Positions 1 to 64,000 of a stretch of DNA of 64,000 nucleotides are shown here, in pieces. The stretch lies in the IMG/VR virus record IMGVR_UViG_3300031539_000004, positions 64,696-128,695 of that record; one strand, given 5' to 3'. Made by a program: the position numbers and the translations under genes. Every line of letters begins with the position of its first letter. The first letter of the stretch is position 1. Under the pieces are notes generated by a model. It did not search any database, was not told the origin of the DNA, and saw only the letters and a program-made list of their open reading frames with translations. The DNA comes from a virus.

Positions 1-83
1 ACTTGAACCCGGCACGGGGGACGACCACCCCGACGACCAGGGTTTCGCGAGTCGCGGCACGCGAAACTGTACGCTCGGGTTCC

Positions 84-1406
84 ATGACCGACACGACCGT
101 CCCCGCCGACCTCCTCGAGCAGGAGTACGCGACCGTCCCCGTCGACTCGCTCGACCCGCACCCCGACAACCCGAGGCGAGGCGATGTCGACGCGATCGCA
201 GCGTCGATCGACGCCAACGGGTTCTTCGGAGCGGTCCTCGCCCAACGCGCCACAGCGGATCACGGCCCACGGATCCTCGCCGGCGAACACCGGTGGCTCG
301 CCGCGCAACGCCACGGCCACCTCGAGATCCCCGTCCTCTGGATCACCTGCGACGACGACCGGGCACGCCGCATCCTGCTGGTAGACAACCGCGCCGACGA
401 CCTCGCCACCTACGACGACCGGTACCTCGCCGACCTCCTCGGCGAAATCAAAACCAGCGAAGCCGGCCTCACCGGCACCGGGTTCGACGGCACCGACCTC
501 CGAGAACTCCTCGACCGGCTCGACCCCCAAGACCAAACCCTCGACCCGCCCGACGACGACGACCCGCTCACCAACATCGACCCCGACGCCGAACCCGTCG
601 CCAAGGTAGGCGACCTCTGGCAGATCGGCCCCCACCGGCTACTCGTCGGCGACTGCTACGACCCCGCCAACCTCGACCGCCTCCTCGACAACACCGAACA
701 CGGCACCGTCGACGCCGTCGTCACCGACCCCCCCTACGCCATCTACGGCTCAAGCACCGGCATCTCGAGCGACGTAGCCGACGACAAAATGGTTCGCCCG
801 TTCTTCGAACAACTCGGCCGCCTCATCCGCGCCCGCCTCAAGCCATTCGGCCACGCCTACGTCTTCTGCGACTGGCGCTCATGGGCAACCGTCTGGCACG
901 GAATGAAAACCGCACGCCTCGCCCCCAAGAACTGCATCGTGTGGGACAAAGGCCGCTTCGGCCTCGGCGGCATGTACGCCAACACCCACGAATTCGTCGG
1001 CTTCTTCGCCAACCTCCCCAACCAACGCACCATGACCTCCAGCGACCAGCGAGGCCAACGCGCCGTCAACAGCGAACCCAACATCTTCCACACCAACCGC
1101 CCCACCGGAGACGACCGCCAACACAACGCAGCCAAACCCCTCGACCTCCTCCAATGGCTCATCGTCAACAGCACCGACGAAGGCGAAACCATCCTCGACC
1201 CCTTCACCGGCAGCGGCTCCGTCATCATCGCCGCCCACCACACAGGCCGCATCGCCTACGCCACCGAACTCGAACCCCGCTTCGCCGACATCACCATCCG
1301 AAGGGCAGAACACCTCACCGGCCACACAGCCACCGTCACCCACGCCCCCGAGACAGACGACCCGACCACCAACGACACGACCAGCGACGACCACGACCAG
1401 CCATGA
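84..1406 (+). CDS. ParB/Srx-like domain fused to N6/N4 DNA methyltransferase
   Basis: N-term LDPHPDNPRRGD...LAGEHRW; C-term VVTDPPY, AKPLDLLQWLI, ILDPFTGSGS, ATELEPRF; start moved to ATG 84. Confidence 0.9.
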   Translation: MTDTTVPADLLEQEYATVPVDSLDPHPDNPRRGDVDAIAASIDANGFFGAVLAQRATADHGPRILAGEHRWLAAQRHGHLEIPVLWITCDDDRARRILLVDNRADDLATYDDRYLADLLGEIKTSEAGLTGTGFDGTDLRELLDRLDPQDQTLDPPDDDDPLTNIDPDAEPVAKVGDLWQIGPHRLLVGDCYDPANLDRLLDNTEHGTVDAVVTDPPYAIYGSSTGISSDVADDKMVRPFFEQLGRLIRARLKPFGHAYVFCDWRSWATVWHGMKTARLAPKNCIVWDKGRFGLGGMYANTHEFVGFFANLPNQRTMTSSDQRGQRAVNSEPNIFHTNRPTGDDRQHNAAKPLDLLQWLIVNSTDEGETILDPFTGSGSVIIAAHHTGRIAYATELEPRFADITIRRAEHLTGHTATVTHAPETDDPTTNDTTSDDHDQP

Positions 1407-1969
1407 CCACACCCAAACCCCAAGCCCCACACGACCCCAAAACCCAACGCGCCCAAAACACCGATGGAGGAACGGATTCGGTGATCGAAAGTTCGTCTCG
1501 TGATGGTGGGAGGCCTGCGAAGTGGGCGGATCCTCGGGTGCGGGAGGCGTTGGTGGATGGGGTGAGGATGGGCGCTCCGGTGAAGTATGCGTGTCGGGCG
1601 GCGGGGATTGATGAGGGGACGTTTTATCGGTGGCGGCGGCAGTCGGCTGAGCCGGAGGCCCCGGAGGAGTTGCGGGCGTTGTTTGAGGAGTTGGAGGGGG
1701 CTCATGCTCGGGCGGTGTTGCGGAACGTCGGGTTGATTCAGGCGGCGGCGCAGGAGTCGAAGCATTGGAAGGCGGCGGCGTGGTGGTTGGAGCGGATGCA
1801 TCCGGAGGATTTCGCTCGGCAGGATCCGGGGCAGCTTGGGCAGGGGGGGACGCAGGTGGTGATCGCTTCGGAGGATGACATCAGGCGGTTGCAGGCGACG
1901 TTGGAGCGGCGTGCTGAGGCGTCGGGGGAGTTGGCGGTGGTGGACGCCGAGGTGGTGGGCGATGAGTGA
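1403..1969 (+). CDS. terS: Terminase small subunit (putative)
   Basis: HTH-like ACRAAGIDEGTFYRW and KAAAWWLER; overlaps upstream stop and terL start. Confidence 0.7.
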   Translation: MTTPKPQAPHDPKTQRAQNTDGGTDSVIESSSRDGGRPAKWADPRVREALVDGVRMGAPVKYACRAAGIDEGTFYRWRRQSAEPEAPEELRALFEELEGAHARAVLRNVGLIQAAAQESKHWKAAAWWLERMHPEDFARQDPGQLGQGGTQVVIASEDDIRRLQATLERRAEASGELAVVDAEVVGDE

Positions 1970-3590
1970 CCAGCCGGCGTTGATCCCTAGCGGTCTCCTC
2001 GAGCTGATGACCGATGAGGAGCGGGCGCTCTACTCGCAGTACCTCGACTATCAGGTGGTGCAGGAGGCGACCGATCCGTTGCCGTGGTTGGACGCGTTGT
2101 TCCCGTCGTATGTGCCGTTCGATTTCGCTGAGCATCACAAGGTGTTCTGGTCGTGGTTGTGGGAGATCGAGCGGCAGGAGAAGCCGGATCCGTTTGTGGC
2201 GATCTGGCCGCGTGGTGGAGCGAAGTCGACGGCGGCTGAGCTCGGGATCGTCGCGCTGGCGGCTCGGGGCCGGCGGAAGTACGGGCTCTACATCTGCGAG
2301 ACGCAGGACCAGGCGGATGACCATGTGGGGAACGTGGCGTCGCTGCTCGAGACGGACGCGATCTCGGCGGCGTACCCCGAGCTCGGGGAGCGGATGCTCG
2401 GCAAGTTCGGGCATGCGAAGGGCTGGAAGGTGAACCGGTTGCGGACGGCGTCGGGGTTCACGCTCGACGCGATCGGTCTCGACAAGGCGGCCCGGGGGAT
2501 CAAGCTCGATGAGCAGCGGCCTGACTTCATCGTGCTCGATGACATCGATGGGGAGACCGACTCGGGGCACACGACGGAGAAGAAGAAGACGATCATCACC
2601 CGGAAGCTGTTGCCGGCGGGGTCGCATGATTGCGCGGTGCTGGCGATCCAGAACAAGGTGTCGGACGAGTCGATCTTCGCTCAGCTCGCTGATGGGCGCG
2701 CCGACTTCCTGACCTCGCGGATCTTGTCGGGGCCGATCCCGGCGATCGAGGGTCTCGAGTATGAGCAGCAGCCGACCGAGGACGGGCGGCGGCGGTGGGT
2801 CATCACCGGGGGGACGGCGTCGTGGGAGGGCCAGTCGGTCGAGATCTGCGAGTCGCAGATGAACGACTGGGGGTTGTCGGCGTTTCTGTCGGAGGCGCAG
2901 CACGACACCGAGCCGCCAGGCGGCGGGATGTTCGACCATCTGGATTGGCCGGCGATCCGGGTGACGGAGGCTGAGCTGCCCGAGTTCCGGCGGGTGGTCT
3001 GTTGGGTCGACCCGGCGGTCACGTCGACCGACAACAGCGACTGCCAGGCGATCATCGTGGACGGTCTCGGCGTCGATGGGAAGATCTACCGGCTGTGGGC
3101 GTGGGAGGGCCGGACCACTCCGCTCGACACGTTGCAGCGCGCGATCCGGGCGGCGGTGCGGCTCGGGTCGGAGAAGGTTGGCGTGGAGACCGACCAGGGC
3201 GGCGACACTTGGGAGTCGGTGTACCGGGAGGCGTTGCGGTCGTTGCTCGAGGACGAGAACGCCCCGCTCGAGCTCGGCGACGAGCAGGTGATTCCCCGGT
3301 TCGATCAGGCGAAGGCCGGGCAGATGCAGGCGTCGAAGACCGCTCGGGCGGCCCGGATGCTGGTCGACTACGAGACCGACGTGTTCCGCCACCTCGAGGG
3401 CGTCCATCGGGTGATCGAGCGGTCGTTGTCGCGGTTCCCGAAGACGAAGCCGTTCGACCTCACCGACGCGTGTTTCTGGTCATGGGACGATCTGGATCCG
3501 AAGCCGAGGCGGATGCGGCGTCGTGCTCGGGCGAAGTCGGCGGCGCGCCGGTCGCTTGGCGATGTGTCGCCGGCGTTGCTCGGCGGGTGA
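1962..3590 (+). CDS. terL: Terminase large subunit
   Basis: Walker A-like WPRGGAKST, Walker B RPDFIVLDD, nuclease VCWVDPA...D and DLTDA. Confidence 0.92.
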   Translation: MSDQPALIPSGLLELMTDEERALYSQYLDYQVVQEATDPLPWLDALFPSYVPFDFAEHHKVFWSWLWEIERQEKPDPFVAIWPRGGAKSTAAELGIVALAARGRRKYGLYICETQDQADDHVGNVASLLETDAISAAYPELGERMLGKFGHAKGWKVNRLRTASGFTLDAIGLDKAARGIKLDEQRPDFIVLDDIDGETDSGHTTEKKKTIITRKLLPAGSHDCAVLAIQNKVSDESIFAQLADGRADFLTSRILSGPIPAIEGLEYEQQPTEDGRRRWVITGGTASWEGQSVEICESQMNDWGLSAFLSEAQHDTEPPGGGMFDHLDWPAIRVTEAELPEFRRVVCWVDPAVTSTDNSDCQAIIVDGLGVDGKIYRLWAWEGRTTPLDTLQRAIRAAVRLGSEKVGVETDQGGDTWESVYREALRSLLEDENAPLELGDEQVIPRFDQAKAGQMQASKTARAARMLVDYETDVFRHLEGVHRVIERSLSRFPKTKPFDLTDACFWSWDDLDPKPRRMRRRARAKSAARRSLGDVSPALLGG

Positions 3591-3593
3591 CGT

Positions 3594-3779
3594 TCAGCCG
3601 CGGCGGATCTGGCGGCGGGCCTTGCGGGCGAGGCGGCGGCCTCGGCGGGTCTTGGGGGTGGGGGTGGCGACGGCGAGGGCGTAGCCGATGGCCGCGCCTT
3701 TGGCGTTGAGGTTCGGGATGCGTCCGGCGGCGGTCCACCTCGGGAGGCTCGGGGCTGCGATTGCGGTGCTCCACTTCAT
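3594..3779 (-). CDS. Small basic hypothetical protein, leaderless
   Basis: -10-like TACAGT 7 nt before ATG, overlapping palindrome 3789-3807. Confidence 0.55.
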   Translation of the reverse strand: MKWSTAIAAPSLPRWTAAGRIPNLNAKGAAIGYALAVATPTPKTRRGRRLARKARRQIRRG

Positions 3780-3788
3780 GTCCCGAAC

Positions 3789-3807
3789 TGTAGCATAGAA
3801 GGCTACG
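3789..3807. promoter_or_regulatory. YGTAG-N9-CTACR palindrome (overlaps -10)
   Basis: tgtag catagaagg ctacg. Confidence 0.8.
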
Positions 3808-3809
3808 GC

Positions 3810-6800
3810 GATGTGTCGGGTTTCGGGGTGGTGGCCCGGCTGGTGGCTCGGCGGCGTCGGGCGAGCTCGAGGCGGTCGGGAGGTTCCCGTCAGGTTCGTT
3901 GAGGTTCCGTCAGGTTCTCGGGAGGTTCGTCAGGTGCTCGAGCTCGGCCGGCTGGCGGCAACCGCGGGGCGTGACGGCTCGGGCGGCTCGGCGACGGACT
4001 GCTAGCCGGGATCGCAGCAGTTTCGCAGCAGATCGCAGCAGTTCCGGTGCGCCGGCAGCAGTTCTGCTGCGTTTGCTGCCCGGCCGGTGCGTGACCGGAC
4101 CGCTCTGAGCGGTTGCCGGCCAGGGCGGCGAGCTTCGCCGAGGTGGTCTCGTGATGGTCTCCGGGGGTTCGTCGGGGGTTCGTCGCCGAGCTCGGGGATA
4201 ACGGGGGCATAACGGGGGATGATCGAGTGATGCGCCTGGCGTCCGCTGGTCGCCCCGGGGCCGGTTGGGCGGTGATCGGGCGGGAGGCGGCCCTCGAGGG
4301 CGTAGACGGGCGCTGAGGGGCCGATCGTCGGCTCCTGGCGGCGGCCAGCGGCGAGCATCGTGCCAAGCATCGTCGGCATCGTCCGAGCATCGTCCGAGCA
4401 TCGTCGGGGATTCTGAGCGATCTGGCCTGGCCGGCGCGCCTCCTGGCGACTCCCTGGCGACTCTCGGGGGGTCGGGACGGGCCGAGGAGCGTGGAACGAC
4501 CCGACATCAGTCTCGGGAGCCCTGGCGACCAGGGCGAAACGGGCGGGTCTGCGGCGGCCTCGAGCCTCCTGGCCGGCTGTCCTGGCATGCTCTCGTATGC
4601 GCTGGTCACGGTCCGTTTCTGAGCTCGGGAGTCCTGGGATACTGCGGGCTCCCTGGCGACTCCTGGCGCGACTCCCTGGCGGGAGCACGGGATGATGTGG
4701 GGAGCGGCGAGATCATCGGGGGCCTTGGCGTGGGCCTCGGGTGAAGGCGGGGTCCTGGCCGGCCGGCGCTCGAGCTCGAGCCGGCAGCCAGGGGGGAGTA
4801 CAGAGAGCCCTTACAGGCCCGTGACCTGCGGACATGCCGGCACTGAAGATTGTCCGAAGTCGGGCAGTCGGACCTCGGTGGCGGCGAGCTCGCGGTCGTC
4901 GGGCGAGCAGCGTGGAAGGCAGTGGAACGCAGCACGACGCAGTAGAACGCAGTGGAACGCAGTGGAACGCAGCGAAGTTGGTGCCCTGGCAGCGGTTCTG
5001 CTGTCGAGCAGGCGGCCTGGCGGCCACGATCGCCGCCATGAGCGGGGCGGGGGCCTCGGGCGTGATCGGGCGGCGGCCCGCCTCGAGGGGCACACGGCGG
5101 CGTTGTGCGTCGGATCCGGGCCGATCCGTGGCGGCCTGGCGGCGTGGAGCGCGCCCGGTCGCCTGGCGGGGAGTGGTTCTTCTGGTTCCCGGGGCGAGGA
5201 ACGTGACGAACCCGACGAACCCGGCGGGGCGTGGGCGTGAGCTGGTGGGCCTCGGGGCGAGCTCGGGCGGCCGTCGTGTTCCTCGTGTTCCTGGCCGGCG
5301 AACACTCAACGACACAACGCCGTGACCAGCGCATATGCCGGCCTGGCGGTGGCGATATGCCGGCCCTGGCGGCCGGGAGTGTTCCCGGGAGTTCGTCGGG
5401 TTCTTGGGAGAAGGACCCGAGGATCGTGACGGCTGGCGCTCGGTGAGGTGGGCCGCCTGGCGGATCCGGGTTTGCCCTGGCCGGCTACTCGAGCCGATTC
5501 TGTCCGGCCTGGTGTCCTCGCGTAACCGCTGGTCAGGGGACAGAAATGGGACTCCTTGGCCGGCGTGTTGTCCGCAGTGGTGGTTGCCGGCAGGTGGCCT
5601 GGCTGGCGTCGATCGAAGGAGCTGGCCTGGCTGGCGGCGTGAGGTGGCCGAGGGCGTCGGGGCGGCGCTCGGGCGTGATGACGCTCGGGGTGGCGCACGG
5701 CGGCACACGGGCCGTGATCCGGGGGCCGTGGCGTGAGCTGGCCGGGCTCGGATCTGCGCTTGAGCCGGCCAGGGCGGCCAGGCAGAACGGGATGACGTGA
5801 GGTACCTGCGGCCAGGTCTCGAGCCAGGAGGCGCGCCAGGCAGTCGCGCCGAGCTCGGCCGGCCAGGGCGTAACCGCTGGTCAGCGTCCGTTTCCGACAG
5901 GGAGAATCGGGAGGCTCGCGCCAGGTCGTTTCCCAGGGGGCCGGCCAGGGCGAGGAGCGTGGGATGGAGTGGAACGCAGTGGGGAGCAGCGTGGCGGCAG
6001 TTGCGGGCGGGCTCGGCCGACTGTCGGCGCGACTGCCTGGTCAGGGTGCATAACCGCTGGTCACGGTGCAGAAACGAGGGTGTCGGCGACTGCGGTTTCG
6101 AGAGGCTGAAACGGCAGTCGCCAGGAGGGCGCGCTCGGCGTCGATCGTGGGGCCTGGCGGCTGGGTTCCCGGCTACCAGCTCGAGGGGGCGGCGGCGGGC
6201 CGTGCCAGCTCGGGGCGGGTGATCGGGCGTGGCGTGGCGCTCGGGCGCGTACGGGGGCCGTGAGGGGCTGATCCGTGGCGATCGTGGGCGCGGGTGGCGG
6301 CCTCGGGGGTGGTCGTCGCCGATCCGGGGGTGTTCTCCGGGTGTTCTCCCGGGTGTTCTCCCTGGTCGGGCGAGCTCGGAGCCATCGCCGAGCCGCCACT
6401 GAGCCAGCCACTGAGCCAGCCGCTGACCTGCGGTTATGCGTTTGCCTGGCCGGCGACCTGGCCGGCGATGGTCGTCAGATGGTTCGTTGATGGTTCCGTC
6501 GGGGGTTCGTTGCGGACGCTGGGGGCCGTTTCGGCCAGCGTCGGCCAGCGTCGGCTCGAGCTCGGCGCGACTGTCGAACCCTGTGCATAAGGGCTGGTCA
6601 CGGTGCGTTTCTGGCCGGCTGGTCGGGGGTGTCGCGACTGCCGCGACTGTCGGGGTGCCAGCACCCTCCGGAATTGATGGTCGGGGAATTGATGGATGCT
6701 CGAGGATCCATCGATTCCGCCCTGGTGAGCCGTCACGGTCAGCGGTTGCTGGGGGCTGCTGGCCGGCGGAACTGCAACGGACAGCGGTTGCGGCTGACAG

Positions 6801-7350
6801 GGCGAGCTCGGCCGCGTTGCTAGCGTGCTATCAATTCCCGGCCTGGTCGGCGGCCAGCAGGTTCCGGGGCGGCACCACTCATCGACGGTCCTGCGCTCGG
6901 GCGTGGTGGGCGTACAAGCGTACCGGTCGCCATTCGGGGCTGGTCGGGCGTGGCGTGGGCCTCGAGGGCGTCAGCGGCGATCTCGGGCCGCCTGGCGGGG
7001 CGTTGAGTGGCGGGTCGAGGCGGCGTTGAGTGACTGAGCGGCCTGAACGGCGGTGCGGGCGTTGAGGTCGTTGAGTGACTGAACGGGCCTCGTGCTCGGG
7101 CGTGAGGCGGGCGGGGGCGGCTTGCGAGGTCTTGAGCCGGCGCTCGTCCCGCTCACCGGGGCAGGGTTTCCCTCGGTCGGCCGCCGCCGCCCGAGGTGAA
7201 GCTACCCGACGGGGCGAGCTTGGGCGATCGGGTTGCCGGGGAAGGGTGCCGGGGTGTGACAGGCTGACAGGCTGCCTGTCCATAACCGCTGGTCACGGGC
7301 TTGCGGTGGGGGTGCTCGAGGGTGTCGCGACTGTCGGATCTGACAGGCTG
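3810..7350. repeat. Non-coding block of many different short tandem arrays (~10-11 bp period) with GCTGGTCA and CTCGAG motifs
   Basis: AGGTTC x5 (3881-3928), GCATCGT x5 (4355-4404), GCAG(tggaac) x6 at exact 10-bp period (4919-4972), GGGTGTTCTCC x3 (6328-6361); no credible ORF. Confidence 0.85.
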
Positions 7351-7357
7351 CGGGGGG

Positions 7358-7624
7358 TCATTCGGCCTGGTCGTCGGGGTCGCCAGGGCAGTCGGCCAGG
7401 CATTCGTCTTCGGGGCCGACGTGGCAGTGGGGGCAGGTGGCGTCGAGCCAGCCGGCGATCTCGATGGCGGCGAGGTCGCCGAGCGCTTTGGAGGCGGTGT
7501 CGCCGAGGTTGATCTGGATCGGCGCGTCGGGGGGGAGGCCGTTGACCTTGCGGTAGTGGGCGGCCATTGCCTCGAGGTCGGCTACGGCGTCGGGGGGTTG
7601 CGAGGGGTGGCGGGGGTCAGCCAT
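7358..7624 (-). CDS. Hypothetical protein with CxxC
   Basis: Last gene of coupled leftward run; CPHC motif. Confidence 0.65.
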   Translation of the reverse strand: MADPRHPSQPPDAVADLEAMAAHYRKVNGLPPDAPIQINLGDTASKALGDLAAIEIAGWLDATCPHCHVGPEDECLADCPGDPDDQAE

Positions 7625-8261
7625 GCCATTCCTCGGCGTGGCCGGTTTCGAGGAGGGAGCCGGTGAGGGACGCGTAGTCGGGGCCGGTGATGTCGCCGAG
7701 CCAGCGGCCGAAGCTGTCGGCTTTGGTGGTGGTGATGAGGAACGGGTCGGTGTTGTGGTCGGCTCGGGCTGCGACCCATTGGCGGGTGTGTTCGGTGGCG
7801 GCGCGGCCGGCGTCGCGGGTTTCGCCGCGGGGTTCGGGGCAGTTGATCCCGAGGAGGCGGATCCGTTGGAGGGTGGTGAGGTGGAACCCGAGGTCGATGC
7901 GGGCGTCCACGGTGTCGCCGTCTACGACTCGGGTGATCTGGCAGCGGTAGGTGTACGGCGGTTCGGGGGTCGGCATGGCCCCAGTTTCGCGCGCCGGCCA
8001 GGCGGGCCCGGCGATTCGGACGGGGATGGTGGTGGTGCTCGAGCGGAGCGCGGCGAGGATGCGGTGGTGGCCGTCCCATACTCGGCCGTCGTCGCCGAGG
8101 GTTACGGGGTCGCAGAGGTCGGGGTTGAAGGTGGCGGTGAGCTCGGCGAGTTCGTTGCGGCTGTCGAGGTCTCGGGCTTCGTCGTTCCAGTCCCAGGGTG
8201 GGGGGTGGGAGCCGGGTCGCCAGCGGGTGATGATTTCGGCGGGGGTGAGGTGGTCAGTCAT
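7617..8261 (-). CDS. ParB/Srx-like domain fused to thermonuclease (SNase) domain
   Basis: VWDGHHRILAAL, then VVDGDTVD...RIRLLGINCPE...DSFGRWL. Confidence 0.82.
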   Translation of the reverse strand: MTDHLTPAEIITRWRPGSHPPPWDWNDEARDLDSRNELAELTATFNPDLCDPVTLGDDGRVWDGHHRILAALRSSTTTIPVRIAGPAWPARETGAMPTPEPPYTYRCQITRVVDGDTVDARIDLGFHLTTLQRIRLLGINCPEPRGETRDAGRAATEHTRQWVAARADHNTDPFLITTTKADSFGRWLGDITGPDYASLTGSLLETGHAEEWHG

Positions 8262-8541
8262 CGGCGTTGGGGATGATGCGGGCTTCGATGTCGGCGGTCC
8301 ACATGCAGATGTCGCCGCCGGCGGTGCGGACGAGCGGGCTGGCGGTGATGTGGTCGATGAGGTAGCCGTGGCCGTCGGCGAGCGCCGTGAGGGCGCGGTG
8401 GGCGCGTTCCTCGAGGGCGTCCCAGGTTGGGGCGCTGATGGTGAGGTGGGCGGTGCGGGTGGCGTGGTCGTAGGCGGCGAGTTCGCCGTCGCAGTGGGGG
8501 CAGCGGACGGTGCGGATCGGGGGTTTCACGGGTAGCTCCAT
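8254..8541 (-). CDS. Hypothetical protein (MELPVKPP...)
   Basis: C-terminal part of ORF 8254-9207; overlap coupling; CPHC. Confidence 0.65.
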   Translation of the reverse strand: MELPVKPPIRTVRCPHCDGELAAYDHATRTAHLTISAPTWDALEERAHRALTALADGHGYLIDHITASPLVRTAGGDICMWTADIEARIIPNADD

Positions 8542-8681
8542 TCGGTGAGGGGCGCGTCGGCGTGGAGGTTGTAGAGGGTGCCGGGGGTGGTGCTGATGGT
8601 GGCGAGGACGGTGAGGCAGCGGGCCTGGTCTTCGGTGGGGGTTTGGCCGGCGTTGCGGGTGTACCAGTCGGCGATGGTCAT
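8526..8681 (-). CDS. Small hypothetical protein (MTIADWY...)
   Basis: Start overlaps stop of DUF4326 gene. Confidence 0.55.
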   Translation of the reverse strand: MTIADWYTRNAGQTPTEDQARCLTVLATISTTPGTLYNLHADAPLTEWSYP

Positions 8682-9016
8682 GGGTTCGCCAGCTCGAGGA
8701 GGACGTCGGCGTGGCACGGGTCGTCGGGCTGGCAGTAGCAGGCGAGGTCGAGGCCGGTGAGCTCGGGGAGGTGTTCGGTGAGGATGATGGCGCGCGGGTC
8801 GGTCGGGTTGGTGAGCCAGGCGCGGTAGAGGGCGACGGCGAGGTCGGGGGTGGTGACGGTCGAGTACTCGTGGTCGACGGCGAGGATGATGATCGGGTCG
8901 CCGACTCGGAACGGGTTCCCGAAGGGTCCGGGTCGGGTGACGGATCGTGCGCCTTTCGGCATGCGCCAGCCGGCGGTGCGTTTGCGTTGGATGCGGATGG
9001 GCGGGGTGTCAGCCAT
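8678..9016 (-). CDS. DUF4326-family protein
   Basis: RPGPFGNPF ... LTGLDLACYC...PCHADVLLELAN. Confidence 0.85.
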   Translation of the reverse strand: MADTPPIRIQRKRTAGWRMPKGARSVTRPGPFGNPFRVGDPIIILAVDHEYSTVTTPDLAVALYRAWLTNPTDPRAIILTEHLPELTGLDLACYCQPDDPCHADVLLELANP

Positions 9017-9233
9017 CGGCGTCTCTCGGGTTGATCGGCTCGGCCCACATCGCCCACGTTTCGGGTTGGAGGGCGTCGAGGGAGCTGCGGACTCCGTCGG
9101 GGAGGTCTTCGGCGCGGCGGGTGTCTTCGATGGCGCGCTCGGCGGCGATCGCTGCTCGGGTGGCGCTGGCGGGGTTGTCGGCGGTGAACGTGGCGACGTA
9201 TCGCCATCGGCGTTCGCCTTCGAATTCGGCCAT
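9009..9233 (-). CDS. Hypothetical protein
   Basis: RBS AAGGAGA and upstream TACAGT with imperfect palindrome 9262-9280. Confidence 0.65.
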   Translation of the reverse strand: MAEFEGERRWRYVATFTADNPASATRAAIAAERAIEDTRRAEDLPDGVRSSLDALQPETWAMWAEPINPRDADG

Positions 9234-9292
9234 TCGGCTTCTCCTTGGTCGGGGGTTCGACTGTAGCTCTCCGTGTGACGGGGAGCGAGGAG

Positions 9293-9559
9293 TCAGGCGG
9301 GGAGCTGGTCGGTGAGGCCGAGCTGGTAGTCGTTGGCGACTCGGGCGGTCCGCTCGAGTTCGGCGTCGGCTTGCTTGCGGTTCTCGGTGGAGACGTTGCT
9401 GTAGGCGGTCCAGTCGGTCTGGCCGTGGCTGCGGTAGGTGATGCCCCATCGGCGGTCGGGGCGTGCTCGGGGCGCGGTGAGGAGCGCGAAGGGTTCCTCG
9501 TCGGGTTGGCGGCGGATCTCGGTGCGTCCGTCGCCGAGGTCGGTGTGGTGGAGGCTCAT
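9293..9559 (-). CDS. Hypothetical protein (MSLHHTDLG...)
   Basis: RBS, coupled start. Confidence 0.65.
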   Translation of the reverse strand: MSLHHTDLGDGRTEIRRQPDEEPFALLTAPRARPDRRWGITYRSHGQTDWTAYSNVSTENRKQADAELERTARVANDYQLGLTDQLPA

Positions 9560-18644: not shown

Positions 18645-18961
18645 CAGCCTTCTCCTTGGTTGGGGTTCGTGTCGTGGTCGCCGCGCATCCCGCGCAACGT
18701 GACGAGGACTTGGCCGGCGGTCGCCTCGTCCAGCCCCACGTCCTCGGTGAGCAGCTTGACGAGCATGGCGTCGGTGACCGCCCCCTCGGCGACCTCCATG
18801 AACGCCTGCGCCTGCTGGCGGCAGGTGGCGGGGTCGAGCTGGCCGTACATGACGGTCCCGTCCTCGGCGATCGCCCGAACGGAGCAGAACCCCTCGAGCT
18901 GTTCGTTGACCCCGGATTCGAGTTCGATGACGGTCAGGATCTTCAGGTCGGGCGTTCCCAC
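18644..18961 (-). CDS. Hypothetical protein
   Basis: RBS AAGGAGG, GTG start; palindrome 18992-19010 upstream. Confidence 0.7.
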   Translation of the reverse strand: MGTPDLKILTVIELESGVNEQLEGFCSVRAIAEDGTVMYGQLDPATCRQQAQAFMEVAEGAVTDAMLVKLLTEDVGLDEATAGQVLVTLRGMRGDHDTNPNQGEG

Positions 18962-18991
18962 TCGGGACCTCCTTGGTGGTCGGGTTCGGAC

Positions 18992-19010
18992 CGTAGCATG
19001 TGAGGCTACG
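18992..19010. promoter_or_regulatory. YGTAG-N9-CTACR palindrome
   Basis: cgtag catgtgagg ctacg. Confidence 0.8.
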
Positions 19011-19015
19011 GCAGA

Positions 19016-19456
19016 TCAGTGGCCGATGTGGAAGAGGCCGAACCGGTCGCGGTCCCACTTCCCGGCGGCGAGCTGTTCGGCGTACACCTTCAGCGCGGCG
19101 ATCACGGGGGCGATGCGCCGGTACCCGTCGTCGCTGGCCTCGAGGGCGAGGATGGTCGTGTCGAAGTCCATCGTCGTCGGCGGCTCGGCGTAGGCGTCCT
19201 TGCTCTGCTGCTGGTCGCCGAAGTAGCGCTGCTCGGCCTCGGGGGCGTCGATCTCGATCGGCCCCCACGCGAGCTGCGGGTACCAGTAGTACCGGTCGGC
19301 GTCGAGGCGGCTCTTGCGGGCCTTGACCAGCTCGGCGAAGTCGCCGTCGTAGCCCATCTTCGACAGGTCGAACGTGGCGACCGGGCGGATCATGGTGCGG
19401 CCATCGCCGAAGCCGTCCATCGTCTCGGCGACGATGAGGGTCGATTCGTATCCCAT
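19016..19456 (-). CDS. Hypothetical protein
   Basis: RBS CCAAGGAGA. Confidence 0.7.
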   Translation of the reverse strand: MGYESTLIVAETMDGFGDGRTMIRPVATFDLSKMGYDGDFAELVKARKSRLDADRYYWYPQLAWGPIEIDAPEAEQRYFGDQQQSKDAYAEPPTTMDFDTTILALEASDDGYRRIAPVIAALKVYAEQLAAGKWDRDRFGLFHIGH

Positions 19457-19485
19457 TGCGGGGTCTCCTTGGTTGGTGGTCGTGG

Positions 19486-19725
19486 TCAGCCGAACTCGGC
19501 GCGAGCGTCGGCGATGAGGCAGGCCATCTCCTCGTCAGCGGCGTCGATCGCCGTGCCGAAGTTGGCGGGGTCTGCGACGAGGCCGACGCTGAAGTCGACG
19601 GCCTCGGGGTCGGTCGGGTCCGGCGCGACGATCCGGTAGAGGCTGTGGTAGCCGAGATCGTCGGGGCCGGTGAGGCCGTAGCGGCCGTCGTCGCTGGTGC
19701 GGATGTAGGCGGGCGTATCGCTCAT
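19486..19725 (-). CDS. Hypothetical protein (MSDTPAY...)
   Basis: Coupled start. Confidence 0.65.
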   Translation of the reverse strand: MSDTPAYIRTSDDGRYGLTGPDDLGYHSLYRIVAPDPTDPEAVDFSVGLVADPANFGTAIDAADEEMACLIADARAEFG

Positions 19726-19994
19726 GGCCACGTCACCGTGCCCGGGGTCATCTCGGCGCAGAAGGCACCGGCGTACTCGATCCACGCTTCCAGCGGCGAG
19801 GCGTGACCCTCGACGTCCTCGGGGTTGTCCTCGGCCCATGCCGTGAGGCATTCGCCGAAGCCGCCGCCGTCGATGTCTCGGGCGATGGCTGCGATGCACT
19901 CGGCGCGGTTCGCACCGATGACCCGCAGCTCGTAGCCGCGGATCGTGACCTCCATGAAGGTCACGGTCTTGCTCTTCGTCTTGGTGGTTGCCAT
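19722..19994 (-). CDS. Hypothetical protein
   Basis: Preceded by CCAAGGAGACGCCGAC. Confidence 0.7.
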   Translation of the reverse strand: MATTKTKSKTVTFMEVTIRGYELRVIGANRAECIAAIARDIDGGGFGECLTAWAEDNPEDVEGHASPLEAWIEYAGAFCAEMTPGTVTWP

Positions 19995-20024
19995 GTCGGC
20001 GTCTCCTTGGGTTGGTCGGCGGTC

Positions 20025-20348
20025 TCAGGCGAGGCCAGCGAAGGGGTCGGGGGTGGTGGTCTCACGGTCGAGGCGAGCCTCGAGGCGACCCTCGAGGGCT
20101 GCGAGCGTCGCTGCGCTCGGGGGGTTCACGCTCTCGACTGAGGCGAGGCTGCGGAGCAGGTCGCCGCCGTTGGCGTTGGCGAGCCTGACCACTGCGAGCA
20201 GGTCGGCGGTGGTGGTGCCGGGGAGGTGGCGCTCGAGGGCGGCGAGGAGGTTCTCGACCTTGCGGGCCCTGGCCCGAGCTTCGAAGCGGTTGGTGGTTGC
20301 GGTGGTGGTCATCGTGGCTCCTTTGGCCTCGGTGGCTGCGTTCATCAT
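20025..20348 (-). CDS. Hypothetical protein, leaderless start with second in-frame RBS start
   Basis: CATACT-N7-ATG; internal AAAGGAGCCACGATG. Confidence 0.7.
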   Translation of the reverse strand: MMNAATEAKGATMTTTATTNRFEARARARKVENLLAALERHLPGTTTADLLAVVRLANANGGDLLRSLASVESVNPPSAATLAALEGRLEARLDRETTTPDPFAGLA

Positions 20349-20355
20349 GTGCTCC

Positions 20356-20389
20356 AGTATGGTCCCTCGGTGTAGCCGAAGCAACTACA
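20356..20389 (-). promoter_or_regulatory. Leaderless promoter with palindrome over -35
   Basis: TTGCTT-N17-CATACT; palindrome 20371-20389. Confidence 0.85.
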
Positions 20390-20456
20390 CCGGCCAGAAC
20401 GGGGGCCGCAAAGAGGCTGGTCACGGCGTTGTTGGAAAGAACCCTGGAACCGGCGC

Positions 20457-21323
20457 TCAGCCGGGCCGCTCGGCGTCGCCCAATTCGGGGAGGATCCCGG
20501 ACCCGCCGCAGGTCGGGCAGCTCACCCCGACGAGCGACACCTCGGCGATCACCCGGTCGCGCAGCTCCTCGACGGCGCGCCACGCCGCGTCCGCGTGCGC
20601 GCCCTTCACCTCGTCGGGGACCCAGCCGAGCGGGATCCGAACCGACCGGGTCGTGACCGCGGGCTTGTAGTTCTTCGACCCTCGCCGCCCTCGGGCTGGC
20701 GTGTGCTCGGTCGGGGCGAGCTTCAGGTCGACGGTGGCGTACCGCTCACCGGTCGCGCCTCGGGCGAGGAAGCAGTGCCGGACCTGCGGGAGCACCTCGA
20801 GCTGGCCTTGCAGCCACGCTCGCACCTCGACGTACTGGCCGGGGAACCCTCGGCGTAGCTGCGGGTGGTCCTTCGCTGCCCACGGCAGGTTCGCCCGCCA
20901 GGGCATCGGCCGGTCCTCGAGCGACAGCTCGGCGAGGTTGATCGGGGTGAGCGCCACCACGTCGGGCGGTCGTTCCTCGGTGTCGAACTCCTCCTCGTAG
21001 AACGCCCACTCCCGAGCGTCCTCGTCGGGACCGGCTCGGCGAGCTCGGGCCTCGTCGGCGGTCATCGCCGCGGGCCACCCCGGGAAGTTGTAGCCGTCGC
21101 GCAGCCGGTAGCCGGTCACGATCCGCAGCGGTGGTAGCGGCAGCTCCACCTCGGTCAGCCCTTCGGGGCCGGCGTACCAGTGACGCTCCTGCAGCGGCGT
21201 GAGGTCGCGCCCGCCTGGCGCTCGGGGCGTGGTGGTGCGACCCGGGTCGATGAGGTACATCGTGCAGGGGTCGTCGCCCTCGGTGAGATGGACCGCGTAC
21301 GCGGTCGGGGGGTTCGGTGCCAT
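20457..21323 (-). CDS. Hypothetical protein (288 aa)
   Basis: RBS AAGGAGGAG; C-terminal CPTC. Confidence 0.7.
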   Translation of the reverse strand: MAPNPPTAYAVHLTEGDDPCTMYLIDPGRTTTPRAPGGRDLTPLQERHWYAGPEGLTEVELPLPPLRIVTGYRLRDGYNFPGWPAAMTADEARARRAGPDEDAREWAFYEEEFDTEERPPDVVALTPINLAELSLEDRPMPWRANLPWAAKDHPQLRRGFPGQYVEVRAWLQGQLEVLPQVRHCFLARGATGERYATVDLKLAPTEHTPARGRRGSKNYKPAVTTRSVRIPLGWVPDEVKGAHADAAWRAVEELRDRVIAEVSLVGVSCPTCGGSGILPELGDAERPG

Positions 21324-21347
21324 GTCGGCTCCTCCTTGGGTTGGTGC

Positions 21348-22334
21348 TCAGCCGACGAGGCCGAGCTTCTTGCGGCAGTCCGGGCCGAGGCCCAGCTCCC
21401 TCGACTTCTCATCGGTGAGCGTCCGGTTGCAGTGGCCGCAGCGGCCGATCTCCCGACCGTAGAGCGCCATCGCCTCGTCCGCGCCAGCCTCGGCGATGCG
21501 CTCGAGGATCCCGGGGATGTGGCTCCACTCGACCCGAGCCTCGGGCTTCCCGCCGACGATCATCTTCACGAACACCCGCCCGGCCCACCGGCCCTCCTCG
21601 GGGCGGTCGACCCGGTAGAAGACGAGGTCGTTGTGGCCCGAGCTCGGCAGGGCGTAGTGGCCCTCCGGTACCGCCTCAGCGGTCGGCAGGTCCCCTCCAC
21701 GGGGCGCAGCGCCCTCGGGGGCCGTGGGGGCCTCTGAGGCCCGCTCCACCCGGTACAGGTCGGTGCCAGCGAACCCGACGACCACCGCCTCGGCGGTCGA
21801 GCCGTCCTTCTTGGCGATCGTGATCGTGTCGCCCCGCTCAGCCTTCGGGCCGGTGACGACCCACTCGTCGCCGTTCTTCGTCCACCGGTACCCCTCGGGG
21901 GCGCTCCGGTCAGGCAGGTAGGTGTGGGCCTTCACCTTCTCGCCGAGCTTCACCTCCGACGTCTTGCCGCTCTTCGCGGTCACGCTCACGGTGTCGCCCG
22001 TGCTGCGGCCCTTGGCGACCACCGCGAAGTCGTCGCCGACCTTCGTCCAGCGGGGGGCCTCGAGGCCGAGCTGGCCTTGGCCGGTGCCGTCGCCCTGCTC
22101 GGGCGGGTCGATCGAGTCGCCGCCGACCCGGTCGTAGATCCGGTCGCGGCGCGTCACGTCGATGCAGGAGCAGAGCCAGCCGCCAGCGTCGGCCCACACC
22201 CGGTCCCACCGGTTCCCGTCGGTCGGGATGTTCTTGCAACCGGGGAGGTGCGTGGTGAGTCCCCACGCCTCGCCGTCGGTCTCGATGATCGGCGCGTCGG
22301 CCGTCAGGTCGTCTGCGTGGGCGATGCTCGCCAT
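21348..22334 (-). CDS. DUF6011-like Zn-finger protein
   Basis: C-terminal CGHCNRTLTDEKSRELGLGPDC. Confidence 0.75.
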   Translation of the reverse strand: MASIAHADDLTADAPIIETDGEAWGLTTHLPGCKNIPTDGNRWDRVWADAGGWLCSCIDVTRRDRIYDRVGGDSIDPPEQGDGTGQGQLGLEAPRWTKVGDDFAVVAKGRSTGDTVSVTAKSGKTSEVKLGEKVKAHTYLPDRSAPEGYRWTKNGDEWVVTGPKAERGDTITIAKKDGSTAEAVVVGFAGTDLYRVERASEAPTAPEGAAPRGGDLPTAEAVPEGHYALPSSGHNDLVFYRVDRPEEGRWAGRVFVKMIVGGKPEARVEWSHIPGILERIAEAGADEAMALYGREIGRCGHCNRTLTDEKSRELGLGPDCRKKLGLVG

Positions 22335-22335
22335 C

Positions 22336-22554
22336 TCAGCTCACCCGCCCTTCCAGCTCGCGTTCGGCGCGGCCCTCGGCTTCCATCTCGGCGAGGAAGG
22401 CCGGCGAGTACCCGGCGGTCCGACGCTGGTGAGCGTCGAAGCCTCGGGCGTGCTCATCGCAACAGGCGAAGGTCGTGCCGTCGTCGCGGGTGCGGTCGGT
22501 GGTGGCGTCGTCTTCGCAGCGCCAGCCTTGGCAGGGGGTTCCGTGATTCATCAT
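22336..22554 (-). CDS. Small Cys-rich protein, leaderless
   Basis: TACGGT-N6-ATG. Confidence 0.65.
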   Translation of the reverse strand: MMNHGTPCQGWRCEDDATTDRTRDDGTTFACCDEHARGFDAHQRRTAGYSPAFLAEMEAEGRAERELEGRVS

Positions 22555-22560
22555 GCGGAC

Positions 22561-22594
22561 ACCGTACCTTCCGTCCGTAGCCGAAGCAACTACA
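22561..22594 (-). promoter_or_regulatory. Leaderless promoter with palindrome over -35
   Basis: TTGCTT-N17-TACGGT; palindrome 22576-22594. Confidence 0.82.
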
Positions 22595-22604
22595 GCGGGG
22601 GCGG

Positions 22605-22793
22605 TCATCGGCCGTCCTCGAATCGGGCGCAGCAGTCGTCGCTGCAGGTCCACGCCACGATCTCGGTGCCGAACGGCCCGTCGTAGTGGGCGGCGGTGGC
22701 GTCGCATAGCGTGGCGTCGATGTCGGCGTCGCATCCGGCGCAGCGGTCGCGGTGACGCGACCAGCGGCCCTTGGCGCTCTTGGTGGCGGCCAT
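22605..22793 (-). CDS. Small Cys-rich protein
   Basis: Coupled start; CAGC, CSDDCC. Confidence 0.6.
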   Translation of the reverse strand: MAATKSAKGRWSRHRDRCAGCDADIDATLCDATAAHYDGPFGTEIVAWTCSDDCCARFEDGR

Positions 22794-23005
22794 CACTCGG
22801 CCCCGCCGTCGATCGACTCGGCGAGCGTGGCGACGAACCATCCGGCGTCGTGGTCGGAGGCGACGCCCTCGGCGAAGGTCTTGCCGTCGAGGGTGATGCG
22901 CCAGACCTCGTGGCCTTCGGCGTCGCGGTACAGGTCGGCGTCGATCCGCCCGTCGGAGGCGTCGATCACGTCGTGCATGCTCGGGGTTGCGGTGAGGTTC
23001 ATCAT
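22793..23005 (-). CDS. Small acidic protein, leaderless
   Basis: TAGGGT-N6-ATG. Confidence 0.65.
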   Translation of the reverse strand: MMNLTATPSMHDVIDASDGRIDADLYRDAEGHEVWRITLDGKTFAEGVASDHDAGWFVATLAESIDGGAE

Positions 23006-23011
23006 GGGACG

Positions 23012-23045
23012 ACCCTACCTCCGATGTGTAGCCGAAGCAACTACA
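23012..23045 (-). promoter_or_regulatory. Leaderless promoter with palindrome over -35
   Basis: TTGCTT-N17-TAGGGT; palindrome 23027-23045. Confidence 0.82.
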
Positions 23046-24687
23046 GATCGAACAGGCTGGATTGCTCGCCCGGACCGCCGTCGGTGGCGGGGTCCAGCTT
23101 GAGCCGAGGGGTGATCGGCTCGGCGAAGGTCTGCAACCCGAGGAGCGGCTCGAGGACCGCCCGAGCCAACCCCGGCGGGACCGCGTTCCCGATCTGTTCG
23201 AACTGCCTCGACCACGTCCCCTGCACCGGGTAGTCGCGCCGGAAGCTCTGAAGGGCCAGCGCCTGCCACGGCTGGATCCGCATCGCGCCCTCCGACCGGC
23301 CAGGGAAGTCCGGACGTCGCCCGTCGTTCGCGTGGTGGCCGCCGGGCCGGAACACCCTCGGGTCGCACGCCAACGTCGTCGCCGGCCGCTCCTCGGCCCA
23401 CTCGCCGCCCTCCGGGGTGTCGGTCGCCTCGGTCGCGTCGATCGTCTCGAGCCGCTCCCGGTCGGCGCGCGGGTCGACGTTCTTCGGGTGCTCCTCGCCG
23501 GCCGGCTGGAACACCATGTCGTCGGCGGCGTGACCGAAAGCGATCGTCGGCGCGGGCTGGTCGCCGGTCCGCACCGCGGCGTTCGCTTGGCGGTCGGAGC
23601 GAAGCTGCCACTGCGACCCGGAGAGCGCGGTGAACGTCGGAGCGGGCTGCTCGGTCGGGTCGATCGTCTGAGCGTCCTCCCGGGTCCCGCCCGGCTTCCA
23701 GTCGCGCCCGGTGTTCAGCATCGCCCCCTCGCCCGGGTCGTCCTCGGCGAGCTCGCCGTCGTCGGGCGGGTACACCTGCCACGACCGGGCCTTCTCGGTG
23801 AGAGCGAACGCCGGCTCATCGATCCCGCGCAGGTCGCGCTCGCGGTACTCGCCGCCGTCGTCGCGGTCGTTCAGCCTCGGGAACCCGACCCTCGAGCCGG
23901 GCTCCGGTTCCCAATCGCCGGCCTCCTGCGCGTCGGCGTACACCTGCCGCGACCCGGAGCCGCCGTCGAGCGGATCCGCCGGGCCGTTGTGGTGGCGCGA
24001 CATCACCGAAGTCGACGGCCTGGTCGTGAGGCCCCAGCCGAGCGCTTCGGCCATCGTCACCCACCGAGCTCGGGACCCGGCCCCCTTCTTCGAATGGGTC
24101 GGCTCCGGGGCCAGCCAGTCCTTCGGGCCGCGCTTCGCCATGAGGATCGCCCGCTCACGGGTCTGCGGGACCCCGTAGTCGGCGGCGTTGAGCACCCCGG
24201 TCCACACCGAGTACCCCCAGCCGGCGAGCACGTTCGCCATCGCCTTCCACAGCGGGAGGACCCTCGGGACCTGCTCGCAGGCGATCCACTCGGGCTGCAT
24301 CAGCCAGGCCCACCGGAGCGGTTCGAGGACCAGCTTCGACCGGTCGTCGGTCCAGTCGCCCTCGGGATCGACCCACCCGTCGGTGCACGCGGCGATCGCC
24401 CGGCGCAGGTCGCCGATGTCATCGAGGCCCTTCTTGTGGCCGGCCATCGAGAACCCTTGGCATGGCGGCGACCCGATGAGCCCCTCGATCGGGCCGAGGG
24501 CGTCGGCCAGGGCACGGATCTGGTCGTCGGTCACCGCGGCGATGTCGGTGTGCCACGTCCGGTGCCCGGCGGCGTACCGGGTGGCGGCGGCGTTGTCGTC
24601 CCACTCGAGGCCGAGGACGTCGGTGCGGCCCAGCTCGAGGAGGCCCTCATCCCATCCCCCCGGTCCTGCGAACAGGTCGATGATCAC
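23041..24687 (-). CDS. DNA cytosine-5 methyltransferase
   Basis: IDLFAGPGG, GSPPCQGFS, EQV (ENV variant), VPQTRER, QIGNAVPP. Confidence 0.93.
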   Translation of the reverse strand: MIIDLFAGPGGWDEGLLELGRTDVLGLEWDDNAAATRYAAGHRTWHTDIAAVTDDQIRALADALGPIEGLIGSPPCQGFSMAGHKKGLDDIGDLRRAIAACTDGWVDPEGDWTDDRSKLVLEPLRWAWLMQPEWIACEQVPRVLPLWKAMANVLAGWGYSVWTGVLNAADYGVPQTRERAILMAKRGPKDWLAPEPTHSKKGAGSRARWVTMAEALGWGLTTRPSTSVMSRHHNGPADPLDGGSGSRQVYADAQEAGDWEPEPGSRVGFPRLNDRDDGGEYRERDLRGIDEPAFALTEKARSWQVYPPDDGELAEDDPGEGAMLNTGRDWKPGGTREDAQTIDPTEQPAPTFTALSGSQWQLRSDRQANAAVRTGDQPAPTIAFGHAADDMVFQPAGEEHPKNVDPRADRERLETIDATEATDTPEGGEWAEERPATTLACDPRVFRPGGHHANDGRRPDFPGRSEGAMRIQPWQALALQSFRRDYPVQGTWSRQFEQIGNAVPPGLARAVLEPLLGLQTFAEPITPRLKLDPATDGGPGEQSSLFDL

Positions 24688-25614
24688 GGGGCCAGGATAG
24701 GGAGCTCATCCCATGTGCGCCCGTCCAGCTCGCGGCCGGCTTCCTTCTTCCCGACCCGGATCACGCCGAGAGGGGAGTACTCGTCGGCCTCGTCGCCGTC
24801 GATCGGTCTCCACTCGCCCCACTGCTTGAACAGGAACGGCACCGACCACTGGACGCAGGCGTCACGGATCCGGCGCGGCCAGTCGGGGTTCATCGGCCGC
24901 GCTGAGGTGCCCGACTCGCCGCCAGCGATGACCCACCCGATCCGGTTGCGCGACCACTCGTACTCCGACTCGGCGCGGGCCTCGTCGGAGATCCGGCGCA
25001 GCCAGGGGCCGAGGTCGACCGCCTCGAGGAGCGGCTCGCAGGACAAGAACCTCACCGGGGCGGGCACCTCGAGCAGCGCCGGGATCCGGGTGTCGGCGCA
25101 CTCCTGGTTCTCGACGGTCGTCCCAACCCACGCGTTCGACGGCCACCCGAGCTCGGGCCGATGGTCGTCGCAGGTCATCCCGAGCGGAAGCGAGAACGAC
25201 GCCCGGCAGGTCGGGCAGGCGTAGTTGATCCACCGGTCGGGGACCATCCCCAGCACGTTCTCGGGGCGCTTGGTGAGCAGCAGCCAGTCGAGGTTCGGGG
25301 TCTCGGCGATCAGCTCCCACAGCCGTTCCCGATGCTCGGCGAGCTCGGGCCGGTCTTCGAACACGTCGGCCATCGACGCGCAGAACACCCGCTGGCGCAC
25401 CCCGGCCTTCGCCGCGGCCCGATCCCACCGCCGAGGGTCGTTCCAGTGCTTGTCGCCGAAGAACTTCCGGTCGGCGTTCTTCCCCCACTCGGTCCCGAAC
25501 CGGTGCGCGAGCGTTTCGGCGTAGCAGTGCTGGCACGCCGGCGAGACCCGAGTGCAGCCCCACCACGGGTTGAAATGTGTGGTCAGCCCACTCAATTGCT
25601 GTGTTCTCTCCCAC
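24684..25614 (-). pseudogene. DUF5131 (Gp37/Gp68-like) gene with a one-base insertion near the 5' end
   Basis: MGENTAIEWADHT in one frame and FNPWWGCTRVSPACQHCYAE...FCASMADVF...FLSCEPLL...WVIAGGESG...FKQWG in another; TTT instead of TT at 25573-25575. Confidence 0.85.
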
Positions 25615-26158
25615 GGTTTCCCTCACCTCCATCTGCGGGGCTAGGCGCGAACCTTCCCCGCTCGTCGCGGCGTCGCTCGCGCGGCTGCCGTGCCCGTTCT
25701 CGGGCGTGATGACACTTCGTGCAGACAGCCTCTACGGCTTCGTGGTGCTCTGGCGCGTAGCCGAGGAAGTGGTCGTATTCGTGGCGTCGGTCGGACCCTC
25801 GGTGGTCGCAGTCGCAGCACGCCACCTCGTCAGGATTGGGCAGGACCCCGACGTTGACGAGGTGGTTGACGCGGCCTCGTGCCTGCAGCCGGTCGTCATC
25901 TCGGGCGGTGACATAGCGGCGGCCAGGAGCGGGCGGGTCGCGCCGTTCGTACCGGTCCTTGGCGCGCTGGCGTCGGCACGGCCGGCACAATGCCGCGAGG
26001 CCGTCGGATCGGTTGCGGTCGCTGCCGAAGGCCGAGCGTGGTTGCCAGCCGCATCCCCCGCACCACTTCTCGCCGAGCTCGAGGTGGGATGCGTACTCCT
26101 CGTGGGAACATCCGATCCGGGCGGCGGCGGTCTTCGTTGCGCCATCAGGTGATCCCAT
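25592..26158 (-). CDS. HNH-like / Zn-finger endonuclease-like protein
   Basis: CGGC, CRPC, CCDC...HEYDHFLGY...VCTKCH. Confidence 0.65.
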   Translation of the reverse strand: MGSPDGATKTAAARIGCSHEEYASHLELGEKWCGGCGWQPRSAFGSDRNRSDGLAALCRPCRRQRAKDRYERRDPPAPGRRYVTARDDDRLQARGRVNHLVNVGVLPNPDEVACCDCDHRGSDRRHEYDHFLGYAPEHHEAVEAVCTKCHHARERARQPRERRRDERGRFAPSPADGGEGNRGREHSN

Positions 26159-26372
26159 GCGGGGACCGTACCTCTGTTTGTCCACTCGATCGTTCCTTGA
26201 GGCAGTCGGGGCAGAGGTCGTCCAGCCCTGGCTTCGGTCGTCGCCATCCGGCCTCGAGGGCGAGGTCGCGGGCGGGGATGCAGCCAAGCGGCGATGACCG
26301 GCCGAAGCGTCGCCCGCACCCGTCGCACTGCGTTTCCCAGCGGCGCATGCCGCTCACCGCCCGACAGCTCAC
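26145..26372 (-). CDS. Small CxxC protein
   Basis: CDGC ... DLCPDC; coupled. Confidence 0.55.
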   Translation of the reverse strand: MSCRAVSGMRRWETQCDGCGRRFGRSSPLGCIPARDLALEAGWRRPKPGLDDLCPDCLKERSSGQTEVRSPHGIT

Positions 26373-26596
26373 GGCATCTGCGTGGTCGGGTCCGTCGCCT
26401 TCAGCCGGGTCCGTTCCTGCTCGGCGGCTCGGCCGGCGTACTCGGCGACGTGGGCGAGGGCGGTGTCGTCGTCGTCGGCGTGGAGCATGAACTCCTGCCG
26501 CATGATGCGGCGACCGGCGACGGGGCGACCGTCGGGTGAGCGGGCCACGGTGGTGACGTTGACCTCGATGCGGTACCGGGTGGATTCATCAGCCAT
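26369..26596 (-). CDS. Hypothetical protein, leaderless
   Basis: TACGGT-N7-ATG within palindrome 26606-26624. Confidence 0.65.
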   Translation of the reverse strand: MADESTRYRIEVNVTTVARSPDGRPVAGRRIMRQEFMLHADDDDTALAHVAEYAGRAAEQERTRLKATDPTTQMP

Positions 26597-26605
26597 GCCG
26601 GGGAC

Positions 26606-26624
26606 CGTAGCCTGCGAGGCTACG
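26606..26624. promoter_or_regulatory. YGTAG-N9-CTACR palindrome (overlaps -10)
   Basis: cgtag cctgcgagg ctacg. Confidence 0.8.
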
Positions 26625-26650
26625 CGCATCCAGCATCGGGCCAGAACGAC

Positions 26651-26683
26651 GAAAGGCCCCCGAGGCCCGAAGGCCCCGAGGGC
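26651..26683 (-). terminator. Intrinsic terminator of long RNA 1
   Basis: GCCCTCGGGGCC-TTCG-GGCCTCGGGGGC then CTTTC. Confidence 0.75.
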
Positions 26684-26979
26684 GGTCCGTGATGGCGAGG
26701 CGGTCACGCCGACCGAGATGCGACGCCGGGGGCAACCCAGCTTTGCGAACCCGATCCGGTTGTTCCTCACGTCCGGTGCTCCGCTCGACGCCAGTTGATC
26801 AGGCTGGCGGCGTCGGGCCGCGTGAGTCCCCTGGTGGTTTGTCCGGCACCTCGGCCGGCGTCACCGCCTCGCAGGTTGTGCTCACTCCCCGGCCCCGTCG
26901 GCCGCGGTTCGTAGTCGGTCCCAGCCTTGCGGCGTGCCGACCCGGCCCTTGGTCCTGTCGGGCGTGGTAGTGAGCTGAG

Positions 26980-27068
26980 TGCCACCGGGGGGAGTTGAAC
27001 CCCTGCCCGCCCCTCTCGGGGCGTCCCGGCCTCGGGGGCCGATCCGCTTCCGGCTGCCGTGCCGTGGC
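26980..27068 (-). other. tRNA-like element within long RNA 1 (no anticodon loop)
   Basis: GCCACGG/CGGTGGC-A acceptor, GGGG-TTCAACT-CCCC T-arm, GCCCC-GAGA-GGGGC arm, 5-nt loop arm. Confidence 0.55.
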
Positions 27069-28517
27069 GTGAGTGAGTGGTTGCAGCCCATCATCCGCCG
27101 GGGCCGAGCGGTCGCGCTTGGCGACTTCATTCCCGGGTTCGGGCTTCGCTGCTCCGCCACTCGGCGGCGTGGTTCTCGTATCACCTTCTCTCGCTCGTTG
27201 GTCGGTTTCGATTCTGGCGGCGCTGCTCGGCTCGAGGCCTGCTGCTGCTCGTTGCGAAGTCTGCTCCGGGGTTTATCTGAGGAGTCGGAGCGGCCCCCTC
27301 CCGGTCGCGATGCCGGGCCCGTTTGTTGTCGTTTGCCAGAAGGGGGCGGGTCTCCCCCCGACCGCTTCGCCGTATCCGGCTCGTCGGTGCTAGTCCGTGG
27401 CGGCGCTGCCTTGCCCCCGAGGGGGCCGGCGCTGCTCGCCTTGCGATTGCCCAGGGTTCCTCGTGGCAGCGAGGCCGACCGAGGAGCTCCTCGATCGGGC
27501 CAGCGGTTATCTCAGTTTCCCCGGTCGCTTGGTCTGCGATCCGGCACCCTCTCGGGTGGCTGGTCCCTACCTCATGGCCGCCCGTTGTGGGCGGCGCGTC
27601 ATTGAGTGGTTCAAGTGATCCGACCCCGTGGCCGCTGCTTCCAGCCGAGGCTGGGTATGCGGTTCGATCGTCGGGCTTGGCCGAGCTGGCTGCCACCAGC
27701 TCGACGCCTCCGTTTTACCCGCCGGTTACCCGGTTAGTGGGAGCCCCCGGTACTACTGACCGTTCCCGTGGGCTAGAGGTCCATCGCCGTCTGTTGCGCC
27801 TCGGCGAGTCGTTCGACTGGCCGAGGTTGTTGCGAGCTTGCCGGGGTTCGGTGGCTTGCGCCACCCGGTCCCGGCGACCGGTTCGGAGCGTCGTCGGCGT
27901 TGGCCTCTGCTCCTGTTCGGCAGCCTCGTTGTGAGTGTTCGCCCGAGGGGGTTTCCCTCAACCGGCGCAACGCTCCGGGGCTGCCTATGTCGGTTCCAGC
28001 TCACCGCGCTCCTCCCGCTATCCCGGCGCTGACGCTTCAAAGCTTTCATGCTTTCCGGGCTCGGGCGCTTCGGTGAGCTGTCCCGTAATCCTTCACCCCG
28101 AGGCTGCGTTGAGCCGTTCGGATCCCGCTCCGATTCGCCGAGGCTTACGCCTCGAGGTGGCTGATCGACGCTCAAGCGGGCCTCCCGCCGGTTGGCGGTG
28201 CTCGTTCTCGTTGGTTGCTCGGGTGCGCTGTGGGGGTGACTTGGCCTGCTGGCCTGACGCCACCCGCTCCGCTTTGCCTCACTCGCCCTGCCGGGCTCGT
28301 CCGTTAGTCGCTCCGGCGGGAGGCCCGCTTGAGCGTCGATCGTTGCTTTGTTCGCCGTGTCCGGCTGCGGTTGCTCCGCTGCCCGAGGCTTGCCCTCGTA
28401 GTCTCACCAGTTGGTCCGGTGCCGACCTTGCGCCGCTCGAGCCCTTATGGCTTCGGCCTCTCGGCCTGGCGACTCGCCCCGGGTCTTGTGGGGGCTTCCC
28501 GTCTTGCTTACGAGGAC

Positions 28518-28611
28518 AACGTAACTTCCCCGCTGTAGCCGAGTCAACTACAAAGAGGGGTTCCGAGGGAACAACGCCCTGACCAGCATCTATGTAGCCG
28601 AAGAAGCTACA
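28518..28611 (-). promoter_or_regulatory. Promoter of long RNA 1 with two palindromes
   Basis: TTGACT-N18-TACGTT; palindromes 28534-28552 and 28593-28611. Confidence 0.82.
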
Positions 28612-28634
28612 GCTCGGCGTGGGATCGCCGAGGA

Positions 28635-29417
28635 TCAGGCGTCGCTGGCGTCCTCGGGATCGCCCTCGGGCCGGCCCGGCCACAGGTCGGCGTAGGGGTG
28701 AGCGTCGCCCACGATCAACGCCTCGCCCTCGCACACGCCCGTCAGCGTGAGATCGACGTGCTCCCACGTCCACCACCCGCCGCACCGGTCGCAGCCCGCA
28801 CCAGCGCCGTCAGGGGCCTCTCGCAGGTCATGGCGCAAGGCGTCCAGCAGCGCCACGAACTCGGCGTGGCTGTCGACCCGCAGCCCCGGGTGGTCGCCGT
28901 TGTACGGCTGAGTGAACAGGACCGGCACCGTCTCGCCCATCGCCTCGAGCGCCTCGTAGTTGTCGACCGAGTCCTCGAGGAACACGTCGGTCTCGACCGC
29001 ACCCTTGTCGTGGCTCACCGTCACCGAGTCGAACGGGACCCCGAGCTCGCCGAGCCAAGCGAACGTCGACCGCCTGGCCGTCGCCTCCACCGTCGGGACG
29101 TTGCGCGACGTGACGAGGTGCAGCTCGTCGCCCGCCGAGGTGATCGCCAGCATCGCTTCCACCGCGCCCTCGATCGCCGGCGACGGCCCGAAGATCACGC
29201 CCGCCTCGATCCCGGCGACGAACTCGGCCATCCACTCCTCGGTCGTGAGGCCCCAGTCCTCCCGGTGGAACGACCAGACCGTCGGCTCGCCGAGCTCGGC
29301 CCGGTCATGGCCTCGGGAGACAAGCCAGTCGCGGAACCGGTCCACGAACGGGTAGAGCACCCCGTCTACGTCCATCCCCACCCTGAGCTTGTGACGCAGC
29401 TCATCCCCACCCGCCAT
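28635..29417 (-). CDS. HAD-family 5'(3')-deoxyribonucleotidase-like protein
   Basis: VGMDVDGVL, LVTSR, DVFLEDS, PVLFTQPYN. Confidence 0.8.
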   Translation of the reverse strand: MAGGDELRHKLRVGMDVDGVLYPFVDRFRDWLVSRGHDRAELGEPTVWSFHREDWGLTTEEWMAEFVAGIEAGVIFGPSPAIEGAVEAMLAITSAGDELHLVTSRNVPTVEATARRSTFAWLGELGVPFDSVTVSHDKGAVETDVFLEDSVDNYEALEAMGETVPVLFTQPYNGDHPGLRVDSHAEFVALLDALRHDLREAPDGAGAGCDRCGGWWTWEHVDLTLTGVCEGEALIVGDAHPYADLWPGRPEGDPEDASDA

Positions 29418-29494
29418 GCCAACCGAGCGTAGGCGCGCAACGACCCCGGGGTTCCGCGAAGGAACCACCGGGGCCGCCGCAACTGACCGCCAGG

Positions 29495-30346
29495 TCAGAG
29501 CTTGATACCGGGCTGCGGCGTGCCGTGGAAGGCCGTCATCTCGGTGGCTTCCTCGATCGCCGTCACGATGTCACCGAACGCTGACCGGAGCACCTCGCGG
29601 GGCCGGACCATCGCGTACCCGATCTGCAGCCGGCCCTCTCGGATCCGGTAGCGGAGCTGGCAGGTGACCCGGTACCGGTCGCTGCCCTCGTAGGGCGCGA
29701 CCCCGATCACGAACTCCTTCGGGATCGTGATGTCGCCCTTCTGGCCGGCCTTCGCCACGGTGGTCTCGTCGTACATGAGCTTCCGCTCGCCCGACTGGAG
29801 GACGATCGCCTCCTTGAACGCGACCGCCGTGTTGGCTTCGAAGGTGCGTGCCAGCTCCACCATCGTCGCCGCCTCGGGTTCCACGATCTCGAGCTGGCCG
29901 AGCTCGAGGTGCTCGGCGAACTCCTGCTGGCCCATGAGACCCCCGTCCTTGGCGGTCCAGCGGTCCCACTCGGGAGTGTGGCGCAGAGCGAGCGTCGCCG
30001 TGTGGTCATGCCACCCGGCGGTCTCCCCCTCGGGGACGTGCCCGTTGAGGACACCGATGACCTTCGACGCCTCGATGTTGGCGAAGAGCGCCGACCCGGG
30101 GCCGGCGTGCTCGTTGACGTACCTGCTCAGCGAGTCGTGGGTGTAGAAGATCGCCGGGCCGGTCTTGCGTGGCGGGGCGGCGGCCAGGCCGAGGGTGTTG
30201 ACCAGCTCGGTGCGGCCGTTCGCGACGACCATGAACACCTCGCCCGGTTCGACCTTGCGGGGGGCGACGGCCTTCTGTGCCTGCTCGATGATGGCCGCGG
30301 CGTCGCCTGCGGTGGCCTCGAGGATGTTCGTCGTCGGATCGCTCAC
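29495..30346 (-). CDS. DUF2303 (YfdQ-like) protein
   Basis: Family pattern FYTHDSLSRYV...LNGH...GWHDHTA...QQEFAEHLE; paired with upstream YfdP-like gene. Confidence 0.8.
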   Translation of the reverse strand: MSDPTTNILEATAGDAAAIIEQAQKAVAPRKVEPGEVFMVVANGRTELVNTLGLAAAPPRKTGPAIFYTHDSLSRYVNEHAGPGSALFANIEASKVIGVLNGHVPEGETAGWHDHTATLALRHTPEWDRWTAKDGGLMGQQEFAEHLELGQLEIVEPEAATMVELARTFEANTAVAFKEAIVLQSGERKLMYDETTVAKAGQKGDITIPKEFVIGVAPYEGSDRYRVTCQLRYRIREGRLQIGYAMVRPREVLRSAFGDIVTAIEEATEMTAFHGTPQPGIKL

Positions 30347-30717
30347 GATCCCACCTCCCTGATCTCCCCGGTCTCGGGGTCGACTTCCTTGTCTGGCGGC
30401 GGCGTGCTCACGTCACGGAGCGGCAGCCGGGGTTGCATCGGGTTGTCGCGGGAGAGGTTGCAGTCCTCGTCCACGAAGTAGAGCGACGGGTCGCGGTCGG
30501 CCTCGGGGAGCGTGACGGCGATCTTGTCCTTCACGATCACCATCTGCCCTTCGGGCTTCACCGAGATCGTGAGCGTCATCTTCCCGCTCTTGCCGGTGTC
30601 GGTCACCGCCTCGAGCAACGCGTTGAGCGCGTCGCCGAGCTCGAGGTGCGTCAGCCCGTTGCGCTGATCGGCCAGGAAGTCGGCGAATGGCCGAACCTGG
30701 CGGTCGGATTCTGGCAT
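30343..30717 (-). CDS. YfdP-like partner of DUF2303
   Basis: FADFLADQRNG...GKSGKMTLTISVKP...LSRDNPMQ. Confidence 0.75.
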   Translation of the reverse strand: MPESDRQVRPFADFLADQRNGLTHLELGDALNALLEAVTDTGKSGKMTLTISVKPEGQMVIVKDKIAVTLPEADRDPSLYFVDEDCNLSRDNPMQPRLPLRDVSTPPPDKEVDPETGEIREVGS

Positions 30718-30751
30718 GGTGGGTCCTCCTCTTTCTGTGGTTGTGGTGAGG

Positions 30752-31330
30752 TCAGGCCGGGTGGTGGACGAACTGGTCGATCATCGCCGCGTAGGCGCGC
30801 CACTCGGCGAGGTGCATGCGGGCGTCGTCCAGGCCCCGGTGGTTCTTGAGGTCGCCGTCGCCCGACTCGGGGACGAGGTCGCCTCGCCCGGCGAGCCACA
30901 GGCCGCGGCGGATGACGCCCACGTCGAGGTGCGGGTACTGGAGCCACGCCTCGAGGGTGGGCATCTGACGGTGAACGAACCGGCGATCGAAGTGCGAGAC
31001 GCCCGAGCCGGCCAGCAGCACCCGGTGAGGCTTCGCCCCGTTCGGCACGAGGACCGATTCGATGAGCATCGCCTCTACCTCGACCAGCGAGAGCGGCGAC
31101 CGCTCGACCGCCTCGAGCAGACCGTTCCCGGTGTGCATTTCGAGCACGAAGTCGTTCATCAGGTGAGCGACCGTCGCCGGGTAGTGGACGACCCCGCTGA
31201 ACTCGGAGAGCGTTTCGAACGGCGGGTCGACCCCGGTGAGGATCGATCCGACTTCAAGGATCTTGTCCTCGGCCTCGTCGGTGCCGGTGGTCTCCAGGTC
31301 AAACCAGAGGAGGTGCTTCGCTTCAGGCAT
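30752..31330 (-). CDS. orn: Oligoribonuclease-like DEDDh exonuclease
   Basis: LLWFDLETTG, VLEMHTGNGL, LAGSGVSHFDRRF, HLDV, HRGLDD. Confidence 0.85.
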   Translation of the reverse strand: MPEAKHLLWFDLETTGTDEAEDKILEVGSILTGVDPPFETLSEFSGVVHYPATVAHLMNDFVLEMHTGNGLLEAVERSPLSLVEVEAMLIESVLVPNGAKPHRVLLAGSGVSHFDRRFVHRQMPTLEAWLQYPHLDVGVIRRGLWLAGRGDLVPESGDGDLKNHRGLDDARMHLAEWRAYAAMIDQFVHHPA

Positions 31331-31339
31331 TCGCCGTCT

Positions 31340-31440
31340 CCTTTATCGGTGCCGGTGGACCGTAGCACCGCACCCGGAGTAGTTGCGGGTCCGTAGCCTT
31401 CGGAGCTACAGTCGTCGGGACCGCCAAACCAGGAGGAGCC
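31340..31440. promoter_or_regulatory. Divergent promoter region with palindrome 31392-31410
   Basis: cgtag ccttcggag ctaca; TACAGT rightward, TACGGT leftward; gene orientation switches here. Confidence 0.75.
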
Positions 31441-31443
31441 GAC

Positions 31444-31728
31444 ATGGCTGCGACACCCGGAAATGACAACTACTCGGCAGGGTTGGTACTCGCCGAGCTC
31501 GCCGACCATTGGGCGATCGGTGAGTGGATCACCGACGGAGCCCTCACGGTGATGCCGAGCGCCCAGCCGCGGTACGCCGCGCTGAGCACGGGCGAGAAGA
31601 ACATCGTGGACATCGCTTGGGCGATGCAGCAGGGCCGGTGGGACTTCCCGGTGGTGAAGGTGCTGGAGCTGGACTCGGGCTGGCGCGAGATCGTGATGGC
31701 AGCGATCTCGGCGCGGGTCCTCGCGTAA
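31444..31728 (+). CDS. Hypothetical protein
   Basis: RBS CAGGAGGAG. Confidence 0.7.
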   Translation: MAATPGNDNYSAGLVLAELADHWAIGEWITDGALTVMPSAQPRYAALSTGEKNIVDIAWAMQQGRWDFPVVKVLELDSGWREIVMAAISARVLA

Positions 31729-31737
31729 CCTCGCGGC

Positions 31738-32685
31738 ATGGGCACCAACGCCTTCAACGGTCAGGGGGATCCGTTCGGGTCCGGCTCGGTCGTGATCCCC
31801 GACGTTCCGACGCCGCTCGTCGCGTACCGCCAGTGGCAGGTCCAGTGGGGCCAGATCCCGGTTGAGGCTTCCGGGGCGTTCCCGTTCCCGGTTGGTGGCG
31901 ACTCGCGGCTCCAGTCGACGTACAACCACGGGGTGTGGGAGCCGGGTCGCGAGGCGCGGGCGGGGTGCCCGTGGTCGGACGGCGACCATCACCCCCAAGT
32001 GGTCGAGAATGGGATGATCCGGTTCCCGTTCGGGGTCCCGGCCCGGTACACCTATCCCGACCGCGACGTGTGCCGGGCGTGCCCGTCGCCGACGGCCGCG
32101 GGTCATGAGGGGTACGGCTGCGGGATCTACGGGTTCAAGCTGCCCGGCAAGCTTGCCGCCGAGTCGCCGCTGATCTCGAGGGCGTGGGGCCGGATCGAGA
32201 TGTGGGGCACCGTCTACGACCACGACTACGGCTACCGCGGGTCCCACGCCCGGGTGACCGGCATCGGCCTCCCCTTGGCCTTCGCCGATCGGAACGGGTG
32301 GGAGCTGGCGATGGTCGGGAGCCGCTCGAGTCAGCGCCACATGCTCGACTACCTCGCCGCCCTCTCGTTCCTGGCGCAGATCTACCGTGTGCCGCTTCTC
32401 AGGCCCCGCTCGGCGGTATCCGTCGAGGAGGTCTACCGGATGGCCTTAGCGGGCCGTGAGACGCCTGTCGTGGTCGATGAGGAGGTCGATCCGATCCATT
32501 ACGCCCGCGAGCTGATGGCGAACGGCTACGAACCGGATCTCGGTGCCCGAGCTCGGAAGCACCGCGAGGTCATGGAGCTGACCGCGGTCCAGTCGATGAG
32601 CGGCGAAGCGAACATGCGCCGGCTGATCGAGATGCTCCACCTCGACCCCGCCGACTTCGGCCTCGAGGACGACGATGGCGAGTGA
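31738..32685 (+). CDS. Hypothetical protein, paralog A (GCGxY...WG.V..H..GYR family)
   Basis: Clear similarity to next gene. Confidence 0.8.
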   Translation: MGTNAFNGQGDPFGSGSVVIPDVPTPLVAYRQWQVQWGQIPVEASGAFPFPVGGDSRLQSTYNHGVWEPGREARAGCPWSDGDHHPQVVENGMIRFPFGVPARYTYPDRDVCRACPSPTAAGHEGYGCGIYGFKLPGKLAAESPLISRAWGRIEMWGTVYDHDYGYRGSHARVTGIGLPLAFADRNGWELAMVGSRSSQRHMLDYLAALSFLAQIYRVPLLRPRSAVSVEEVYRMALAGRETPVVVDEEVDPIHYARELMANGYEPDLGARARKHREVMELTAVQSMSGEANMRRLIEMLHLDPADFGLEDDDGE

Positions 32686-33622
32686 CCCGTCGTCGCCGAT
32701 GTGGCCGCTCGACTTCGGCGAGGGGTTCCGGGTTCCTGATGTGCCCGAGCCGATCGTCGGCTACCGGTGGTGGGTGCGAGCTGGCGGCCAGGGCCACCCG
32801 CTGCTCCTCTCGCCGCGCACCCGCCTGCCTTGGCGTCCCGGCGAACCGACGCGAGCGTTCTGCGTTCCGGGTTCGCACAACGGTGGCCGCGACGCTGCGT
32901 GCTCGAGGTGCCCGTGCCCTGGCGACGCGGCGAACCACGACGGGTACGGGTGCGGCCTCTACGCCTACCGGTCGCTGAAGGCGTTGCTCCACGAGATCGA
33001 GTTCCCGACCCACAAGCTCGGCGTGTTCAATTCGGGCTGGCAGGTGGTGGTCGGTCAGGTCGAGCTGTGGGGCGACGTGTACGAGCATGTCAAGGGGTAC
33101 CGGGCGCAGTTCGCGAGGCCGTCGAAGCTGTTCGTCTATCCGCCGCCGGGGGATCATCAGTCGATCGATCCCGCGCTGATCGCCGAGCTCGCCGACGGGA
33201 TTGACATGGCCCCGTCGGCGCTCGAGCTGGTGACGATCGCGGCCGAGGTGAGGCGTGTGGCACCGGCTGATCTTGAGGCGTTGGGCGAGGTGTACGAGAT
33301 CCCGGTGGAGCCGTTCCCGATGTCGGCGGCCGAGGTGAACCGCGAGGTAGCGCAGTTCATGGCGTCGGTGTTCGCCGAGGTGAGGCGCTCCGCTGCGAGT
33401 CAGGTGCGAGCGTCGATGCCGGGCCGGCTCTCCGTGGTCGGCCACGTCGTCGGCCTGGTCGCCGCGTTGCTGTTCCTCGGATCGGACCTGGCGTCGGCCA
33501 GTTGGTTCGGGGTGGTGCTGTGGACGGCGATGGCCGGGATCTACCTGCACTGGCTCGTGAAGTACGGCGTGCGTCGGCGAGTGATCGGCGCGCTCGAGAT
33601 GGAGGAGGACGAAGATGGGTGA
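32675..33622 (+). CDS. Hypothetical protein, paralog B, with C-terminal transmembrane helices
   Basis: Similar to 31738-32685; two hydrophobic helices at C-term. Confidence 0.8.
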   Translation: MASDPSSPMWPLDFGEGFRVPDVPEPIVGYRWWVRAGGQGHPLLLSPRTRLPWRPGEPTRAFCVPGSHNGGRDAACSRCPCPGDAANHDGYGCGLYAYRSLKALLHEIEFPTHKLGVFNSGWQVVVGQVELWGDVYEHVKGYRAQFARPSKLFVYPPPGDHQSIDPALIAELADGIDMAPSALELVTIAAEVRRVAPADLEALGEVYEIPVEPFPMSAAEVNREVAQFMASVFAEVRRSAASQVRASMPGRLSVVGHVVGLVAALLFLGSDLASASWFGVVLWTAMAGIYLHWLVKYGVRRRVIGALEMEEDEDG

Positions 33623-33749
33623 GATCGGGAAGCCGATTCGGGAGGAACCGCTGGTGGTGCCAGCCCCGGCGACGGAGCCGGCGAGGCGCGAGCCGTCACC
33701 CGCGACGCCTTCGACGCCAGTCCCTGAGCGGGAACCGGTCTCGACGTGA
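33615..33749 (+). CDS. Small Pro/Glu-rich peptide MGEIGKPIREEPLVVPAP...
   Basis: RBS GAGGAC, overlaps upstream stop; 44 aa; not in supplied ORF track. Confidence 0.6.
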   Translation: MGEIGKPIREEPLVVPAPATEPARREPSPATPSTPVPEREPVST

Positions 33750-33849
33750 GCTGGGAACTGCTGGCCGGCGTCGGGGCTGTGGTGGCGCTCGGTTGTGGTG
33801 GTGGTCCGGTTCATCTGGCGGAATTGGCGCTGAGCTCGGGGGCGTTTCC

Positions 33850-33918
33850 GCTGGTCAGCGAGTTGTTCCCCGAGAACCCCCGTTTGTAGTTGATTCGGCT
33901 ACAGCGGTATGCCATGCT
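33850..33918 (+). promoter_or_regulatory. Promoter of long RNA 2 with palindrome over -35
   Basis: TTGATT-N17-CATGCT; palindrome 33885-33903. Confidence 0.82.
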
Positions 33919-34355
33919 GGTCCTCGTCGGGAAGCCCCCACATACCCGGCAAGCAAGTAGGGGCGAGTCGCAACAGCGGCGGGCAGCACCAGCCACCGGT
34001 GAGACCACCCGAGAGGGGGCAGGGGAGCCAACCCCGGCAGTAGCGAACAAGGCAGACCGAGGGGGAAGCCCTCGGAGCGCCGATCGCCTGGCGCTCGTAC
34101 CAAGTGAGGCGAACCGATCGAGAGCACCTTGATCGGGCTTGGCACCTCGGAGGTACCGCCCCGAAGTAACGCCAACGACTCCAGCCCTGACGGCTAACGA
34201 CCACGACTCACCCCTCGAGGTGAGCGACCCCTGAACGAAGGCTGGACGAGGTCGAAAAGGCAAAGCGAGTGAACGAGGAGAACGAGCCGAAGAACCCCGG
34301 ATGAGAACCACGGAGCTGCAGCGAAGTGGGGAGAGCATGGGGGTCGGAGGCTCGG

Positions 34356-34451
34356 GCCAAGCCCGATCAAGGTGCTCACGATCGGGAAGCTCGACCGGCC
34401 GCCTCGGTGGGCCGAGCGTCACAGACACGGGGTTCGAACCCCCGGCTAGGC
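34356..34451 (+). other. tRNA-like element within long RNA 2 (aberrant anticodon arm)
   Basis: GCCAAGC/GCTAGGC-A acceptor (6/7 bp), GATC/GATC D-stem with GG in loop, CGGGG-TTCGAAC-CCCCG T-arm. Confidence 0.55.
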
Positions 34452-35312
34452 ACGAGCAAGTGCCAACCTCCTTCGGCCCTGCCGCTCGGAGCGCCTCCCC
34501 GGCATGGGGTAGCGGAGACGGAACCAGATGCGACGCTCGCTCCACCGAGGCGGCTGGTCGAGAGCAGAGTCGGTGGCCCTCATGGGGTCATCGGGTCAGC
34601 GAGCTCAGGACTCGCCCGCAGTAATGCCCTCGGGAACACCGGGGGCCGTGGCCGAGCTGGAACCTCCTCCCCCTGCCGGTAACGCGGGCAGGGGCATGGG
34701 ACATGCCAGCGACGCTGCGAGGGCGGAGGAAATGGGAGCATGCCAAACCGGCCCGAGAGGGTGGGCAACACGCAAGCGGTGGCGAAGCCCTTCTAGAGCT
34801 GAGAGGTCGGCGTCGAGCGATCGGCGCAGCAGCGTAAACCCGGCGACGAGCCGGGGTGGTCGGCCTAGCATCGCAACCCCGGTGAACCCATGAAGGTCAC
34901 CGACTCGAGCTGCTACGCCAGCGTCGGACCCGACTCGGGGGCGGCGACTTCAGCGAACCGATCCAAGACCAAGTAGGCCGGCGACTCCCCTCCGGGGCGA
35001 GCGCCGACGAACGTGCGGACACCGGTCGACTCGGAGCGCCACCGCGAGGGAGACCGGTGAAGGGGTGGCTGGCTGAGGAACCTCCCCCAAGAGGGCCCCG
35101 GCGTGCGCGGTTGAGACAACCCAAGCGTCGGGAAGCGGTACCAAGGAACACGGCTAAGTAGTCCAGCCGGTGAGGGGGCCGGGAGCGAGTGATCGCCCGG
35201 GTGTGATGAGCATGGGAGACGGCCAGCGAGCAGGCCCGATGGATACGTCTGGCCGCGCTCAACACCTCCCACCGAAGCTCCTCGGGGCCGGCGTTGGCGT
35301 AGCAGCTCGAGG

Positions 35313-35343
35313 GGCCCTCGGCTTCGGCCGGGGGCTTCTTCTC
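35313..35343 (+). terminator. Intrinsic terminator of long RNA 2
   Basis: GGCCCTCGGC-TTCG-GCCGGGGGCT then TCTTCTC; resembles RNA 1 terminator. Confidence 0.75.
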
Positions 35344-35392
35344 GTTCCGGGGTTCCTGTTCCGTGGCCCTCGGCTGGAATAGGCTGGCCCGC

Positions 35393-36475
35393 ATGGATCG
35401 CCAGATCATCACCGACACCTCCCGCGTTTCGCCCGGATCGGTGCCCGAGCAGCGGCTGCTGGCGAAGCTCATGGCCGACGGGTACGCCCACATCCGAACC
35501 GGGTCCTGCGACTCGCCGGTCGATCTCACCGAGGTCCGACCCGTGCTTGAGAAGGCCTTCGGGGCCGCCGCGGTCGAAGCCGAGGGGTGCGGCGGCGGAA
35601 CGTCGCTCCTCCTCGAGGACGGCGGCGGGGTGTTGTGGGTCGAATACTCGCCGCGGTGGCACGAGTGGCATTGGGCCGTCGCGTCGAACCTGGCGTCGAA
35701 CACCGAGCGGTGGGCCGCCGCGATGACCGGGATGCTCCCCCCGTTCGAAGCGGTCAGCGACGACGGTCGGCTCTACACGAACTTTTGGGCGAAGCACCCG
35801 ATGGCCGGCGGGTACTCGTATCTGCGGCCGATCGAGGTCCAGGGCTGGTCGGAGATCGCCGGGAACTACCCCGAGTCGGTCCGGGCCGAGCTCGGGAAGC
35901 TCGTCACGATGCGCGACCCGGGGGCTGGCGGCAAGCTGGTGCTCCTTCATGGGCCGCCGGGTACCGGCAAGACCCGGTCGATCATGGCGCTCCTGGCCGC
36001 GTGGCGCGAGTGGTGCGAGCCGCACGTCATCACCGACCCCGACTCGTTCTTCAACCACCTCGACTACATGAACGACGTGATCCTCGGCGGCGGCTTCGAT
36101 GACGGCCGGTGGCGGGTGCTCATCGTGGAGGACGGCGACGAGTTCATGGACGTCGACGCCAAGAGTCGAACCGGGCAGGCGCTCAGCCGGCTGCTCAACC
36201 TCGGCGACGGGATCGTCGGCCAAGGGCTGAACGTGCTGACCATCATCACGACGAACGTCGAGATGGGTTCGCTGAATCCGGCGGTGGCGAGGACGGGGCG
36301 TTGCATGACGAACCTCCACTACCCTGCCTTCGACCAGGCCGAGGCCGAGTCGTGGCTGGCTTCCCGCCAGCTCGAGGGTGTCGAGGTTCCCGAGGACGGG
36401 ATGACGCTGGCCGATCTGTACGGGGCGAAGCGTCGCTCCGACCATCTGGCCGACGTGCTCGGCCGATTCGACTGA
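35393..36475 (+). CDS. AAA-family ATPase (DUF5925-like), paralog A
   Basis: LVLLHGPPGTGKT, LIVEDGDE, LSRLLNLGDGIVGQG, IITTN. Confidence 0.85.
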   Translation: MDRQIITDTSRVSPGSVPEQRLLAKLMADGYAHIRTGSCDSPVDLTEVRPVLEKAFGAAAVEAEGCGGGTSLLLEDGGGVLWVEYSPRWHEWHWAVASNLASNTERWAAAMTGMLPPFEAVSDDGRLYTNFWAKHPMAGGYSYLRPIEVQGWSEIAGNYPESVRAELGKLVTMRDPGAGGKLVLLHGPPGTGKTRSIMALLAAWREWCEPHVITDPDSFFNHLDYMNDVILGGGFDDGRWRVLIVEDGDEFMDVDAKSRTGQALSRLLNLGDGIVGQGLNVLTIITTNVEMGSLNPAVARTGRCMTNLHYPAFDQAEAESWLASRQLEGVEVPEDGMTLADLYGAKRRSDHLADVLGRFD

Positions 36476-36486
36476 GGAGAACCGAC

Positions 36487-37581
36487 ATGGCCGAGGTCAC
36501 GCTCACGCTGCCGGTGACGAACACGTCACCCGCGGGGGTCCCGCTGGACCGCATCAACGCTGCGATCGCCGCCGGCGAGTTCGAGCTGGTGCGAGCGCAC
36601 CGCTTCTACTCGCTGACGCCGTGGGACGACGTGAAGACGTTCATCTCCAGGGTCGCGACGGTGAAGTACGAGGCCAGCATCGGCTACGAGACGACGCTCC
36701 TCGCCGAGACCGAGGACTCGGTGATCGCCCTGTCGTGCGAGTGGGGCGACGAGTGGACGCTGATCTGCGCGGTCCGCGCCGACGCTCGAGCGCAGAAGTG
36801 GATCGCGTCGATGGCGTCGATGCTCCCCGAGCCGCCTCCCCCGCCGCCGCCGCCACCGCGTCCCGACAACATGGTGCCGGTCATGTTCTGGATGCAGAAC
36901 CCGATGACCGGTGGCGCGTACGCTCGCCGCCGCGACATCGAGGTCCAGAAGTTCGAGGACGTCGCCGAGAACTACCCGGCCTCGACCCGCGCCGAGCTCG
37001 CCGAGCTCATGGCGCTCGAGGAGCCGGGGGCCGGCGGGAAGCTCGTGCTGTTCCACGGCCCTCCGGGGACCGGGAAGACGCGGGCGATCCTGTCGCTGAT
37101 CTCGGAGTGGCGTGACTGGTGCGCCGCTTCGGTGGTGACCGACGCCGACCGGTTCTTCGGCGACCCGACGTACCTCAACGACCTGCTCTTCGACTCGGCT
37201 GGCCGCAAGGACTGGCTGCTGCTGGTCATCGAGGACGGCGACGAGTTCATGAACGTCGGGTCCCGAGAGTCGAAGGGCCAGGACGTCGCCCGGCTGCTGA
37301 ACGTGGCCGACGGCATCATCGGCCAGGGCCTCAACGTCCTGACGTTGATCACCACGAACGTGGCGATGGACGAGCTGAACCCGGCGGTCGTGAGGACCGG
37401 CCGGTGCATGTCGAATCTGCAGTTCCCGGGGTTCGGCGAGGGCGAGGCCGCGGAGTGGCTCGAGGCCCACGGGGTCGACTACTCGGACGAGGATCTCGGC
37501 GGTTCGACCTTGGCCGAGCTGTACGAGCTGGTGCGCCGGACCGAGCGGGCGCAGAAGGCTCTGGCCCGTTTCGCCGACTAG
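36487..37581 (+). CDS. AAA-family ATPase (DUF5925-like), paralog B
   Basis: LVLFHGPPGTGKT, LVIEDGDE, ARLLNVADGIIGQG. Confidence 0.85.
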   Translation: MAEVTLTLPVTNTSPAGVPLDRINAAIAAGEFELVRAHRFYSLTPWDDVKTFISRVATVKYEASIGYETTLLAETEDSVIALSCEWGDEWTLICAVRADARAQKWIASMASMLPEPPPPPPPPPRPDNMVPVMFWMQNPMTGGAYARRRDIEVQKFEDVAENYPASTRAELAELMALEEPGAGGKLVLFHGPPGTGKTRAILSLISEWRDWCAASVVTDADRFFGDPTYLNDLLFDSAGRKDWLLLVIEDGDEFMNVGSRESKGQDVARLLNVADGIIGQGLNVLTLITTNVAMDELNPAVVRTGRCMSNLQFPGFGEGEAAEWLEAHGVDYSDEDLGGSTLAELYELVRRTERAQKALARFAD

Positions 37582-37598
37582 CCGGCGTCCTTGCTGCC

Positions 37599-37617
37599 TG
37601 TAGCTTCGCAGGCTACG
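37599..37617. promoter_or_regulatory. YGTAG-N9-CTACR palindrome (overlaps -10 TACGAT)
   Basis: tgtag cttcgcagg ctacg. Confidence 0.8.
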
Positions 37618-37646
37618 ATCCACCGGTACCCGACAACCGGAGGAAC

Positions 37647-38372
37647 ATGATGAGCGGACAACTGCCCGACGCCGACGAGGCGCGCCGACAGGTGCTGAAT
37701 GAGGTCGCCCTCGAGGACGGCACGGTGCTGGTGAAGGGCGACGAGATCCATGCCCAAGGCGAGCCGGGTGCGACGTTCAAGTTCATCCACCTCGCGATCT
37801 CGCCTGATGGGTCGAGCCGGTGGGTGTCCTGCTACGGCGGCACGAAGGGCCGGGGGATGCATCGGGCGTTGCGACCCGAGAAGATCCGGGTCAAGAAGGG
37901 CACGAAGGCGGTCAAGATCGGCGACCCGACCGGCGAGGCTGCCGAGGAGTTCGTCGCTGAGGCCCCGCCCGAGGAGGAGGCTCCGGTCACCGAGACCGTC
38001 GAAGCCCCGCCCGAGGTCGCGCCGGAAGCTCCACCCGAGGCCCCGCCAGCGGAACCGGCCGACGAACCGGAGGTCGAGGAGCTGAAGGGCGAGGACTTCG
38101 AGGAGGCGGTGAAGCCGAAGCGTCGACCCGACAAGGCCGCCAAGGAAGGCGCGCTCGCCGAGGCGATCGCCGCTGGCCGGATCAAGGCGGGCACCGAGCT
38201 GCACCACGGCGAGTACCGCGGGGTCGTCACAGCGTCGGGGCACGTCGAGGTGGCCGGTGAGACCTACAACTCGCCGAGCACCGCAGCGAAGAACGCCGCG
38301 GGTCGCCAGTCGGCGAACGGGTGGGACTGGTGGAAACTCCCGAGCGGCGAGAAGCTCCAGACGGTCAGATGA
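37647..38372 (+). CDS. Protein with C-terminal RAMA domain and acidic Pro-rich linker
   Basis: GRIKAGTELH...VTASGHVEVAGETYNSPSTAA...NGWDWW. Confidence 0.75.
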   Translation: MMSGQLPDADEARRQVLNEVALEDGTVLVKGDEIHAQGEPGATFKFIHLAISPDGSSRWVSCYGGTKGRGMHRALRPEKIRVKKGTKAVKIGDPTGEAAEEFVAEAPPEEEAPVTETVEAPPEVAPEAPPEAPPAEPADEPEVEELKGEDFEEAVKPKRRPDKAAKEGALAEAIAAGRIKAGTELHHGEYRGVVTASGHVEVAGETYNSPSTAAKNAAGRQSANGWDWWKLPSGEKLQTVR

Positions 38373-38376
38373 GCGC

Positions 38377-39120
38377 ATGGACATCGAACTGCTCGACCGT
38401 TACCAGCGCGCCACCGGCTTCATGGGGGTCGGCGATCCGTTCAACGCGGGCTTCGATCAGGTAGACCGGCTCCTCGATTCGGGGCGCGGTCGCCGCGAAG
38501 CGTGCATCGAGTTCTCGTGGTCGGTCCCGACCCTCGAGGCGGTCATGGCGCTCGTCGCCTGCGGGCCGATCATCGACCCGATGGCGGGCACCGGCTATTG
38601 GGCGATGCTGGTCGACCAGGCCGGCGGCGATGTGATCGCTTCGGATGTGATCCTCCCCGGCGACGACCCCGAGGAAGCGGCCGAGATCACCAGCTCCTTG
38701 TGCGGCTACGGGAACCCGTGGCACGCCGAGGGCGGCCGCCAGTGGTTCCCCATCGGTCGTCAGGATGCCCGTCAGGCGGCCTCAGATCACCCTGAGCGCA
38801 CGCTCGTCCTCTCCTGGCCCCCATACGGCGACGAGATCGGCGCGGCCGTCGAGGAGGCGTTCTGGACGGCCGGCGGGAAGCGGATGGTCTACATCGGCGA
38901 ACCCGGCGAGGGTTGCACCGGTGATGAGGTGTTGCACGCCCGGCTCGGCTGGTCGCCGCTCTGTCGGGTCCACGAGTTCGACTTCGACCCCGATGAGTAC
39001 GAGTGCGTCTGCGAGCTCGCCGGCGCTCAGCGGTGGCTCCAGGTGTCGGAGGTGTCGCTCCCGCAATGGTTCGGGATGCACGACGCCCTGTTCATCTTCG
39101 ACCGGAAGGACCCCGCATGA
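38377..39120 (+). CDS. Class I SAM-dependent methyltransferase-like protein
   Basis: FSWSVP, IIDPMAGTGYW, VIASD, LVLSWPPY. Confidence 0.75.
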   Translation: MDIELLDRYQRATGFMGVGDPFNAGFDQVDRLLDSGRGRREACIEFSWSVPTLEAVMALVACGPIIDPMAGTGYWAMLVDQAGGDVIASDVILPGDDPEEAAEITSSLCGYGNPWHAEGGRQWFPIGRQDARQAASDHPERTLVLSWPPYGDEIGAAVEEAFWTAGGKRMVYIGEPGEGCTGDEVLHARLGWSPLCRVHEFDFDPDEYECVCELAGAQRWLQVSEVSLPQWFGMHDALFIFDRKDPA

Positions 39121-39497
39121 TCTTGGCGATCGTCGGCACCCGCACGTTCGTCGCGCCCGACGGCGAGGCGCGCGCCCGTGAGATCATCCGCGCCGAGCTC
39201 GCCGAGCGGAAGCCCGAGCTGGTGATCTCGGGCGGCGCGTCCGGCGTCGATTCGTGGGCGGCCGAGGAGGCGCTGCTCCTCGAGCTGGCGGTGGAGGAGA
39301 TCACCCCGTTGCACGCCCGGTGGGAACCGAACGGGTACAAGGCCCGGAACATGCTCATCGCCGAGCGGTGCGACGAGCTGATCTCGATCCGTTGCGGCCA
39401 GGCGACGAGCTACGGGTCCGGGTGGACCGCCGATCGGGCGGCCGAGCTCGGGAGGCCGGTGACCCGCTACACGCTGGATCCTGTCACAGCGGTGTAG
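39117..39497 (+). CDS. SLOG-superfamily (YspA/DUF2493-like) protein
   Basis: LAIVGTR, VISGGASGVD, GYKARNMLIAE. Confidence 0.78.
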   Translation: MILAIVGTRTFVAPDGEARAREIIRAELAERKPELVISGGASGVDSWAAEEALLLELAVEEITPLHARWEPNGYKARNMLIAERCDELISIRCGQATSYGSGWTADRAAELGRPVTRYTLDPVTAV

Positions 39498-39511
39498 TAG
39501 GGTCAGCTACA
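39493..39511. promoter_or_regulatory. YGTAG-N9-CTACR palindrome
   Basis: tgtag tagggtcag ctaca. Confidence 0.78.
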
Positions 39512-39556
39512 TGATGAACCCGGGGAACCGCCCCGGTCTGAGCAAGGAGGAGCCAC

Positions 39557-39862
39557 ATGGCTCACAAGCTGGAGCAGGTCAGCCACCCGAAGGCGCAGGC
39601 GAACCGAGTCGCGAAGGCGATTCGGATCGTGGCCTTCCTCGAGACGAGCGACTTCCTGTCGACGGTGTGCCCCGAGAGCGTCGCCGCGCTCGGCCCCGCG
39701 GCGTGGGAAGCCTTCGCCGCCGAGTTCGATGAGACGGTCCCGAGCGTCGAGACGATCGCCGTGGTGATCGGGGTCGTCGCCGGTCGCGCCATCGGGGACG
39801 TCGAGTTCACCGTCGAGGACGGCGAGGTCGCCGAGGTCGCCACTCTGGCGGCGGTGAGCTGA
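39557..39862 (+). CDS. Hypothetical protein
   Basis: RBS AAGGAGGAG. Confidence 0.7.
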   Translation: MAHKLEQVSHPKAQANRVAKAIRIVAFLETSDFLSTVCPESVAALGPAAWEAFAAEFDETVPSVETIAVVIGVVAGRAIGDVEFTVEDGEVAEVATLAAVS

Positions 39863-39865
39863 GCG

Positions 39866-40105
39866 ATGCGAACGCCGAGGCCAGCCGAGTTCGCCGCGGC
39901 CTTCGCGCTGTTGACCGATGACCGGCTCCCGGCGGCGGTGGAGGAAGCTCGCCGCCGTCGGGGTTTGTCGACCCGGGCCGCAGCCGCCGAGATCGGGACG
40001 CATCACAACACCATCGTCCGGTTGGAGCGCGGCCAGATCGCCACGTCGCAGATGCTGCTGAAGACGATCGCCAAGATCGTCGTGTGGCTCGAGGAGGGGT
40101 CGTGA
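39866..40105 (+). CDS. XRE/Cro-type helix-turn-helix protein
   Basis: ARRRRGLSTRAAAAEIGTHHNTIVRLERG. Confidence 0.85.
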   Translation: MRTPRPAEFAAAFALLTDDRLPAAVEEARRRRGLSTRAAAAEIGTHHNTIVRLERGQIATSQMLLKTIAKIVVWLEEGS

Positions 40106-41181
40106 GTCGCCTCGCTGACCGGCTCGGCGGCGGGATCCGCGTGGGATTCGAGTCCCGCGAGGAGCAGGAGAGGGCCATCGCCGAGTCGACGGCCCGAGCT
40201 TCGCAAGCGATCCATCGTGACTCCCCGGTGTACGAAATCTCGAACGTGCTGCGGCTATACCGTGAGCAGCGCGACCAGTACCCGAACCTCGACTCGTTCC
40301 CGATGGTCGCCCCACCCCACGACAACTACCTGATGGAAGCCCGGTGGCCGCAGGGGTCGCTCGACGGCGAGCGGTTCACCGAGCCGAAGCAGGTCGGGCT
40401 GCTCTTCGCCCGCATGCCCGATTCGGAGGGGTGGGATGGTGGGCCGAGCTGCGCGCTGGCGGTCCTCGCCGTCGGGTTCTGGCGCGGGAAGCCGGACCAT
40501 CTCGGGTCGTGGAGGCTCATCATTGACGAGGTGGGCGGCCTGGCGGTCGCCGATCCGACGCCGGCGCAAGGCCTTCGTCGCTGGCATTCGAGGCGGGTCG
40601 CCGGGCAGGTCGATACGGTCGCGAGGCACCGTGATCTCCTGCGGGATCTGGAAGGCCGGATCGAGTCGGGCGATGAGGATGAGCGGGCCAAGGCGCTCCG
40701 CGACGCCGAGGCGGCGCTCGAGGACGCCGCCGGCGAGCTTGAGGCGACGGAAGCCGAGCTGGCCGAGATCGAGGCCGAGCTCGACAAGGTGATCATGGGG
40801 ATGATGGAGCGCGAGATCCTGTACCCGGCGCTCCTCACGCACTCGCTCCTCAACTGCCGGAACGTCGAGGTCGAAACGAACGCCCCGCCGGCGAAGCTGT
40901 CGAAGCGGCACCAGCGGAAGCGGGGCGCGCCGATGGTGAAGTTCAAGACGCTGAAGGTGAACCCGATGGGCGGCGGGCGGCGGTCCTCGAGCGGTGGTGG
41001 CGGGACCGTCGATCTTGGCGGCGGCCAGACGGCGCTCCACATTGTCCGCGGCCACTTCAAGACCTACACGGCTGACCGGCCGCTCCTCGGTCGTCACGTC
41101 GGCACCTACTGGTGGCAGGCGAACGTGCGAGGCTCGATCGACAACGGGGTCGTCGTGAAGGACTACGAGGTCGAGGTGTGA
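40102..41181 (+). CDS. Conserved phage hypothetical protein
   Basis: C-terminal HIVRGHFKTY...YWWQANVRG; coiled-coil insert. Confidence 0.75.
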   Translation: MSRLADRLGGGIRVGFESREEQERAIAESTARASQAIHRDSPVYEISNVLRLYREQRDQYPNLDSFPMVAPPHDNYLMEARWPQGSLDGERFTEPKQVGLLFARMPDSEGWDGGPSCALAVLAVGFWRGKPDHLGSWRLIIDEVGGLAVADPTPAQGLRRWHSRRVAGQVDTVARHRDLLRDLEGRIESGDEDERAKALRDAEAALEDAAGELEATEAELAEIEAELDKVIMGMMEREILYPALLTHSLLNCRNVEVETNAPPAKLSKRHQRKRGAPMVKFKTLKVNPMGGGRRSSSGGGGTVDLGGGQTALHIVRGHFKTYTADRPLLGRHVGTYWWQANVRGSIDNGVVVKDYEVEV

Positions 41182-41726
41182 AGGTCGACCTGCTAGACGA
41201 TCTGGACTCGAACGGGTGGCACACCTCGGCTCACCCTCGGCCGATCTCGCTGAAGCGGTCGCTGCCGTTCTACACGCGGGGACCGAGCTACTACGTCCAC
41301 CGGGTCCGCTCGGGGCTGCTCCACCACGACGGGCGGATCTCCGTCACGTTCTGGTGCGGCCCGATCGGACACGGCAAGGGCGGCGCTCGGCTGGCCGCCG
41401 AACCTCCCGAGGGGTGCCAGGTCTGCTCGACGTGCGAGGGGCGTGCTGTCGGCTCGGGCCAGCTCGGCTCGAGGGTTCTCGCCGGCGGTCGTGAGGTGAT
41501 CTTCTCGCCGGCCCCTGGCCGCAAGATCGAGTGCGTGTGGGAGCGCGGGTCGCGCGGGTATGCGTGGATCGACTATCACCAGTGCCGGACCCGGGCGCGG
41601 TTCGTCGCTTCGAAGGACGGGGGGGAAGACCGGCCGACCTGCCTCTACCACACCCGGTCGATGAAGGCGATCAACGCCGGGTGGGTGTTCGCACCGATGC
41701 CGGCCCCATTCGAAAGCGGAGCGTGA
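41178..41726 (+). CDS. Hypothetical Cys/His protein
   Basis: Coupled GTG start. Confidence 0.65.
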   Translation: MKVDLLDDLDSNGWHTSAHPRPISLKRSLPFYTRGPSYYVHRVRSGLLHHDGRISVTFWCGPIGHGKGGARLAAEPPEGCQVCSTCEGRAVGSGQLGSRVLAGGREVIFSPAPGRKIECVWERGSRGYAWIDYHQCRTRARFVASKDGGEDRPTCLYHTRSMKAINAGWVFAPMPAPFESGA

Positions 41727-42553
41727 TGGCGAAGGACTACGCGGTGTGGCGGATGGACTCGGTCCTCGAGCCGTGGCCGATCGCCGACGGCGCAGCGCAG
41801 GCGGTCGTCACATCGCCGCCGTACTGGTCGAGGCGCAGCTACGGCGATGACGACGCCGAGCTCGGCCAGGGCGACGACCTCGACGCGTACGTCGACTCGC
41901 TCGTCTCGTGTTTCCGTGAGGCGCACCGGGTCCTCGCCGGCGACGGGCTGCTGTGGGTCAACCTCGGCGACTCCTCAGCGAAGTCGGGCGGCGCGGGCGG
42001 CGACTACAACAAGGGCGGCCGCAAGGAGGGGCAGCGGAAGTACCGGCAGGGCCGCTCGGGGTTGCCCGGCCCGCAGTACGCGCTCGTCCCGTTCCGGTTC
42101 GCGCTGGCGATGCAGGCCGACGGGTGGCTCGTCCGCAAGTCGATCGTGTGGGACAAGTCGCCGACGGTGAGGCCCGAGGACCCGAACCATGTGCGCCGAC
42201 CGCTCGAGGCGCACGAGCACATCTTCATGCTGGCCCCGGGGCGCAACCGGTTCGACCGGGCCGGCCTTGAGCTGGCGGGCGAGCTCGGCGACGTCTGGCA
42301 CTTCCAGCCCGAGACGAGGGCGCGCCAGGACTCGAAGGGGAACCGTCACCCGGCCCCGTACCCTCCCGAGCTTCCGTTGCGGTGCCTGCGAGCGTCGGGG
42401 GTGAAGCCCGGCGAGTTGGTGGTCGACCCGTTCCACGGCTCGGGTTCGTCGGGCGACGCGGCCCGCGAGCTCGGCTGCGGCTATGTCGGAATGGACCTGT
42501 ACGTCGGGCGTCAGCGCCGACGTTCTCGGGGGAGTTCTAGAACAACCCGCTGA
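41726..42553 (+). CDS. N4/N6 DNA methyltransferase
   Basis: VVTSPPY, LWVNLGD, HPAPYP, VVDPFHGSGS. Confidence 0.92.
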   Translation: MAKDYAVWRMDSVLEPWPIADGAAQAVVTSPPYWSRRSYGDDDAELGQGDDLDAYVDSLVSCFREAHRVLAGDGLLWVNLGDSSAKSGGAGGDYNKGGRKEGQRKYRQGRSGLPGPQYALVPFRFALAMQADGWLVRKSIVWDKSPTVRPEDPNHVRRPLEAHEHIFMLAPGRNRFDRAGLELAGELGDVWHFQPETRARQDSKGNRHPAPYPPELPLRCLRASGVKPGELVVDPFHGSGSSGDAARELGCGYVGMDLYVGRQRRRSRGSSRTTR

Positions 42554-42618
42554 CCAGCGGTTATGCGAGGCCCTTTCCGCCCGCTGTAGTCGCTTCGGCT
42601 ACACGGGCATGGTACGTT
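42533..42618 (+). promoter_or_regulatory. Leaderless promoter with palindrome over -35 and upstream element
   Basis: TCGCTT-N17-TACGTT; palindrome 42585-42603. Confidence 0.82.
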
Positions 42619-42625
42619 GGTGTCC

Positions 42626-42916
42626 ATGAGGAAGCCCACCACCACAGGAGAAGGCACCATGACCATCACCGCTTACGAAGAGACCGCATCGAACAGCGAC
42701 GCCGCCAAGGACGCCGAGCGCACCGCCCGCGACATGGTCTACGCACTGGCGACCGACGGGGGCAACGACCCCTACGCCACCTGCGCCGACGAGGGCGACA
42801 TCGCCGAGTCGATCGCCGACGAGCTGGCGGTCACGCACGGCCTCAGCGTCGAGCTGGCCTTCGAGATCGCCGAGCAGGTCGCCGGTGAGACCATCGACAC
42901 GATCCGCTGCGGCTGA
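42626..42916 (+). CDS. Acidic hypothetical protein (leaderless, second start 42659)
   Basis: TACGTT-N7-ATG; internal AGGAGAAGG RBS. Confidence 0.7.
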   Translation: MRKPTTTGEGTMTITAYEETASNSDAAKDAERTARDMVYALATDGGNDPYATCADEGDIAESIADELAVTHGLSVELAFEIAEQVAGETIDTIRCG

Positions 42917-42946
42917 GCAGCGACACTGGAACGAGGAGGAACCCCG

Positions 42947-43132
42947 ATGGCGAAGAACCGCAAGACGAGCACCCACCGCCGAGACCTCTCCGGTCTCCGT
43001 GGTCGCGAGCGCGCCGAGCACTTCGCCAACGGCGGCACCGTCGCCCAATGGCGCGGCGCAGCTCGCACCTACGACAACAAGACCAAGGCCCGCGCTTCGA
43101 AGGAAGCGTGCCGCGGCCGGGTCACCAACTGA
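42947..43132 (+). CDS. Small basic protein
   Basis: RBS GAGGAGG. Confidence 0.65.
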   Translation: MAKNRKTSTHRRDLSGLRGRERAEHFANGGTVAQWRGAARTYDNKTKARASKEACRGRVTN

Positions 43133-43143
43133 AGGAGAGGCCG

Positions 43144-44061
43144 ATGGCCTACGCCAAGAAGTCACGCGACGACCAGAAGGCCGAGGCAGCGGAGGCGCTC
43201 GAGCGTCTGCACGGGCAGGTCGCCGAGATCAACGGCTCCGAGGAGTGGCTCGACTACCTCGCCACGATGAGCAAGTTCCGGTCGTACTCGCCGCTCAACA
43301 CGATGCTGATGTGGATGCAGTGGGAGGGCCGACGGCGTGAGAACCCCGAGCTGCCCGAGCTGAGCCAGCCCGCCGCCTTCTCGAAATGGAAGGGCATGGG
43401 CCGCTGGATCCGCAAGGGCGAGAAGGGCCTCGGGGTGCTGGTCCCGATCCGGGTGACTGACCGCGACGCCGAACCGGGCGACGATGGCCGCCAGCCGAAG
43501 AAGCTGGTCGGCTTCCGGCTGGTGTTCAAGACCTTCGATGTGGCGCAGACCGACGGCGAGCCGCTCCCCGAGAACCCGATCCGAGAGGAGATGGTCGAGG
43601 GTGAGGGCGACGAGGCGGTGTGGGCGGCGCTGGTCGACCAAGCCGAAGCGCTCGGCTACCGGGTCGAGATCGCCGACGAGGTGCTCCCCGCTCACGGCGA
43701 CTGCAACTTCCTCCTGAAGCGGCTCCGGGTCGCCGAGTCGCTCCCGGCCGCTCAGCAGGTCAAGACGCTGGTGCATGAGCTGGCCCACGCCACGCTCCAC
43801 AGCCCCGACGAGTACCTGCTGGCCCACAGCACCCCGTACCACGTCGCTGAGGTCGAGGCCGAGTCGGTCGCCTTCACGGTGATGGCGCTCCTCGGGCGGG
43901 ACACCTCGAGCTACAGCGTCGGGTACGTCGCGAGCTGGTCGAAGGGTGACGGTGAACTGATCGCCAAGACCGCCGAGAAGGTGATCGGCACCGCGCAGCG
44001 AATCGCCGAGGCCGTCGAGGCGTCGGTCGAGGTACAACAGGAGGCCGCTTCGGCGGCATGA
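43144..44061 (+). CDS. ardC: ArdC-like ssDNA-binding / zincin-domain antirestriction protein
   Basis: YSPLNTML, FSKWKGMGRWIRKGEKG, FDVAQT, TLVHELAH, EVEAES. Confidence 0.85.
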   Translation: MAYAKKSRDDQKAEAAEALERLHGQVAEINGSEEWLDYLATMSKFRSYSPLNTMLMWMQWEGRRRENPELPELSQPAAFSKWKGMGRWIRKGEKGLGVLVPIRVTDRDAEPGDDGRQPKKLVGFRLVFKTFDVAQTDGEPLPENPIREEMVEGEGDEAVWAALVDQAEALGYRVEIADEVLPAHGDCNFLLKRLRVAESLPAAQQVKTLVHELAHATLHSPDEYLLAHSTPYHVAEVEAESVAFTVMALLGRDTSSYSVGYVASWSKGDGELIAKTAEKVIGTAQRIAEAVEASVEVQQEAASAA

Positions 44062-44468
44062 CGAAGGAGGGGCCGATGGGCTTCGAAGAGGACAAGCGCC
44101 AGTGGGAGGGCATATACGCCCTCTTGAATCAGGGCCGGTTGTGGGTCGACCGCGACGCCAACCGGGTGGAGATCGCCGAGATGCCAGCGACCTACCGGGC
44201 GAACGTGGTCCGGTGGCTGCGATCGCGGGCTGTCGGCCTCGAGTGGAAGTACGGGTTCGGCGAGGCGATCTCGATGGGCCGGTACGAGGACGCCTTCGGG
44301 CTCCCCGACGACTTCGACATCCCGATGCACGACGACGAGTGGCCGCTCCACATCGACCTGCGGACCGCCGCGGGGAAGCGGGAGTGGCGTGAGCTGTGCC
44401 TCGGCTGGATTGAGGGGACCCGGCTGGTGAGGTCGCTGCGGGTGGGCGCGGAGGTCACGATCGGCTGA
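44058..44468 (+). CDS. Hypothetical protein
   Basis: Coupled ORF. Confidence 0.7.
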   Translation: MTKEGPMGFEEDKRQWEGIYALLNQGRLWVDRDANRVEIAEMPATYRANVVRWLRSRAVGLEWKYGFGEAISMGRYEDAFGLPDDFDIPMHDDEWPLHIDLRTAAGKREWRELCLGWIEGTRLVRSLRVGAEVTIG

Positions 44469-44543
44469 CCGCTCCCCGGTTGCCCTCGGGGTTCCGGTGT
44501 ACGCTCGACCGTCAGATGGGCTACACCGATCCCGAGGGCTGAC

Positions 44544-46616
44544 ATGCCGCGATCCGAACGGCTGCGACGCCGACCCCGAACCTCGATGAGCGCCAGGGGC
44601 GGCCGCACCTTCCAGATGATGCACCCCGACCGCTCGGCGAGCGCGCACTCATCGGCGGTGGTCCGGCTGAAGGACTGGAAGGTCCCCGATACCGGGATCG
44701 GTGAGGCGTGGCAGCGGGAGGCTTACGGGTACGCCGACGTGATCGGCGAGCTCGGCTATGTGGTGAACCTCACCGCCAACACGGTCGGCGAGGGGAACGT
44801 GATCCCGTCGGAGTGGGATGAGGAAGCTCGGGCGTACAAGCCGACCGAGGACGAACGGGTCCGTCGGGTGTGGCGGGCGTTCGTGGGGCCTCGGGGCGGC
44901 CAGGCCGAGCTGCTCCGCAAGGCCGCGATCCACATGCAGACCGCCGGCGAGAGCTACCTCGTCGGCACCCCGTTGAAGACCGACCGGAGCCAGTACGGCG
45001 GCCTCGAGTGGGAGTTCCTGTCGACCGAGGAGATCCGAGTCGAGGGCCTGACCGGCAAGCGGACGATCAAGCGGAACCGGGCGGGACGCGGCACCGACGG
45101 CGGGTACGTCACCGTCGAGGCGTTCGTGACCCGCATGTGGAACAGCGACGCCCGGTACAGCGACCGGGCCTACTCGATGGTGAAGCGCAACCTGCCGATC
45201 TGCCGGGAGATCGTGGTTCTGACGCAGGTGGTCGACGCCATCGCGAAGTCTCGGCTGGCGGCCGGGATCCTGTTCGTCCCCGACGAGATGAGCTTCGGCC
45301 CCGAGGACGAGAAGGAAAACCCGGGCGACGACACCGATGACATCGATGAGTTCACGCAGGAGCTGCTCGAGCATCTGCAGGCTCCCGTCGATGACCGGAC
45401 GTCCGCGGCGTCGCTGGTCCCGCTGATCCTCCGGGGCGCGGCCGAGCTCGGCAAGGAGGTGCGGCTGATCGAGGTCGCCCGCGATCTGGACCGGCTCTAC
45501 CAGGACCTTCGCCAGGAGGCGATCGGTCGGCTTGGTGGCGGGCTCGACATCCCGCCCGAGGTCATGGCCGGCAAGTCGGGGCTGAATCACTGGACCGGGT
45601 ACAACATCGACGCCGAGTACGTCACGAAGCACGTCGTGCCGCTCGCCGGCGGGATCCTCGACTTCATCACCGAGGCGTACATGCGCCCGATGTTGAAGAC
45701 GTTCGAGGACATGACCGCCGCCGAGGCTGGCCGGTTCTCGCTCCGCTATGACCCGTCGCCGATTATGAAGCGGGCCGATTCGGGGCCGTCCGCTCGGGCC
45801 GCGTACGACCGGATCGGTGTGTTGTCGGGTGAGGCGTACCGCCGCGAGAACGGGTTCGATGAGGCCGACAAGCCTGATGACGAGGAGACCCGCCGGCGGT
45901 TGCTCGAGGAGATCCTGCTGCGCCGGCCGCTCGAGATGGCCCCGATCATCCTGCCGCTCCTGTACCCCGACGAGGATCTGTCGGGCTTCCCCGAGGTGAT
46001 CGTCCCGGTGAACGAGGTCGGCCAGGGCAGCCCCGCGCTGACCCCGGGCGGCGGCGACGCTCCGGTTGGCGATCTCGAGGACGGCCAGGACGAACCGGTC
46101 CCGATCGAGGCCGACGCCAGCGTGGGAACCGACATGCCTGCCGCCGAGCGCGAGCTGATCGACCGGCTCGCCACCGCCGCGGACGCTGCGCTGGAGCGGG
46201 CGCTCGAGAAGGCAGCGAACCGGATCCTGTCGAAGCTGAACGGGCGCGACAACGAGCCGCTCCGTGACCAGCTCAAGTCCCTCGATCGGCACGAGGTGTT
46301 CGGGTCGACGCCTTCGTCGGTGCTGACCGGCATCAGCGAAACGCCGGCCGGGCTGATGATCGGCGCGTGGGACACGTTCGCCGACAAGTCGAAGGGCTGG
46401 ATCCGGGCGTACATGATCGAGGCGGGGGTGGAGACGTACCTCGCAGACGACCAGGCCGACCTGATCACCCGTGAGCTGGTCGAGATGCTCGAGGTCCACG
46501 CGATGTCGGCGACTCGCCGCCCGTTGCGGGTGGGCGAGAACGGGCTGCGGGTTCCGAATGAGCTGGTCGAGCGGGCGATGGAAGCCTCTCGGTCTGTGCA
46601 GCTCGCGGGGGTCTGA
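44544..46616 (+). CDS. Portal protein
   Basis: WQREAY...GELGYVVN, GESYLVG, SRLAAGILFVPDE; position before head morphogenesis and protease genes. Confidence 0.8.
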   Translation: MPRSERLRRRPRTSMSARGGRTFQMMHPDRSASAHSSAVVRLKDWKVPDTGIGEAWQREAYGYADVIGELGYVVNLTANTVGEGNVIPSEWDEEARAYKPTEDERVRRVWRAFVGPRGGQAELLRKAAIHMQTAGESYLVGTPLKTDRSQYGGLEWEFLSTEEIRVEGLTGKRTIKRNRAGRGTDGGYVTVEAFVTRMWNSDARYSDRAYSMVKRNLPICREIVVLTQVVDAIAKSRLAAGILFVPDEMSFGPEDEKENPGDDTDDIDEFTQELLEHLQAPVDDRTSAASLVPLILRGAAELGKEVRLIEVARDLDRLYQDLRQEAIGRLGGGLDIPPEVMAGKSGLNHWTGYNIDAEYVTKHVVPLAGGILDFITEAYMRPMLKTFEDMTAAEAGRFSLRYDPSPIMKRADSGPSARAAYDRIGVLSGEAYRRENGFDEADKPDDEETRRRLLEEILLRRPLEMAPIILPLLYPDEDLSGFPEVIVPVNEVGQGSPALTPGGGDAPVGDLEDGQDEPVPIEADASVGTDMPAAERELIDRLATAADAALERALEKAANRILSKLNGRDNEPLRDQLKSLDRHEVFGSTPSSVLTGISETPAGLMIGAWDTFADKSKGWIRAYMIEAGVETYLADDQADLITRELVEMLEVHAMSATRRPLRVGENGLRVPNELVERAMEASRSVQLAGV

Positions 46617-47392
46617 TGTCGGCGTCGCAGGCGCAGCGCGACGAGTGGATTGCGCTGGTGACCGTGGCAGCGCTCGACGCTGTGGCGATCACCCGGACCC
46701 GGATGGCGGGGGCGTTGAATGGCGCTTCGCAGCCGTATCGGGTCGACGCGTTGTACGACCCGTCGTGGTGGCTGGTCCCGATGACGGCGATGGTGGTGCC
46801 GACGTTGCGGACCGTTGGCGCTCAGGCGGCCGCTCAGGCGGCGAGCGAGTACGGGCTGGAACAGGAACTCGAGGATGGTGAGTGGACCGGCGGGGTGTCC
46901 GAATCGATCGCCGCTCAGACCGCGATCCTGACGAACTACGGGACGAACGAGGTGACGGCTCGGGTGGCGGCGATCACCGAGCAGGCGAACAGCGAGGGGT
47001 GGGACGCGGCTCGCACGGCCGGCGTGCTCGGCTTGGCGGTCGAGTGGGACGCGAGCTCGGCGACCGCGGCGGTCTACAACGCGCCCGGCCCGGTGTCGGA
47101 CGGGATCGCCGAGAACATGGGGGAGACCGAGGCGCACACGGCATGGGAGGCAGGCGGGTTCGCGGTGGTGGCCGTGAGCCTCCTTGAGGTGAAGGTGTGG
47201 GACACGTCGTTCGTGAACAGCCGGTTCAGCCATGAGGCCGCTCATGGGCAGACGGTGGCGCTCGGCGAGGAGTTCGAGCTGGCGGCCGGGTCGTGTCAGT
47301 TCCCTGGCGATTGGTCGCTGCCGGGGTCGGAGCGGATCAACTGCCAGTGCTCGGTGATCTACCGGACGCTCGAGGCCGACGAGGTGCTTTGA
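46616..47392 (+). CDS. Head morphogenesis protein (Mu F/gp7-like)
   Basis: KVW...RFSHEAAHGQTV...FPGD...INCQC. Confidence 0.82.
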   Translation: MSASQAQRDEWIALVTVAALDAVAITRTRMAGALNGASQPYRVDALYDPSWWLVPMTAMVVPTLRTVGAQAAAQAASEYGLEQELEDGEWTGGVSESIAAQTAILTNYGTNEVTARVAAITEQANSEGWDAARTAGVLGLAVEWDASSATAAVYNAPGPVSDGIAENMGETEAHTAWEAGGFAVVAVSLLEVKVWDTSFVNSRFSHEAAHGQTVALGEEFELAAGSCQFPGDWSLPGSERINCQCSVIYRTLEADEVL

Positions 47393-47476
47393 CCGGGCGG
47401 GTAGCTGACCCGATGGTCCCCGAGGGGATACTCTCGGGTCAGACCTTGGCGACGGAACGACCGAAGAGGCCCCCGG

Positions 47477-50400
47477 ATGGCAGACCAGCTCGATCTCCTC
47501 GACCCGCTGCAGTCGCAGGAAATCCTCGACGCCGTGCGGGTTCTTGCCCGCTCCGACGCGTCGAAGATGGTCCTCGATGCGCTCACCGCTTCGTCAGCGG
47601 ATCCCTCCGACGGGATGCCCGACATCGATCCGGTCGAGGTCAACCTGCGAGAGGCCGGCGTCGGCGCGGTCGACTACTGCGGGAAGTGCCGGTTCTGGCA
47701 GCCGCCCGGCGAGCTCGCCGACAGTGAGTTCGTGACCGGGACCTGCGCGATCGTGACCGGGGACATCGACTACCAGGACGTCTGCGATCTGTACGAGGAA
47801 CGTGTGACCGCCGGCGACGGCGAGCTGCCCGAGGCGGCCGGGACGCAGATCCCGAACCCCGGCGACGGCATGGGGGAACCCGATGACGACGGCGACGGCC
47901 CCACGCCGGGGGGGGAGGTCGATGGACCGGCTCCGACGATCGAGGGGGACAACGCCTCGACGGTGGCCGAGGTGTTCGGCGACGAGTTCTGGCGCGAGTA
48001 CCAGGAAGAGGACGAGCACGGCGGGGTGATCGTGACCGTCGAGCCGACCCCCGAGCAGAAGCAGGCGCTCGAGCAGCCCGGCGGTATGCCGGCCGACCAG
48101 CTCCATTTGACGCTGGCGAAGATCGATGGTGTCGACAATGACGCTGCCGCCACGGAGGTACTCGGGGTGCTCCTCGAGCTCGCCGCCGAGTACCCGGCGT
48201 TCTCGGGTGAGGTCGCCGGCACCGGCGCTCTCGGCGAGCGCCAGTGGGGCGTCGCTCTGGTCGACGCGGAAGATCTCGGGCTGCTGCGGAGCGAGGTGAT
48301 CGAGGCGCTAGTCGACGCCGGAATCATGGTCTCCGACGACCACGACTTCATCCCACACATCACGCTCACCGAGGGTCCCATCCCGGCCGACGCTGCGATC
48401 GTGGGCCTACCATTGACGTTCGACAGTCTCGTCCTTCGGGTCGGCTCGCAGGTCATCGCAGTTGGGATGGATGGCCCGGCCCCCGCCGATGAAGTGGATG
48501 TCGAGGAGGAACCCGTGGCACCGACCATGACCGAACCCGAAGCCCCCGAAGACGCTCCGATGGAGCCTGCCCCCGCTGAGGGCGAGGCTGCCACGATGAG
48601 TATCGATGACCGCCAGGAGCGGATCCGTCGCGCGCTGCGCCAGATGAGCCTCGATGACCGCGAGATGCTCCGCAGCCAGCTCGAGGTGCCCGCCGACGAG
48701 CCGATGGTGGCCGCCGGGACCGACGCCGAGCTGGTCGAGGACTCCGGTGCCCCGCCGCCCGAGGTCGCGCCCGTCGAGGAGCCGGCCGAGGCCGACACCG
48801 ACGGCGAGGAGATCGCCGAGCTCGAGACCGAGGTGTTCGGCGCGATCGCTCCGCACGACACGCCCACCTCCGACGACGCGTGGGACGGACCCGAGAACGA
48901 CGTTCGGGTGAGCTCGCCGAACGATCCCGACTACTTCGACGCGGTCTACGCGTGGCGCGACGACGACGGGGATCTCGATGTGAAGGCCGCCTACCGGTTC
49001 ATCCACCACTTCGTGAGCGAGTCCGGCGACCCGGGAGCGGCTTCGACGGTGGCGTGCTCGACCGGCATCGGCGTTCTGAACGGCGGCCGCGGTGGGACGA
49101 CCATCCCGGGCGACGACCGGCAGGGCGTCTACGACCATCTCGCCGCGCACCTGCGCGACGCCGACATGGAGCCGCCCGAGCTCATGTCCGACGAGGAGGC
49201 CGCGCTGGTGGCGCGTGCCCACGAGTCGGGCGTCCAGATCAACCCCGCCGACCCGGATTCTGTCCGGTCGGCTCTCGAGCACACGATCTTGGCCGATGAG
49301 GCCGAGGCGGCGCTCGCAAAGGCTGAGGAGGCCGACGTGGTGGACCTGACCGACATCGAGGATTCGGCGCTGCTCACCGAGCTGGCCCGCAGGGTGCTTC
49401 TCGAGGCCGCTGACGGGGTTGCGGCCGCCGAGGCCGCCGAAGGCGACGACACGGCCGCTGAGGGCGTCGAGATGGCCGAGGACGGCGACGCTCCCGAGGT
49501 CGAGCCAGAGGTCGAGGACGTGGTGGTCGGCGAGTTCGATGACGGCGACCAGGACTACGACTGGACCGGCATCATCATCGTGGAAGGCCTCCCCTCGGGG
49601 GATGGCCGGATGGTCGCCGAGGGCGGGCTGACGTGGCGCGAGTTGCCGCTGCCGCTCATGCTGCAGACGGTGAACGCCCCGGGCCACGAAGGCTCCGAGA
49701 TCGCCGGCTCGATCCACAAGCTCGAGCGGCGCGGCCAGGACATCCTCGGGTGGGGCAAGTTCGACTCGGGCAAGGCTGGCACCGAGTACCGCCGGCTCCT
49801 CACCGAGAAGACCATGCGGGGCGTGTCGGCCGACATCGACTCCGTGAAGGTCGAGTTCCGTGACCCCGAGTCGGGCGACTCGATCGACCCGGCCGACCTG
49901 CTCTTCGGTGACCCGATGATGGAGGTCATGGAGGTGCTCACCGAGGGCCGGATCATGGGCGCGACGGGGACCCCGTTCCCGGCGTTCCAGGAGGCCCACA
50001 TCGAGCTGATCGGCGCTGCCATCGAGGACGAGGCGCTGGTCGCTTCCGCCGCGTGGATCACCGAGACGACCGGCAACGCGTTCGCCTTGGCTGGCGACGG
50101 CTACCGGGTCTACACCCCGATCGAGCAGGCACCGTGGGTGCTGCGCGGCGAGGAGCCGGTGTCGCTGGTCGCTTCGGCCGGCGAGTCGCCCGAGCTCGAG
50201 ATCCCGATGCATCCGTCGCTCGAGTGGTTCGCTCCGACGAACACGGTGGAGCCGTTCACGGTCCACGCCGATGGGCGGATCACCGGGCTGCTCGCCAAGT
50301 TCGGGACGTGCCACATCGGCCGCTCCGACCGGTGCATCCCGGTGCCCACCTCCCGCGACGGGTACAGCCACTTCCGCAACAAGAAGGTGCTGAGCGCCGA

Positions 50401-51043
50401 GGGTGAGCTGGTCGCGACCGGGCCGATCTTCATGGACACGGTCCACCCCGACCTGAAGCTGAAGGCGTCCGACACCGAGGCCCACTACCACGACACGGGC
50501 TGCGCGGTCGCCGATGTGGCGGTGTACGACACGGACCACGGCATCGAGGTCTGCGGGGCGCTCCGACCGGACGTGACCGAGGAGCAGATCCGCCGGCTGC
50601 GTGGCAGCGACATCTCGCCCGACTGGCGCAAGATGGCCGGGCGGCTCGAGATGGTCGGCCTCCTGGCGGTGAACGTCAGCGGGTTCGTGGTGCAGGGCCT
50701 CGTCGCCGCAGGAGCGCACGCCACGCCGAGGGCGGCCGGGTACTACGACACGGTGACCGGCGAGTGCGAGAGCCTCGTCGCCGCCGGCATGGTGCTGCAG
50801 GACCGGCCGGTCGAGCCGATCGACATCGACGCAACGGTCCGTGAGCTGCAGGCCGAGGTCGCCGAGCTGCGGGAGGCCATGCGGCCGATCCGTGCCGAGC
50901 GGGCCACGGCCAAGTTCACGGAGCGGGTGTTCGCCGAGCTCGCCGAGGATGTCGAGGCCGTGCAGGCCGAGGTCGCCGAGGGTGACCCCCTCGAGGACGT
51001 GACCGAGGCCCCCGCCGAGTGCGAGTGCCACAAGCTCCGCTGA
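47477..51043 (+). CDS. Multidomain prohead (capsid maturation) protease with HiPIP-like and 2H-phosphoesterase domains
   Basis: CGKC...C...C (47678-47794); HLT (48104) and HIT (48356); EGLPSGDGR...GHEGS...RGVSAD; C-terminal coiled coil. Confidence 0.75.
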   Translation: MADQLDLLDPLQSQEILDAVRVLARSDASKMVLDALTASSADPSDGMPDIDPVEVNLREAGVGAVDYCGKCRFWQPPGELADSEFVTGTCAIVTGDIDYQDVCDLYEERVTAGDGELPEAAGTQIPNPGDGMGEPDDDGDGPTPGGEVDGPAPTIEGDNASTVAEVFGDEFWREYQEEDEHGGVIVTVEPTPEQKQALEQPGGMPADQLHLTLAKIDGVDNDAAATEVLGVLLELAAEYPAFSGEVAGTGALGERQWGVALVDAEDLGLLRSEVIEALVDAGIMVSDDHDFIPHITLTEGPIPADAAIVGLPLTFDSLVLRVGSQVIAVGMDGPAPADEVDVEEEPVAPTMTEPEAPEDAPMEPAPAEGEAATMSIDDRQERIRRALRQMSLDDREMLRSQLEVPADEPMVAAGTDAELVEDSGAPPPEVAPVEEPAEADTDGEEIAELETEVFGAIAPHDTPTSDDAWDGPENDVRVSSPNDPDYFDAVYAWRDDDGDLDVKAAYRFIHHFVSESGDPGAASTVACSTGIGVLNGGRGGTTIPGDDRQGVYDHLAAHLRDADMEPPELMSDEEAALVARAHESGVQINPADPDSVRSALEHTILADEAEAALAKAEEADVVDLTDIEDSALLTELARRVLLEAADGVAAAEAAEGDDTAAEGVEMAEDGDAPEVEPEVEDVVVGEFDDGDQDYDWTGIIIVEGLPSGDGRMVAEGGLTWRELPLPLMLQTVNAPGHEGSEIAGSIHKLERRGQDILGWGKFDSGKAGTEYRRLLTEKTMRGVSADIDSVKVEFRDPESGDSIDPADLLFGDPMMEVMEVLTEGRIMGATGTPFPAFQEAHIELIGAAIEDEALVASAAWITETTGNAFALAGDGYRVYTPIEQAPWVLRGEEPVSLVASAGESPELEIPMHPSLEWFAPTNTVEPFTVHADGRITGLLAKFGTCHIGRSDRCIPVPTSRDGYSHFRNKKVLSAEGELVATGPIFMDTVHPDLKLKASDTEAHYHDTGCAVADVAVYDTDHGIEVCGALRPDVTEEQIRRLRGSDISPDWRKMAGRLEMVGLLAVNVSGFVVQGLVAAGAHATPRAAGYYDTVTGECESLVAAGMVLQDRPVEPIDIDATVRELQAEVAELREAMRPIRAERATAKFTERVFAELAEDVEAVQAEVAEGDPLEDVTEAPAECECHKLR

Positions 51044-51445
51044 TCACCCCCAGGAGATGAGCAGCCCGTTCCGGGAGGCGTAGTCGGCGAGGTCGGCGAG
51101 CCGCCCGAGGGTGTCGCCGAAGTAGCCGGCACGGATGCCGCAGTCGATGATCGTCGCCTGGCCTTCGAGCTGGTCGGCGGTCGCTGCGGTTCCTGAGTCG
51201 TCGCGGCCGACGTTCCCGAGGAGGGCGCGGCCGAGGAAGTCGGCGGCTGGCGCTTCGCCGTAGATCCCGTACTCGCCGCTGTCGAGGCCGAGACGCTCGA
51301 GGATGAGGACGGCGTTGCCGTTGGCGACGTTCACCGAGAGCGCGCACCGGTCGCAGGGGTTCTCGTAGGTGTCGCAGCCGGTGGGGCACCGGGAGTCGAT
51401 GGTCCCGTCGGGGAGGGTGGTGGCGGTTGCGAAGGTGACGCTCAT
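51044..51445 (-). CDS. Hypothetical protein
   Basis: RBS GGAGA; CPTGC/CDRC. Confidence 0.7.
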   Translation of the reverse strand: MSVTFATATTLPDGTIDSRCPTGCDTYENPCDRCALSVNVANGNAVLILERLGLDSGEYGIYGEAPAADFLGRALLGNVGRDDSGTAATADQLEGQATIIDCGIRAGYFGDTLGRLADLADYASRNGLLISWG

Positions 51446-51457
51446 GGTGTTCTCCGT

Positions 51458-51724
51458 TCAGACGAGCTGGGTCAGGGTGCCGGGGATCATTGCGCCGCGG
51501 ATGGCGCAGGTGGAGGCGAGCAGGTCGCCCATGTCGGCCTCGAGGATGCAGACCCGGCGGCCCGAGCGGGCGGTGGTGAAGCCGACGCCGAGGCGACCGT
51601 TCCGCAGGAGGGGTTCAACGTCGGGGTCGTTCTGGAGCATCATCTTCACGGTGTTGTCCGGGGTGCTGTTCCCGCGGCCGCGAATCTGGATGATCATTCG
51701 GGGGGCGTGGTCGGTGTTCATCAT
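51458..51724 (-). CDS. Hypothetical protein
   Basis: RBS GGAGA; MMN start. Confidence 0.7.
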   Translation of the reverse strand: MMNTDHAPRMIIQIRGRGNSTPDNTVKMMLQNDPDVEPLLRNGRLGVGFTTARSGRRVCILEADMGDLLASTCAIRGAMIPGTLTQLV

Positions 51725-51734
51725 GGTCTCCGTT

Positions 51735-52130
51735 TCAGGCGGCGAGGCCGAAGGCCCCGTTGTCAGGGATGTTGAGGCTGCCGTCCAGCAGGGCGATCGC
51801 TTCGGCGGCGGTGACCACCTCGGCTTCGGCGAGGGCGAGCGGGGTGGCTCGGTGCCAGATGACTTCCTCGGGGAAGATCGTGTCGGGCGCTTCGGCTGCG
51901 GTGAAGATGACTGCGACCTGCCGACCGGCTGCTCCGATCACGCCGGCCCCGCCGCCGTACTGGACCCCCTCGACGGCGATGCCGCCAGCGGCGACGGCGT
52001 AGCAGGCGTCCTCGATGGTGCGGCTGAGGCCGAGCACCTTGGTGGAGGCGATGGCCTCGGCGTCCTCGAGGGTGGTGAAGTGTACGAAGATGCCGGTGGT
52101 GATTCGGGCGATGATCTCGGCTGCGCTCAT
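51735..52130 (-). CDS. Hypothetical protein, leaderless
   Basis: CATGCT-N6-ATG. Confidence 0.7.
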   Translation of the reverse strand: MSAAEIIARITTGIFVHFTTLEDAEAIASTKVLGLSRTIEDACYAVAAGGIAVEGVQYGGGAGVIGAAGRQVAVIFTAAEAPDTIFPEEVIWHRATPLALAEAEVVTAAEAIALLDGSLNIPDNGAFGLAA

Positions 52131-52136
52131 GGGGAC

Positions 52137-52171
52137 AGCATGGCACACCTCCTGTAGTCGATGCAACTACA
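52137..52171 (-). promoter_or_regulatory. Leaderless promoter with palindrome over -35
   Basis: TTGCAT-N18-CATGCT; palindrome 52153-52171. Confidence 0.82.
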
Positions 52172-52181
52172 GGCCCGAGGG

Positions 52182-52559
52182 TTAGAAGGTGACCAGCGCC
52201 GACGCCTTCCGGGCGACCCGGTACTCGGCCCCGCAACCGGGGAACCACTGGCTGTCGATCTCCTCGCCGTCGCAGCGGACGTACCAGCCGCCGGCGGGGT
52301 GGGTGTAGACGCCGTAGGTGCTGAGGCCGCAGCCGTCGCACTGGTCGCCGGCGATGGCGTGGTCCCCGTCCTGCTTGGTCGCCTCGAGGTCGCCCTCGTA
52401 GGCCACGAAGAACCACTCGTCGGGCGCGTAGCTCGGGCGCGGGCAGAAGGCGTACACCTCGGCGGCGCACCGGTTGCACCACGGCCCCTCCTGGCCGACC
52501 GGGACCAGCCGCCCGCAGCCCTCGCCGCGGCACGGTCGGGTTCGATCGATGACGCTCAT
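52182..52559 (-). CDS. Cys-rich hypothetical protein
   Basis: Coupled start; multiple CxxC. Confidence 0.65.
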   Translation of the reverse strand: MSVIDRTRPCRGEGCGRLVPVGQEGPWCNRCAAEVYAFCPRPSYAPDEWFFVAYEGDLEATKQDGDHAIAGDQCDGCGLSTYGVYTHPAGGWYVRCDGEEIDSQWFPGCGAEYRVARKASALVTF

Positions 52560-52777
52560 GCCGCGGCCCCTTCGATGAAGAGGCGGTCGAAGAGCACGTC
52601 CTTGTCGAGGCCGGTGATGAGGCCGAGGCTGAAGCACAGCCCCTCGATCTCGGCGACGATGACGCTCCTCGACGGCTGCCCGTCGGTGACGCCAGCCATG
52701 ACGTCGTGGTCGTCGCGCAGCTCGGCGATCCGTTCACGGATGCGTCCCTCTGCGTACTCGGTCCTGATGGTTGCCAT
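52556..52777 (-). CDS. Hypothetical protein
   Basis: RBS CCAAGGAGG. Confidence 0.7.
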   Translation of the reverse strand: MATIRTEYAEGRIRERIAELRDDHDVMAGVTDGQPSRSVIVAEIEGLCFSLGLITGLDKDVLFDRLFIEGAAA

Positions 52778-52825
52778 TCGGCACCTCCTTGGTGGTGGTC
52801 CTGTTGTACCGGGACCGTGTGACAG

Positions 52826-52963
52826 TTACCCGGCGAGGTCGCTGCGCTCGGCGGCCAGCTCTTCGGCGAGCTCGGCGGCGAAGTCGTTCTCGTCGTCCCA
52901 GCTCCACTCGGGCTGGTCGTTCTCGCGGGCTTCGGTGGTGGGCAGTTCGTCGGTGTTCATCAT
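52826..52963 (-). CDS. Small acidic protein, leaderless
   Basis: TACAGT-N7-ATG within palindrome 52973-52991; strongly acidic. Confidence 0.6.
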   Translation of the reverse strand: MMNTDELPTTEARENDQPEWSWDDENDFAAELAEELAAERSDLAG

Positions 52964-52972
52964 GCGAACCAC

Positions 52973-52991
52973 TGTAGCTCTCCCGGCTACA
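52973..52991. promoter_or_regulatory. YGTAG-N9-CTACR palindrome
   Basis: tgtag ctctcccgg ctaca. Confidence 0.8.
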
Positions 52992-53017
52992 CAGATCCAC
53001 TCGGCTAGGGTGGGGGC

Positions 53018-53587
53018 GTGCTCATCGGGTTGCACGGCTACGCCGACTCAGGCAAGGACGCCACAGCGGACCTCCTCGTCGCCGGCCACGGGTTCACCAA
53101 GGCCGACGTGTTCGATGCCGGCCGAGCCATCGGCTACCTGCTGGACCCGATCATCGCCAGGGCGACAGGGCTGAACGGGTACGCCCGGTACCGCGAGGTC
53201 TGCGACACGATCGGCTACGACGAGATGAAGCGCGAGTTCCCCGAGAGCCGCGAGTTCCTGCAACGGCTCGGCGACGCGCTCCGGGCCGAGCTCGGCGAGA
53301 CCGTCCTGATCGACGTGTGGCTCGAGCGAGCCGTCCGACTCGAGCGGGCGGTGGCGACAAGCATCCGGCACCGCAACGAGGCCGAGGCCCTTCGGAACGC
53401 CGGGGGGTTCGTGGTCGTGATCGAGCGGCCAGGGGTCGGCCCGGTGAACGACCACATCACCGACCGGCGACTCCCGGCCGAGCTCATCGACGCGACCCTC
53501 GACAACGACGGTCCCCTCGATGCGCTGCCCGGCAAGGTGGCCGAGCTCATCGACCACCTCGAGGGCGACCCGGGCGTAGCCTCTTGA
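53018..53587 (+). CDS. Deoxynucleoside monophosphate kinase
   Basis: IGLHGYADSGKD, REFLQRLG, IRHRNEAE, VVVIERP. Confidence 0.85.
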   Translation: MLIGLHGYADSGKDATADLLVAGHGFTKADVFDAGRAIGYLLDPIIARATGLNGYARYREVCDTIGYDEMKREFPESREFLQRLGDALRAELGETVLIDVWLERAVRLERAVATSIRHRNEAEALRNAGGFVVVIERPGVGPVNDHITDRRLPAELIDATLDNDGPLDALPGKVAELIDHLEGDPGVAS

Positions 53588-53589
53588 GC

Positions 53590-54288
53590 ATGGAGTTCAT
53601 CCTTCGCGACGGGTCCCGAGCAGCCGACGGTCGTCTCGATCGTCTGGTGCAGTTCGATGAGCGGTCCCGTTCGTTCCCGATCCGCTCCGAGGTCGAAGGC
53701 CAGCGGCCGCGCTCGTACACATGGAGCGTCGGCGCTCATCTCGACCAGGGCCGCGAGGGAGCGTGCGTCGGGTTCGCGATGGCGCACGAGCTGATCGCCC
53801 GCCCCGCGGTCGTGGAGGGCGTCACCGCCAGCGACGCGCTCCGCATCTACAAGGCCGCACAGAAGATCGACCCGTGGCCCGGTGAGGACTACGAGGGCAC
53901 GTCGACGCTCGCCGGCGTCAAGACGATCGCCTCCGACGGCCACCTCAAGGAGTACCGGTGGGCGTTCGGCCTCGAGGATCTGATCCTCGCGGTCGGCTAC
54001 CACGGCCCCGCGCTGATCGGCGTGAATTGGTACGAGGGCATGTTCGACACCGACCGCGACGGGTTCATCCATCACTCCGGTCTGATCGCTGGCGGCCACT
54101 GCACGCTCGTCCACTCGGTCAACGTCCCCGGCGAGTTCTTCCGCATTCACAATTCGTGGGGACCCGAGTGGGGCGTGGGCGGCGACGCCAAGATCTCGTG
54201 GGTCGACATGGGCCGGCTGCTGGCCGAGGACGGCGAGGCGTGCATCCCGACGGTCCGCATTCGGCACGTTGAGGTCGGCTCGGGCTGA
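53590..54288 (+). CDS. Papain-like (C1) cysteine peptidase
   Basis: DQGREGACVGFA, GGHC, HNSWGPEWG. Confidence 0.88.
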   Translation: MEFILRDGSRAADGRLDRLVQFDERSRSFPIRSEVEGQRPRSYTWSVGAHLDQGREGACVGFAMAHELIARPAVVEGVTASDALRIYKAAQKIDPWPGEDYEGTSTLAGVKTIASDGHLKEYRWAFGLEDLILAVGYHGPALIGVNWYEGMFDTDRDGFIHHSGLIAGGHCTLVHSVNVPGEFFRIHNSWGPEWGVGGDAKISWVDMGRLLAEDGEACIPTVRIRHVEVGSG

Positions 54289-54342
54289 CCCGAGGCCCCC
54301 GCCGTTCCTGGCGTTGTGAGGCCCCCCGAAAGAATCTGCGGT

Positions 54343-54377
54343 TGTAGTTGCTTCGGCTACAGCGGGTGTGCCATGCT
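54343..54377 (+). promoter_or_regulatory. Leaderless promoter with palindrome over -35
   Basis: TTGCTT-N18-CATGCT; palindrome 54343-54361. Confidence 0.82.
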
Positions 54378-54383
54378 CTCCCC

Positions 54384-54626
54384 ATGACGAACACCACCGC
54401 AGCCGCAGCCACCTTCACCGAAGCGATCAACGGCCCCGCATGGAACCGGGTCAGCGAATCGACGCTCGAGAACATCCTCGACGCCGACCCGCTCGGTTCG
54501 CTGGAGGGCATCGCCCCCGAGCGCATCGCCGCAGCCCTCGCAGTCGCCGAGGACGGCGAGCTAGAGCATGCCGCCGCCGGGTGGGGCCTCGCCGAGATCG
54601 ACGCCTTCATCGCCGAGTTCGCCTGA
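54384..54626 (+). CDS. Acidic hypothetical protein, leaderless
   Basis: CATGCT-N6-ATG. Confidence 0.7.
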   Translation: MTNTTAAAATFTEAINGPAWNRVSESTLENILDADPLGSLEGIAPERIAAALAVAEDGELEHAAAGWGLAEIDAFIAEFA

Positions 54627-54653
54627 GCATCACCGAGACCGAGGAGCAGCCAC

Positions 54654-54881
54654 ATGGCTGAGCACCACCACATCACCCGCACCGGGATAGTCGGAGAGGT
54701 CACCCTCCCCACCGAAGGCTTCGACGCCTTCGCCGACGCCCCCGGCGAGACCGAGGTGCTGATCCGTGACGCCTACCGCGCCACCGAGCAGCTCCCCCAC
54801 GATCCCCGGCTCACGGAGGCCCGCAAGCATCTAGACGCTGCGCTGGCCCTCGTCGCCGAGGTAGAACACACCAACCCATGA
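54654..54881 (+). CDS. Hypothetical protein
   Basis: RBS GAGGAG. Confidence 0.7.
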   Translation: MAEHHHITRTGIVGEVTLPTEGFDAFADAPGETEVLIRDAYRATEQLPHDPRLTEARKHLDAALALVAEVEHTNP

Positions 54882-54901
54882 TGAACCAAGGAGACGCCGA
54901 C

Positions 54902-55216
54902 ATGGCTTCAGAACTGACCCTGACCGACATCCTCACCGCGATCACCAACGGTGCAGCCGATGAGAACCTCGACGCCGTGATCGCCACGGTGAAGGACCGC
55001 CGACAGGCTTCCGCCCGAGTCACCTTCAACACGCTGAAGGTCGGCGACAAGGTGACCATCAGCGGAGCGCAGAAGTACCTCGAAGGTGCGCCCGCCACGG
55101 TGGTCGAGAAGAAGCGCACCAAGGTGGTCATCGCGCTGGACGAGCCGCGTGGCCGGATGATGGCCGGGACCCGCCTCAACGGGAACCCGTCGATCATCGT
55201 GCCGGTGGCAGCATGA
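54902..55216 (+). CDS. Hypothetical SH3/KOW-like protein
   Basis: Preceded by CCAAGGAGACGCCGAC; LKVGDKVTI...ATVVEKKRTKVVI. Confidence 0.65.
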   Translation: MASELTLTDILTAITNGAADENLDAVIATVKDRRQASARVTFNTLKVGDKVTISGAQKYLEGAPATVVEKKRTKVVIALDEPRGRMMAGTRLNGNPSIIVPVAA

Positions 55217-56673
55217 GCGCCACCCGAAGCTGGCTCGAGGTCGACCGCGAAGGTCTGCGGTTGTCGCACCGAGGGGGTGCGACGGCCGCGGTCCTCGACC
55301 TGATCTCGAACAGCATCGACGCCGAGGCCACGATGGTCTCCATCGGGTTCGAGATGGTCGGCCGAGGGCTGGCCCATCTCACCTGCGAGGACAACGCGCC
55401 GGGCGGGTTCGCTGACCTGACCCACGCCTACACGATGTACGCCCCCTCCTCACGGAAGGCTGACGCGACGAAGCGGGGCCGGTTCAACATCGGCGAGAAG
55501 CTCGTGCTGGCCCACTGCGTCGAAGCGACGATCGACTCGGCCTCGGGCCGGATCGTGTTCGGCGAGGACGGCCGATCCGAGGTCCAGAAGTCGACACGGA
55601 CCGAGGGAACCCTCTTCGACGCCACCGCCCGGTTCCGCAAGGTCGACGTGGAGGAAGCGATCGACGCGCTGCGGCGGGTGATCCCACCGGCCAACGTCGA
55701 GGCGTTCGTGAACGGCGAACCGCTCGCATGGCGTGAGGCGATCACCGAGACCGCGGCTCGACTCCCGACCGAGCTCGAGGACGACGAGGGGTTCCTGCGG
55801 CCGACTCGCCGCAAGGCCACGGTGCGGATCCATCGGGTACCGACCGGCGAGCAGGCGATGCTGTACGAGCTGGGCATCCCGGTGGTGGAGTTCTCGGGCG
55901 GTGAGCCGTACCACGTCGACGTGCTCCAGAAGGTCCCGCTGAACAAGGACCGCGACAACGTGACGCCGGGGTTCCTCCGTGAGGTGCGGACCGTGGTCCT
56001 CGACGCGACGCACCAGATGCTCGACCAGGAGCAGGCGTCGGCGACATGGGCGCGCGACGGGATGCCGAAGGCCAGCGACGCTGCGGTCGAGTCGGTGATG
56101 ACTCACCGGTTCGGCGAGAAGCGGGTGGCGCACGACCCGGGCGACCCCGAGGCCAGCGGCGAGGCAGCCTCCCGCGGGTACACGGTGATCCACGGCGGGT
56201 CGATGAGCCGCGACGAGTGGGACGCAGCGAAGCGGACCGGCGCGGTCCTCCCGGCCCCGCAGGTCACGCCGACGCAACGCCCCGAGTTCGGCTCGAGGGA
56301 CGACGCGGCGACGACGAAGGACATCCCCCCGGCCGACTGGTCCGACGGCCAGAAGCGGATCGCCGCCTACGCCGTGAGGTTCGCCGCGAAGGCGCTCGGG
56401 ATCGAGGTCAGGGTGACCATGACCCGAGACAAGGAGAACGGCCGCATGGCGGCGTGGTATGCCCGAGGGGTGAACGGTTCGGACCTGACTTTCAACGTGG
56501 CGACGCTCGGGCAGGGATGGTTCGATGACCCCGACCCCGAGGCTGTCGACCGGCTGCTGATCCACGAGTTCGCCCACCAATGGGAATCCAACCACTTCAG
56601 CCACGACTTCCACGATGCCTGCTGCCGGGTGGGCGCAGCTCGGGTCGCGGCGAAGGGACTGAGGGGGATCTGA
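55213..56673 (+). CDS. GHKL (Hsp90/MORC-like) ATPase with C-terminal zincin motif
   Basis: DLISNSIDA, EDNAPGG, RGRFNIGEK; LLIHEFAH. Confidence 0.8.
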   Translation: MSATRSWLEVDREGLRLSHRGGATAAVLDLISNSIDAEATMVSIGFEMVGRGLAHLTCEDNAPGGFADLTHAYTMYAPSSRKADATKRGRFNIGEKLVLAHCVEATIDSASGRIVFGEDGRSEVQKSTRTEGTLFDATARFRKVDVEEAIDALRRVIPPANVEAFVNGEPLAWREAITETAARLPTELEDDEGFLRPTRRKATVRIHRVPTGEQAMLYELGIPVVEFSGGEPYHVDVLQKVPLNKDRDNVTPGFLREVRTVVLDATHQMLDQEQASATWARDGMPKASDAAVESVMTHRFGEKRVAHDPGDPEASGEAASRGYTVIHGGSMSRDEWDAAKRTGAVLPAPQVTPTQRPEFGSRDDAATTKDIPPADWSDGQKRIAAYAVRFAAKALGIEVRVTMTRDKENGRMAAWYARGVNGSDLTFNVATLGQGWFDDPDPEAVDRLLIHEFAHQWESNHFSHDFHDACCRVGAARVAAKGLRGI

Positions 56674-57200
56674 TGAGGCTGGTGCTCGTACTCGAGACCG
56701 GGGACGACCGGGGGGCGGGCGCGCCAGCGCTCTCCTTCGGCGAGGTCGCCAAGGAACCCGACGCCCGGCCGCCCGCCGGCTGGCAGCCACCCGACCCCGA
56801 GGGCGACGAACCCCCGACGGGCGATGGCCGGCTCGAGGCGGCATGGGAAGCGCTCGTCGCCGCGCAACGTCGGCTGGTCGACCACCTCGGCGAGTCCAAC
56901 GCCGACGACCACGCCCGGAAGCTGTGGGTCGGCGGGGCGCTCGCCATCTACGCCTTGGCGACCGGCGAGACCGAGGACGCCGTCGCGCTGCGACTCGGCG
57001 ACGAAGTCCAGGTCCCCACGATCCACGGGATGAGGATCCGCGCTCCCCACGAAACGACCCAAGCGCCGAAGCACCCGGGCGCTCAGGAGCACCACGAGGA
57101 CTACGACGAACCGCCCGAGCGGCCCGCCGACCCCGGTCTCGCCGGGTACCAGCAGCAGGCCCCTGATGCAGGTTTGCCTTCAACTGAGGGCGGTTCGTAG
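56673..57200 (+). CDS. Hypothetical protein
   Basis: Coupled TGATG start. Confidence 0.6.
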   Translation: MRLVLVLETGDDRGAGAPALSFGEVAKEPDARPPAGWQPPDPEGDEPPTGDGRLEAAWEALVAAQRRLVDHLGESNADDHARKLWVGGALAIYALATGETEDAVALRLGDEVQVPTIHGMRIRAPHETTQAPKHPGAQEHHEDYDEPPERPADPGLAGYQQQAPDAGLPSTEGGS

Positions 57201-57214
57201 TTATACTCGCTACA
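57196..57214. promoter_or_regulatory. YGTAG-N9-CTACR palindrome containing TATACT
   Basis: cgtag ttatactcg ctaca. Confidence 0.78.
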
Positions 57215-57242
57215 ACGTCCGATCCTCGAGGAGGTGAGCGTC

Positions 57243-57500
57243 ATGGCAGATGAACTACGCGAGGTAGGCCGAAAGGCCGCTCAGAACCTGGCTCTGGCGC
57301 AAGCCGTCACCGCGATCGCGTACGGCCAGGCCGTCGACATCGCGTGCGAGCTCGAGCAGATCGCGTCGATCTACGGACCCGAGTGTGTGGCCGTTGTGAA
57401 GCGTGAGCTGATCACCAGCGGCGACCCCGACTGGCGTCGGGTCGTTTCCGAGACGGTCACCCGCTGGTCCGCGAATCGGGCTGTCCCCGCGTCGGTCTGA
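57243..57500 (+). CDS. Hypothetical protein
   Basis: RBS GAGGAGG. Confidence 0.65.
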   Translation: MADELREVGRKAAQNLALAQAVTAIAYGQAVDIACELEQIASIYGPECVAVVKRELITSGDPDWRRVVSETVTRWSANRAVPASV

Positions 57501-57540
57501 CAGCTCGAACCCCTCGCTGATCCTCCCGCGATCGGCGTCT

Positions 57541-57579
57541 GGTGAGGCCCCCGCGATCCCAGCTCGCGGGGGCCTCGCC
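57541..57579. terminator. Strong hairpin before capsid gene
   Basis: GGTGAGGCCCCCGCGA-N7-TCGCGGGGGCCTCGCC; no U-tract. Confidence 0.55.
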
Positions 57580-57742
57580 GCGCCCTATCCGTGACTCGTC
57601 GGTTTCCGTCGGCATATAGTGGCGACCAGGCCGACGACCTAGTCGTAGGTCAGAGCGGAGCCGGCGTAGCTGGGACCGCGGCGAACAACCGAGAGGCGGT
57701 CCCGATTGGGAATCCCATCGAGCTACCGCAAGGAGGGCAGCC

Positions 57743-59686
57743 GTGGACCGGATCGAAGTTCCCGAGGAACTCTCGGGGCTGACCATCGAGGAGCTCACCG
57801 AGCTCCAGACCAGCATCAAGGACGCCGCGCAGGAACTGGCAGGCGACGCCGCGAAGGAAGATGACGCGCTGAAGGAGGTCGAGCGGCTTGGAGCCGAGTA
57901 CGACCGCATCGGCGAAGAGCTTGCTTCCCGCAAGGCCGCCGAGGCCGAGCGTGCGGCCCGAGCCGAGGAAGCGCTCAACCGCTTCGCCGACCCGGAGCCC
58001 GAGTCGACCGAGACCGAGGTCGAGCCCGAGATCGAGGCGGCCGTCGAGGCCCCCGTGGTCGAAGAGACCGACATCGAAGGCGAGGGGACCGAAGAGGTCG
58101 CCGCTGCCACCGAGACCGAGGTGACCGCCGAGGCGGCCGCCGAAGAGATCACCGAGGAGACCACCGTCGAGGAGGCGACCGAGGAGCTGTCCGATGACAG
58201 CGCCGAGGCCGTCGCCGACCCGCTGGCCGCCGAAGTGGCCGTCGCCGCAGTGGCGTCGGACGAGAGCAAGGCCAGCATCGAGGAGGAGCCGGAGGCGCTC
58301 GCAACCGAGGACGCCGAGGTGACCGCCGAGGCGACCGACGAGCCCCCCCAGGAGGAGGCAACCATGACCACCGAGTCCATCCCCGATGCCGCCGCTGAGA
58401 CGGTGGCAGCCCTCGAGGGCGAAGCCCCCGATGCGGTGAGCCCCGCCGAGACGTCCAGCTTCGCTGGCTTCTCGATCATGCGGGCGACCAACTCGGCCGC
58501 CGGCCTCAACGAGGGCGACGAGCTGAGCGTGAAGTCGCTCGCCGAGTCCATCACCCGGAAGTCCCACGGGATGCAGAACATCCCCACGGGCACCTACGAG
58601 CGCATCGTGGTCGGCACCATGCACGCCGACTACGGCGAGCGTCGCCTCGGTTCGGGCGCGGAGGAGAACTTCGCGATCCTCGAGTCGCTGCGCCATGACG
58701 CCGAAGCGCTCGTCGCTGCCGGTGGCAACTGCGCTCCGCTCGCCCCGAGCTACGACTTCTTCCGGCTCGCCGAGGCGCTGAACCCGGTGGAGCAGTGCCT
58801 CCCCGCGGTCGAGGCTCCTCGCGGTGGCATCCGCTACATCACGCCGCCGGACTTCCGTGACGCCGAGGGTGGCGTCCGGGTGACCACCGAGGCCGAGGAC
58901 GCTGCCGGGTACCCCCCGACGGCCCCGAAGCCCTGTGTGGCCGTGGCGTGCCCCCCGATCGAGGAGTGCCGGGTCGATGCGGTGTCGAAGTGCGTGACCT
59001 TCGGCAACCTCAACTTCCGGGTCTTCCCCGAGCAGGTCGAAGCGTTCCTCGAGGATCTCGACGTGATCTTCACCGAGGAGAAGGAGATCTTCTACCTCGA
59101 CGCCATCGACGCGGCTTCCACCGCGGTGACCTCGGGCCCCCGCTACGGTGCGGTCCGGTCGATCCTGTGGGACCTCGCGGAGGCTGCGGCCGGGTACCGC
59201 CGACGGAACCACATGGCTCCCGACGCCACGCTCAACGTGATGCTCCCGAGCTGGGTCGCCGAGCTGGTGAAGGTCGACATGGTGAACGACTTCAGCCTCG
59301 GGCTGAGCTTCGTGGGGGCCGACACCAACGCCCTCGCCGCGGAGATGCTCGCTCGCCTGAACCTCGCGCCGTGCTTCTACTACGACAGCGCGACGGGTGC
59401 CGGCCAGGCGTTCAACGATCCGCAGCTCGCGGGTCCGCTGAACCCCTTCCCGAGCACCGTGGTCAGCTACCTCTTCGCACCGGGCACCTTCGTCCGGCTC
59501 GACGCAGGGACGCTGGACCTCGGCATCGTCAGGGACTCGGTCCTCAACGGGACCAACGACCTGCAGATGTTCTCGGAGCAGTGGATCCAGGTATGCCAGG
59601 TCGGCCTCGAGTCGGTTCGGCTCGAGAGCACGGTCTGCCCCGACGGCACCGCACCCGCAGCCGTCGCGCCGATCATCTGCCCCTGA
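57743..59686 (+). CDS. Major capsid protein with N-terminal acidic scaffold region
   Basis: RBS AAGGAGG; coiled-coil/acidic N-term, then LVAAGGNCAP...APRGGIRY...LDLGIVRDSVLNGTND. Confidence 0.85.
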   Translation: MDRIEVPEELSGLTIEELTELQTSIKDAAQELAGDAAKEDDALKEVERLGAEYDRIGEELASRKAAEAERAARAEEALNRFADPEPESTETEVEPEIEAAVEAPVVEETDIEGEGTEEVAAATETEVTAEAAAEEITEETTVEEATEELSDDSAEAVADPLAAEVAVAAVASDESKASIEEEPEALATEDAEVTAEATDEPPQEEATMTTESIPDAAAETVAALEGEAPDAVSPAETSSFAGFSIMRATNSAAGLNEGDELSVKSLAESITRKSHGMQNIPTGTYERIVVGTMHADYGERRLGSGAEENFAILESLRHDAEALVAAGGNCAPLAPSYDFFRLAEALNPVEQCLPAVEAPRGGIRYITPPDFRDAEGGVRVTTEAEDAAGYPPTAPKPCVAVACPPIEECRVDAVSKCVTFGNLNFRVFPEQVEAFLEDLDVIFTEEKEIFYLDAIDAASTAVTSGPRYGAVRSILWDLAEAAAGYRRRNHMAPDATLNVMLPSWVAELVKVDMVNDFSLGLSFVGADTNALAAEMLARLNLAPCFYYDSATGAGQAFNDPQLAGPLNPFPSTVVSYLFAPGTFVRLDAGTLDLGIVRDSVLNGTNDLQMFSEQWIQVCQVGLESVRLESTVCPDGTAPAAVAPIICP

Positions 59687-59715
59687 TCGGCCCGGTCACC
59701 TCGTAACGCGAAGAT

Positions 59716-59743
59716 GGGCCGGGGTCCGAAAGGGCCCCGGCTC
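59716..59743 (+). terminator. Hairpin terminator after capsid gene
   Basis: GGGCCGGGGTCC-GAAA-GGGCCCCGGCTC then TCT. Confidence 0.6.
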
Positions 59744-59791
59744 TCTCCGCTACCGTGAGGGTCACCACGCCAAGGTCGAGAGGAGTATCCG

Positions 59792-61093
59792 ATGCCGGTG
59801 GGTCCCGAAGTCATTGTTGAGCCGCCACTCACCGTCCCCCCGCTTCACTCGCTTCTGGCCTCGGCCCCGAAGCTTCAGTTCCTGAATCCGGCGGTGCAGG
59901 TTTCGATCACCGAGGACGGCGACAACGTCGTGCTCGATGATCGCTGGGAGGCGGGTCTCGTCTTCCAGCCCTACGACTGCATCAACCCGCAGTCATGGGC
60001 ACCGTGCGCTCGCACGAATGAGATCCAGTGCTTCCCGGTTGACGCCACGTCGGGGACGTGGACGATCGACTTCGACGGCGGCGGCCCGACGGCCCCGCTG
60101 GCGTTCGACATCTCGGCCGGCGACCTGCAGTTCGCTCTCGGCGAGCTCGGGAGCGTCGGCCACGGCAACGTCATCGTGACCGGCGGCCCCGGCGACGATG
60201 GCGGTACGTCGCCGTACTGCGTCGAGTTCACGGGCGTGTTCGCCGAGACGGACGTCGCTCTTCTCGCCGTCGCCGATGTGGACCTGGCCGGTGGTGGTGC
60301 CACGGTTGGCCCCGTCACGGTCCAACAGGAGGCCGGTGAGCTGGTCCTGAAGTCCGATCCGGTCGGCCAGGACGCTGTCTTCTACGAGCCGCCGGTCCTC
60401 GAGGTGCCCTACCGATGCACGACGTTCTCGCGGCTCGAGTGGGAGGACTACCGGGAGCGGGCGCTCTACAACCTGATGCTCGGGAAGTCGAAGGCGCTCG
60501 AGGCCGAGTTCTGGTCCGGCGCGAAGATCCCGACGAACCCGTCGCTGGTCCGGTCGACGCCGAACGATGACGACCACATCCTGAACCCGGGCGGCGCGGC
60601 CGCTCCGACGGCGGTGTCGCCAGGCATCGCTCTGGTCCTCATCGCTCAGGCGCTGTCCAACTGCGGTGCGGGTGGCCGAGGGATGATCCACGCGACGCCG
60701 GCCCTCGCCGAGCGGTGGTCGAACCTGACGGCGATCAACTGGTACGAGAAGAGCACGTCGTGCTTGGGACTCCCGCAGGAGATGCAGGATCGGATCGCTG
60801 GGAACTGCGTTCTCGCGACGCCAGCTCGGGGCGACATCGTGATCAACGGTGCCGGCTACCCGGGCACCGGTCCTCTCGGTCAGCCGCCACCGGGACCGAA
60901 TCAGGTGTGGACCTATGCCACGTCGATGGTGAACGTGATCGTCGGCGAGGATCGGGTGTACCCCGACTCTCTCAGCGAGGCGCTCGACCGGGCGACCAAT
61001 ACCGTCGAGGCTCGGGCCGAGGTCTCAGCCGCGGCGGTCTACGACCTGTGTTGCAGCTTCGCTGTGCTGGTGGACATCTGCGGGTCGGTGTAA
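59792..61093 (+). CDS. Virion structural protein with inserted beta-sandwich domain
   Basis: Follows MCP; insert EIQ...GTWTIDF...LQFALGEL...GNVIVTG...PYCVEF. Confidence 0.65.
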   Translation: MPVGPEVIVEPPLTVPPLHSLLASAPKLQFLNPAVQVSITEDGDNVVLDDRWEAGLVFQPYDCINPQSWAPCARTNEIQCFPVDATSGTWTIDFDGGGPTAPLAFDISAGDLQFALGELGSVGHGNVIVTGGPGDDGGTSPYCVEFTGVFAETDVALLAVADVDLAGGGATVGPVTVQQEAGELVLKSDPVGQDAVFYEPPVLEVPYRCTTFSRLEWEDYRERALYNLMLGKSKALEAEFWSGAKIPTNPSLVRSTPNDDDHILNPGGAAAPTAVSPGIALVLIAQALSNCGAGGRGMIHATPALAERWSNLTAINWYEKSTSCLGLPQEMQDRIAGNCVLATPARGDIVINGAGYPGTGPLGQPPPGPNQVWTYATSMVNVIVGEDRVYPDSLSEALDRATNTVEARAEVSAAAVYDLCCSFAVLVDICGSV

Positions 61094-61096
61094 CCG

Positions 61097-61405
61097 GTGA
61101 GCGCGCCCGTACCGACCGAGGTAGCGGCGTGGCAGCCCCGACGAGTTCACCTCGACGGGTCTCTCCTCGCGCTGCCGTTCACGTTCTCGCTTCCCCGCAA
61201 CGCCCGCGAGCTCACCGTGAAGTGTCGGGCCGTTGGTGGTCCTGGCGCGACGGTGACGGTCACGGACCCGGGTGGGTCGACCCCGTTGTTCCCGGGTGAC
61301 GAGGAGACGTGGTCGGGTGAGGGCGAACCGCTCGCCGGCCTCTTCGAGGTGACCGTGGCCGCCGCGCTGGATGTGGTGACGGTCCTCTGGACGGAGCGGA
61401 TCTGA
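61097..61405 (+). CDS. Hypothetical virion-region protein
   Basis: GTG start, coupled. Confidence 0.6.
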   Translation: MSAPVPTEVAAWQPRRVHLDGSLLALPFTFSLPRNARELTVKCRAVGGPGATVTVTDPGGSTPLFPGDEETWSGEGEPLAGLFEVTVAAALDVVTVLWTERI

Positions 61406-62124
61406 TGGGTTGCGGCCGCATCGCCATCGATCTTTCCACCGACGCATCCGACTGCATTCTGCTGTCGGGCAACGGCTCGCCAGCTACTCCGCTGACCGCG
61501 ACGCCGATCCTGCGGCCCACGTTCGACCAGCCGCTCCCCACCCCCGCGGTGATGGCGAACGGGATCGAATGCACCCCGACCGGGCTCGTCGCCCCCCCGG
61601 ACCGTCCTATCGGCGGCGGCTTCGGTGTGCAGGGGGTCGGCTCGTGGCCGATCATCTCGGTCGACATGGCTGGCGCTGGCCCTGGCGGCTCGGCTGCGTG
61701 GGGGCCACCGCTCGACGTGAGCATCATCAACGTCGACCCGAACCACAACGTGCTCGGCCTCGGGTTCTTGCTGATCCCCTCGTTCCACTTCATCCTCGAG
61801 CCGGGCGCGACGTGCTCGGTGTGGTGGGAGGCCCGGCGTGAGGCGATCAACGTCCCCGGTCCTGCTGTGACCCCCTACTTCGCCGGACTTGCTTGGCATT
61901 TGGAGAACAACGGGGCTGGCGTCATCCGTTACGACGTTCCTGCCTTCAACGAGCCGCCGACCAACAATGGGGGGGGGTTCCCGGCAGGGAGCGCCGTCTT
62001 CGACTTCATCGCCATCGGCTTCCAGGGGTACATCGAGACGACCGGGTTCACCGGGGCGAGCTCGGTGAGCGCGGGGATCTTCGGGTCCGGCTTCCAGTAC
62101 GTCGACCTCGGACTCCCGGTATGA
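61405..62124 (+). CDS. Hypothetical virion-region protein
   Basis: Coupled TGATG start. Confidence 0.65.
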   Translation: MGCGRIAIDLSTDASDCILLSGNGSPATPLTATPILRPTFDQPLPTPAVMANGIECTPTGLVAPPDRPIGGGFGVQGVGSWPIISVDMAGAGPGGSAAWGPPLDVSIINVDPNHNVLGLGFLLIPSFHFILEPGATCSVWWEARREAINVPGPAVTPYFAGLAWHLENNGAGVIRYDVPAFNEPPTNNGGGFPAGSAVFDFIAIGFQGYIETTGFTGASSVSAGIFGSGFQYVDLGLPV

Positions 62125-62471
62125 GCTGGCCGGCCGGGACGGAGACCCGCACCTACTGGAAGGCTGGCGACGGCAACCCGTTCTCGGGTGGTTGCATCGG
62201 CTACGACTCGGTGTGGCGCAACAGCGACGGGGTGGTGATCGCCTCGAGCGGTGGCCGGCCGCCGGGAGCTGTCACGATCCCCGAGGCCGAGTACGACACC
62301 CTCCTCGCGCAGTGCATCGCCGATGGGAACCAGACCGTCATCGACGGCGACGCTTGGCTCGCCGGGATGGACGCCGAACGAGAGGCCCTCCAGATCGCCG
62401 CTAGGGGCAAGCTGGTCTCGGGTGACCCGCTCACCGCCGAAGAGGCCGCGATCATCACAGGGGGCCTCTGA
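62121..62471 (+). CDS. Hypothetical virion-region protein
   Basis: ATGA overlap. Confidence 0.65.
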   Translation: MSWPAGTETRTYWKAGDGNPFSGGCIGYDSVWRNSDGVVIASSGGRPPGAVTIPEAEYDTLLAQCIADGNQTVIDGDAWLAGMDAEREALQIAARGKLVSGDPLTAEEAAIITGGL

Positions 62472-63535
62472 TGGCCCGATGCGGGGGCTGCAACCGGGTG
62501 GTGATCCCGCCGGGCCTCGACAACGACGCGCTCGTCCACGCCCCGGTCGCCGGTGTCCTGGCCGACGCCACCCGTTCGAACTGGCTCACCGGCCTCCCCA
62601 CGGTCTCCGGGGCGTTCGCGAACAACCAGGGTGACCCAACGTCGACGGTGATCGCCGGCGACTACTCCGCGATCGTCGGTGGCCTCGGGAACCTCATCGA
62701 CACGAACCCGCGGTCGGTGATCCTCGCCGGCCAAAGCAACGTCATCGACGCCGCGTTCGGCAGCAACGCCATCGTCGCCGGCGACCGGAACACCGTCACC
62801 CTCGGCGGCGCGAGCGCGTTCGCCGGGCACTCGGCGACCATCGGCGGCCAGGACCATCAGGTCGAAACGCACAACACCGTCATCGCCGGCGGGTCGTTCC
62901 ACAGCGTCCTGTTCGGGGCCGGGCCGTTCGGGCCGCACAGCGTCTTCATCGGCGGCGGGTTCAGCCACACCCTGTCGGTCAATTCTGAGCGGTCTGCGAT
63001 CATCGGCGGCCAGAGCCACACCATCACCGCGTCGAACGACTCGGCGATGACCGGCGGCGAGTTCAACGACATCGTGAGCTCGCCCTGCGCGGCAATCCTC
63101 GGCGGCGCATCCCATCTGATCTCCTCAGCCCCCGACTCGGCGTGTGTCGCCGGCGATACCAACACCATCTCGACGCCGGCCACCTACGCGTTTCTCGGCG
63201 GCGGCCAACTGAACGCCACCAGCGGCCGCTTGTCGGCGATCATCGGCGGCCGACTGAATACAGTCACCGCGATCTACTCCGCGATCGCTGGCGGCATCGG
63301 CTCCACCGTCGCGGCCGGCGAATCGTTCGCGTGCTGCTCCGGTTCGGTCCCGGCAGGCACCGCTCGAGGGTTCGCCCACGGCACCGGCCCAGCAGACCGA
63401 GTCGGGTTCCGTGGCGTCGCCCCGGTGCCCGCCCCGGTCCTCGCCCCGCTTCCGCCCCCGACGGGCATCCCTGGCCTCGACGCATGGATCGCTAGCGTGG
63501 ACGTCGCGCTGAAGTCCCAGGGTCACGCCGTCTAG
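62471..63535 (+). CDS. Gly-rich repeat fibre/beta-helix-like virion protein
   Basis: Many S-A-I-x-GG-x-x-N/H-T repeats. Confidence 0.7.
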   Translation: MARCGGCNRVVIPPGLDNDALVHAPVAGVLADATRSNWLTGLPTVSGAFANNQGDPTSTVIAGDYSAIVGGLGNLIDTNPRSVILAGQSNVIDAAFGSNAIVAGDRNTVTLGGASAFAGHSATIGGQDHQVETHNTVIAGGSFHSVLFGAGPFGPHSVFIGGGFSHTLSVNSERSAIIGGQSHTITASNDSAMTGGEFNDIVSSPCAAILGGASHLISSAPDSACVAGDTNTISTPATYAFLGGGQLNATSGRLSAIIGGRLNTVTAIYSAIAGGIGSTVAAGESFACCSGSVPAGTARGFAHGTGPADRVGFRGVAPVPAPVLAPLPPPTGIPGLDAWIASVDVALKSQGHAV

Positions 63536-63543
63536 GAGGACGC

Positions 63544-64000
63544 ATGGATTACAACCACATCGACCCCGCCGCCCGAGAGCGCGCTCTCGTGGCCGCCACC
63601 GGCTACGGCGACACGGCACAGCTCACCGACGACGACGCCTCCGCTGCCGAGCTCACCGTCTGCGTCCTGAAGCTTCGGCACGCGTTCTTCGACGCTCACG
63701 CGACCAGCGCGGTTCCGAACCCCGACCCGGACGCCGCCCTGATGGCCGTCCAGCGCGACGCCATCGCCGAGGTGGTCACCGAAGCCGAAGCGACCCGCGA
63801 CCGGATCATCGCCGAGACCGGCACCGACGTCTCCGACGTGATGCCACCGGTCCTCGAGGCGAACCGCCAGAAGGCCGAGCAGGACTTCTTCGACGCCGAG
63901 TGGGCGATGACGAACGTCCCCGGCCAGCCCCAAGAGCAGCTCGACGCCCTGCAGGTCTCCTGCGACCGGGCCGAGCGCGAGGCTGCCGTCATCGACGGCT
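63544..64000 (+). CDS. Hypothetical protein, truncated by window end
   Basis: RBS AGGAGG; open to window end (MDYNHIDPAARES...). Confidence 0.65.
   Translation, partial: MDYNHIDPAARERALVAATGYGDTAQLTDDDASAAELTVCVLKLRHAFFDAHATSAVPNPDPDAALMAVQRDAIAEVVTEAEATRDRIIAETGTDVSDVMPPVLEANRQKAEQDFFDAEWAMTNVPGQPQEQLDALQVSCDRAEREAAVIDG

What the first reader, a model, noticed from the sequence alone, without database searches (positions are those of the whole stretch)
3810..7350. 3.5-kb non-coding mosaic of different helically phased tandem arrays next to terL
Seen: at least a dozen unrelated short arrays with ~10-11-bp period. Examples are AGGTTC (3881, 3892, 3902, 3912, 3923), TCGCAGCAG (4012, 4023, 4033), GGGG(C)ATAACG (~4194-4222), GCATCGT (4355-4398), CCTGGCGACT (4442, 4453), GCAG(TGGAAC) x6 at exactly 10 bp (4919-4969), GGGTGTTCTCC (6328, 6339, 6351), GAGCC (6379-6413), GGTTC (6481, 6492, 6504) and TCGGCCAGCG (6531, 6541). 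There is no CRISPR repeat-spacer structure and no credible ORF. Known: one-turn direct repeats are typical of iterons and winged-helix/response-regulator sites. Inference: a replication or packaging hub, or a DNA sponge displaying sites for many different DNA-binding proteins on one face of the helix. A block of this size and diversity is unusual.
Basis: partly seen in the sequence, partly recalled or inferred. Interest (0 to 1): 0.78.

Follow-up and report, generated by a model that had tools for sequence, protein, structure and literature searches.

The report
Gene-free phage block of phased repeats
A 3.56-kb gene-free stretch of a roughly 130-kb phage genome is built from about twenty short repeat arrays spaced one DNA turn apart, plus nine promoter-less copies of a motif that elsewhere sits upstream of the phage's own promoters; it is most likely a docking platform for DNA-binding proteins, unusual in size but not proven new in kind.

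Summary
Window 3800-7357 shows no codon periodicity, no Pfam domain in any ORF, no Rfam match, no sigma-70-type promoter and no terminator. Repeats at lags of 9-12 bp stand out strongly (z 9-16), and this is the only such non-coding block in the 3.87-Mb MAG. The same spacing between the flanking genes recurs in separate assemblies, so it is not an artefact.

The arrays are not all unrelated:
- 7 of 19 share a GTTC core.
- The block falls into about six degenerate modules.
- It carries about 35 strand-biased CCTGGC(C)GG motifs.
- It holds nine copies of a GCTGGTCA-centred 17-mer.

That 17-mer lies about 34 bp upstream of 11 of the phage's roughly 21 conserved leaderless promoters. Inside the block it has no promoter beside it.

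A replication origin is unlikely. A lambda-type iteron set lies inside an O-like initiator gene 30 kb away, and the block has no AT-rich element or DnaA boxes. A sponge for host factors gets no support, because no array unit occurs in tandem in the host contigs.

Best reading (confidence about 0.35): a DNA-level binding platform or sink for the phage's own regulators. The main rival is a packaging or genome-end repeat region like those of T5 and T7. No relative carries the block. This scan had flagged the same stretch twice before; no look-alike on other DNA was found.

The parts
1430..1969 (+). terS-like gene with an N-terminal HTH; left flank
   Evidence: PF01527 HTH_Tnp_1, E 2.6e-7. GC3 frame supports coding.
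1875..3590 (+). Large terminase (terL), the last gene of the roughly 98-kb plus-strand block
   Evidence: phrog_38, E 6e-51. GC3 0.89.
3594..3779 (-). Possible 61-aa basic ORF between terL and the block
   Evidence: Weak GC3 signal in its frame. Translation. Called as a gene in other assemblies.
3789..3807 (.). Palindrome TGTAGCATAGAAGGCTACG, a variant of the phage's promoter palindrome, 9 nt upstream of the 61-aa ORF
3800..7357 (.). The non-coding block itself
   Evidence: No GC3 periodicity, no Pfam, no Rfam, no promoter or terminator (25, 71). Lag 9-12 autocorrelation z 9-16 (26).
3876..3940 (+). AGGTTC array, 5-6 units, period 10-11
   Evidence: TRF; sequence.
4012..4043 (+). TCGCAGCAG array x3, period 10-11, followed by an inverted partner at 4055-4071
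4162..4218 (+). Two adjacent arrays: GGGGTTCGTC x2 and GGGNATAACGG x2.5, both period 11
4352..4405 (+). GAGCATCGTC array x5, period 11
4442..4463 (+). CCTGGCGACTC x2. Related copies at 4652-4681.
4912..4972 (+). GTGGAACGCA array x6, period 10. A diverged copy lies at 5948-5990.
5172..5223 (.). GGTTC x2 facing GAACC x3: an inverted set of the GTTC-core units
   Evidence: Sequence; TRF 5205-5223.
5274..5292 (+). TCGTGTTCC x2. Three more GTTC-core units lie at 5376-5410.
6328..6366 (+). GGGTGTTCTCC x3, period 11-12
6390..6426 (+). GAGCCAGCCACT x3, period 12
6445..6555 (+). Three consecutive arrays: CCTGGCCGGCGA x2, GATGGTTCGTT x3, TCGGCCAGCG x2.5
6663..6718 (.). GGAATTGATGG x2 followed by a 17-nt-arm perfect-centre palindrome (6685-6718). 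A fourth, inverted copy lies at 6832-6842. This is the lowest-GC spot of the block (47.5%).
7000..7080 (+). GCGTTGAGTG, about 4 copies
4595..4611 (+). GCTGGTCA-centred 17-mer, copy 1
   Evidence: 11 matches in the window against 0.14 expected.
4819..4835 (-). 17-mer copy 2
5320..5336 (-). 17-mer copy 3
5522..5538 (+). 17-mer copy 4
5870..5886 (+). 17-mer copy 5
6050..6066 (+). 17-mer copy 6 (exact consensus), flanked by GCGACTG motifs and followed by a 15-nt-arm hairpin at 6085-6122
6421..6437 (-). 17-mer copy 7
6587..6603 (+). 17-mer copy 8, within the roughly 100-bp 'unit B' shared with 6024-6069 and 7275-7336
7282..7298 (+). 17-mer copy 9 (exact consensus)
4255..4350 (+). 'Unit A', a degenerate roughly 100-bp GC-rich module head. 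Other copies lie at 5040-5170, 5650-5750, 6195-6310, 6880-7000 and 7080-7160.
   Evidence: Alignment A1, 49% mean column identity; BLAST pairs.
7358..7624 (-). 88-aa gene, the last gene of the 24-kb minus-strand block; right flank
   Evidence: GC3 0.89. The exact protein is found on 8 contigs.

Best explanation
The block is a DNA-level binding platform for sequence-specific DNA-binding proteins, chiefly the phage's own. It acts as a reservoir or nucleation site, not as a gene, an RNA or the replication origin.

It lies where the roughly 98-kb rightward gene block (which ends in terS-terL) meets the 24-kb leftward block. It is built from about six diverged modules. Each module has a roughly 100-bp GC-rich head, several 2-6-copy direct-repeat arrays with one unit per helical turn, strand-polar CCTGGC(C)GG motifs, and copies of a GCTGGTCA-centred element.

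The same element sits about 34 bp upstream of 11 of the phage's roughly 21 conserved leaderless promoters. In the block it occurs nine times with no promoter beside it.

Proposed mechanism: proteins that recognise these units load side by side on one face of the helix and oligomerise cooperatively. The block then either sequesters factors that act at the promoters, with a titration effect that scales with genome copy number, or concentrates them into one large nucleoprotein complex.

Shown: non-coding status, phasing, the shared element, the absence of promoters, reproducibility across assemblies.
Inferred: that proteins bind, which proteins, and the regulatory consequence.
For: - Non-coding.
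- Phased arrays far above chance and unique in the MAG.
- The 17-mer occurs 9 times in 3.56 kb. All 13 hits on the phage contig C2 at up to 3 mismatches belong to the element, while the 12 hits in the host lack the conserved flanks.
- GCTGGTCA runs at 1.69 per kb in the block, 0.08 in the rest of the phage and 0.05 in the host.
- Eleven CTGGTCA/TGACCAG sites lie within 70 nt of the promoter palindrome. In eight of these the element starts 33-34 nt upstream, in either orientation.
- No promoter palindrome or -10 element lies inside the block itself; a variant palindrome sits at its left edge (3789-3807).
- The element does not fold into a conserved hairpin (z about 0, a different fold in each copy), so a DNA site is likelier than a terminator.
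- GTTC-core units in 7 of 19 arrays resemble the GTTGTTC..GAAC part of the promoter-upstream element.
- The same 3578-3579-bp spacing between the flanking genes appears in a JGI contig and two Logan run assemblies.
- Iteron arrays of a near-identical unit (GGGAACC x10, period 10-11) sit beside a winged-helix-like segment in a Rep-like ORF of another high-GC viral contig. This shows that such units occur in a likely protein-binding (origin-like) setting elsewhere.
Against: - No binding protein was identified. The phage has no expanded family of DNA-binding paralogues to match the many unit types.
- No relative carries the block, so conservation and covariation cannot be assessed.
- Twelve of 19 arrays have units seen nowhere else in the phage, so the link to promoters covers only part of the block.
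- The copies of the element in the block have diverged from the promoter-associated ones in their flanks (CGTTTCTG against GGTTGTTC).
- The strong strand polarity of several motifs (CCTGGCGG 10:0) is not required by a simple sink model.
Confidence: 0.35

Rival explanations
1. Genome-end or packaging-associated repeat region. On this reading the block flanks or contains the physical termini or terminal repeat. Its arrays would serve concatemer processing, terminase loading or control of DNA ejection, like the untranslated repeat regions of the T5 terminal repeat or the short-repeat arrays beside the T7 terminal repeat.
For: - The block lies directly downstream of terS-terL at the convergence of two transcription blocks.
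- T5, a siphovirus of similar size, has 0.63 + 0.19 + 1.2 kb of untranslated regions packed with direct repeats, inverted repeats and palindromes at the edge of its terminal repeat (bioRxiv 10.1101/866236).
- Several motifs are strongly strand-polar, as expected for a directional process.
Against: - Nothing shows termini here. Independent assemblies run straight through the block, and their breaks lie elsewhere: inside a structural ORF, and at window position about 10459, where a promoter palindrome lies (my arithmetic from the contig coordinates).
- The sharpest composition flip and two period-16 arrays lie upstream of terS at 1356-1460, a more usual place for a pac site.
- None of about 70 terL relatives (44-60% identity) has such a block after terL.
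Confidence: 0.2
2. Functionless, fast-evolving spacer. On this reading the block is a gene-free zone between convergent operons that grew by segmental duplication and slippage and is merely tolerated.
For: - Modules and arrays are degenerate (arrays 71-100% matched; unit A 49% column identity).
- No homologue exists anywhere, so no purifying selection can be shown.
Against: - Periods are confined to 8-13 bp, with almost no mono- to hexanucleotide slippage products.
- Motifs show strong strand polarity.
- The block shares a specific element with the promoter regions.
- The spacing between the flanking genes is identical in several assemblies.
- From general knowledge: capsid-limited phage genomes rarely keep 2.7% ballast.
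Confidence: 0.12
3. Replication-related locus: a second origin, or an iteron-based copy-control locus like P1 incA.
For: Direct repeats phased with the helix are the hallmark of iterons. A GGGAACC x10 array forms a likely origin inside a Rep-like ORF in another viral contig.
Against: - A lambda-type candidate origin exists inside the O-like initiator gene 30 kb away.
- Its iterons share no excess 8-10-mers with the block.
- The block has no AT-rich element and no DnaA-box cluster.
- Units are 8-13 bp rather than the usual 17-22 bp.
- No initiator gene lies next to the block.
Confidence: 0.08
4. Partition centromere cluster (like R1 parC, F sopC or TubR-tubC) for a plasmid-like prophage state.
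For: R1 parC consists of ten 11-bp repeats bound side by side by a ribbon-helix-helix protein (general knowledge), and the block has the same geometry. The phage contig carries no host genes, so a plasmid-like lifestyle is not excluded.
Against: - The family searches I ran (a subset of the phage proteins) found no ParA, ParM or TubZ-type motor and no adaptor gene.
- The three ParB-N domains found are fused to DNA methyltransferases.
- There are far more unit types than one centromere needs.
Confidence: 0.07
5. Decoy for host transcription factors such as OmpR/PhoB-type response regulators.
For: A one-turn direct-repeat geometry fits winged-helix regulators. The host is an actinobacterium of the order Acidimicrobiales. 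From memory, the stretch GTCAC-N6-GAAAC at 6060-6075 resembles the actinobacterial GlnR box.
Against: - None of 16 units occurs in tandem in 3.74 Mb of host contigs.
- The 17-mer has no genuine copies in the host.
- The GlnR-like spacing holds in only one or two copies.
Confidence: 0.05
6. One or more non-coding RNAs are transcribed from the block.
For: First-stage notes of this scan propose other large non-coding tracts with promoters in the same phage. Read-through from either flanking operon is possible.
Against: - No Rfam hit.
- No sigma-70-type promoter; only 2 and 5 TANNNT hexamers on the two strands.
- No terminator.
- Mean folding z of -0.6 and -0.3, similar to a coding control.
- Direct repeats do not pair with one another.
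Confidence: 0.05

Closest known systems
Untranslated repeat regions of the phage T5 left terminal repeat (candidate injection stop signal)
   Same: A large siphovirus genome with kilobase-scale gene-free DNA. That DNA is a dense mosaic of different direct repeats, inverted repeats and palindromes, with helical-turn spacing noted, and it is thought to bind protein.
   Different: T5's regions total about 2 kb, lie at a known terminal-repeat edge, contain host DnaA boxes and are conserved in 25 relatives. Here the block is 3.56 kb, the termini are unknown, there are no DnaA boxes and no relatives, and the repeats are mostly tandem 10-11-bp arrays.
Phage T7/T3 short-repeat arrays (SRL/SRR) beside the terminal repeat
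   Same: Short tandem units in non-coding DNA close to the terminase genes at the end of the late region (general knowledge).
   Different: T7 has two arrays of one unit type spanning about 100 bp each, next to a mapped end. Here there are 19 or more arrays of many unit types, and no end has been mapped.
Iteron arrays of phage and plasmid origins and copy-control loci (lambda ori, P1 oriR/incA, P4 ori/crr)
   Same: Direct repeats phased with the helix, bound cooperatively by a winged-helix protein. The incA and crr loci show that iteron clusters can act away from the origin.
   Different: No adjacent initiator gene, no AT-rich element and shorter units. The phage's own O-type iterons are elsewhere and unrelated.
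Plasmid R1 parC and related ribbon-helix-helix centromeres
   Same: Tandem 11-bp units, one per turn, built for side-by-side loading into a helical nucleoprotein filament.
   Different: No partition motor or adaptor gene was found, and there are many unrelated unit types.
Titration loci such as E. coli datA, and the dispersed repressor sites (stoperators) of cluster A mycobacteriophages
   Same: Binding sites for a regulator placed away from any regulated promoter (datA). A short asymmetric site repeated through a phage genome in intergenic gaps (stoperators).
   Different: Both bind one known protein through one motif. Here the binder is unknown, and the shared element is only one of many motif types in the block.

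Membership tests
Protein-coding gene or pseudogene | Codon-position GC bias in a 69% GC genome; detectable domain | tested here: not met
   The GC3 frame contrast vanishes across 3600-7350. No Pfam hit for the 10 longest ORFs.
CRISPR array | 24-48-bp repeats separated by unique spacers of similar length | tested here: not met
   TRF and the repeat finder show only head-to-tail 8-13-bp units.
Structured non-coding RNA | Rfam match, or own promoter and terminator plus a folding energy beyond shuffles | tested here: not met
   (mean z -0.6 and -0.3).
Iteron-type replication origin | Three or more helically phased direct repeats | tested here: met
   19 arrays, period 8-13. The units are shorter than classical 17-22-bp iterons.
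Iteron-type replication origin | Adjacent AT-rich unwinding element and/or DnaA boxes | tested here: not met
   Minimum 47.5% GC in any 40 bp. Only two isolated one-mismatch DnaA-box look-alikes.
Iteron-type replication origin | A cognate initiator gene next to or around the repeats, with matching iterons | tested here: not met
   The O-like initiator lies at C2:35915-36805 with its own internal iterons. They share no excess k-mers with the block.
Partition centromere (parC, sopC or tubC type) | Tandem binding units for a centromere-binding protein | tested here: inconclusive
   The geometry fits, but no binder is known.
Partition centromere (parC, sopC or tubC type) | Linked partition NTPase and adaptor genes | tested here: not met
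   None among the proteins scanned. The ParB-N domains found are fused to methyltransferases. Not every small ORF was scanned.
Terminus-associated repeat region (T5 LTR regions, T7 SRL/SRR) | Lies at or beside the physical DNA end or terminal repeat | not testable with these tools
   No reads are available. Assemblies run through the block.
Terminus-associated repeat region (T5 LTR regions, T7 SRL/SRR) | Gene-free mosaic of short repeats close to the packaging genes | tested here: met
pac or cos site | Located in or just upstream of terS, a few hundred bp long | tested here: not met
   The block starts 1.8 kb downstream of terS, beyond terL, and is 3.56 kb long. A better candidate region lies at 1356-1460.
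Regulator titration or binding-site reservoir locus | A cluster of the same site that is used at regulated promoters, without a promoter of its own | tested here: met
   The GCTGGTCA element occurs 9 times in the block and 11 times upstream of promoter palindromes. No palindrome or -10 lies inside the block.
Regulator titration or binding-site reservoir locus | Demonstrated binding by the regulator | not testable with these tools
   The binder is unknown.
Host transcription-factor decoy | Units match tandem sites in host regulatory DNA | tested here: not met
   No tandem pairs in host contigs for 15 of 16 units; one pair for AGGTTC against 1.3 expected by chance. The MAG is 91% complete.

The most novel reading that the evidence does not exclude
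A phage-borne 'array of arrays': a multi-specificity DNA reservoir. Cassettes of the form GGCGAGCTCG - variable one-turn repeat array - CCTGGC(C)GG each display a different binding specificity on one helical face. Together with orphan copies of the promoter-upstream element, they would sequester or concentrate several regulators at once and so couple gene expression to phage genome copy number. An alternative polar function would be to guide or arrest a DNA translocase or exonuclease. No such multi-array hub has been described for phages, as far as my searches show.
Probability: 0.2. Interest if true: 0.8.

Novelty: new variant of a known kind. Interest (0 to 1): 0.58.

Why it matters
Phage genomes are normally more than 90% coding, so a stable 3.56-kb gene-free block (about 2.7% of this genome) implies a function that works through DNA itself.

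If the block binds the same factors as the phage's roughly 21 near-identical promoters, it would be a natural example of regulation by binding-site titration in a virus. It would also give a first look at gene control in phages of Acidimicrobiia, a group that is almost unstudied.

If it instead marks the genome ends, it extends the T5/T7 type of terminal repeat architecture to actinobacterial phages. Either result can be tested with existing read sets and cell-free protein-DNA assays.

Tried and rejected
- **Homology searches for the block.** All came back empty or with noise only:
  - 50,697 phage records, blastn.
  - 40 related genomes.
  - The 17-mer in viral contigs gave 0 hits; in 185,579 genomes it gave 47 single hits, which I took for chance because none held more than one copy.
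  - This scan's own index.
- **Synteny through terL.** About 70 relatives at 44-60% identity were found in viral, genome and metagenome contigs. None has phased arrays, and most have a coding gene straight after terL. tblastx showed that only terS and terL are shared.
- **Other flanking or marker genes.**
  - The flanking endonuclease belongs to a widespread domain and was uninformative.
  - The major capsid protein has no close relative in IMG/VR.
- **Origin of replication.** Rejected as the primary reading. Cumulative GC skew shows no turning point at the block.
- **Intrinsic-terminator reading of the 17-mer.** Rejected: there is no conserved hairpin.
- **Host-motif decoy.** No tandem matches in the host.
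- **Restriction-site decoy.**
  - 6-bp palindromes are only mildly enriched overall (24 per kb, against 17 in the rest of the phage and 22 in the host).
  - CCWGG, however, runs at 12.9 per kb against 1.9 in the rest of the phage. I recorded this but cannot explain it.
- **Paralogous DNA-binding protein family matching the arrays.** None found.
- **Circular closure of the contig.** The ends do not overlap. Other assemblies extend both ends by about 2 kb into what may be one ORF with its middle missing.
- **AGGTTC-array pattern search in viral contigs.** It gave more than 118 hits of mixed nature. This was useful only for showing that GGTTCC iterons occur elsewhere.
- **Not done.** DNA curvature modelling, because I had no reliable parameter table.


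Full report
**Context**

The window is positions 62807-126390 of a 126-kb contig (C2) in a 3.87-Mb MAG with 68% GC.
- The MAG has 11 WhiB-like genes, and its rpoB is 86-87% identical to that of Acidimicrobiales MAGs. The host is therefore an actinobacterium of that order.
- All of C2 looks like phage. It encodes portal, major head protein, head-tail adaptor, a 2491-aa tape-measure-like protein, endolysin, Gam, SSB, an O-like initiator, a DnaB-like helicase, several DNA methyltransferases, terS and terL.
- Other assemblies of the same phage are 111-128.7 kb long. All break within about 2 kb of the same spot, in what may be one structural ORF with its middle missing. The genome is therefore roughly 130 kb (my estimate), and the plus-strand block very probably runs continuously from window 31444, through the contig join, to terL.
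- The finding lies where this block (which ends with the ParB-methyltransferase gene, terS and terL at 3590) meets a 24-kb minus-strand block that ends at 7358.

- 5-mer self-identity peaks at lags 9-12 (47, 64, 75 and 61 matches against about 9-10 in shuffles; z 9-16), with echoes at 20-23 and 30-32 and no 3-bp signal. Coding controls peak only at multiples of 3.
- Spectral power at 9.5-12 bp is 1.68x the median, against about 1.0 in controls.
- GC3 frame contrast, which is very strong in every flanking gene, disappears from about 3600 to 7350. The ten longest ORFs have no Pfam domain.
- A scan of the whole MAG finds no other non-coding block of this kind.
- The distance between the two flanking genes is 3578-3579 bp in a JGI contig (100% identical over 17.6 kb, though possibly the same data as the MAG) and in two separately assembled sequencing runs. 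An assembly artefact is therefore unlikely.

- TRF finds 19 arrays of period 8-13 covering 18% of the block. Several more two-copy sets are visible by eye.
- The arrays are not all unrelated. Seven share a GTTC/GAAC core, and [GT]GTTC[CT] occurs 16 times on the + strand and never on the other.
- A roughly 100-bp GC-rich unit recurs about six times at 550-780-bp intervals, which suggests old segmental duplication.
- CCTGGC(C)GG-type motifs occur about 35 times. CCTGGCGG is 10:0 by strand, and CCTGGCCGGC has 11 exact copies in the block against 2 in the other 60 kb of the window.
- In six or seven places, by eye, a GGCGAGC(TCG) motif is followed 34-101 bp later by a CCTGGC motif with an array in between. 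I did not test this pattern statistically.
- CCWGG is 6.7 times denser here than in the rest of the phage, which itself has about half the host's density.

**The key link**

A 17-mer, ATAACCGCTGGTCACGG, occurs nine times in the block (six on the + strand, three on the - strand), against 0.14 matches expected in the whole window. Its other real copies are all on the phage contig, in intergenic gaps.

Following those copies revealed a phage-wide promoter cassette of about 21 copies:
- a 19-bp palindrome, TGTAGTTGMYYCGRCTACA, that contains a -35-like TTGAYY;
- about 7 nt of spacer;
- a -10 such as TACGTT;
- about 6 nt of spacer and then the ATG, so the transcripts are leaderless.

Eleven CTGGTCA/TGACCAG sites lie within 70 nt of such a palindrome. 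In eight of them the element starts 33-34 nt upstream, in either orientation. There it is extended by a GGTTGTTC-N2-5-GAACC segment.

No promoter palindrome and no TANNNT-type promoter lie inside the block; a variant palindrome sits at its left edge, next to the 61-aa ORF. The element shows no conserved RNA hairpin, so it is not an intrinsic terminator. The block therefore concentrates orphan copies of an upstream promoter element, plus multimerised GTTC-type units that resemble that element's second half.

**What it is not**
- Not coding, not CRISPR and not a recognisable RNA.
- Probably not the origin. The O-like initiator gene contains five GGGGTGGACGCTCCGTC iterons in the lambda manner, right beside the helicase gene. 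These share no excess k-mers with the block. The block also has neither an AT-rich element nor DnaA boxes.
- Not a mirror of host regulatory sites. None of 16 units is tandem anywhere in the host contigs.

**Best explanation and rivals**

I commit, at about 0.35, to a DNA-level binding platform or sink for the phage's own DNA-binding proteins. Same-face cooperative loading on the one-turn arrays would build a large nucleoprotein complex, and the orphan promoter-upstream elements would compete with, or concentrate, the factor that acts at the promoters. This is the only reading with a direct sequence link.

The main rival (0.2) is a genome-end or packaging repeat region. It rests on position next to terS/terL and on analogy with the T5 untranslated repeat regions and the T7 short-repeat arrays. 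It cannot be tested without reads.

The other rivals are neutral spacer DNA (0.12), a replication-control locus (0.08), a centromere cluster (0.07), a host-factor decoy (0.05) and RNA (0.05).

**Novelty**

No homologue exists in any collection I searched, and none of about 70 phages related through terL has anything similar. Repeat-rich gene-free hubs are known in T5, and iteron clusters away from origins are known in P1 and P4. I therefore class this as a new variant of a known kind. It is notable for its size, for the number of different one-turn arrays, and for the tie to the promoter-upstream element. This scan had flagged the same stretch twice before.

Noticed in passing
About 21 sites on the phage contig, e.g. 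window 10454-10472, 15734-15752, 20371-20389, 23027-23045, 28534-28552, 33885-33903, 42585-42603, 54343-54361: A highly conserved promoter cassette. The palindrome TGTAGTTGMYYCGRCTACA holds a -35-like TTGAYY. About 7 nt further on comes a -10 such as TACGTT, and about 6 nt after that the ATG, so the mRNAs are leaderless. The first codons are also similar (ATGA-GAAC). The palindrome suggests a dimeric regulator that sits over the -35.
   Followed up: partly
L414:16243-16385 (= C2:36243-36385, outside the window): Five iterons, GGGGTGGACGCTCCGTC, inside the O-like replication initiator gene and next to a DnaB-like helicase gene: a lambda-style candidate origin.
   Followed up: partly
window 1356-1460: Two period-16 C/A-rich arrays sit at the junction of the ParB-methyltransferase gene and terS. 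This is exactly where GC skew flips from about -0.4 to +0.45, which makes it a candidate pac region.
   Followed up: partly
whole phage contig against host contigs: CCWGG runs at about 1.9 per kb in the phage outside the block, 3.4 per kb in the host and 12.9 per kb inside the block. CGAGCTCG is 2.5 times denser on the phage contig than in the genome as a whole.
   Followed up: partly
G000:C2 ends; L418:1-1989 and L419:7560-9313: At least five assemblies of this phage break within about 2 kb of the same place, in what may be one structural ORF whose middle is missing. This suggests a hypervariable or internally repetitive gene.
   Followed up: partly
G000:C20:1-1000: Host contig: 10-12-bp direct-repeat arrays (GTGACGACCA.., CAGCACGCC..) and inverted CACGTGTCAC motifs lie next to what looks like the 3' end of a tRNA gene. 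They look like binding sites of an integrative element.
   Followed up: no
L304:3218-3400 (IMGVR_UViG_3300027743_000016); mirrored in L336: Ten GGGAACC units at a 10-11-bp period, followed by AT-rich GTAC palindromes. They lie in frame within a 719-aa ORF just after a winged-helix-like segment: a likely origin embedded in a Rep gene.
   Followed up: partly
L300 and L332 (IMGVR_UViG_3300046170_000341, 549 kb, 39% GC): Two mirror-image multi-kb blocks made of different 10-11-bp arrays (up to 70 copies of an 11-mer, 17 of another, 7 of a 10-mer). This is a much larger 'array of arrays' in a giant viral contig.
   Followed up: no
G000:C98:12746-16168 and G000:C80:5-2041: Two rpoB loci in the MAG, one full-length and one at a contig start. 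The bin may mix two strains or carry contamination.
   Followed up: no
window 3-1406; C2:41852-43264 (minus strand); C2:52847-54469: Three related methyltransferase genes on one phage. The first two are full-length paralogues (37% identity), and the first carries a ParB N-terminal domain; the third shares only shorter segments.
   Followed up: no

What the first reader, a model, noticed from the sequence alone, without database searches (positions are those of the whole stretch)
26651..35343. Two homologous giant non-coding RNAs in a mirror-image divergent module
Seen: two long ORF-poor tracts (26651-28511 minus, ~1.86 kb; 33926-35343 plus, ~1.42 kb). Each has a consensus promoter with no start codon after it and a UUCG-capped terminator, and the two terminators resemble each other. 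They share six colinear blocks: GGGAAGCCCCCACA (28487-28500 / 33929-33942), GGGGCGAGTCGC (28469-28480 / 33960-33971), GGTGAGAC (28401-28408 / 33998-34005), GCGAACAARGCA (28344-28355 / 34043-34054), GAGAACCACG...GCAGCGAAG (27144-27177 / 34303-34326) and a T-arm followed by GGCAC (26979-27005 / 34428-34453). RNA 1 has about 900 nt more before block 5; RNA 2 has about 550 nt more after the T-arm. They terminate or interrupt the two arms of a divergent operon centred at ~31.4 kb. Known: phages encode large ornate RNAs such as GOLLD and ROOL, typically under about 1 kb. Inference: this is a paralogous pair of a larger, possibly undescribed RNA class, and it may act with neighbouring paralogous protein pairs and the Orn-like nuclease.
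Basis: partly seen in the sequence, partly recalled or inferred. Interest (0 to 1): 0.93.

Follow-up and report, generated by a model that had tools for sequence, protein, structure and literature searches.

The report
Giant structured RNAs in an actinophage
Two long, heavily folded non-coding RNAs in a 126-kb phage of a high-GC bacterium are real, and one carries a ~270-nt core of a widespread, apparently undescribed phage RNA family (also unannotated in over 200 cultured mycobacteriophages) that probably pairs with copies of itself.

Summary
Window 28511-26645 (minus, RNA1) and 33926-35345 (plus, RNA2) lack codon periodicity and any Pfam-matching ORF. Their sense strands are A-rich and U-poor, and they fold far better than shuffles (z -5.8 to -10.2). 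Each sits behind one of eight copies of a phage promoter motif; the other six copies run straight into an ATG. The contig is a novel ~126-kb actinophage.

The two RNAs are only partly homologous. They share the promoter, the first ~170 nt (E 6e-17) and a tRNA-like element.

RNA2 contains a ~270-nt module (34114-34385) found in 22 IMG/VR contigs, 3 metagenome contigs and 206 cluster C mycobacteriophage records, unannotated in the two inspected. Rfam 15 has no match. Covariation is strong: 50 of 59 pairs show compensatory changes, and 87.9% of cells pair against 62% in shuffles. A 23-32-bp closing helix differs in sequence in every lineage. A hairpin loop holds an 8-nt palindrome that changes while staying self-complementary, which implies RNA-RNA self-association, as in GOLLD, ROOL and OLE. 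RNA1 lacks this core.

Function is unknown. No expression data and no conserved protein partner were found. I rate it a new family of large phage RNAs.

The parts
28518..28552 (-). RNA1 promoter: phage motif with palindrome TGTAG-N9-CTACA, -35 TTGACT (28547-28542), 18-nt spacer, -10 TACGTT (28523-28518); inferred start near 28511
   Evidence: the start site is inferred from spacing, not measured
28344..28511 (-). RNA1 5' domain, homologous to the RNA2 5' domain (blocks GGGAAGCCCCCACA, GGGGCGAGTCGC, GGTGAGAC, GCGAACAAAGCA)
28163..28341 (-). RNA1 perfect 29-bp long-range helix (28341-28313 with 28191-28163) enclosing ~120 nt
   Evidence: not significantly similar to the RNA2 module
26979..27068 (-). 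RNA1 tRNA-like element (T-loop TTCAACT; acceptor GCCACGG/CGGTGGC with one mismatch; A73; no CCA); not a canonical tRNA
   Evidence: ARAGORN; no Rfam tRNA hit; weak mascRNA hit
26645..26682 (-). RNA1 terminator: 11-bp stem with UUCG loop (26682-26657) and a U-containing tail
   Evidence: read from the sequence; not flagged by the consensus scan
33885..33918 (+). RNA2 promoter: same motif, -35 TTGATT (33890-33895), 17-nt spacer, -10 CATGCT (33913-33918); inferred start near 33926
33926..34056 (+). RNA2 5' domain, shared with RNA1 and with metagenomic RNAs L189 and L201
34114..34385 (+). Conserved core module. P1 closing helix 34114-34143 with 34356-34385; invariant 20-mer at 34187-34206; P5 hairpin; conserved strand GCGAYCCCTGAAYGAAGG; P6 hairpin 34308-34329
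34315..34322 (+). Palindromic 8-mer GCTGCAGC in the P6 loop: candidate intermolecular kissing site
   Evidence: 14 of 17 sequences have a perfect palindrome, in four variants; precedent in PMC12286853
34428..34452 (+). RNA2 T-arm (CGGGG-TTCGAAC-CCCCG) followed by acceptor 3' strand GCTAGGC and A73. Possible 5' partners are GCCTGGC at 34086 (encloses the module) or GCCAAGC at 34356
34453..35313 (+). RNA2 3' extension: highly structured. 35122-35228 is 100% identical in a relative whose adjacent AAA protein is 85% identical
35314..35346 (+). RNA2 terminator: 9-bp stem with UUCG loop and tail TTCTTCTCGTT

Best explanation
Both tracts are genes for long, highly structured non-coding RNAs of a novel ~126-kb actinophage. 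They are transcribed from the phage's own promoters and end at UUCG-capped hairpins.

RNA1 is a diverged relative. It keeps the promoter, the 5' domain and a tRNA-like element but lacks the core.

Shown: non-coding character, family membership, and the core secondary structure, which is a 23-32-bp closing helix around a multi-helix junction with two invariant single strands.

Inferred: the core acts as an RNA in its own right rather than as a gene-specific leader. It self-associates through the covarying palindromic loop of P6 into dimers or higher assemblies, as the large phage RNAs GOLLD and ROOL do. The tRNA-like elements would serve as RNase P/Z processing points or tRNA mimics that cut or mark the long transcript. 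What the particle does during infection is not known. The recurrent tRNA, tmRNA and RNA-repair neighbours point towards translation or tRNA-directed host defence.
For: Non-coding: no codon periodicity and a strand-specific A>U bias; no Pfam match in internal ORFs; no genes called on an identical public contig.

Structure: z-scores of -5.8, -6.6, -10.2 and -5.9 for four segments.

Promoters: 8-copy phage motif, 6 copies in front of leaderless ATGs.

Family: the invariant 20-mer is in 22 IMG/VR contigs, and true homologs occur in metagenomes. There are 206 cluster C mycobacteriophage records; the match lies in an unannotated gap in some (confirmed for Phabba and Dandelion) and under 'hypothetical protein' calls in others. 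A covariance model recovers the core at 57-85 bits in every complete locus, and at 35 bits in one contig that cuts it off.

Covariation: 51 of 62 RNAalifold pairs are compensated. Of cells, 87.9% pair, against 62.3% in shuffles (0 of 500 reach it) and 35-42% when the partner is slid. Frequent G-U pairs in P3 fit RNA on this strand. The closing helix has a different sequence in each lineage.

Self-association: the P6 loop 8-mer is a perfect palindrome in 14 of 17 sequences and switches among GUGCGCAC, GUGGCCAC, GCUGCAGC and GCGGCCGC. Adjacent nucleotides cannot pair within one chain; the same argument was used for OLE L9.3 and GOLLD L21a (PMC12286853).

Not gene-specific: no protein family recurs beside the module. 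L201, L214 and L216 show a terminator-like hairpin by eye shortly after the module.

Phage-borne: the 20-mer was not found in the 400 other genomes searched in the phylum.
Against: There is no transcript evidence of any kind. RNA1 has no homolog outside this phage beyond its first ~170 nt, so its body rests on composition, folding z-scores and context only.

In several phages (L205, L206, L211, L215, L217) an ORF with a ribosome-binding site starts 18-45 nt after the closing helix, which would also fit a cis-acting leader. In the window, the long same-strand gene arrays after both RNAs have no promoter-motif copy of their own nearby, so read-through of the terminators is likely.

The palindrome could pair with another partner or be a protein site; dimerisation is not demonstrated.
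Confidence: 0.6

Rival explanations
1. Cis-acting leaders. The RNAs, or their shared promoter-proximal 5' domain and the core module, act on their own transcript. They might make RNA polymerase terminator-resistant (as HK022 put or lambda nut do at the heads of leftward and rightward operons), or control stability or translation of the downstream operon. The UUCG hairpins would then be regulated attenuators.
For: The two copies head two long divergent gene arrays (about 26.6 to 7.4 kb on minus and 35.4 to 51 kb on plus). The next promoter-motif copies are far away, at 20389(-), 10472(-) and 54343(+). Only ~50 nt separate the RNA2 terminator from the AAA start codon. What RNA1 and RNA2 share is precisely the promoter-proximal 170 nt. 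In L205, L206, L211, L215 and L217 an ORF follows the module within 18-45 nt. In L213, L214 and L216 a -35/-10 pair ends 4-7 nt before P1.
Against: Known antitermination RNAs are about 70-120 nt, not 270-1900 nt. The genes downstream of the module share no family, which argues against a gene-specific riboswitch. Some members look like stand-alone terminated genes (L201, L214, L216). The covarying palindrome has no role in a purely cis mechanism.
Confidence: 0.2
2. tRNA or tmRNA mimicry. RNA2 positions 34086-34452 fold like a tmRNA: an acceptor-type stem and a T-arm enclose a long helix and a body that carries GCU-AAC-GAC, reminiscent of a resume codon and tag start. The RNAs would then act on ribosomes, tRNA enzymes or tRNA-targeting defence nucleases as mimics or decoys.
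For: The minimum-free-energy fold pairs GCCUGGC (34086) with GCUAGGC (34445), next to a canonical 5-bp T-stem and 7-nt T-loop with A73. ARAGORN calls a tRNA-like gene in RNA1. ARAGORN predicts tmRNA genes downstream of the module on the same strand in L221 (by eye a typical tmRNA 5' end and T-arm/acceptor 3' end) and L209; in L209 Rfam supports only an 83-nt tRNA-like domain (57.7 bits). Translation and RNA-repair genes lie nearby: an RF-1-like protein and a nucleotidyltransferase in Phabba; Thg1, RlaP, PNKP and Rnl1 beside an AAA homolog; an NT5C/HAD-family protein and a LigT domain in the window.
Against: Most family members have no T-arm after the module. Reading from GCU gives peptides of very different length and end, none with a tmRNA-type hydrophobic tail (read). 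The Rfam tmRNA and tRNA models and ARAGORN's tmRNA search give no hit on the window RNAs. The module profile does not hit the L221 tmRNA or anything else in the host assembly.
Confidence: 0.12
3. Not functional RNAs: decayed genes, or DNA-level elements such as origins or packaging sites.
For: The same phage has another 3.8-kb non-coding region that does look DNA-level, being rich in short tandem repeats.
Against: Compensatory changes with strand-specific G-U pairs. Conservation of the core across phages of GC 0.54-0.72. Dedicated promoters and terminators. Extreme folding z-scores. No similarity to proteins. A 107-nt stretch of the RNA2 3' part is 100% identical in a relative that is ~86% identical overall.
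Confidence: 0.03

Closest known systems
GOLLD RNA (Rfam RF01998)
   Same: A large (>800 nt), ornate, phage or prophage-encoded RNA of unknown function. It is often found in tRNA arrays and can hold a pseudo-tRNA inside it (PMC6582537). It self-assembles through kissing loops whose palindromes covary (PMC12286853).
   Different: No sequence or structure match: cmscan gives no GOLLD hit even at E up to 10. The core differs, being a single ~270-nt junction closed by a 23-32-bp helix. The window RNAs are about twice as long.
ROOL RNA (Rfam RF03087)
   Same: A phage-borne large RNA near tRNA islands with no protein partner; it forms RNA-only multimers.
   Different: No Rfam match (same calls). The host range differs: here actinophages, including cluster C mycobacteriophages.
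tmRNA (Rfam RF00023)
   Same: Topology of RNA2 34086-34452: acceptor-like stem plus T-arm around a long helix and a structured body. Size is ~367 nt. GCU-AAC-GAC lies in a conserved single strand. ARAGORN-predicted tmRNA genes or a tmRNA-type tRNA-like domain lie next to the module in two phages.
   Different: No Rfam or ARAGORN tmRNA call on the window. No G3-U70 pair, no encoded CCA, no consistent tag. Most family members lack the tRNA-like domain.
MALAT1/MEN-beta with mascRNA (Rfam RF01684)
   Same: A long non-coding transcript with an embedded tRNA-like element that serves as an RNase P/Z processing signal. Both T-arm regions give their best, though weak, Rfam hit to this model (19-21 bits).
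   Different: That system is eukaryotic. The scores are far below the gathering threshold of 42.5 bits, so this is an analogy only.
HK022 put and lambda nut sites
   Same: Two related RNA elements placed just after promoters at the heads of oppositely oriented phage operons, each followed by terminators.
   Different: Those elements are ~70 nt and do not self-pair. No sequence relation was tested or is known.

Membership tests
GOLLD (RF01998), ROOL (RF03087), OLE, HEARO, raiA | Match to the family covariance model at or near the gathering score | tested here: not met
   cmscan of the whole window at gathering score gave 0 hits. Scans of 26300-35600 and 33900-35360 at E up to 10 gave none of these families. 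In 18 homologous loci only a tmRNA hit in L209 was found.
tmRNA (RF00023) | tRNA-like domain formed by the 5' and 3' ends (acceptor with G3-U70, T-arm, CCA), recognised by Rfam or ARAGORN | tested here: not met
   No tmRNA call in the window. A 7-bp stem, T-arm and A73 can be drawn for RNA2, but the G-U pair is at position 5:68 and no CCA is encoded.
tmRNA (RF00023) | Conserved short reading frame after a resume codon, ending in a degradation tag | tested here: not met
   Frames read from the invariant GCU end after 7 to more than 25 codons, with unrelated C-termini.
tRNA (RF00005) | Canonical cloverleaf scoring with the Rfam tRNA model | tested here: not met
   ARAGORN calls 26979-27068(-) as a 90-nt tRNA-Arg(CCG), but Rfam tRNA gives no hit even at E up to 10. 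The acceptor stem has a G-G mismatch.
New phage core-module family (defined here) | Invariant single strand CTGACGGCTAACGACCACGA followed by hairpin P5 and GCGAYCCCTGAAYGAAGG, enclosed by helix P4 | tested here: met
   RNA2 34178-34246 scores 80.1 bits (E 2e-23) with model R1. RNA1 has no hit with filters off. All other complete family loci score 57-85 bits.
New phage core-module family (defined here) | Closing helix P1 of 23-32 bp with lineage-specific sequence | tested here: met
   RNA2 34114-34143 pairs with 34356-34385 (30 bp). All 24 P1 pairs in the alignment show compensatory changes.
New phage core-module family (defined here) | P6 hairpin whose loop carries a self-complementary 8-mer flanked by purines | tested here: met
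   RNA2 has GGA-GCUGCAGC-GAA at 34312-34325.
Self-assembling RNA-only complexes (the functional class of GOLLD, ROOL and OLE) | Homo-oligomer formation in vitro or in cells | not testable with these tools
   Only the covarying palindrome supports it. It needs native gels, SEC-MALS or cryo-EM.

The most novel reading that the evidence does not exclude
The core module is the building block of a new class of self-assembling phage RNA particles. In this phage lineage it has been fused to a tRNA-like handle in a tmRNA-like topology and to kilobase-long extensions. That would make RNA1 and RNA2 the largest dedicated structured non-coding RNAs known from a phage, acting on the host translation or tRNA-surveillance machinery rather than on any phage protein.
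Probability: 0.3. Interest if true: 0.9.

Novelty: new variant of a known kind. Interest (0 to 1): 0.8.

Why it matters
Large, ornate bacterial and phage RNAs (GOLLD, ROOL, OLE, raiA) are few. Their functions are an open problem, and recent cryo-EM showed that some build RNA-only cages.

This finding adds a covariation-backed family that is missing from Rfam 15 and was not found in the literature searches made here. It carries the same signature of intermolecular pairing. It also occurs in more than 200 sequenced cluster C mycobacteriophages that grow on Mycobacterium smegmatis, so deletion, expression and structural tests are immediately feasible.

The window itself shows the family's most extreme form: 1.4 and 1.9 kb of dedicated non-coding transcript with embedded tRNA-like elements. 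It links large phage RNAs once more to tRNA and tmRNA biology.

Tried and rejected
1. BLASTN of RNA1 and the first 535 nt of RNA2 against 50,697 phage records, and of RNA2 against plasmids, gave no match. Only a query from a lower-GC family member (L216) revealed the mycobacteriophage copies.
2. RNA1 DNA against 60 related genomes gave only chance-level hits.
3. The 14-mer GGGAAGCCCCCACA in IMG/VR gave 114+ hits, all chance by BLAST.
4. The search for related loci with the AAA and NT5C-like proteins found nothing. The 315-aa upstream protein is nearly an orphan.
5. Expression: no RNA holder was listed. The four runs laid were DNA contigs only; they showed the same phage and one L189-type relative.
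6. RNA1's 29-bp-stem region and RNA2's conserved 3' region as 'mini-modules': local alignment scores do not exceed shuffles (z 0.5, 1.0 and -0.3). The nhmmer profile and covariance model found no core in RNA1.
7. A conserved protein partner: none among 68 flanking ORFs.
8. A promoter directly abutting P1 as a general rule: clear in only 3 of 17 loci.
9. The generic sigma-70 scan found no promoter in 26300-35700.
10. The 5' domain consensus fold has too few sequences: 3 of 20 pairs are compensated.
11. My own sliding z-score script timed out; strand folding replaced it.
12. Literature searches for a prior description found none. This is not proof of absence.

Full report
**Setting.** The window is G000:C2:62807-126390. 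Contig C2 is 126 kb with GC 0.69. It carries a large terminase (window 1875-3590), a portal (44544-46616), a head-tail adaptor, an endolysin, a DnaB-type helicase and many DNA methyltransferases. Its portal is only ~27-32% identical to those of cultured actinophages. An identical 21-kb stretch is on a 111-kb JGI soil contig, and contigs of 126-129 kb are on record. So C2 is a near-complete genome of a novel actinophage that was binned with a 3.9-Mb assembly, not a chromosomal region. A 23-nt motif (TGTAG-N9-CTACA overlapping a TTGAYT -35 box) occurs 8 times on C2 and nowhere else in the assembly. After six copies, a -10-like hexamer is followed 6-7 nt later by an ATG, the pattern of leaderless mRNAs. 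The other two copies head the two tracts in question.

**The observation.** Both tracts lose the strong third-position GC periodicity of the flanking genes and show a strand-specific A>>U composition. Gene callers left them empty on the public twin contig. Their longest ORFs match no Pfam family. Four segments covering both RNAs fold far better than dinucleotide shuffles, with z of -5.8, -6.6, -10.2 and -5.9. Both end in GC-rich hairpins with UUCG loops and U-containing tails. Pairwise BLAST shows one significant alignment, covering the promoter plus the first ~170 transcribed nt (E 6e-17). Each RNA has a T-arm-containing tRNA-like element. ARAGORN calls the RNA1 element a 90-nt tRNA, but Rfam's tRNA model does not. 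Both give only weak hits to the tRNA-like mascRNA model.

**Homologs.** DNA searches with the whole RNAs failed. A two-block pattern from the shared 5' domain then retrieved true relatives from soil metagenomes. L189 (identical to L196) is a ~1.5-kb non-coding tract with a different promoter, the same 5' domain (91% identity), two copies of an internal unit and a T-arm. L201 is a ~550-nt version that ends in a terminator. All three share with RNA2 an exact 20-mer, CTGACGGCTAACGACCACGA. That 20-mer alone hits 22 IMG/VR contigs of 6-167 kb with GC 0.54-0.72. These lack the 5' domain but share ~270-400 nt around the 20-mer. With a lower-GC member as query, BLASTN finds the element in 206 records, all cluster C mycobacteriophages. 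In Phabba and Dandelion it lies in unannotated intergenic gaps; in other records it lies under 'hypothetical protein' calls. The 20-mer was not found in the 400 other genomes searched in the phylum. Rfam 15 has no model for it, and four literature searches found no description.

**Structure of the core.** In 17 non-redundant sequences, each has a 23-32-bp helix (P1) that closes the element, and its sequence differs in every lineage.
- RNAalifold on the MAFFT alignment predicts 62 pairs, 51 of them with compensatory changes.
- Counting a 59-pair structure gives 87.9% paired cells, against 62.3% in column shuffles (0 of 500 reach it) and 35-42% when partners are slid.
- 50 pairs show double changes, and the covariation score is 0.645 against 0.19.
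- Frequent G-U pairs in P3 show that pairing works on this strand only, that is, as RNA.
- Inside P1 lie P2 and P3, and then P4. P4 encloses a large internal loop made of two almost invariant strands (the 20-mer and GCGAYCCCUGAAYGAAGG) together with a length-variable hairpin, P5. A separate hairpin, P6, follows.

The P6 loop reads purines, an 8-mer, then purines. The 8-mer is a perfect palindrome in 14 of 17 sequences and switches among GUGCGCAC, GUGGCCAC, GCUGCAGC (this window) and GCGGCCGC. Neighbouring nucleotides cannot pair within one chain, so this covariation indicates pairing between two copies of the RNA. Kretsch et al. used the same reasoning for OLE L9.3 and GOLLD L21a, where cryo-EM showed the contacts (PMC12286853).

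**What RNA1 and RNA2 are.** RNA2 consists of:
- a 5' domain (33926-34056);
- the core (34114-34385);
- a T-arm and acceptor-type strand (34428-34452);
- ~890 nt of further structure;
- a terminator.

In a relative whose adjacent AAA protein is 85% identical, 107 nt of the 3' part are 100% identical, against ~86% identity overall. RNA1 has the 5' domain, a perfect 29-bp helix, a stand-alone tRNA-like element and a terminator. However, the nhmmer profile and a covariance model of the P4-P5 core run with filters off both find the core in RNA2 only. Putative 'mini-modules' in RNA1 and in the RNA2 tail do not beat shuffles. 'Two homologous giant RNAs' is therefore right for the head and the tRNA-like piece but not for the bodies.

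**Context and mechanism.** No protein family recurs next to the module in 18 loci. Only the RNA > AAA(DUF5925) > RAMA order is kept in two closer relatives. Some members look like self-contained genes with a promoter ending 4-7 nt before P1 (L213, L214, L216) or a terminator soon after the module (L201, L214, L216). In others an ORF follows within 18-45 nt. tRNA and tmRNA themes recur:
- ARAGORN predicts a tmRNA gene shortly downstream of the module on the same strand in L221, and an 83-nt tmRNA-type tRNA-like domain (Rfam 57.7 bits) lies about 1 kb downstream in L209;
- an RF-1-like protein and a nucleotidyltransferase lie upstream in Phabba;
- Thg1, RlaP, PNKP and Rnl1 lie beside an AAA homolog;
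- an NT5C/HAD-family protein and a LigT domain are in the window.

The RNA2 minimum-free-energy fold even gives a tmRNA-like topology, with GCCUGGC at 34086 pairing with GCUAGGC at 34445 beside a canonical T-arm. Most family members lack this, though, and the frames after GCU are inconsistent.

My best reading (0.6) is a trans-acting, self-associating structured RNA of the GOLLD/ROOL kind, with the tRNA-like parts serving as processing points or mimics. The rivals are a cis-acting leader or antitermination role (0.2), tRNA or tmRNA mimicry as the primary function (0.12), and non-function (0.03). No RNA run holds the sequence, so expression is untested.

**Verdict.** The finding is real and extends well beyond the window. 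It is a new, covariation-supported family of large phage RNAs, present in experimentally tractable mycobacteriophages, with two kilobase-scale composite representatives here.

Noticed in passing
window 3590-7358: A 3.8-kb stretch just after the large terminase gene with no codon periodicity. It is C-rich on the minus strand and packed with short tandem repeats (period 10-13, 2-6 copies, 28 TRF rows). Folding z-scores are only -3.8 and -1.1. It looks like a DNA-level, iteron-type region (origin, partition or packaging) rather than a third giant RNA.
   Followed up: partly
window 10450-10472(-), 20367-20389(-), 28530-28552(-), 33885-33907(+), 54343-54365(+); also C2:27053, 35058, 43558: An eight-copy phage promoter/operator motif, TGTAGTTGnnTCGGCTACA, with a palindrome over the -35 box. 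Six copies appear to drive leaderless mRNAs. The same motif occurs twice on a related IMG/VR fragment, L160.
   Followed up: partly
whole contig G000:C2 (126,390 bp): The contig is a near-complete novel actinophage genome binned into a bacterial MAG. The same phage appears in soil and marine-sediment metagenomes from several studies. The host assignment by binning is unverified.
   Followed up: partly
L209:10219-10301(-): An 83-nt stand-alone tmRNA-type tRNA-like domain (Rfam tmRNA 57.7 bits, covering the model ends only) in a phage contig, about 1 kb downstream of the module. It could be a minimal tmRNA relic or an acceptor piece.
   Followed up: no
L202:1076-9547: A homolog of the AAA(DUF5925) ATPase sits among Thg1, RlaP, WhiB, PNKP (HAD_PNKP plus AAA_33) and T4-type RNA ligase 1 genes. 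This is a tRNA/RNA-repair neighbourhood in a 33-kb metagenomic contig.
   Followed up: no
window 35393-37581 and 37119-38372: Tandem AAA(DUF5925) ATPase paralogs (44% identical) are followed by a RAMA-domain protein. The trio is conserved downstream of the RNA in relatives (P0005 contig, L203).
   Followed up: partly
window 47477-51043: A 1188-aa protein with a 2'-5' RNA ligase (LigT) family domain at residues 200-307; the rest is unassigned.
   Followed up: no
L189:2146-2270(-) and 2400-2658(-): The metagenomic RNA2 homolog carries one full copy and one partial copy of the core module in tandem, both with the GUGCGCAC loop.
   Followed up: partly
G000:C2:39554-41852 (outside the window): Another 2.3-kb gap without high-GC3 ORFs on the same phage contig; not examined.
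   Followed up: no
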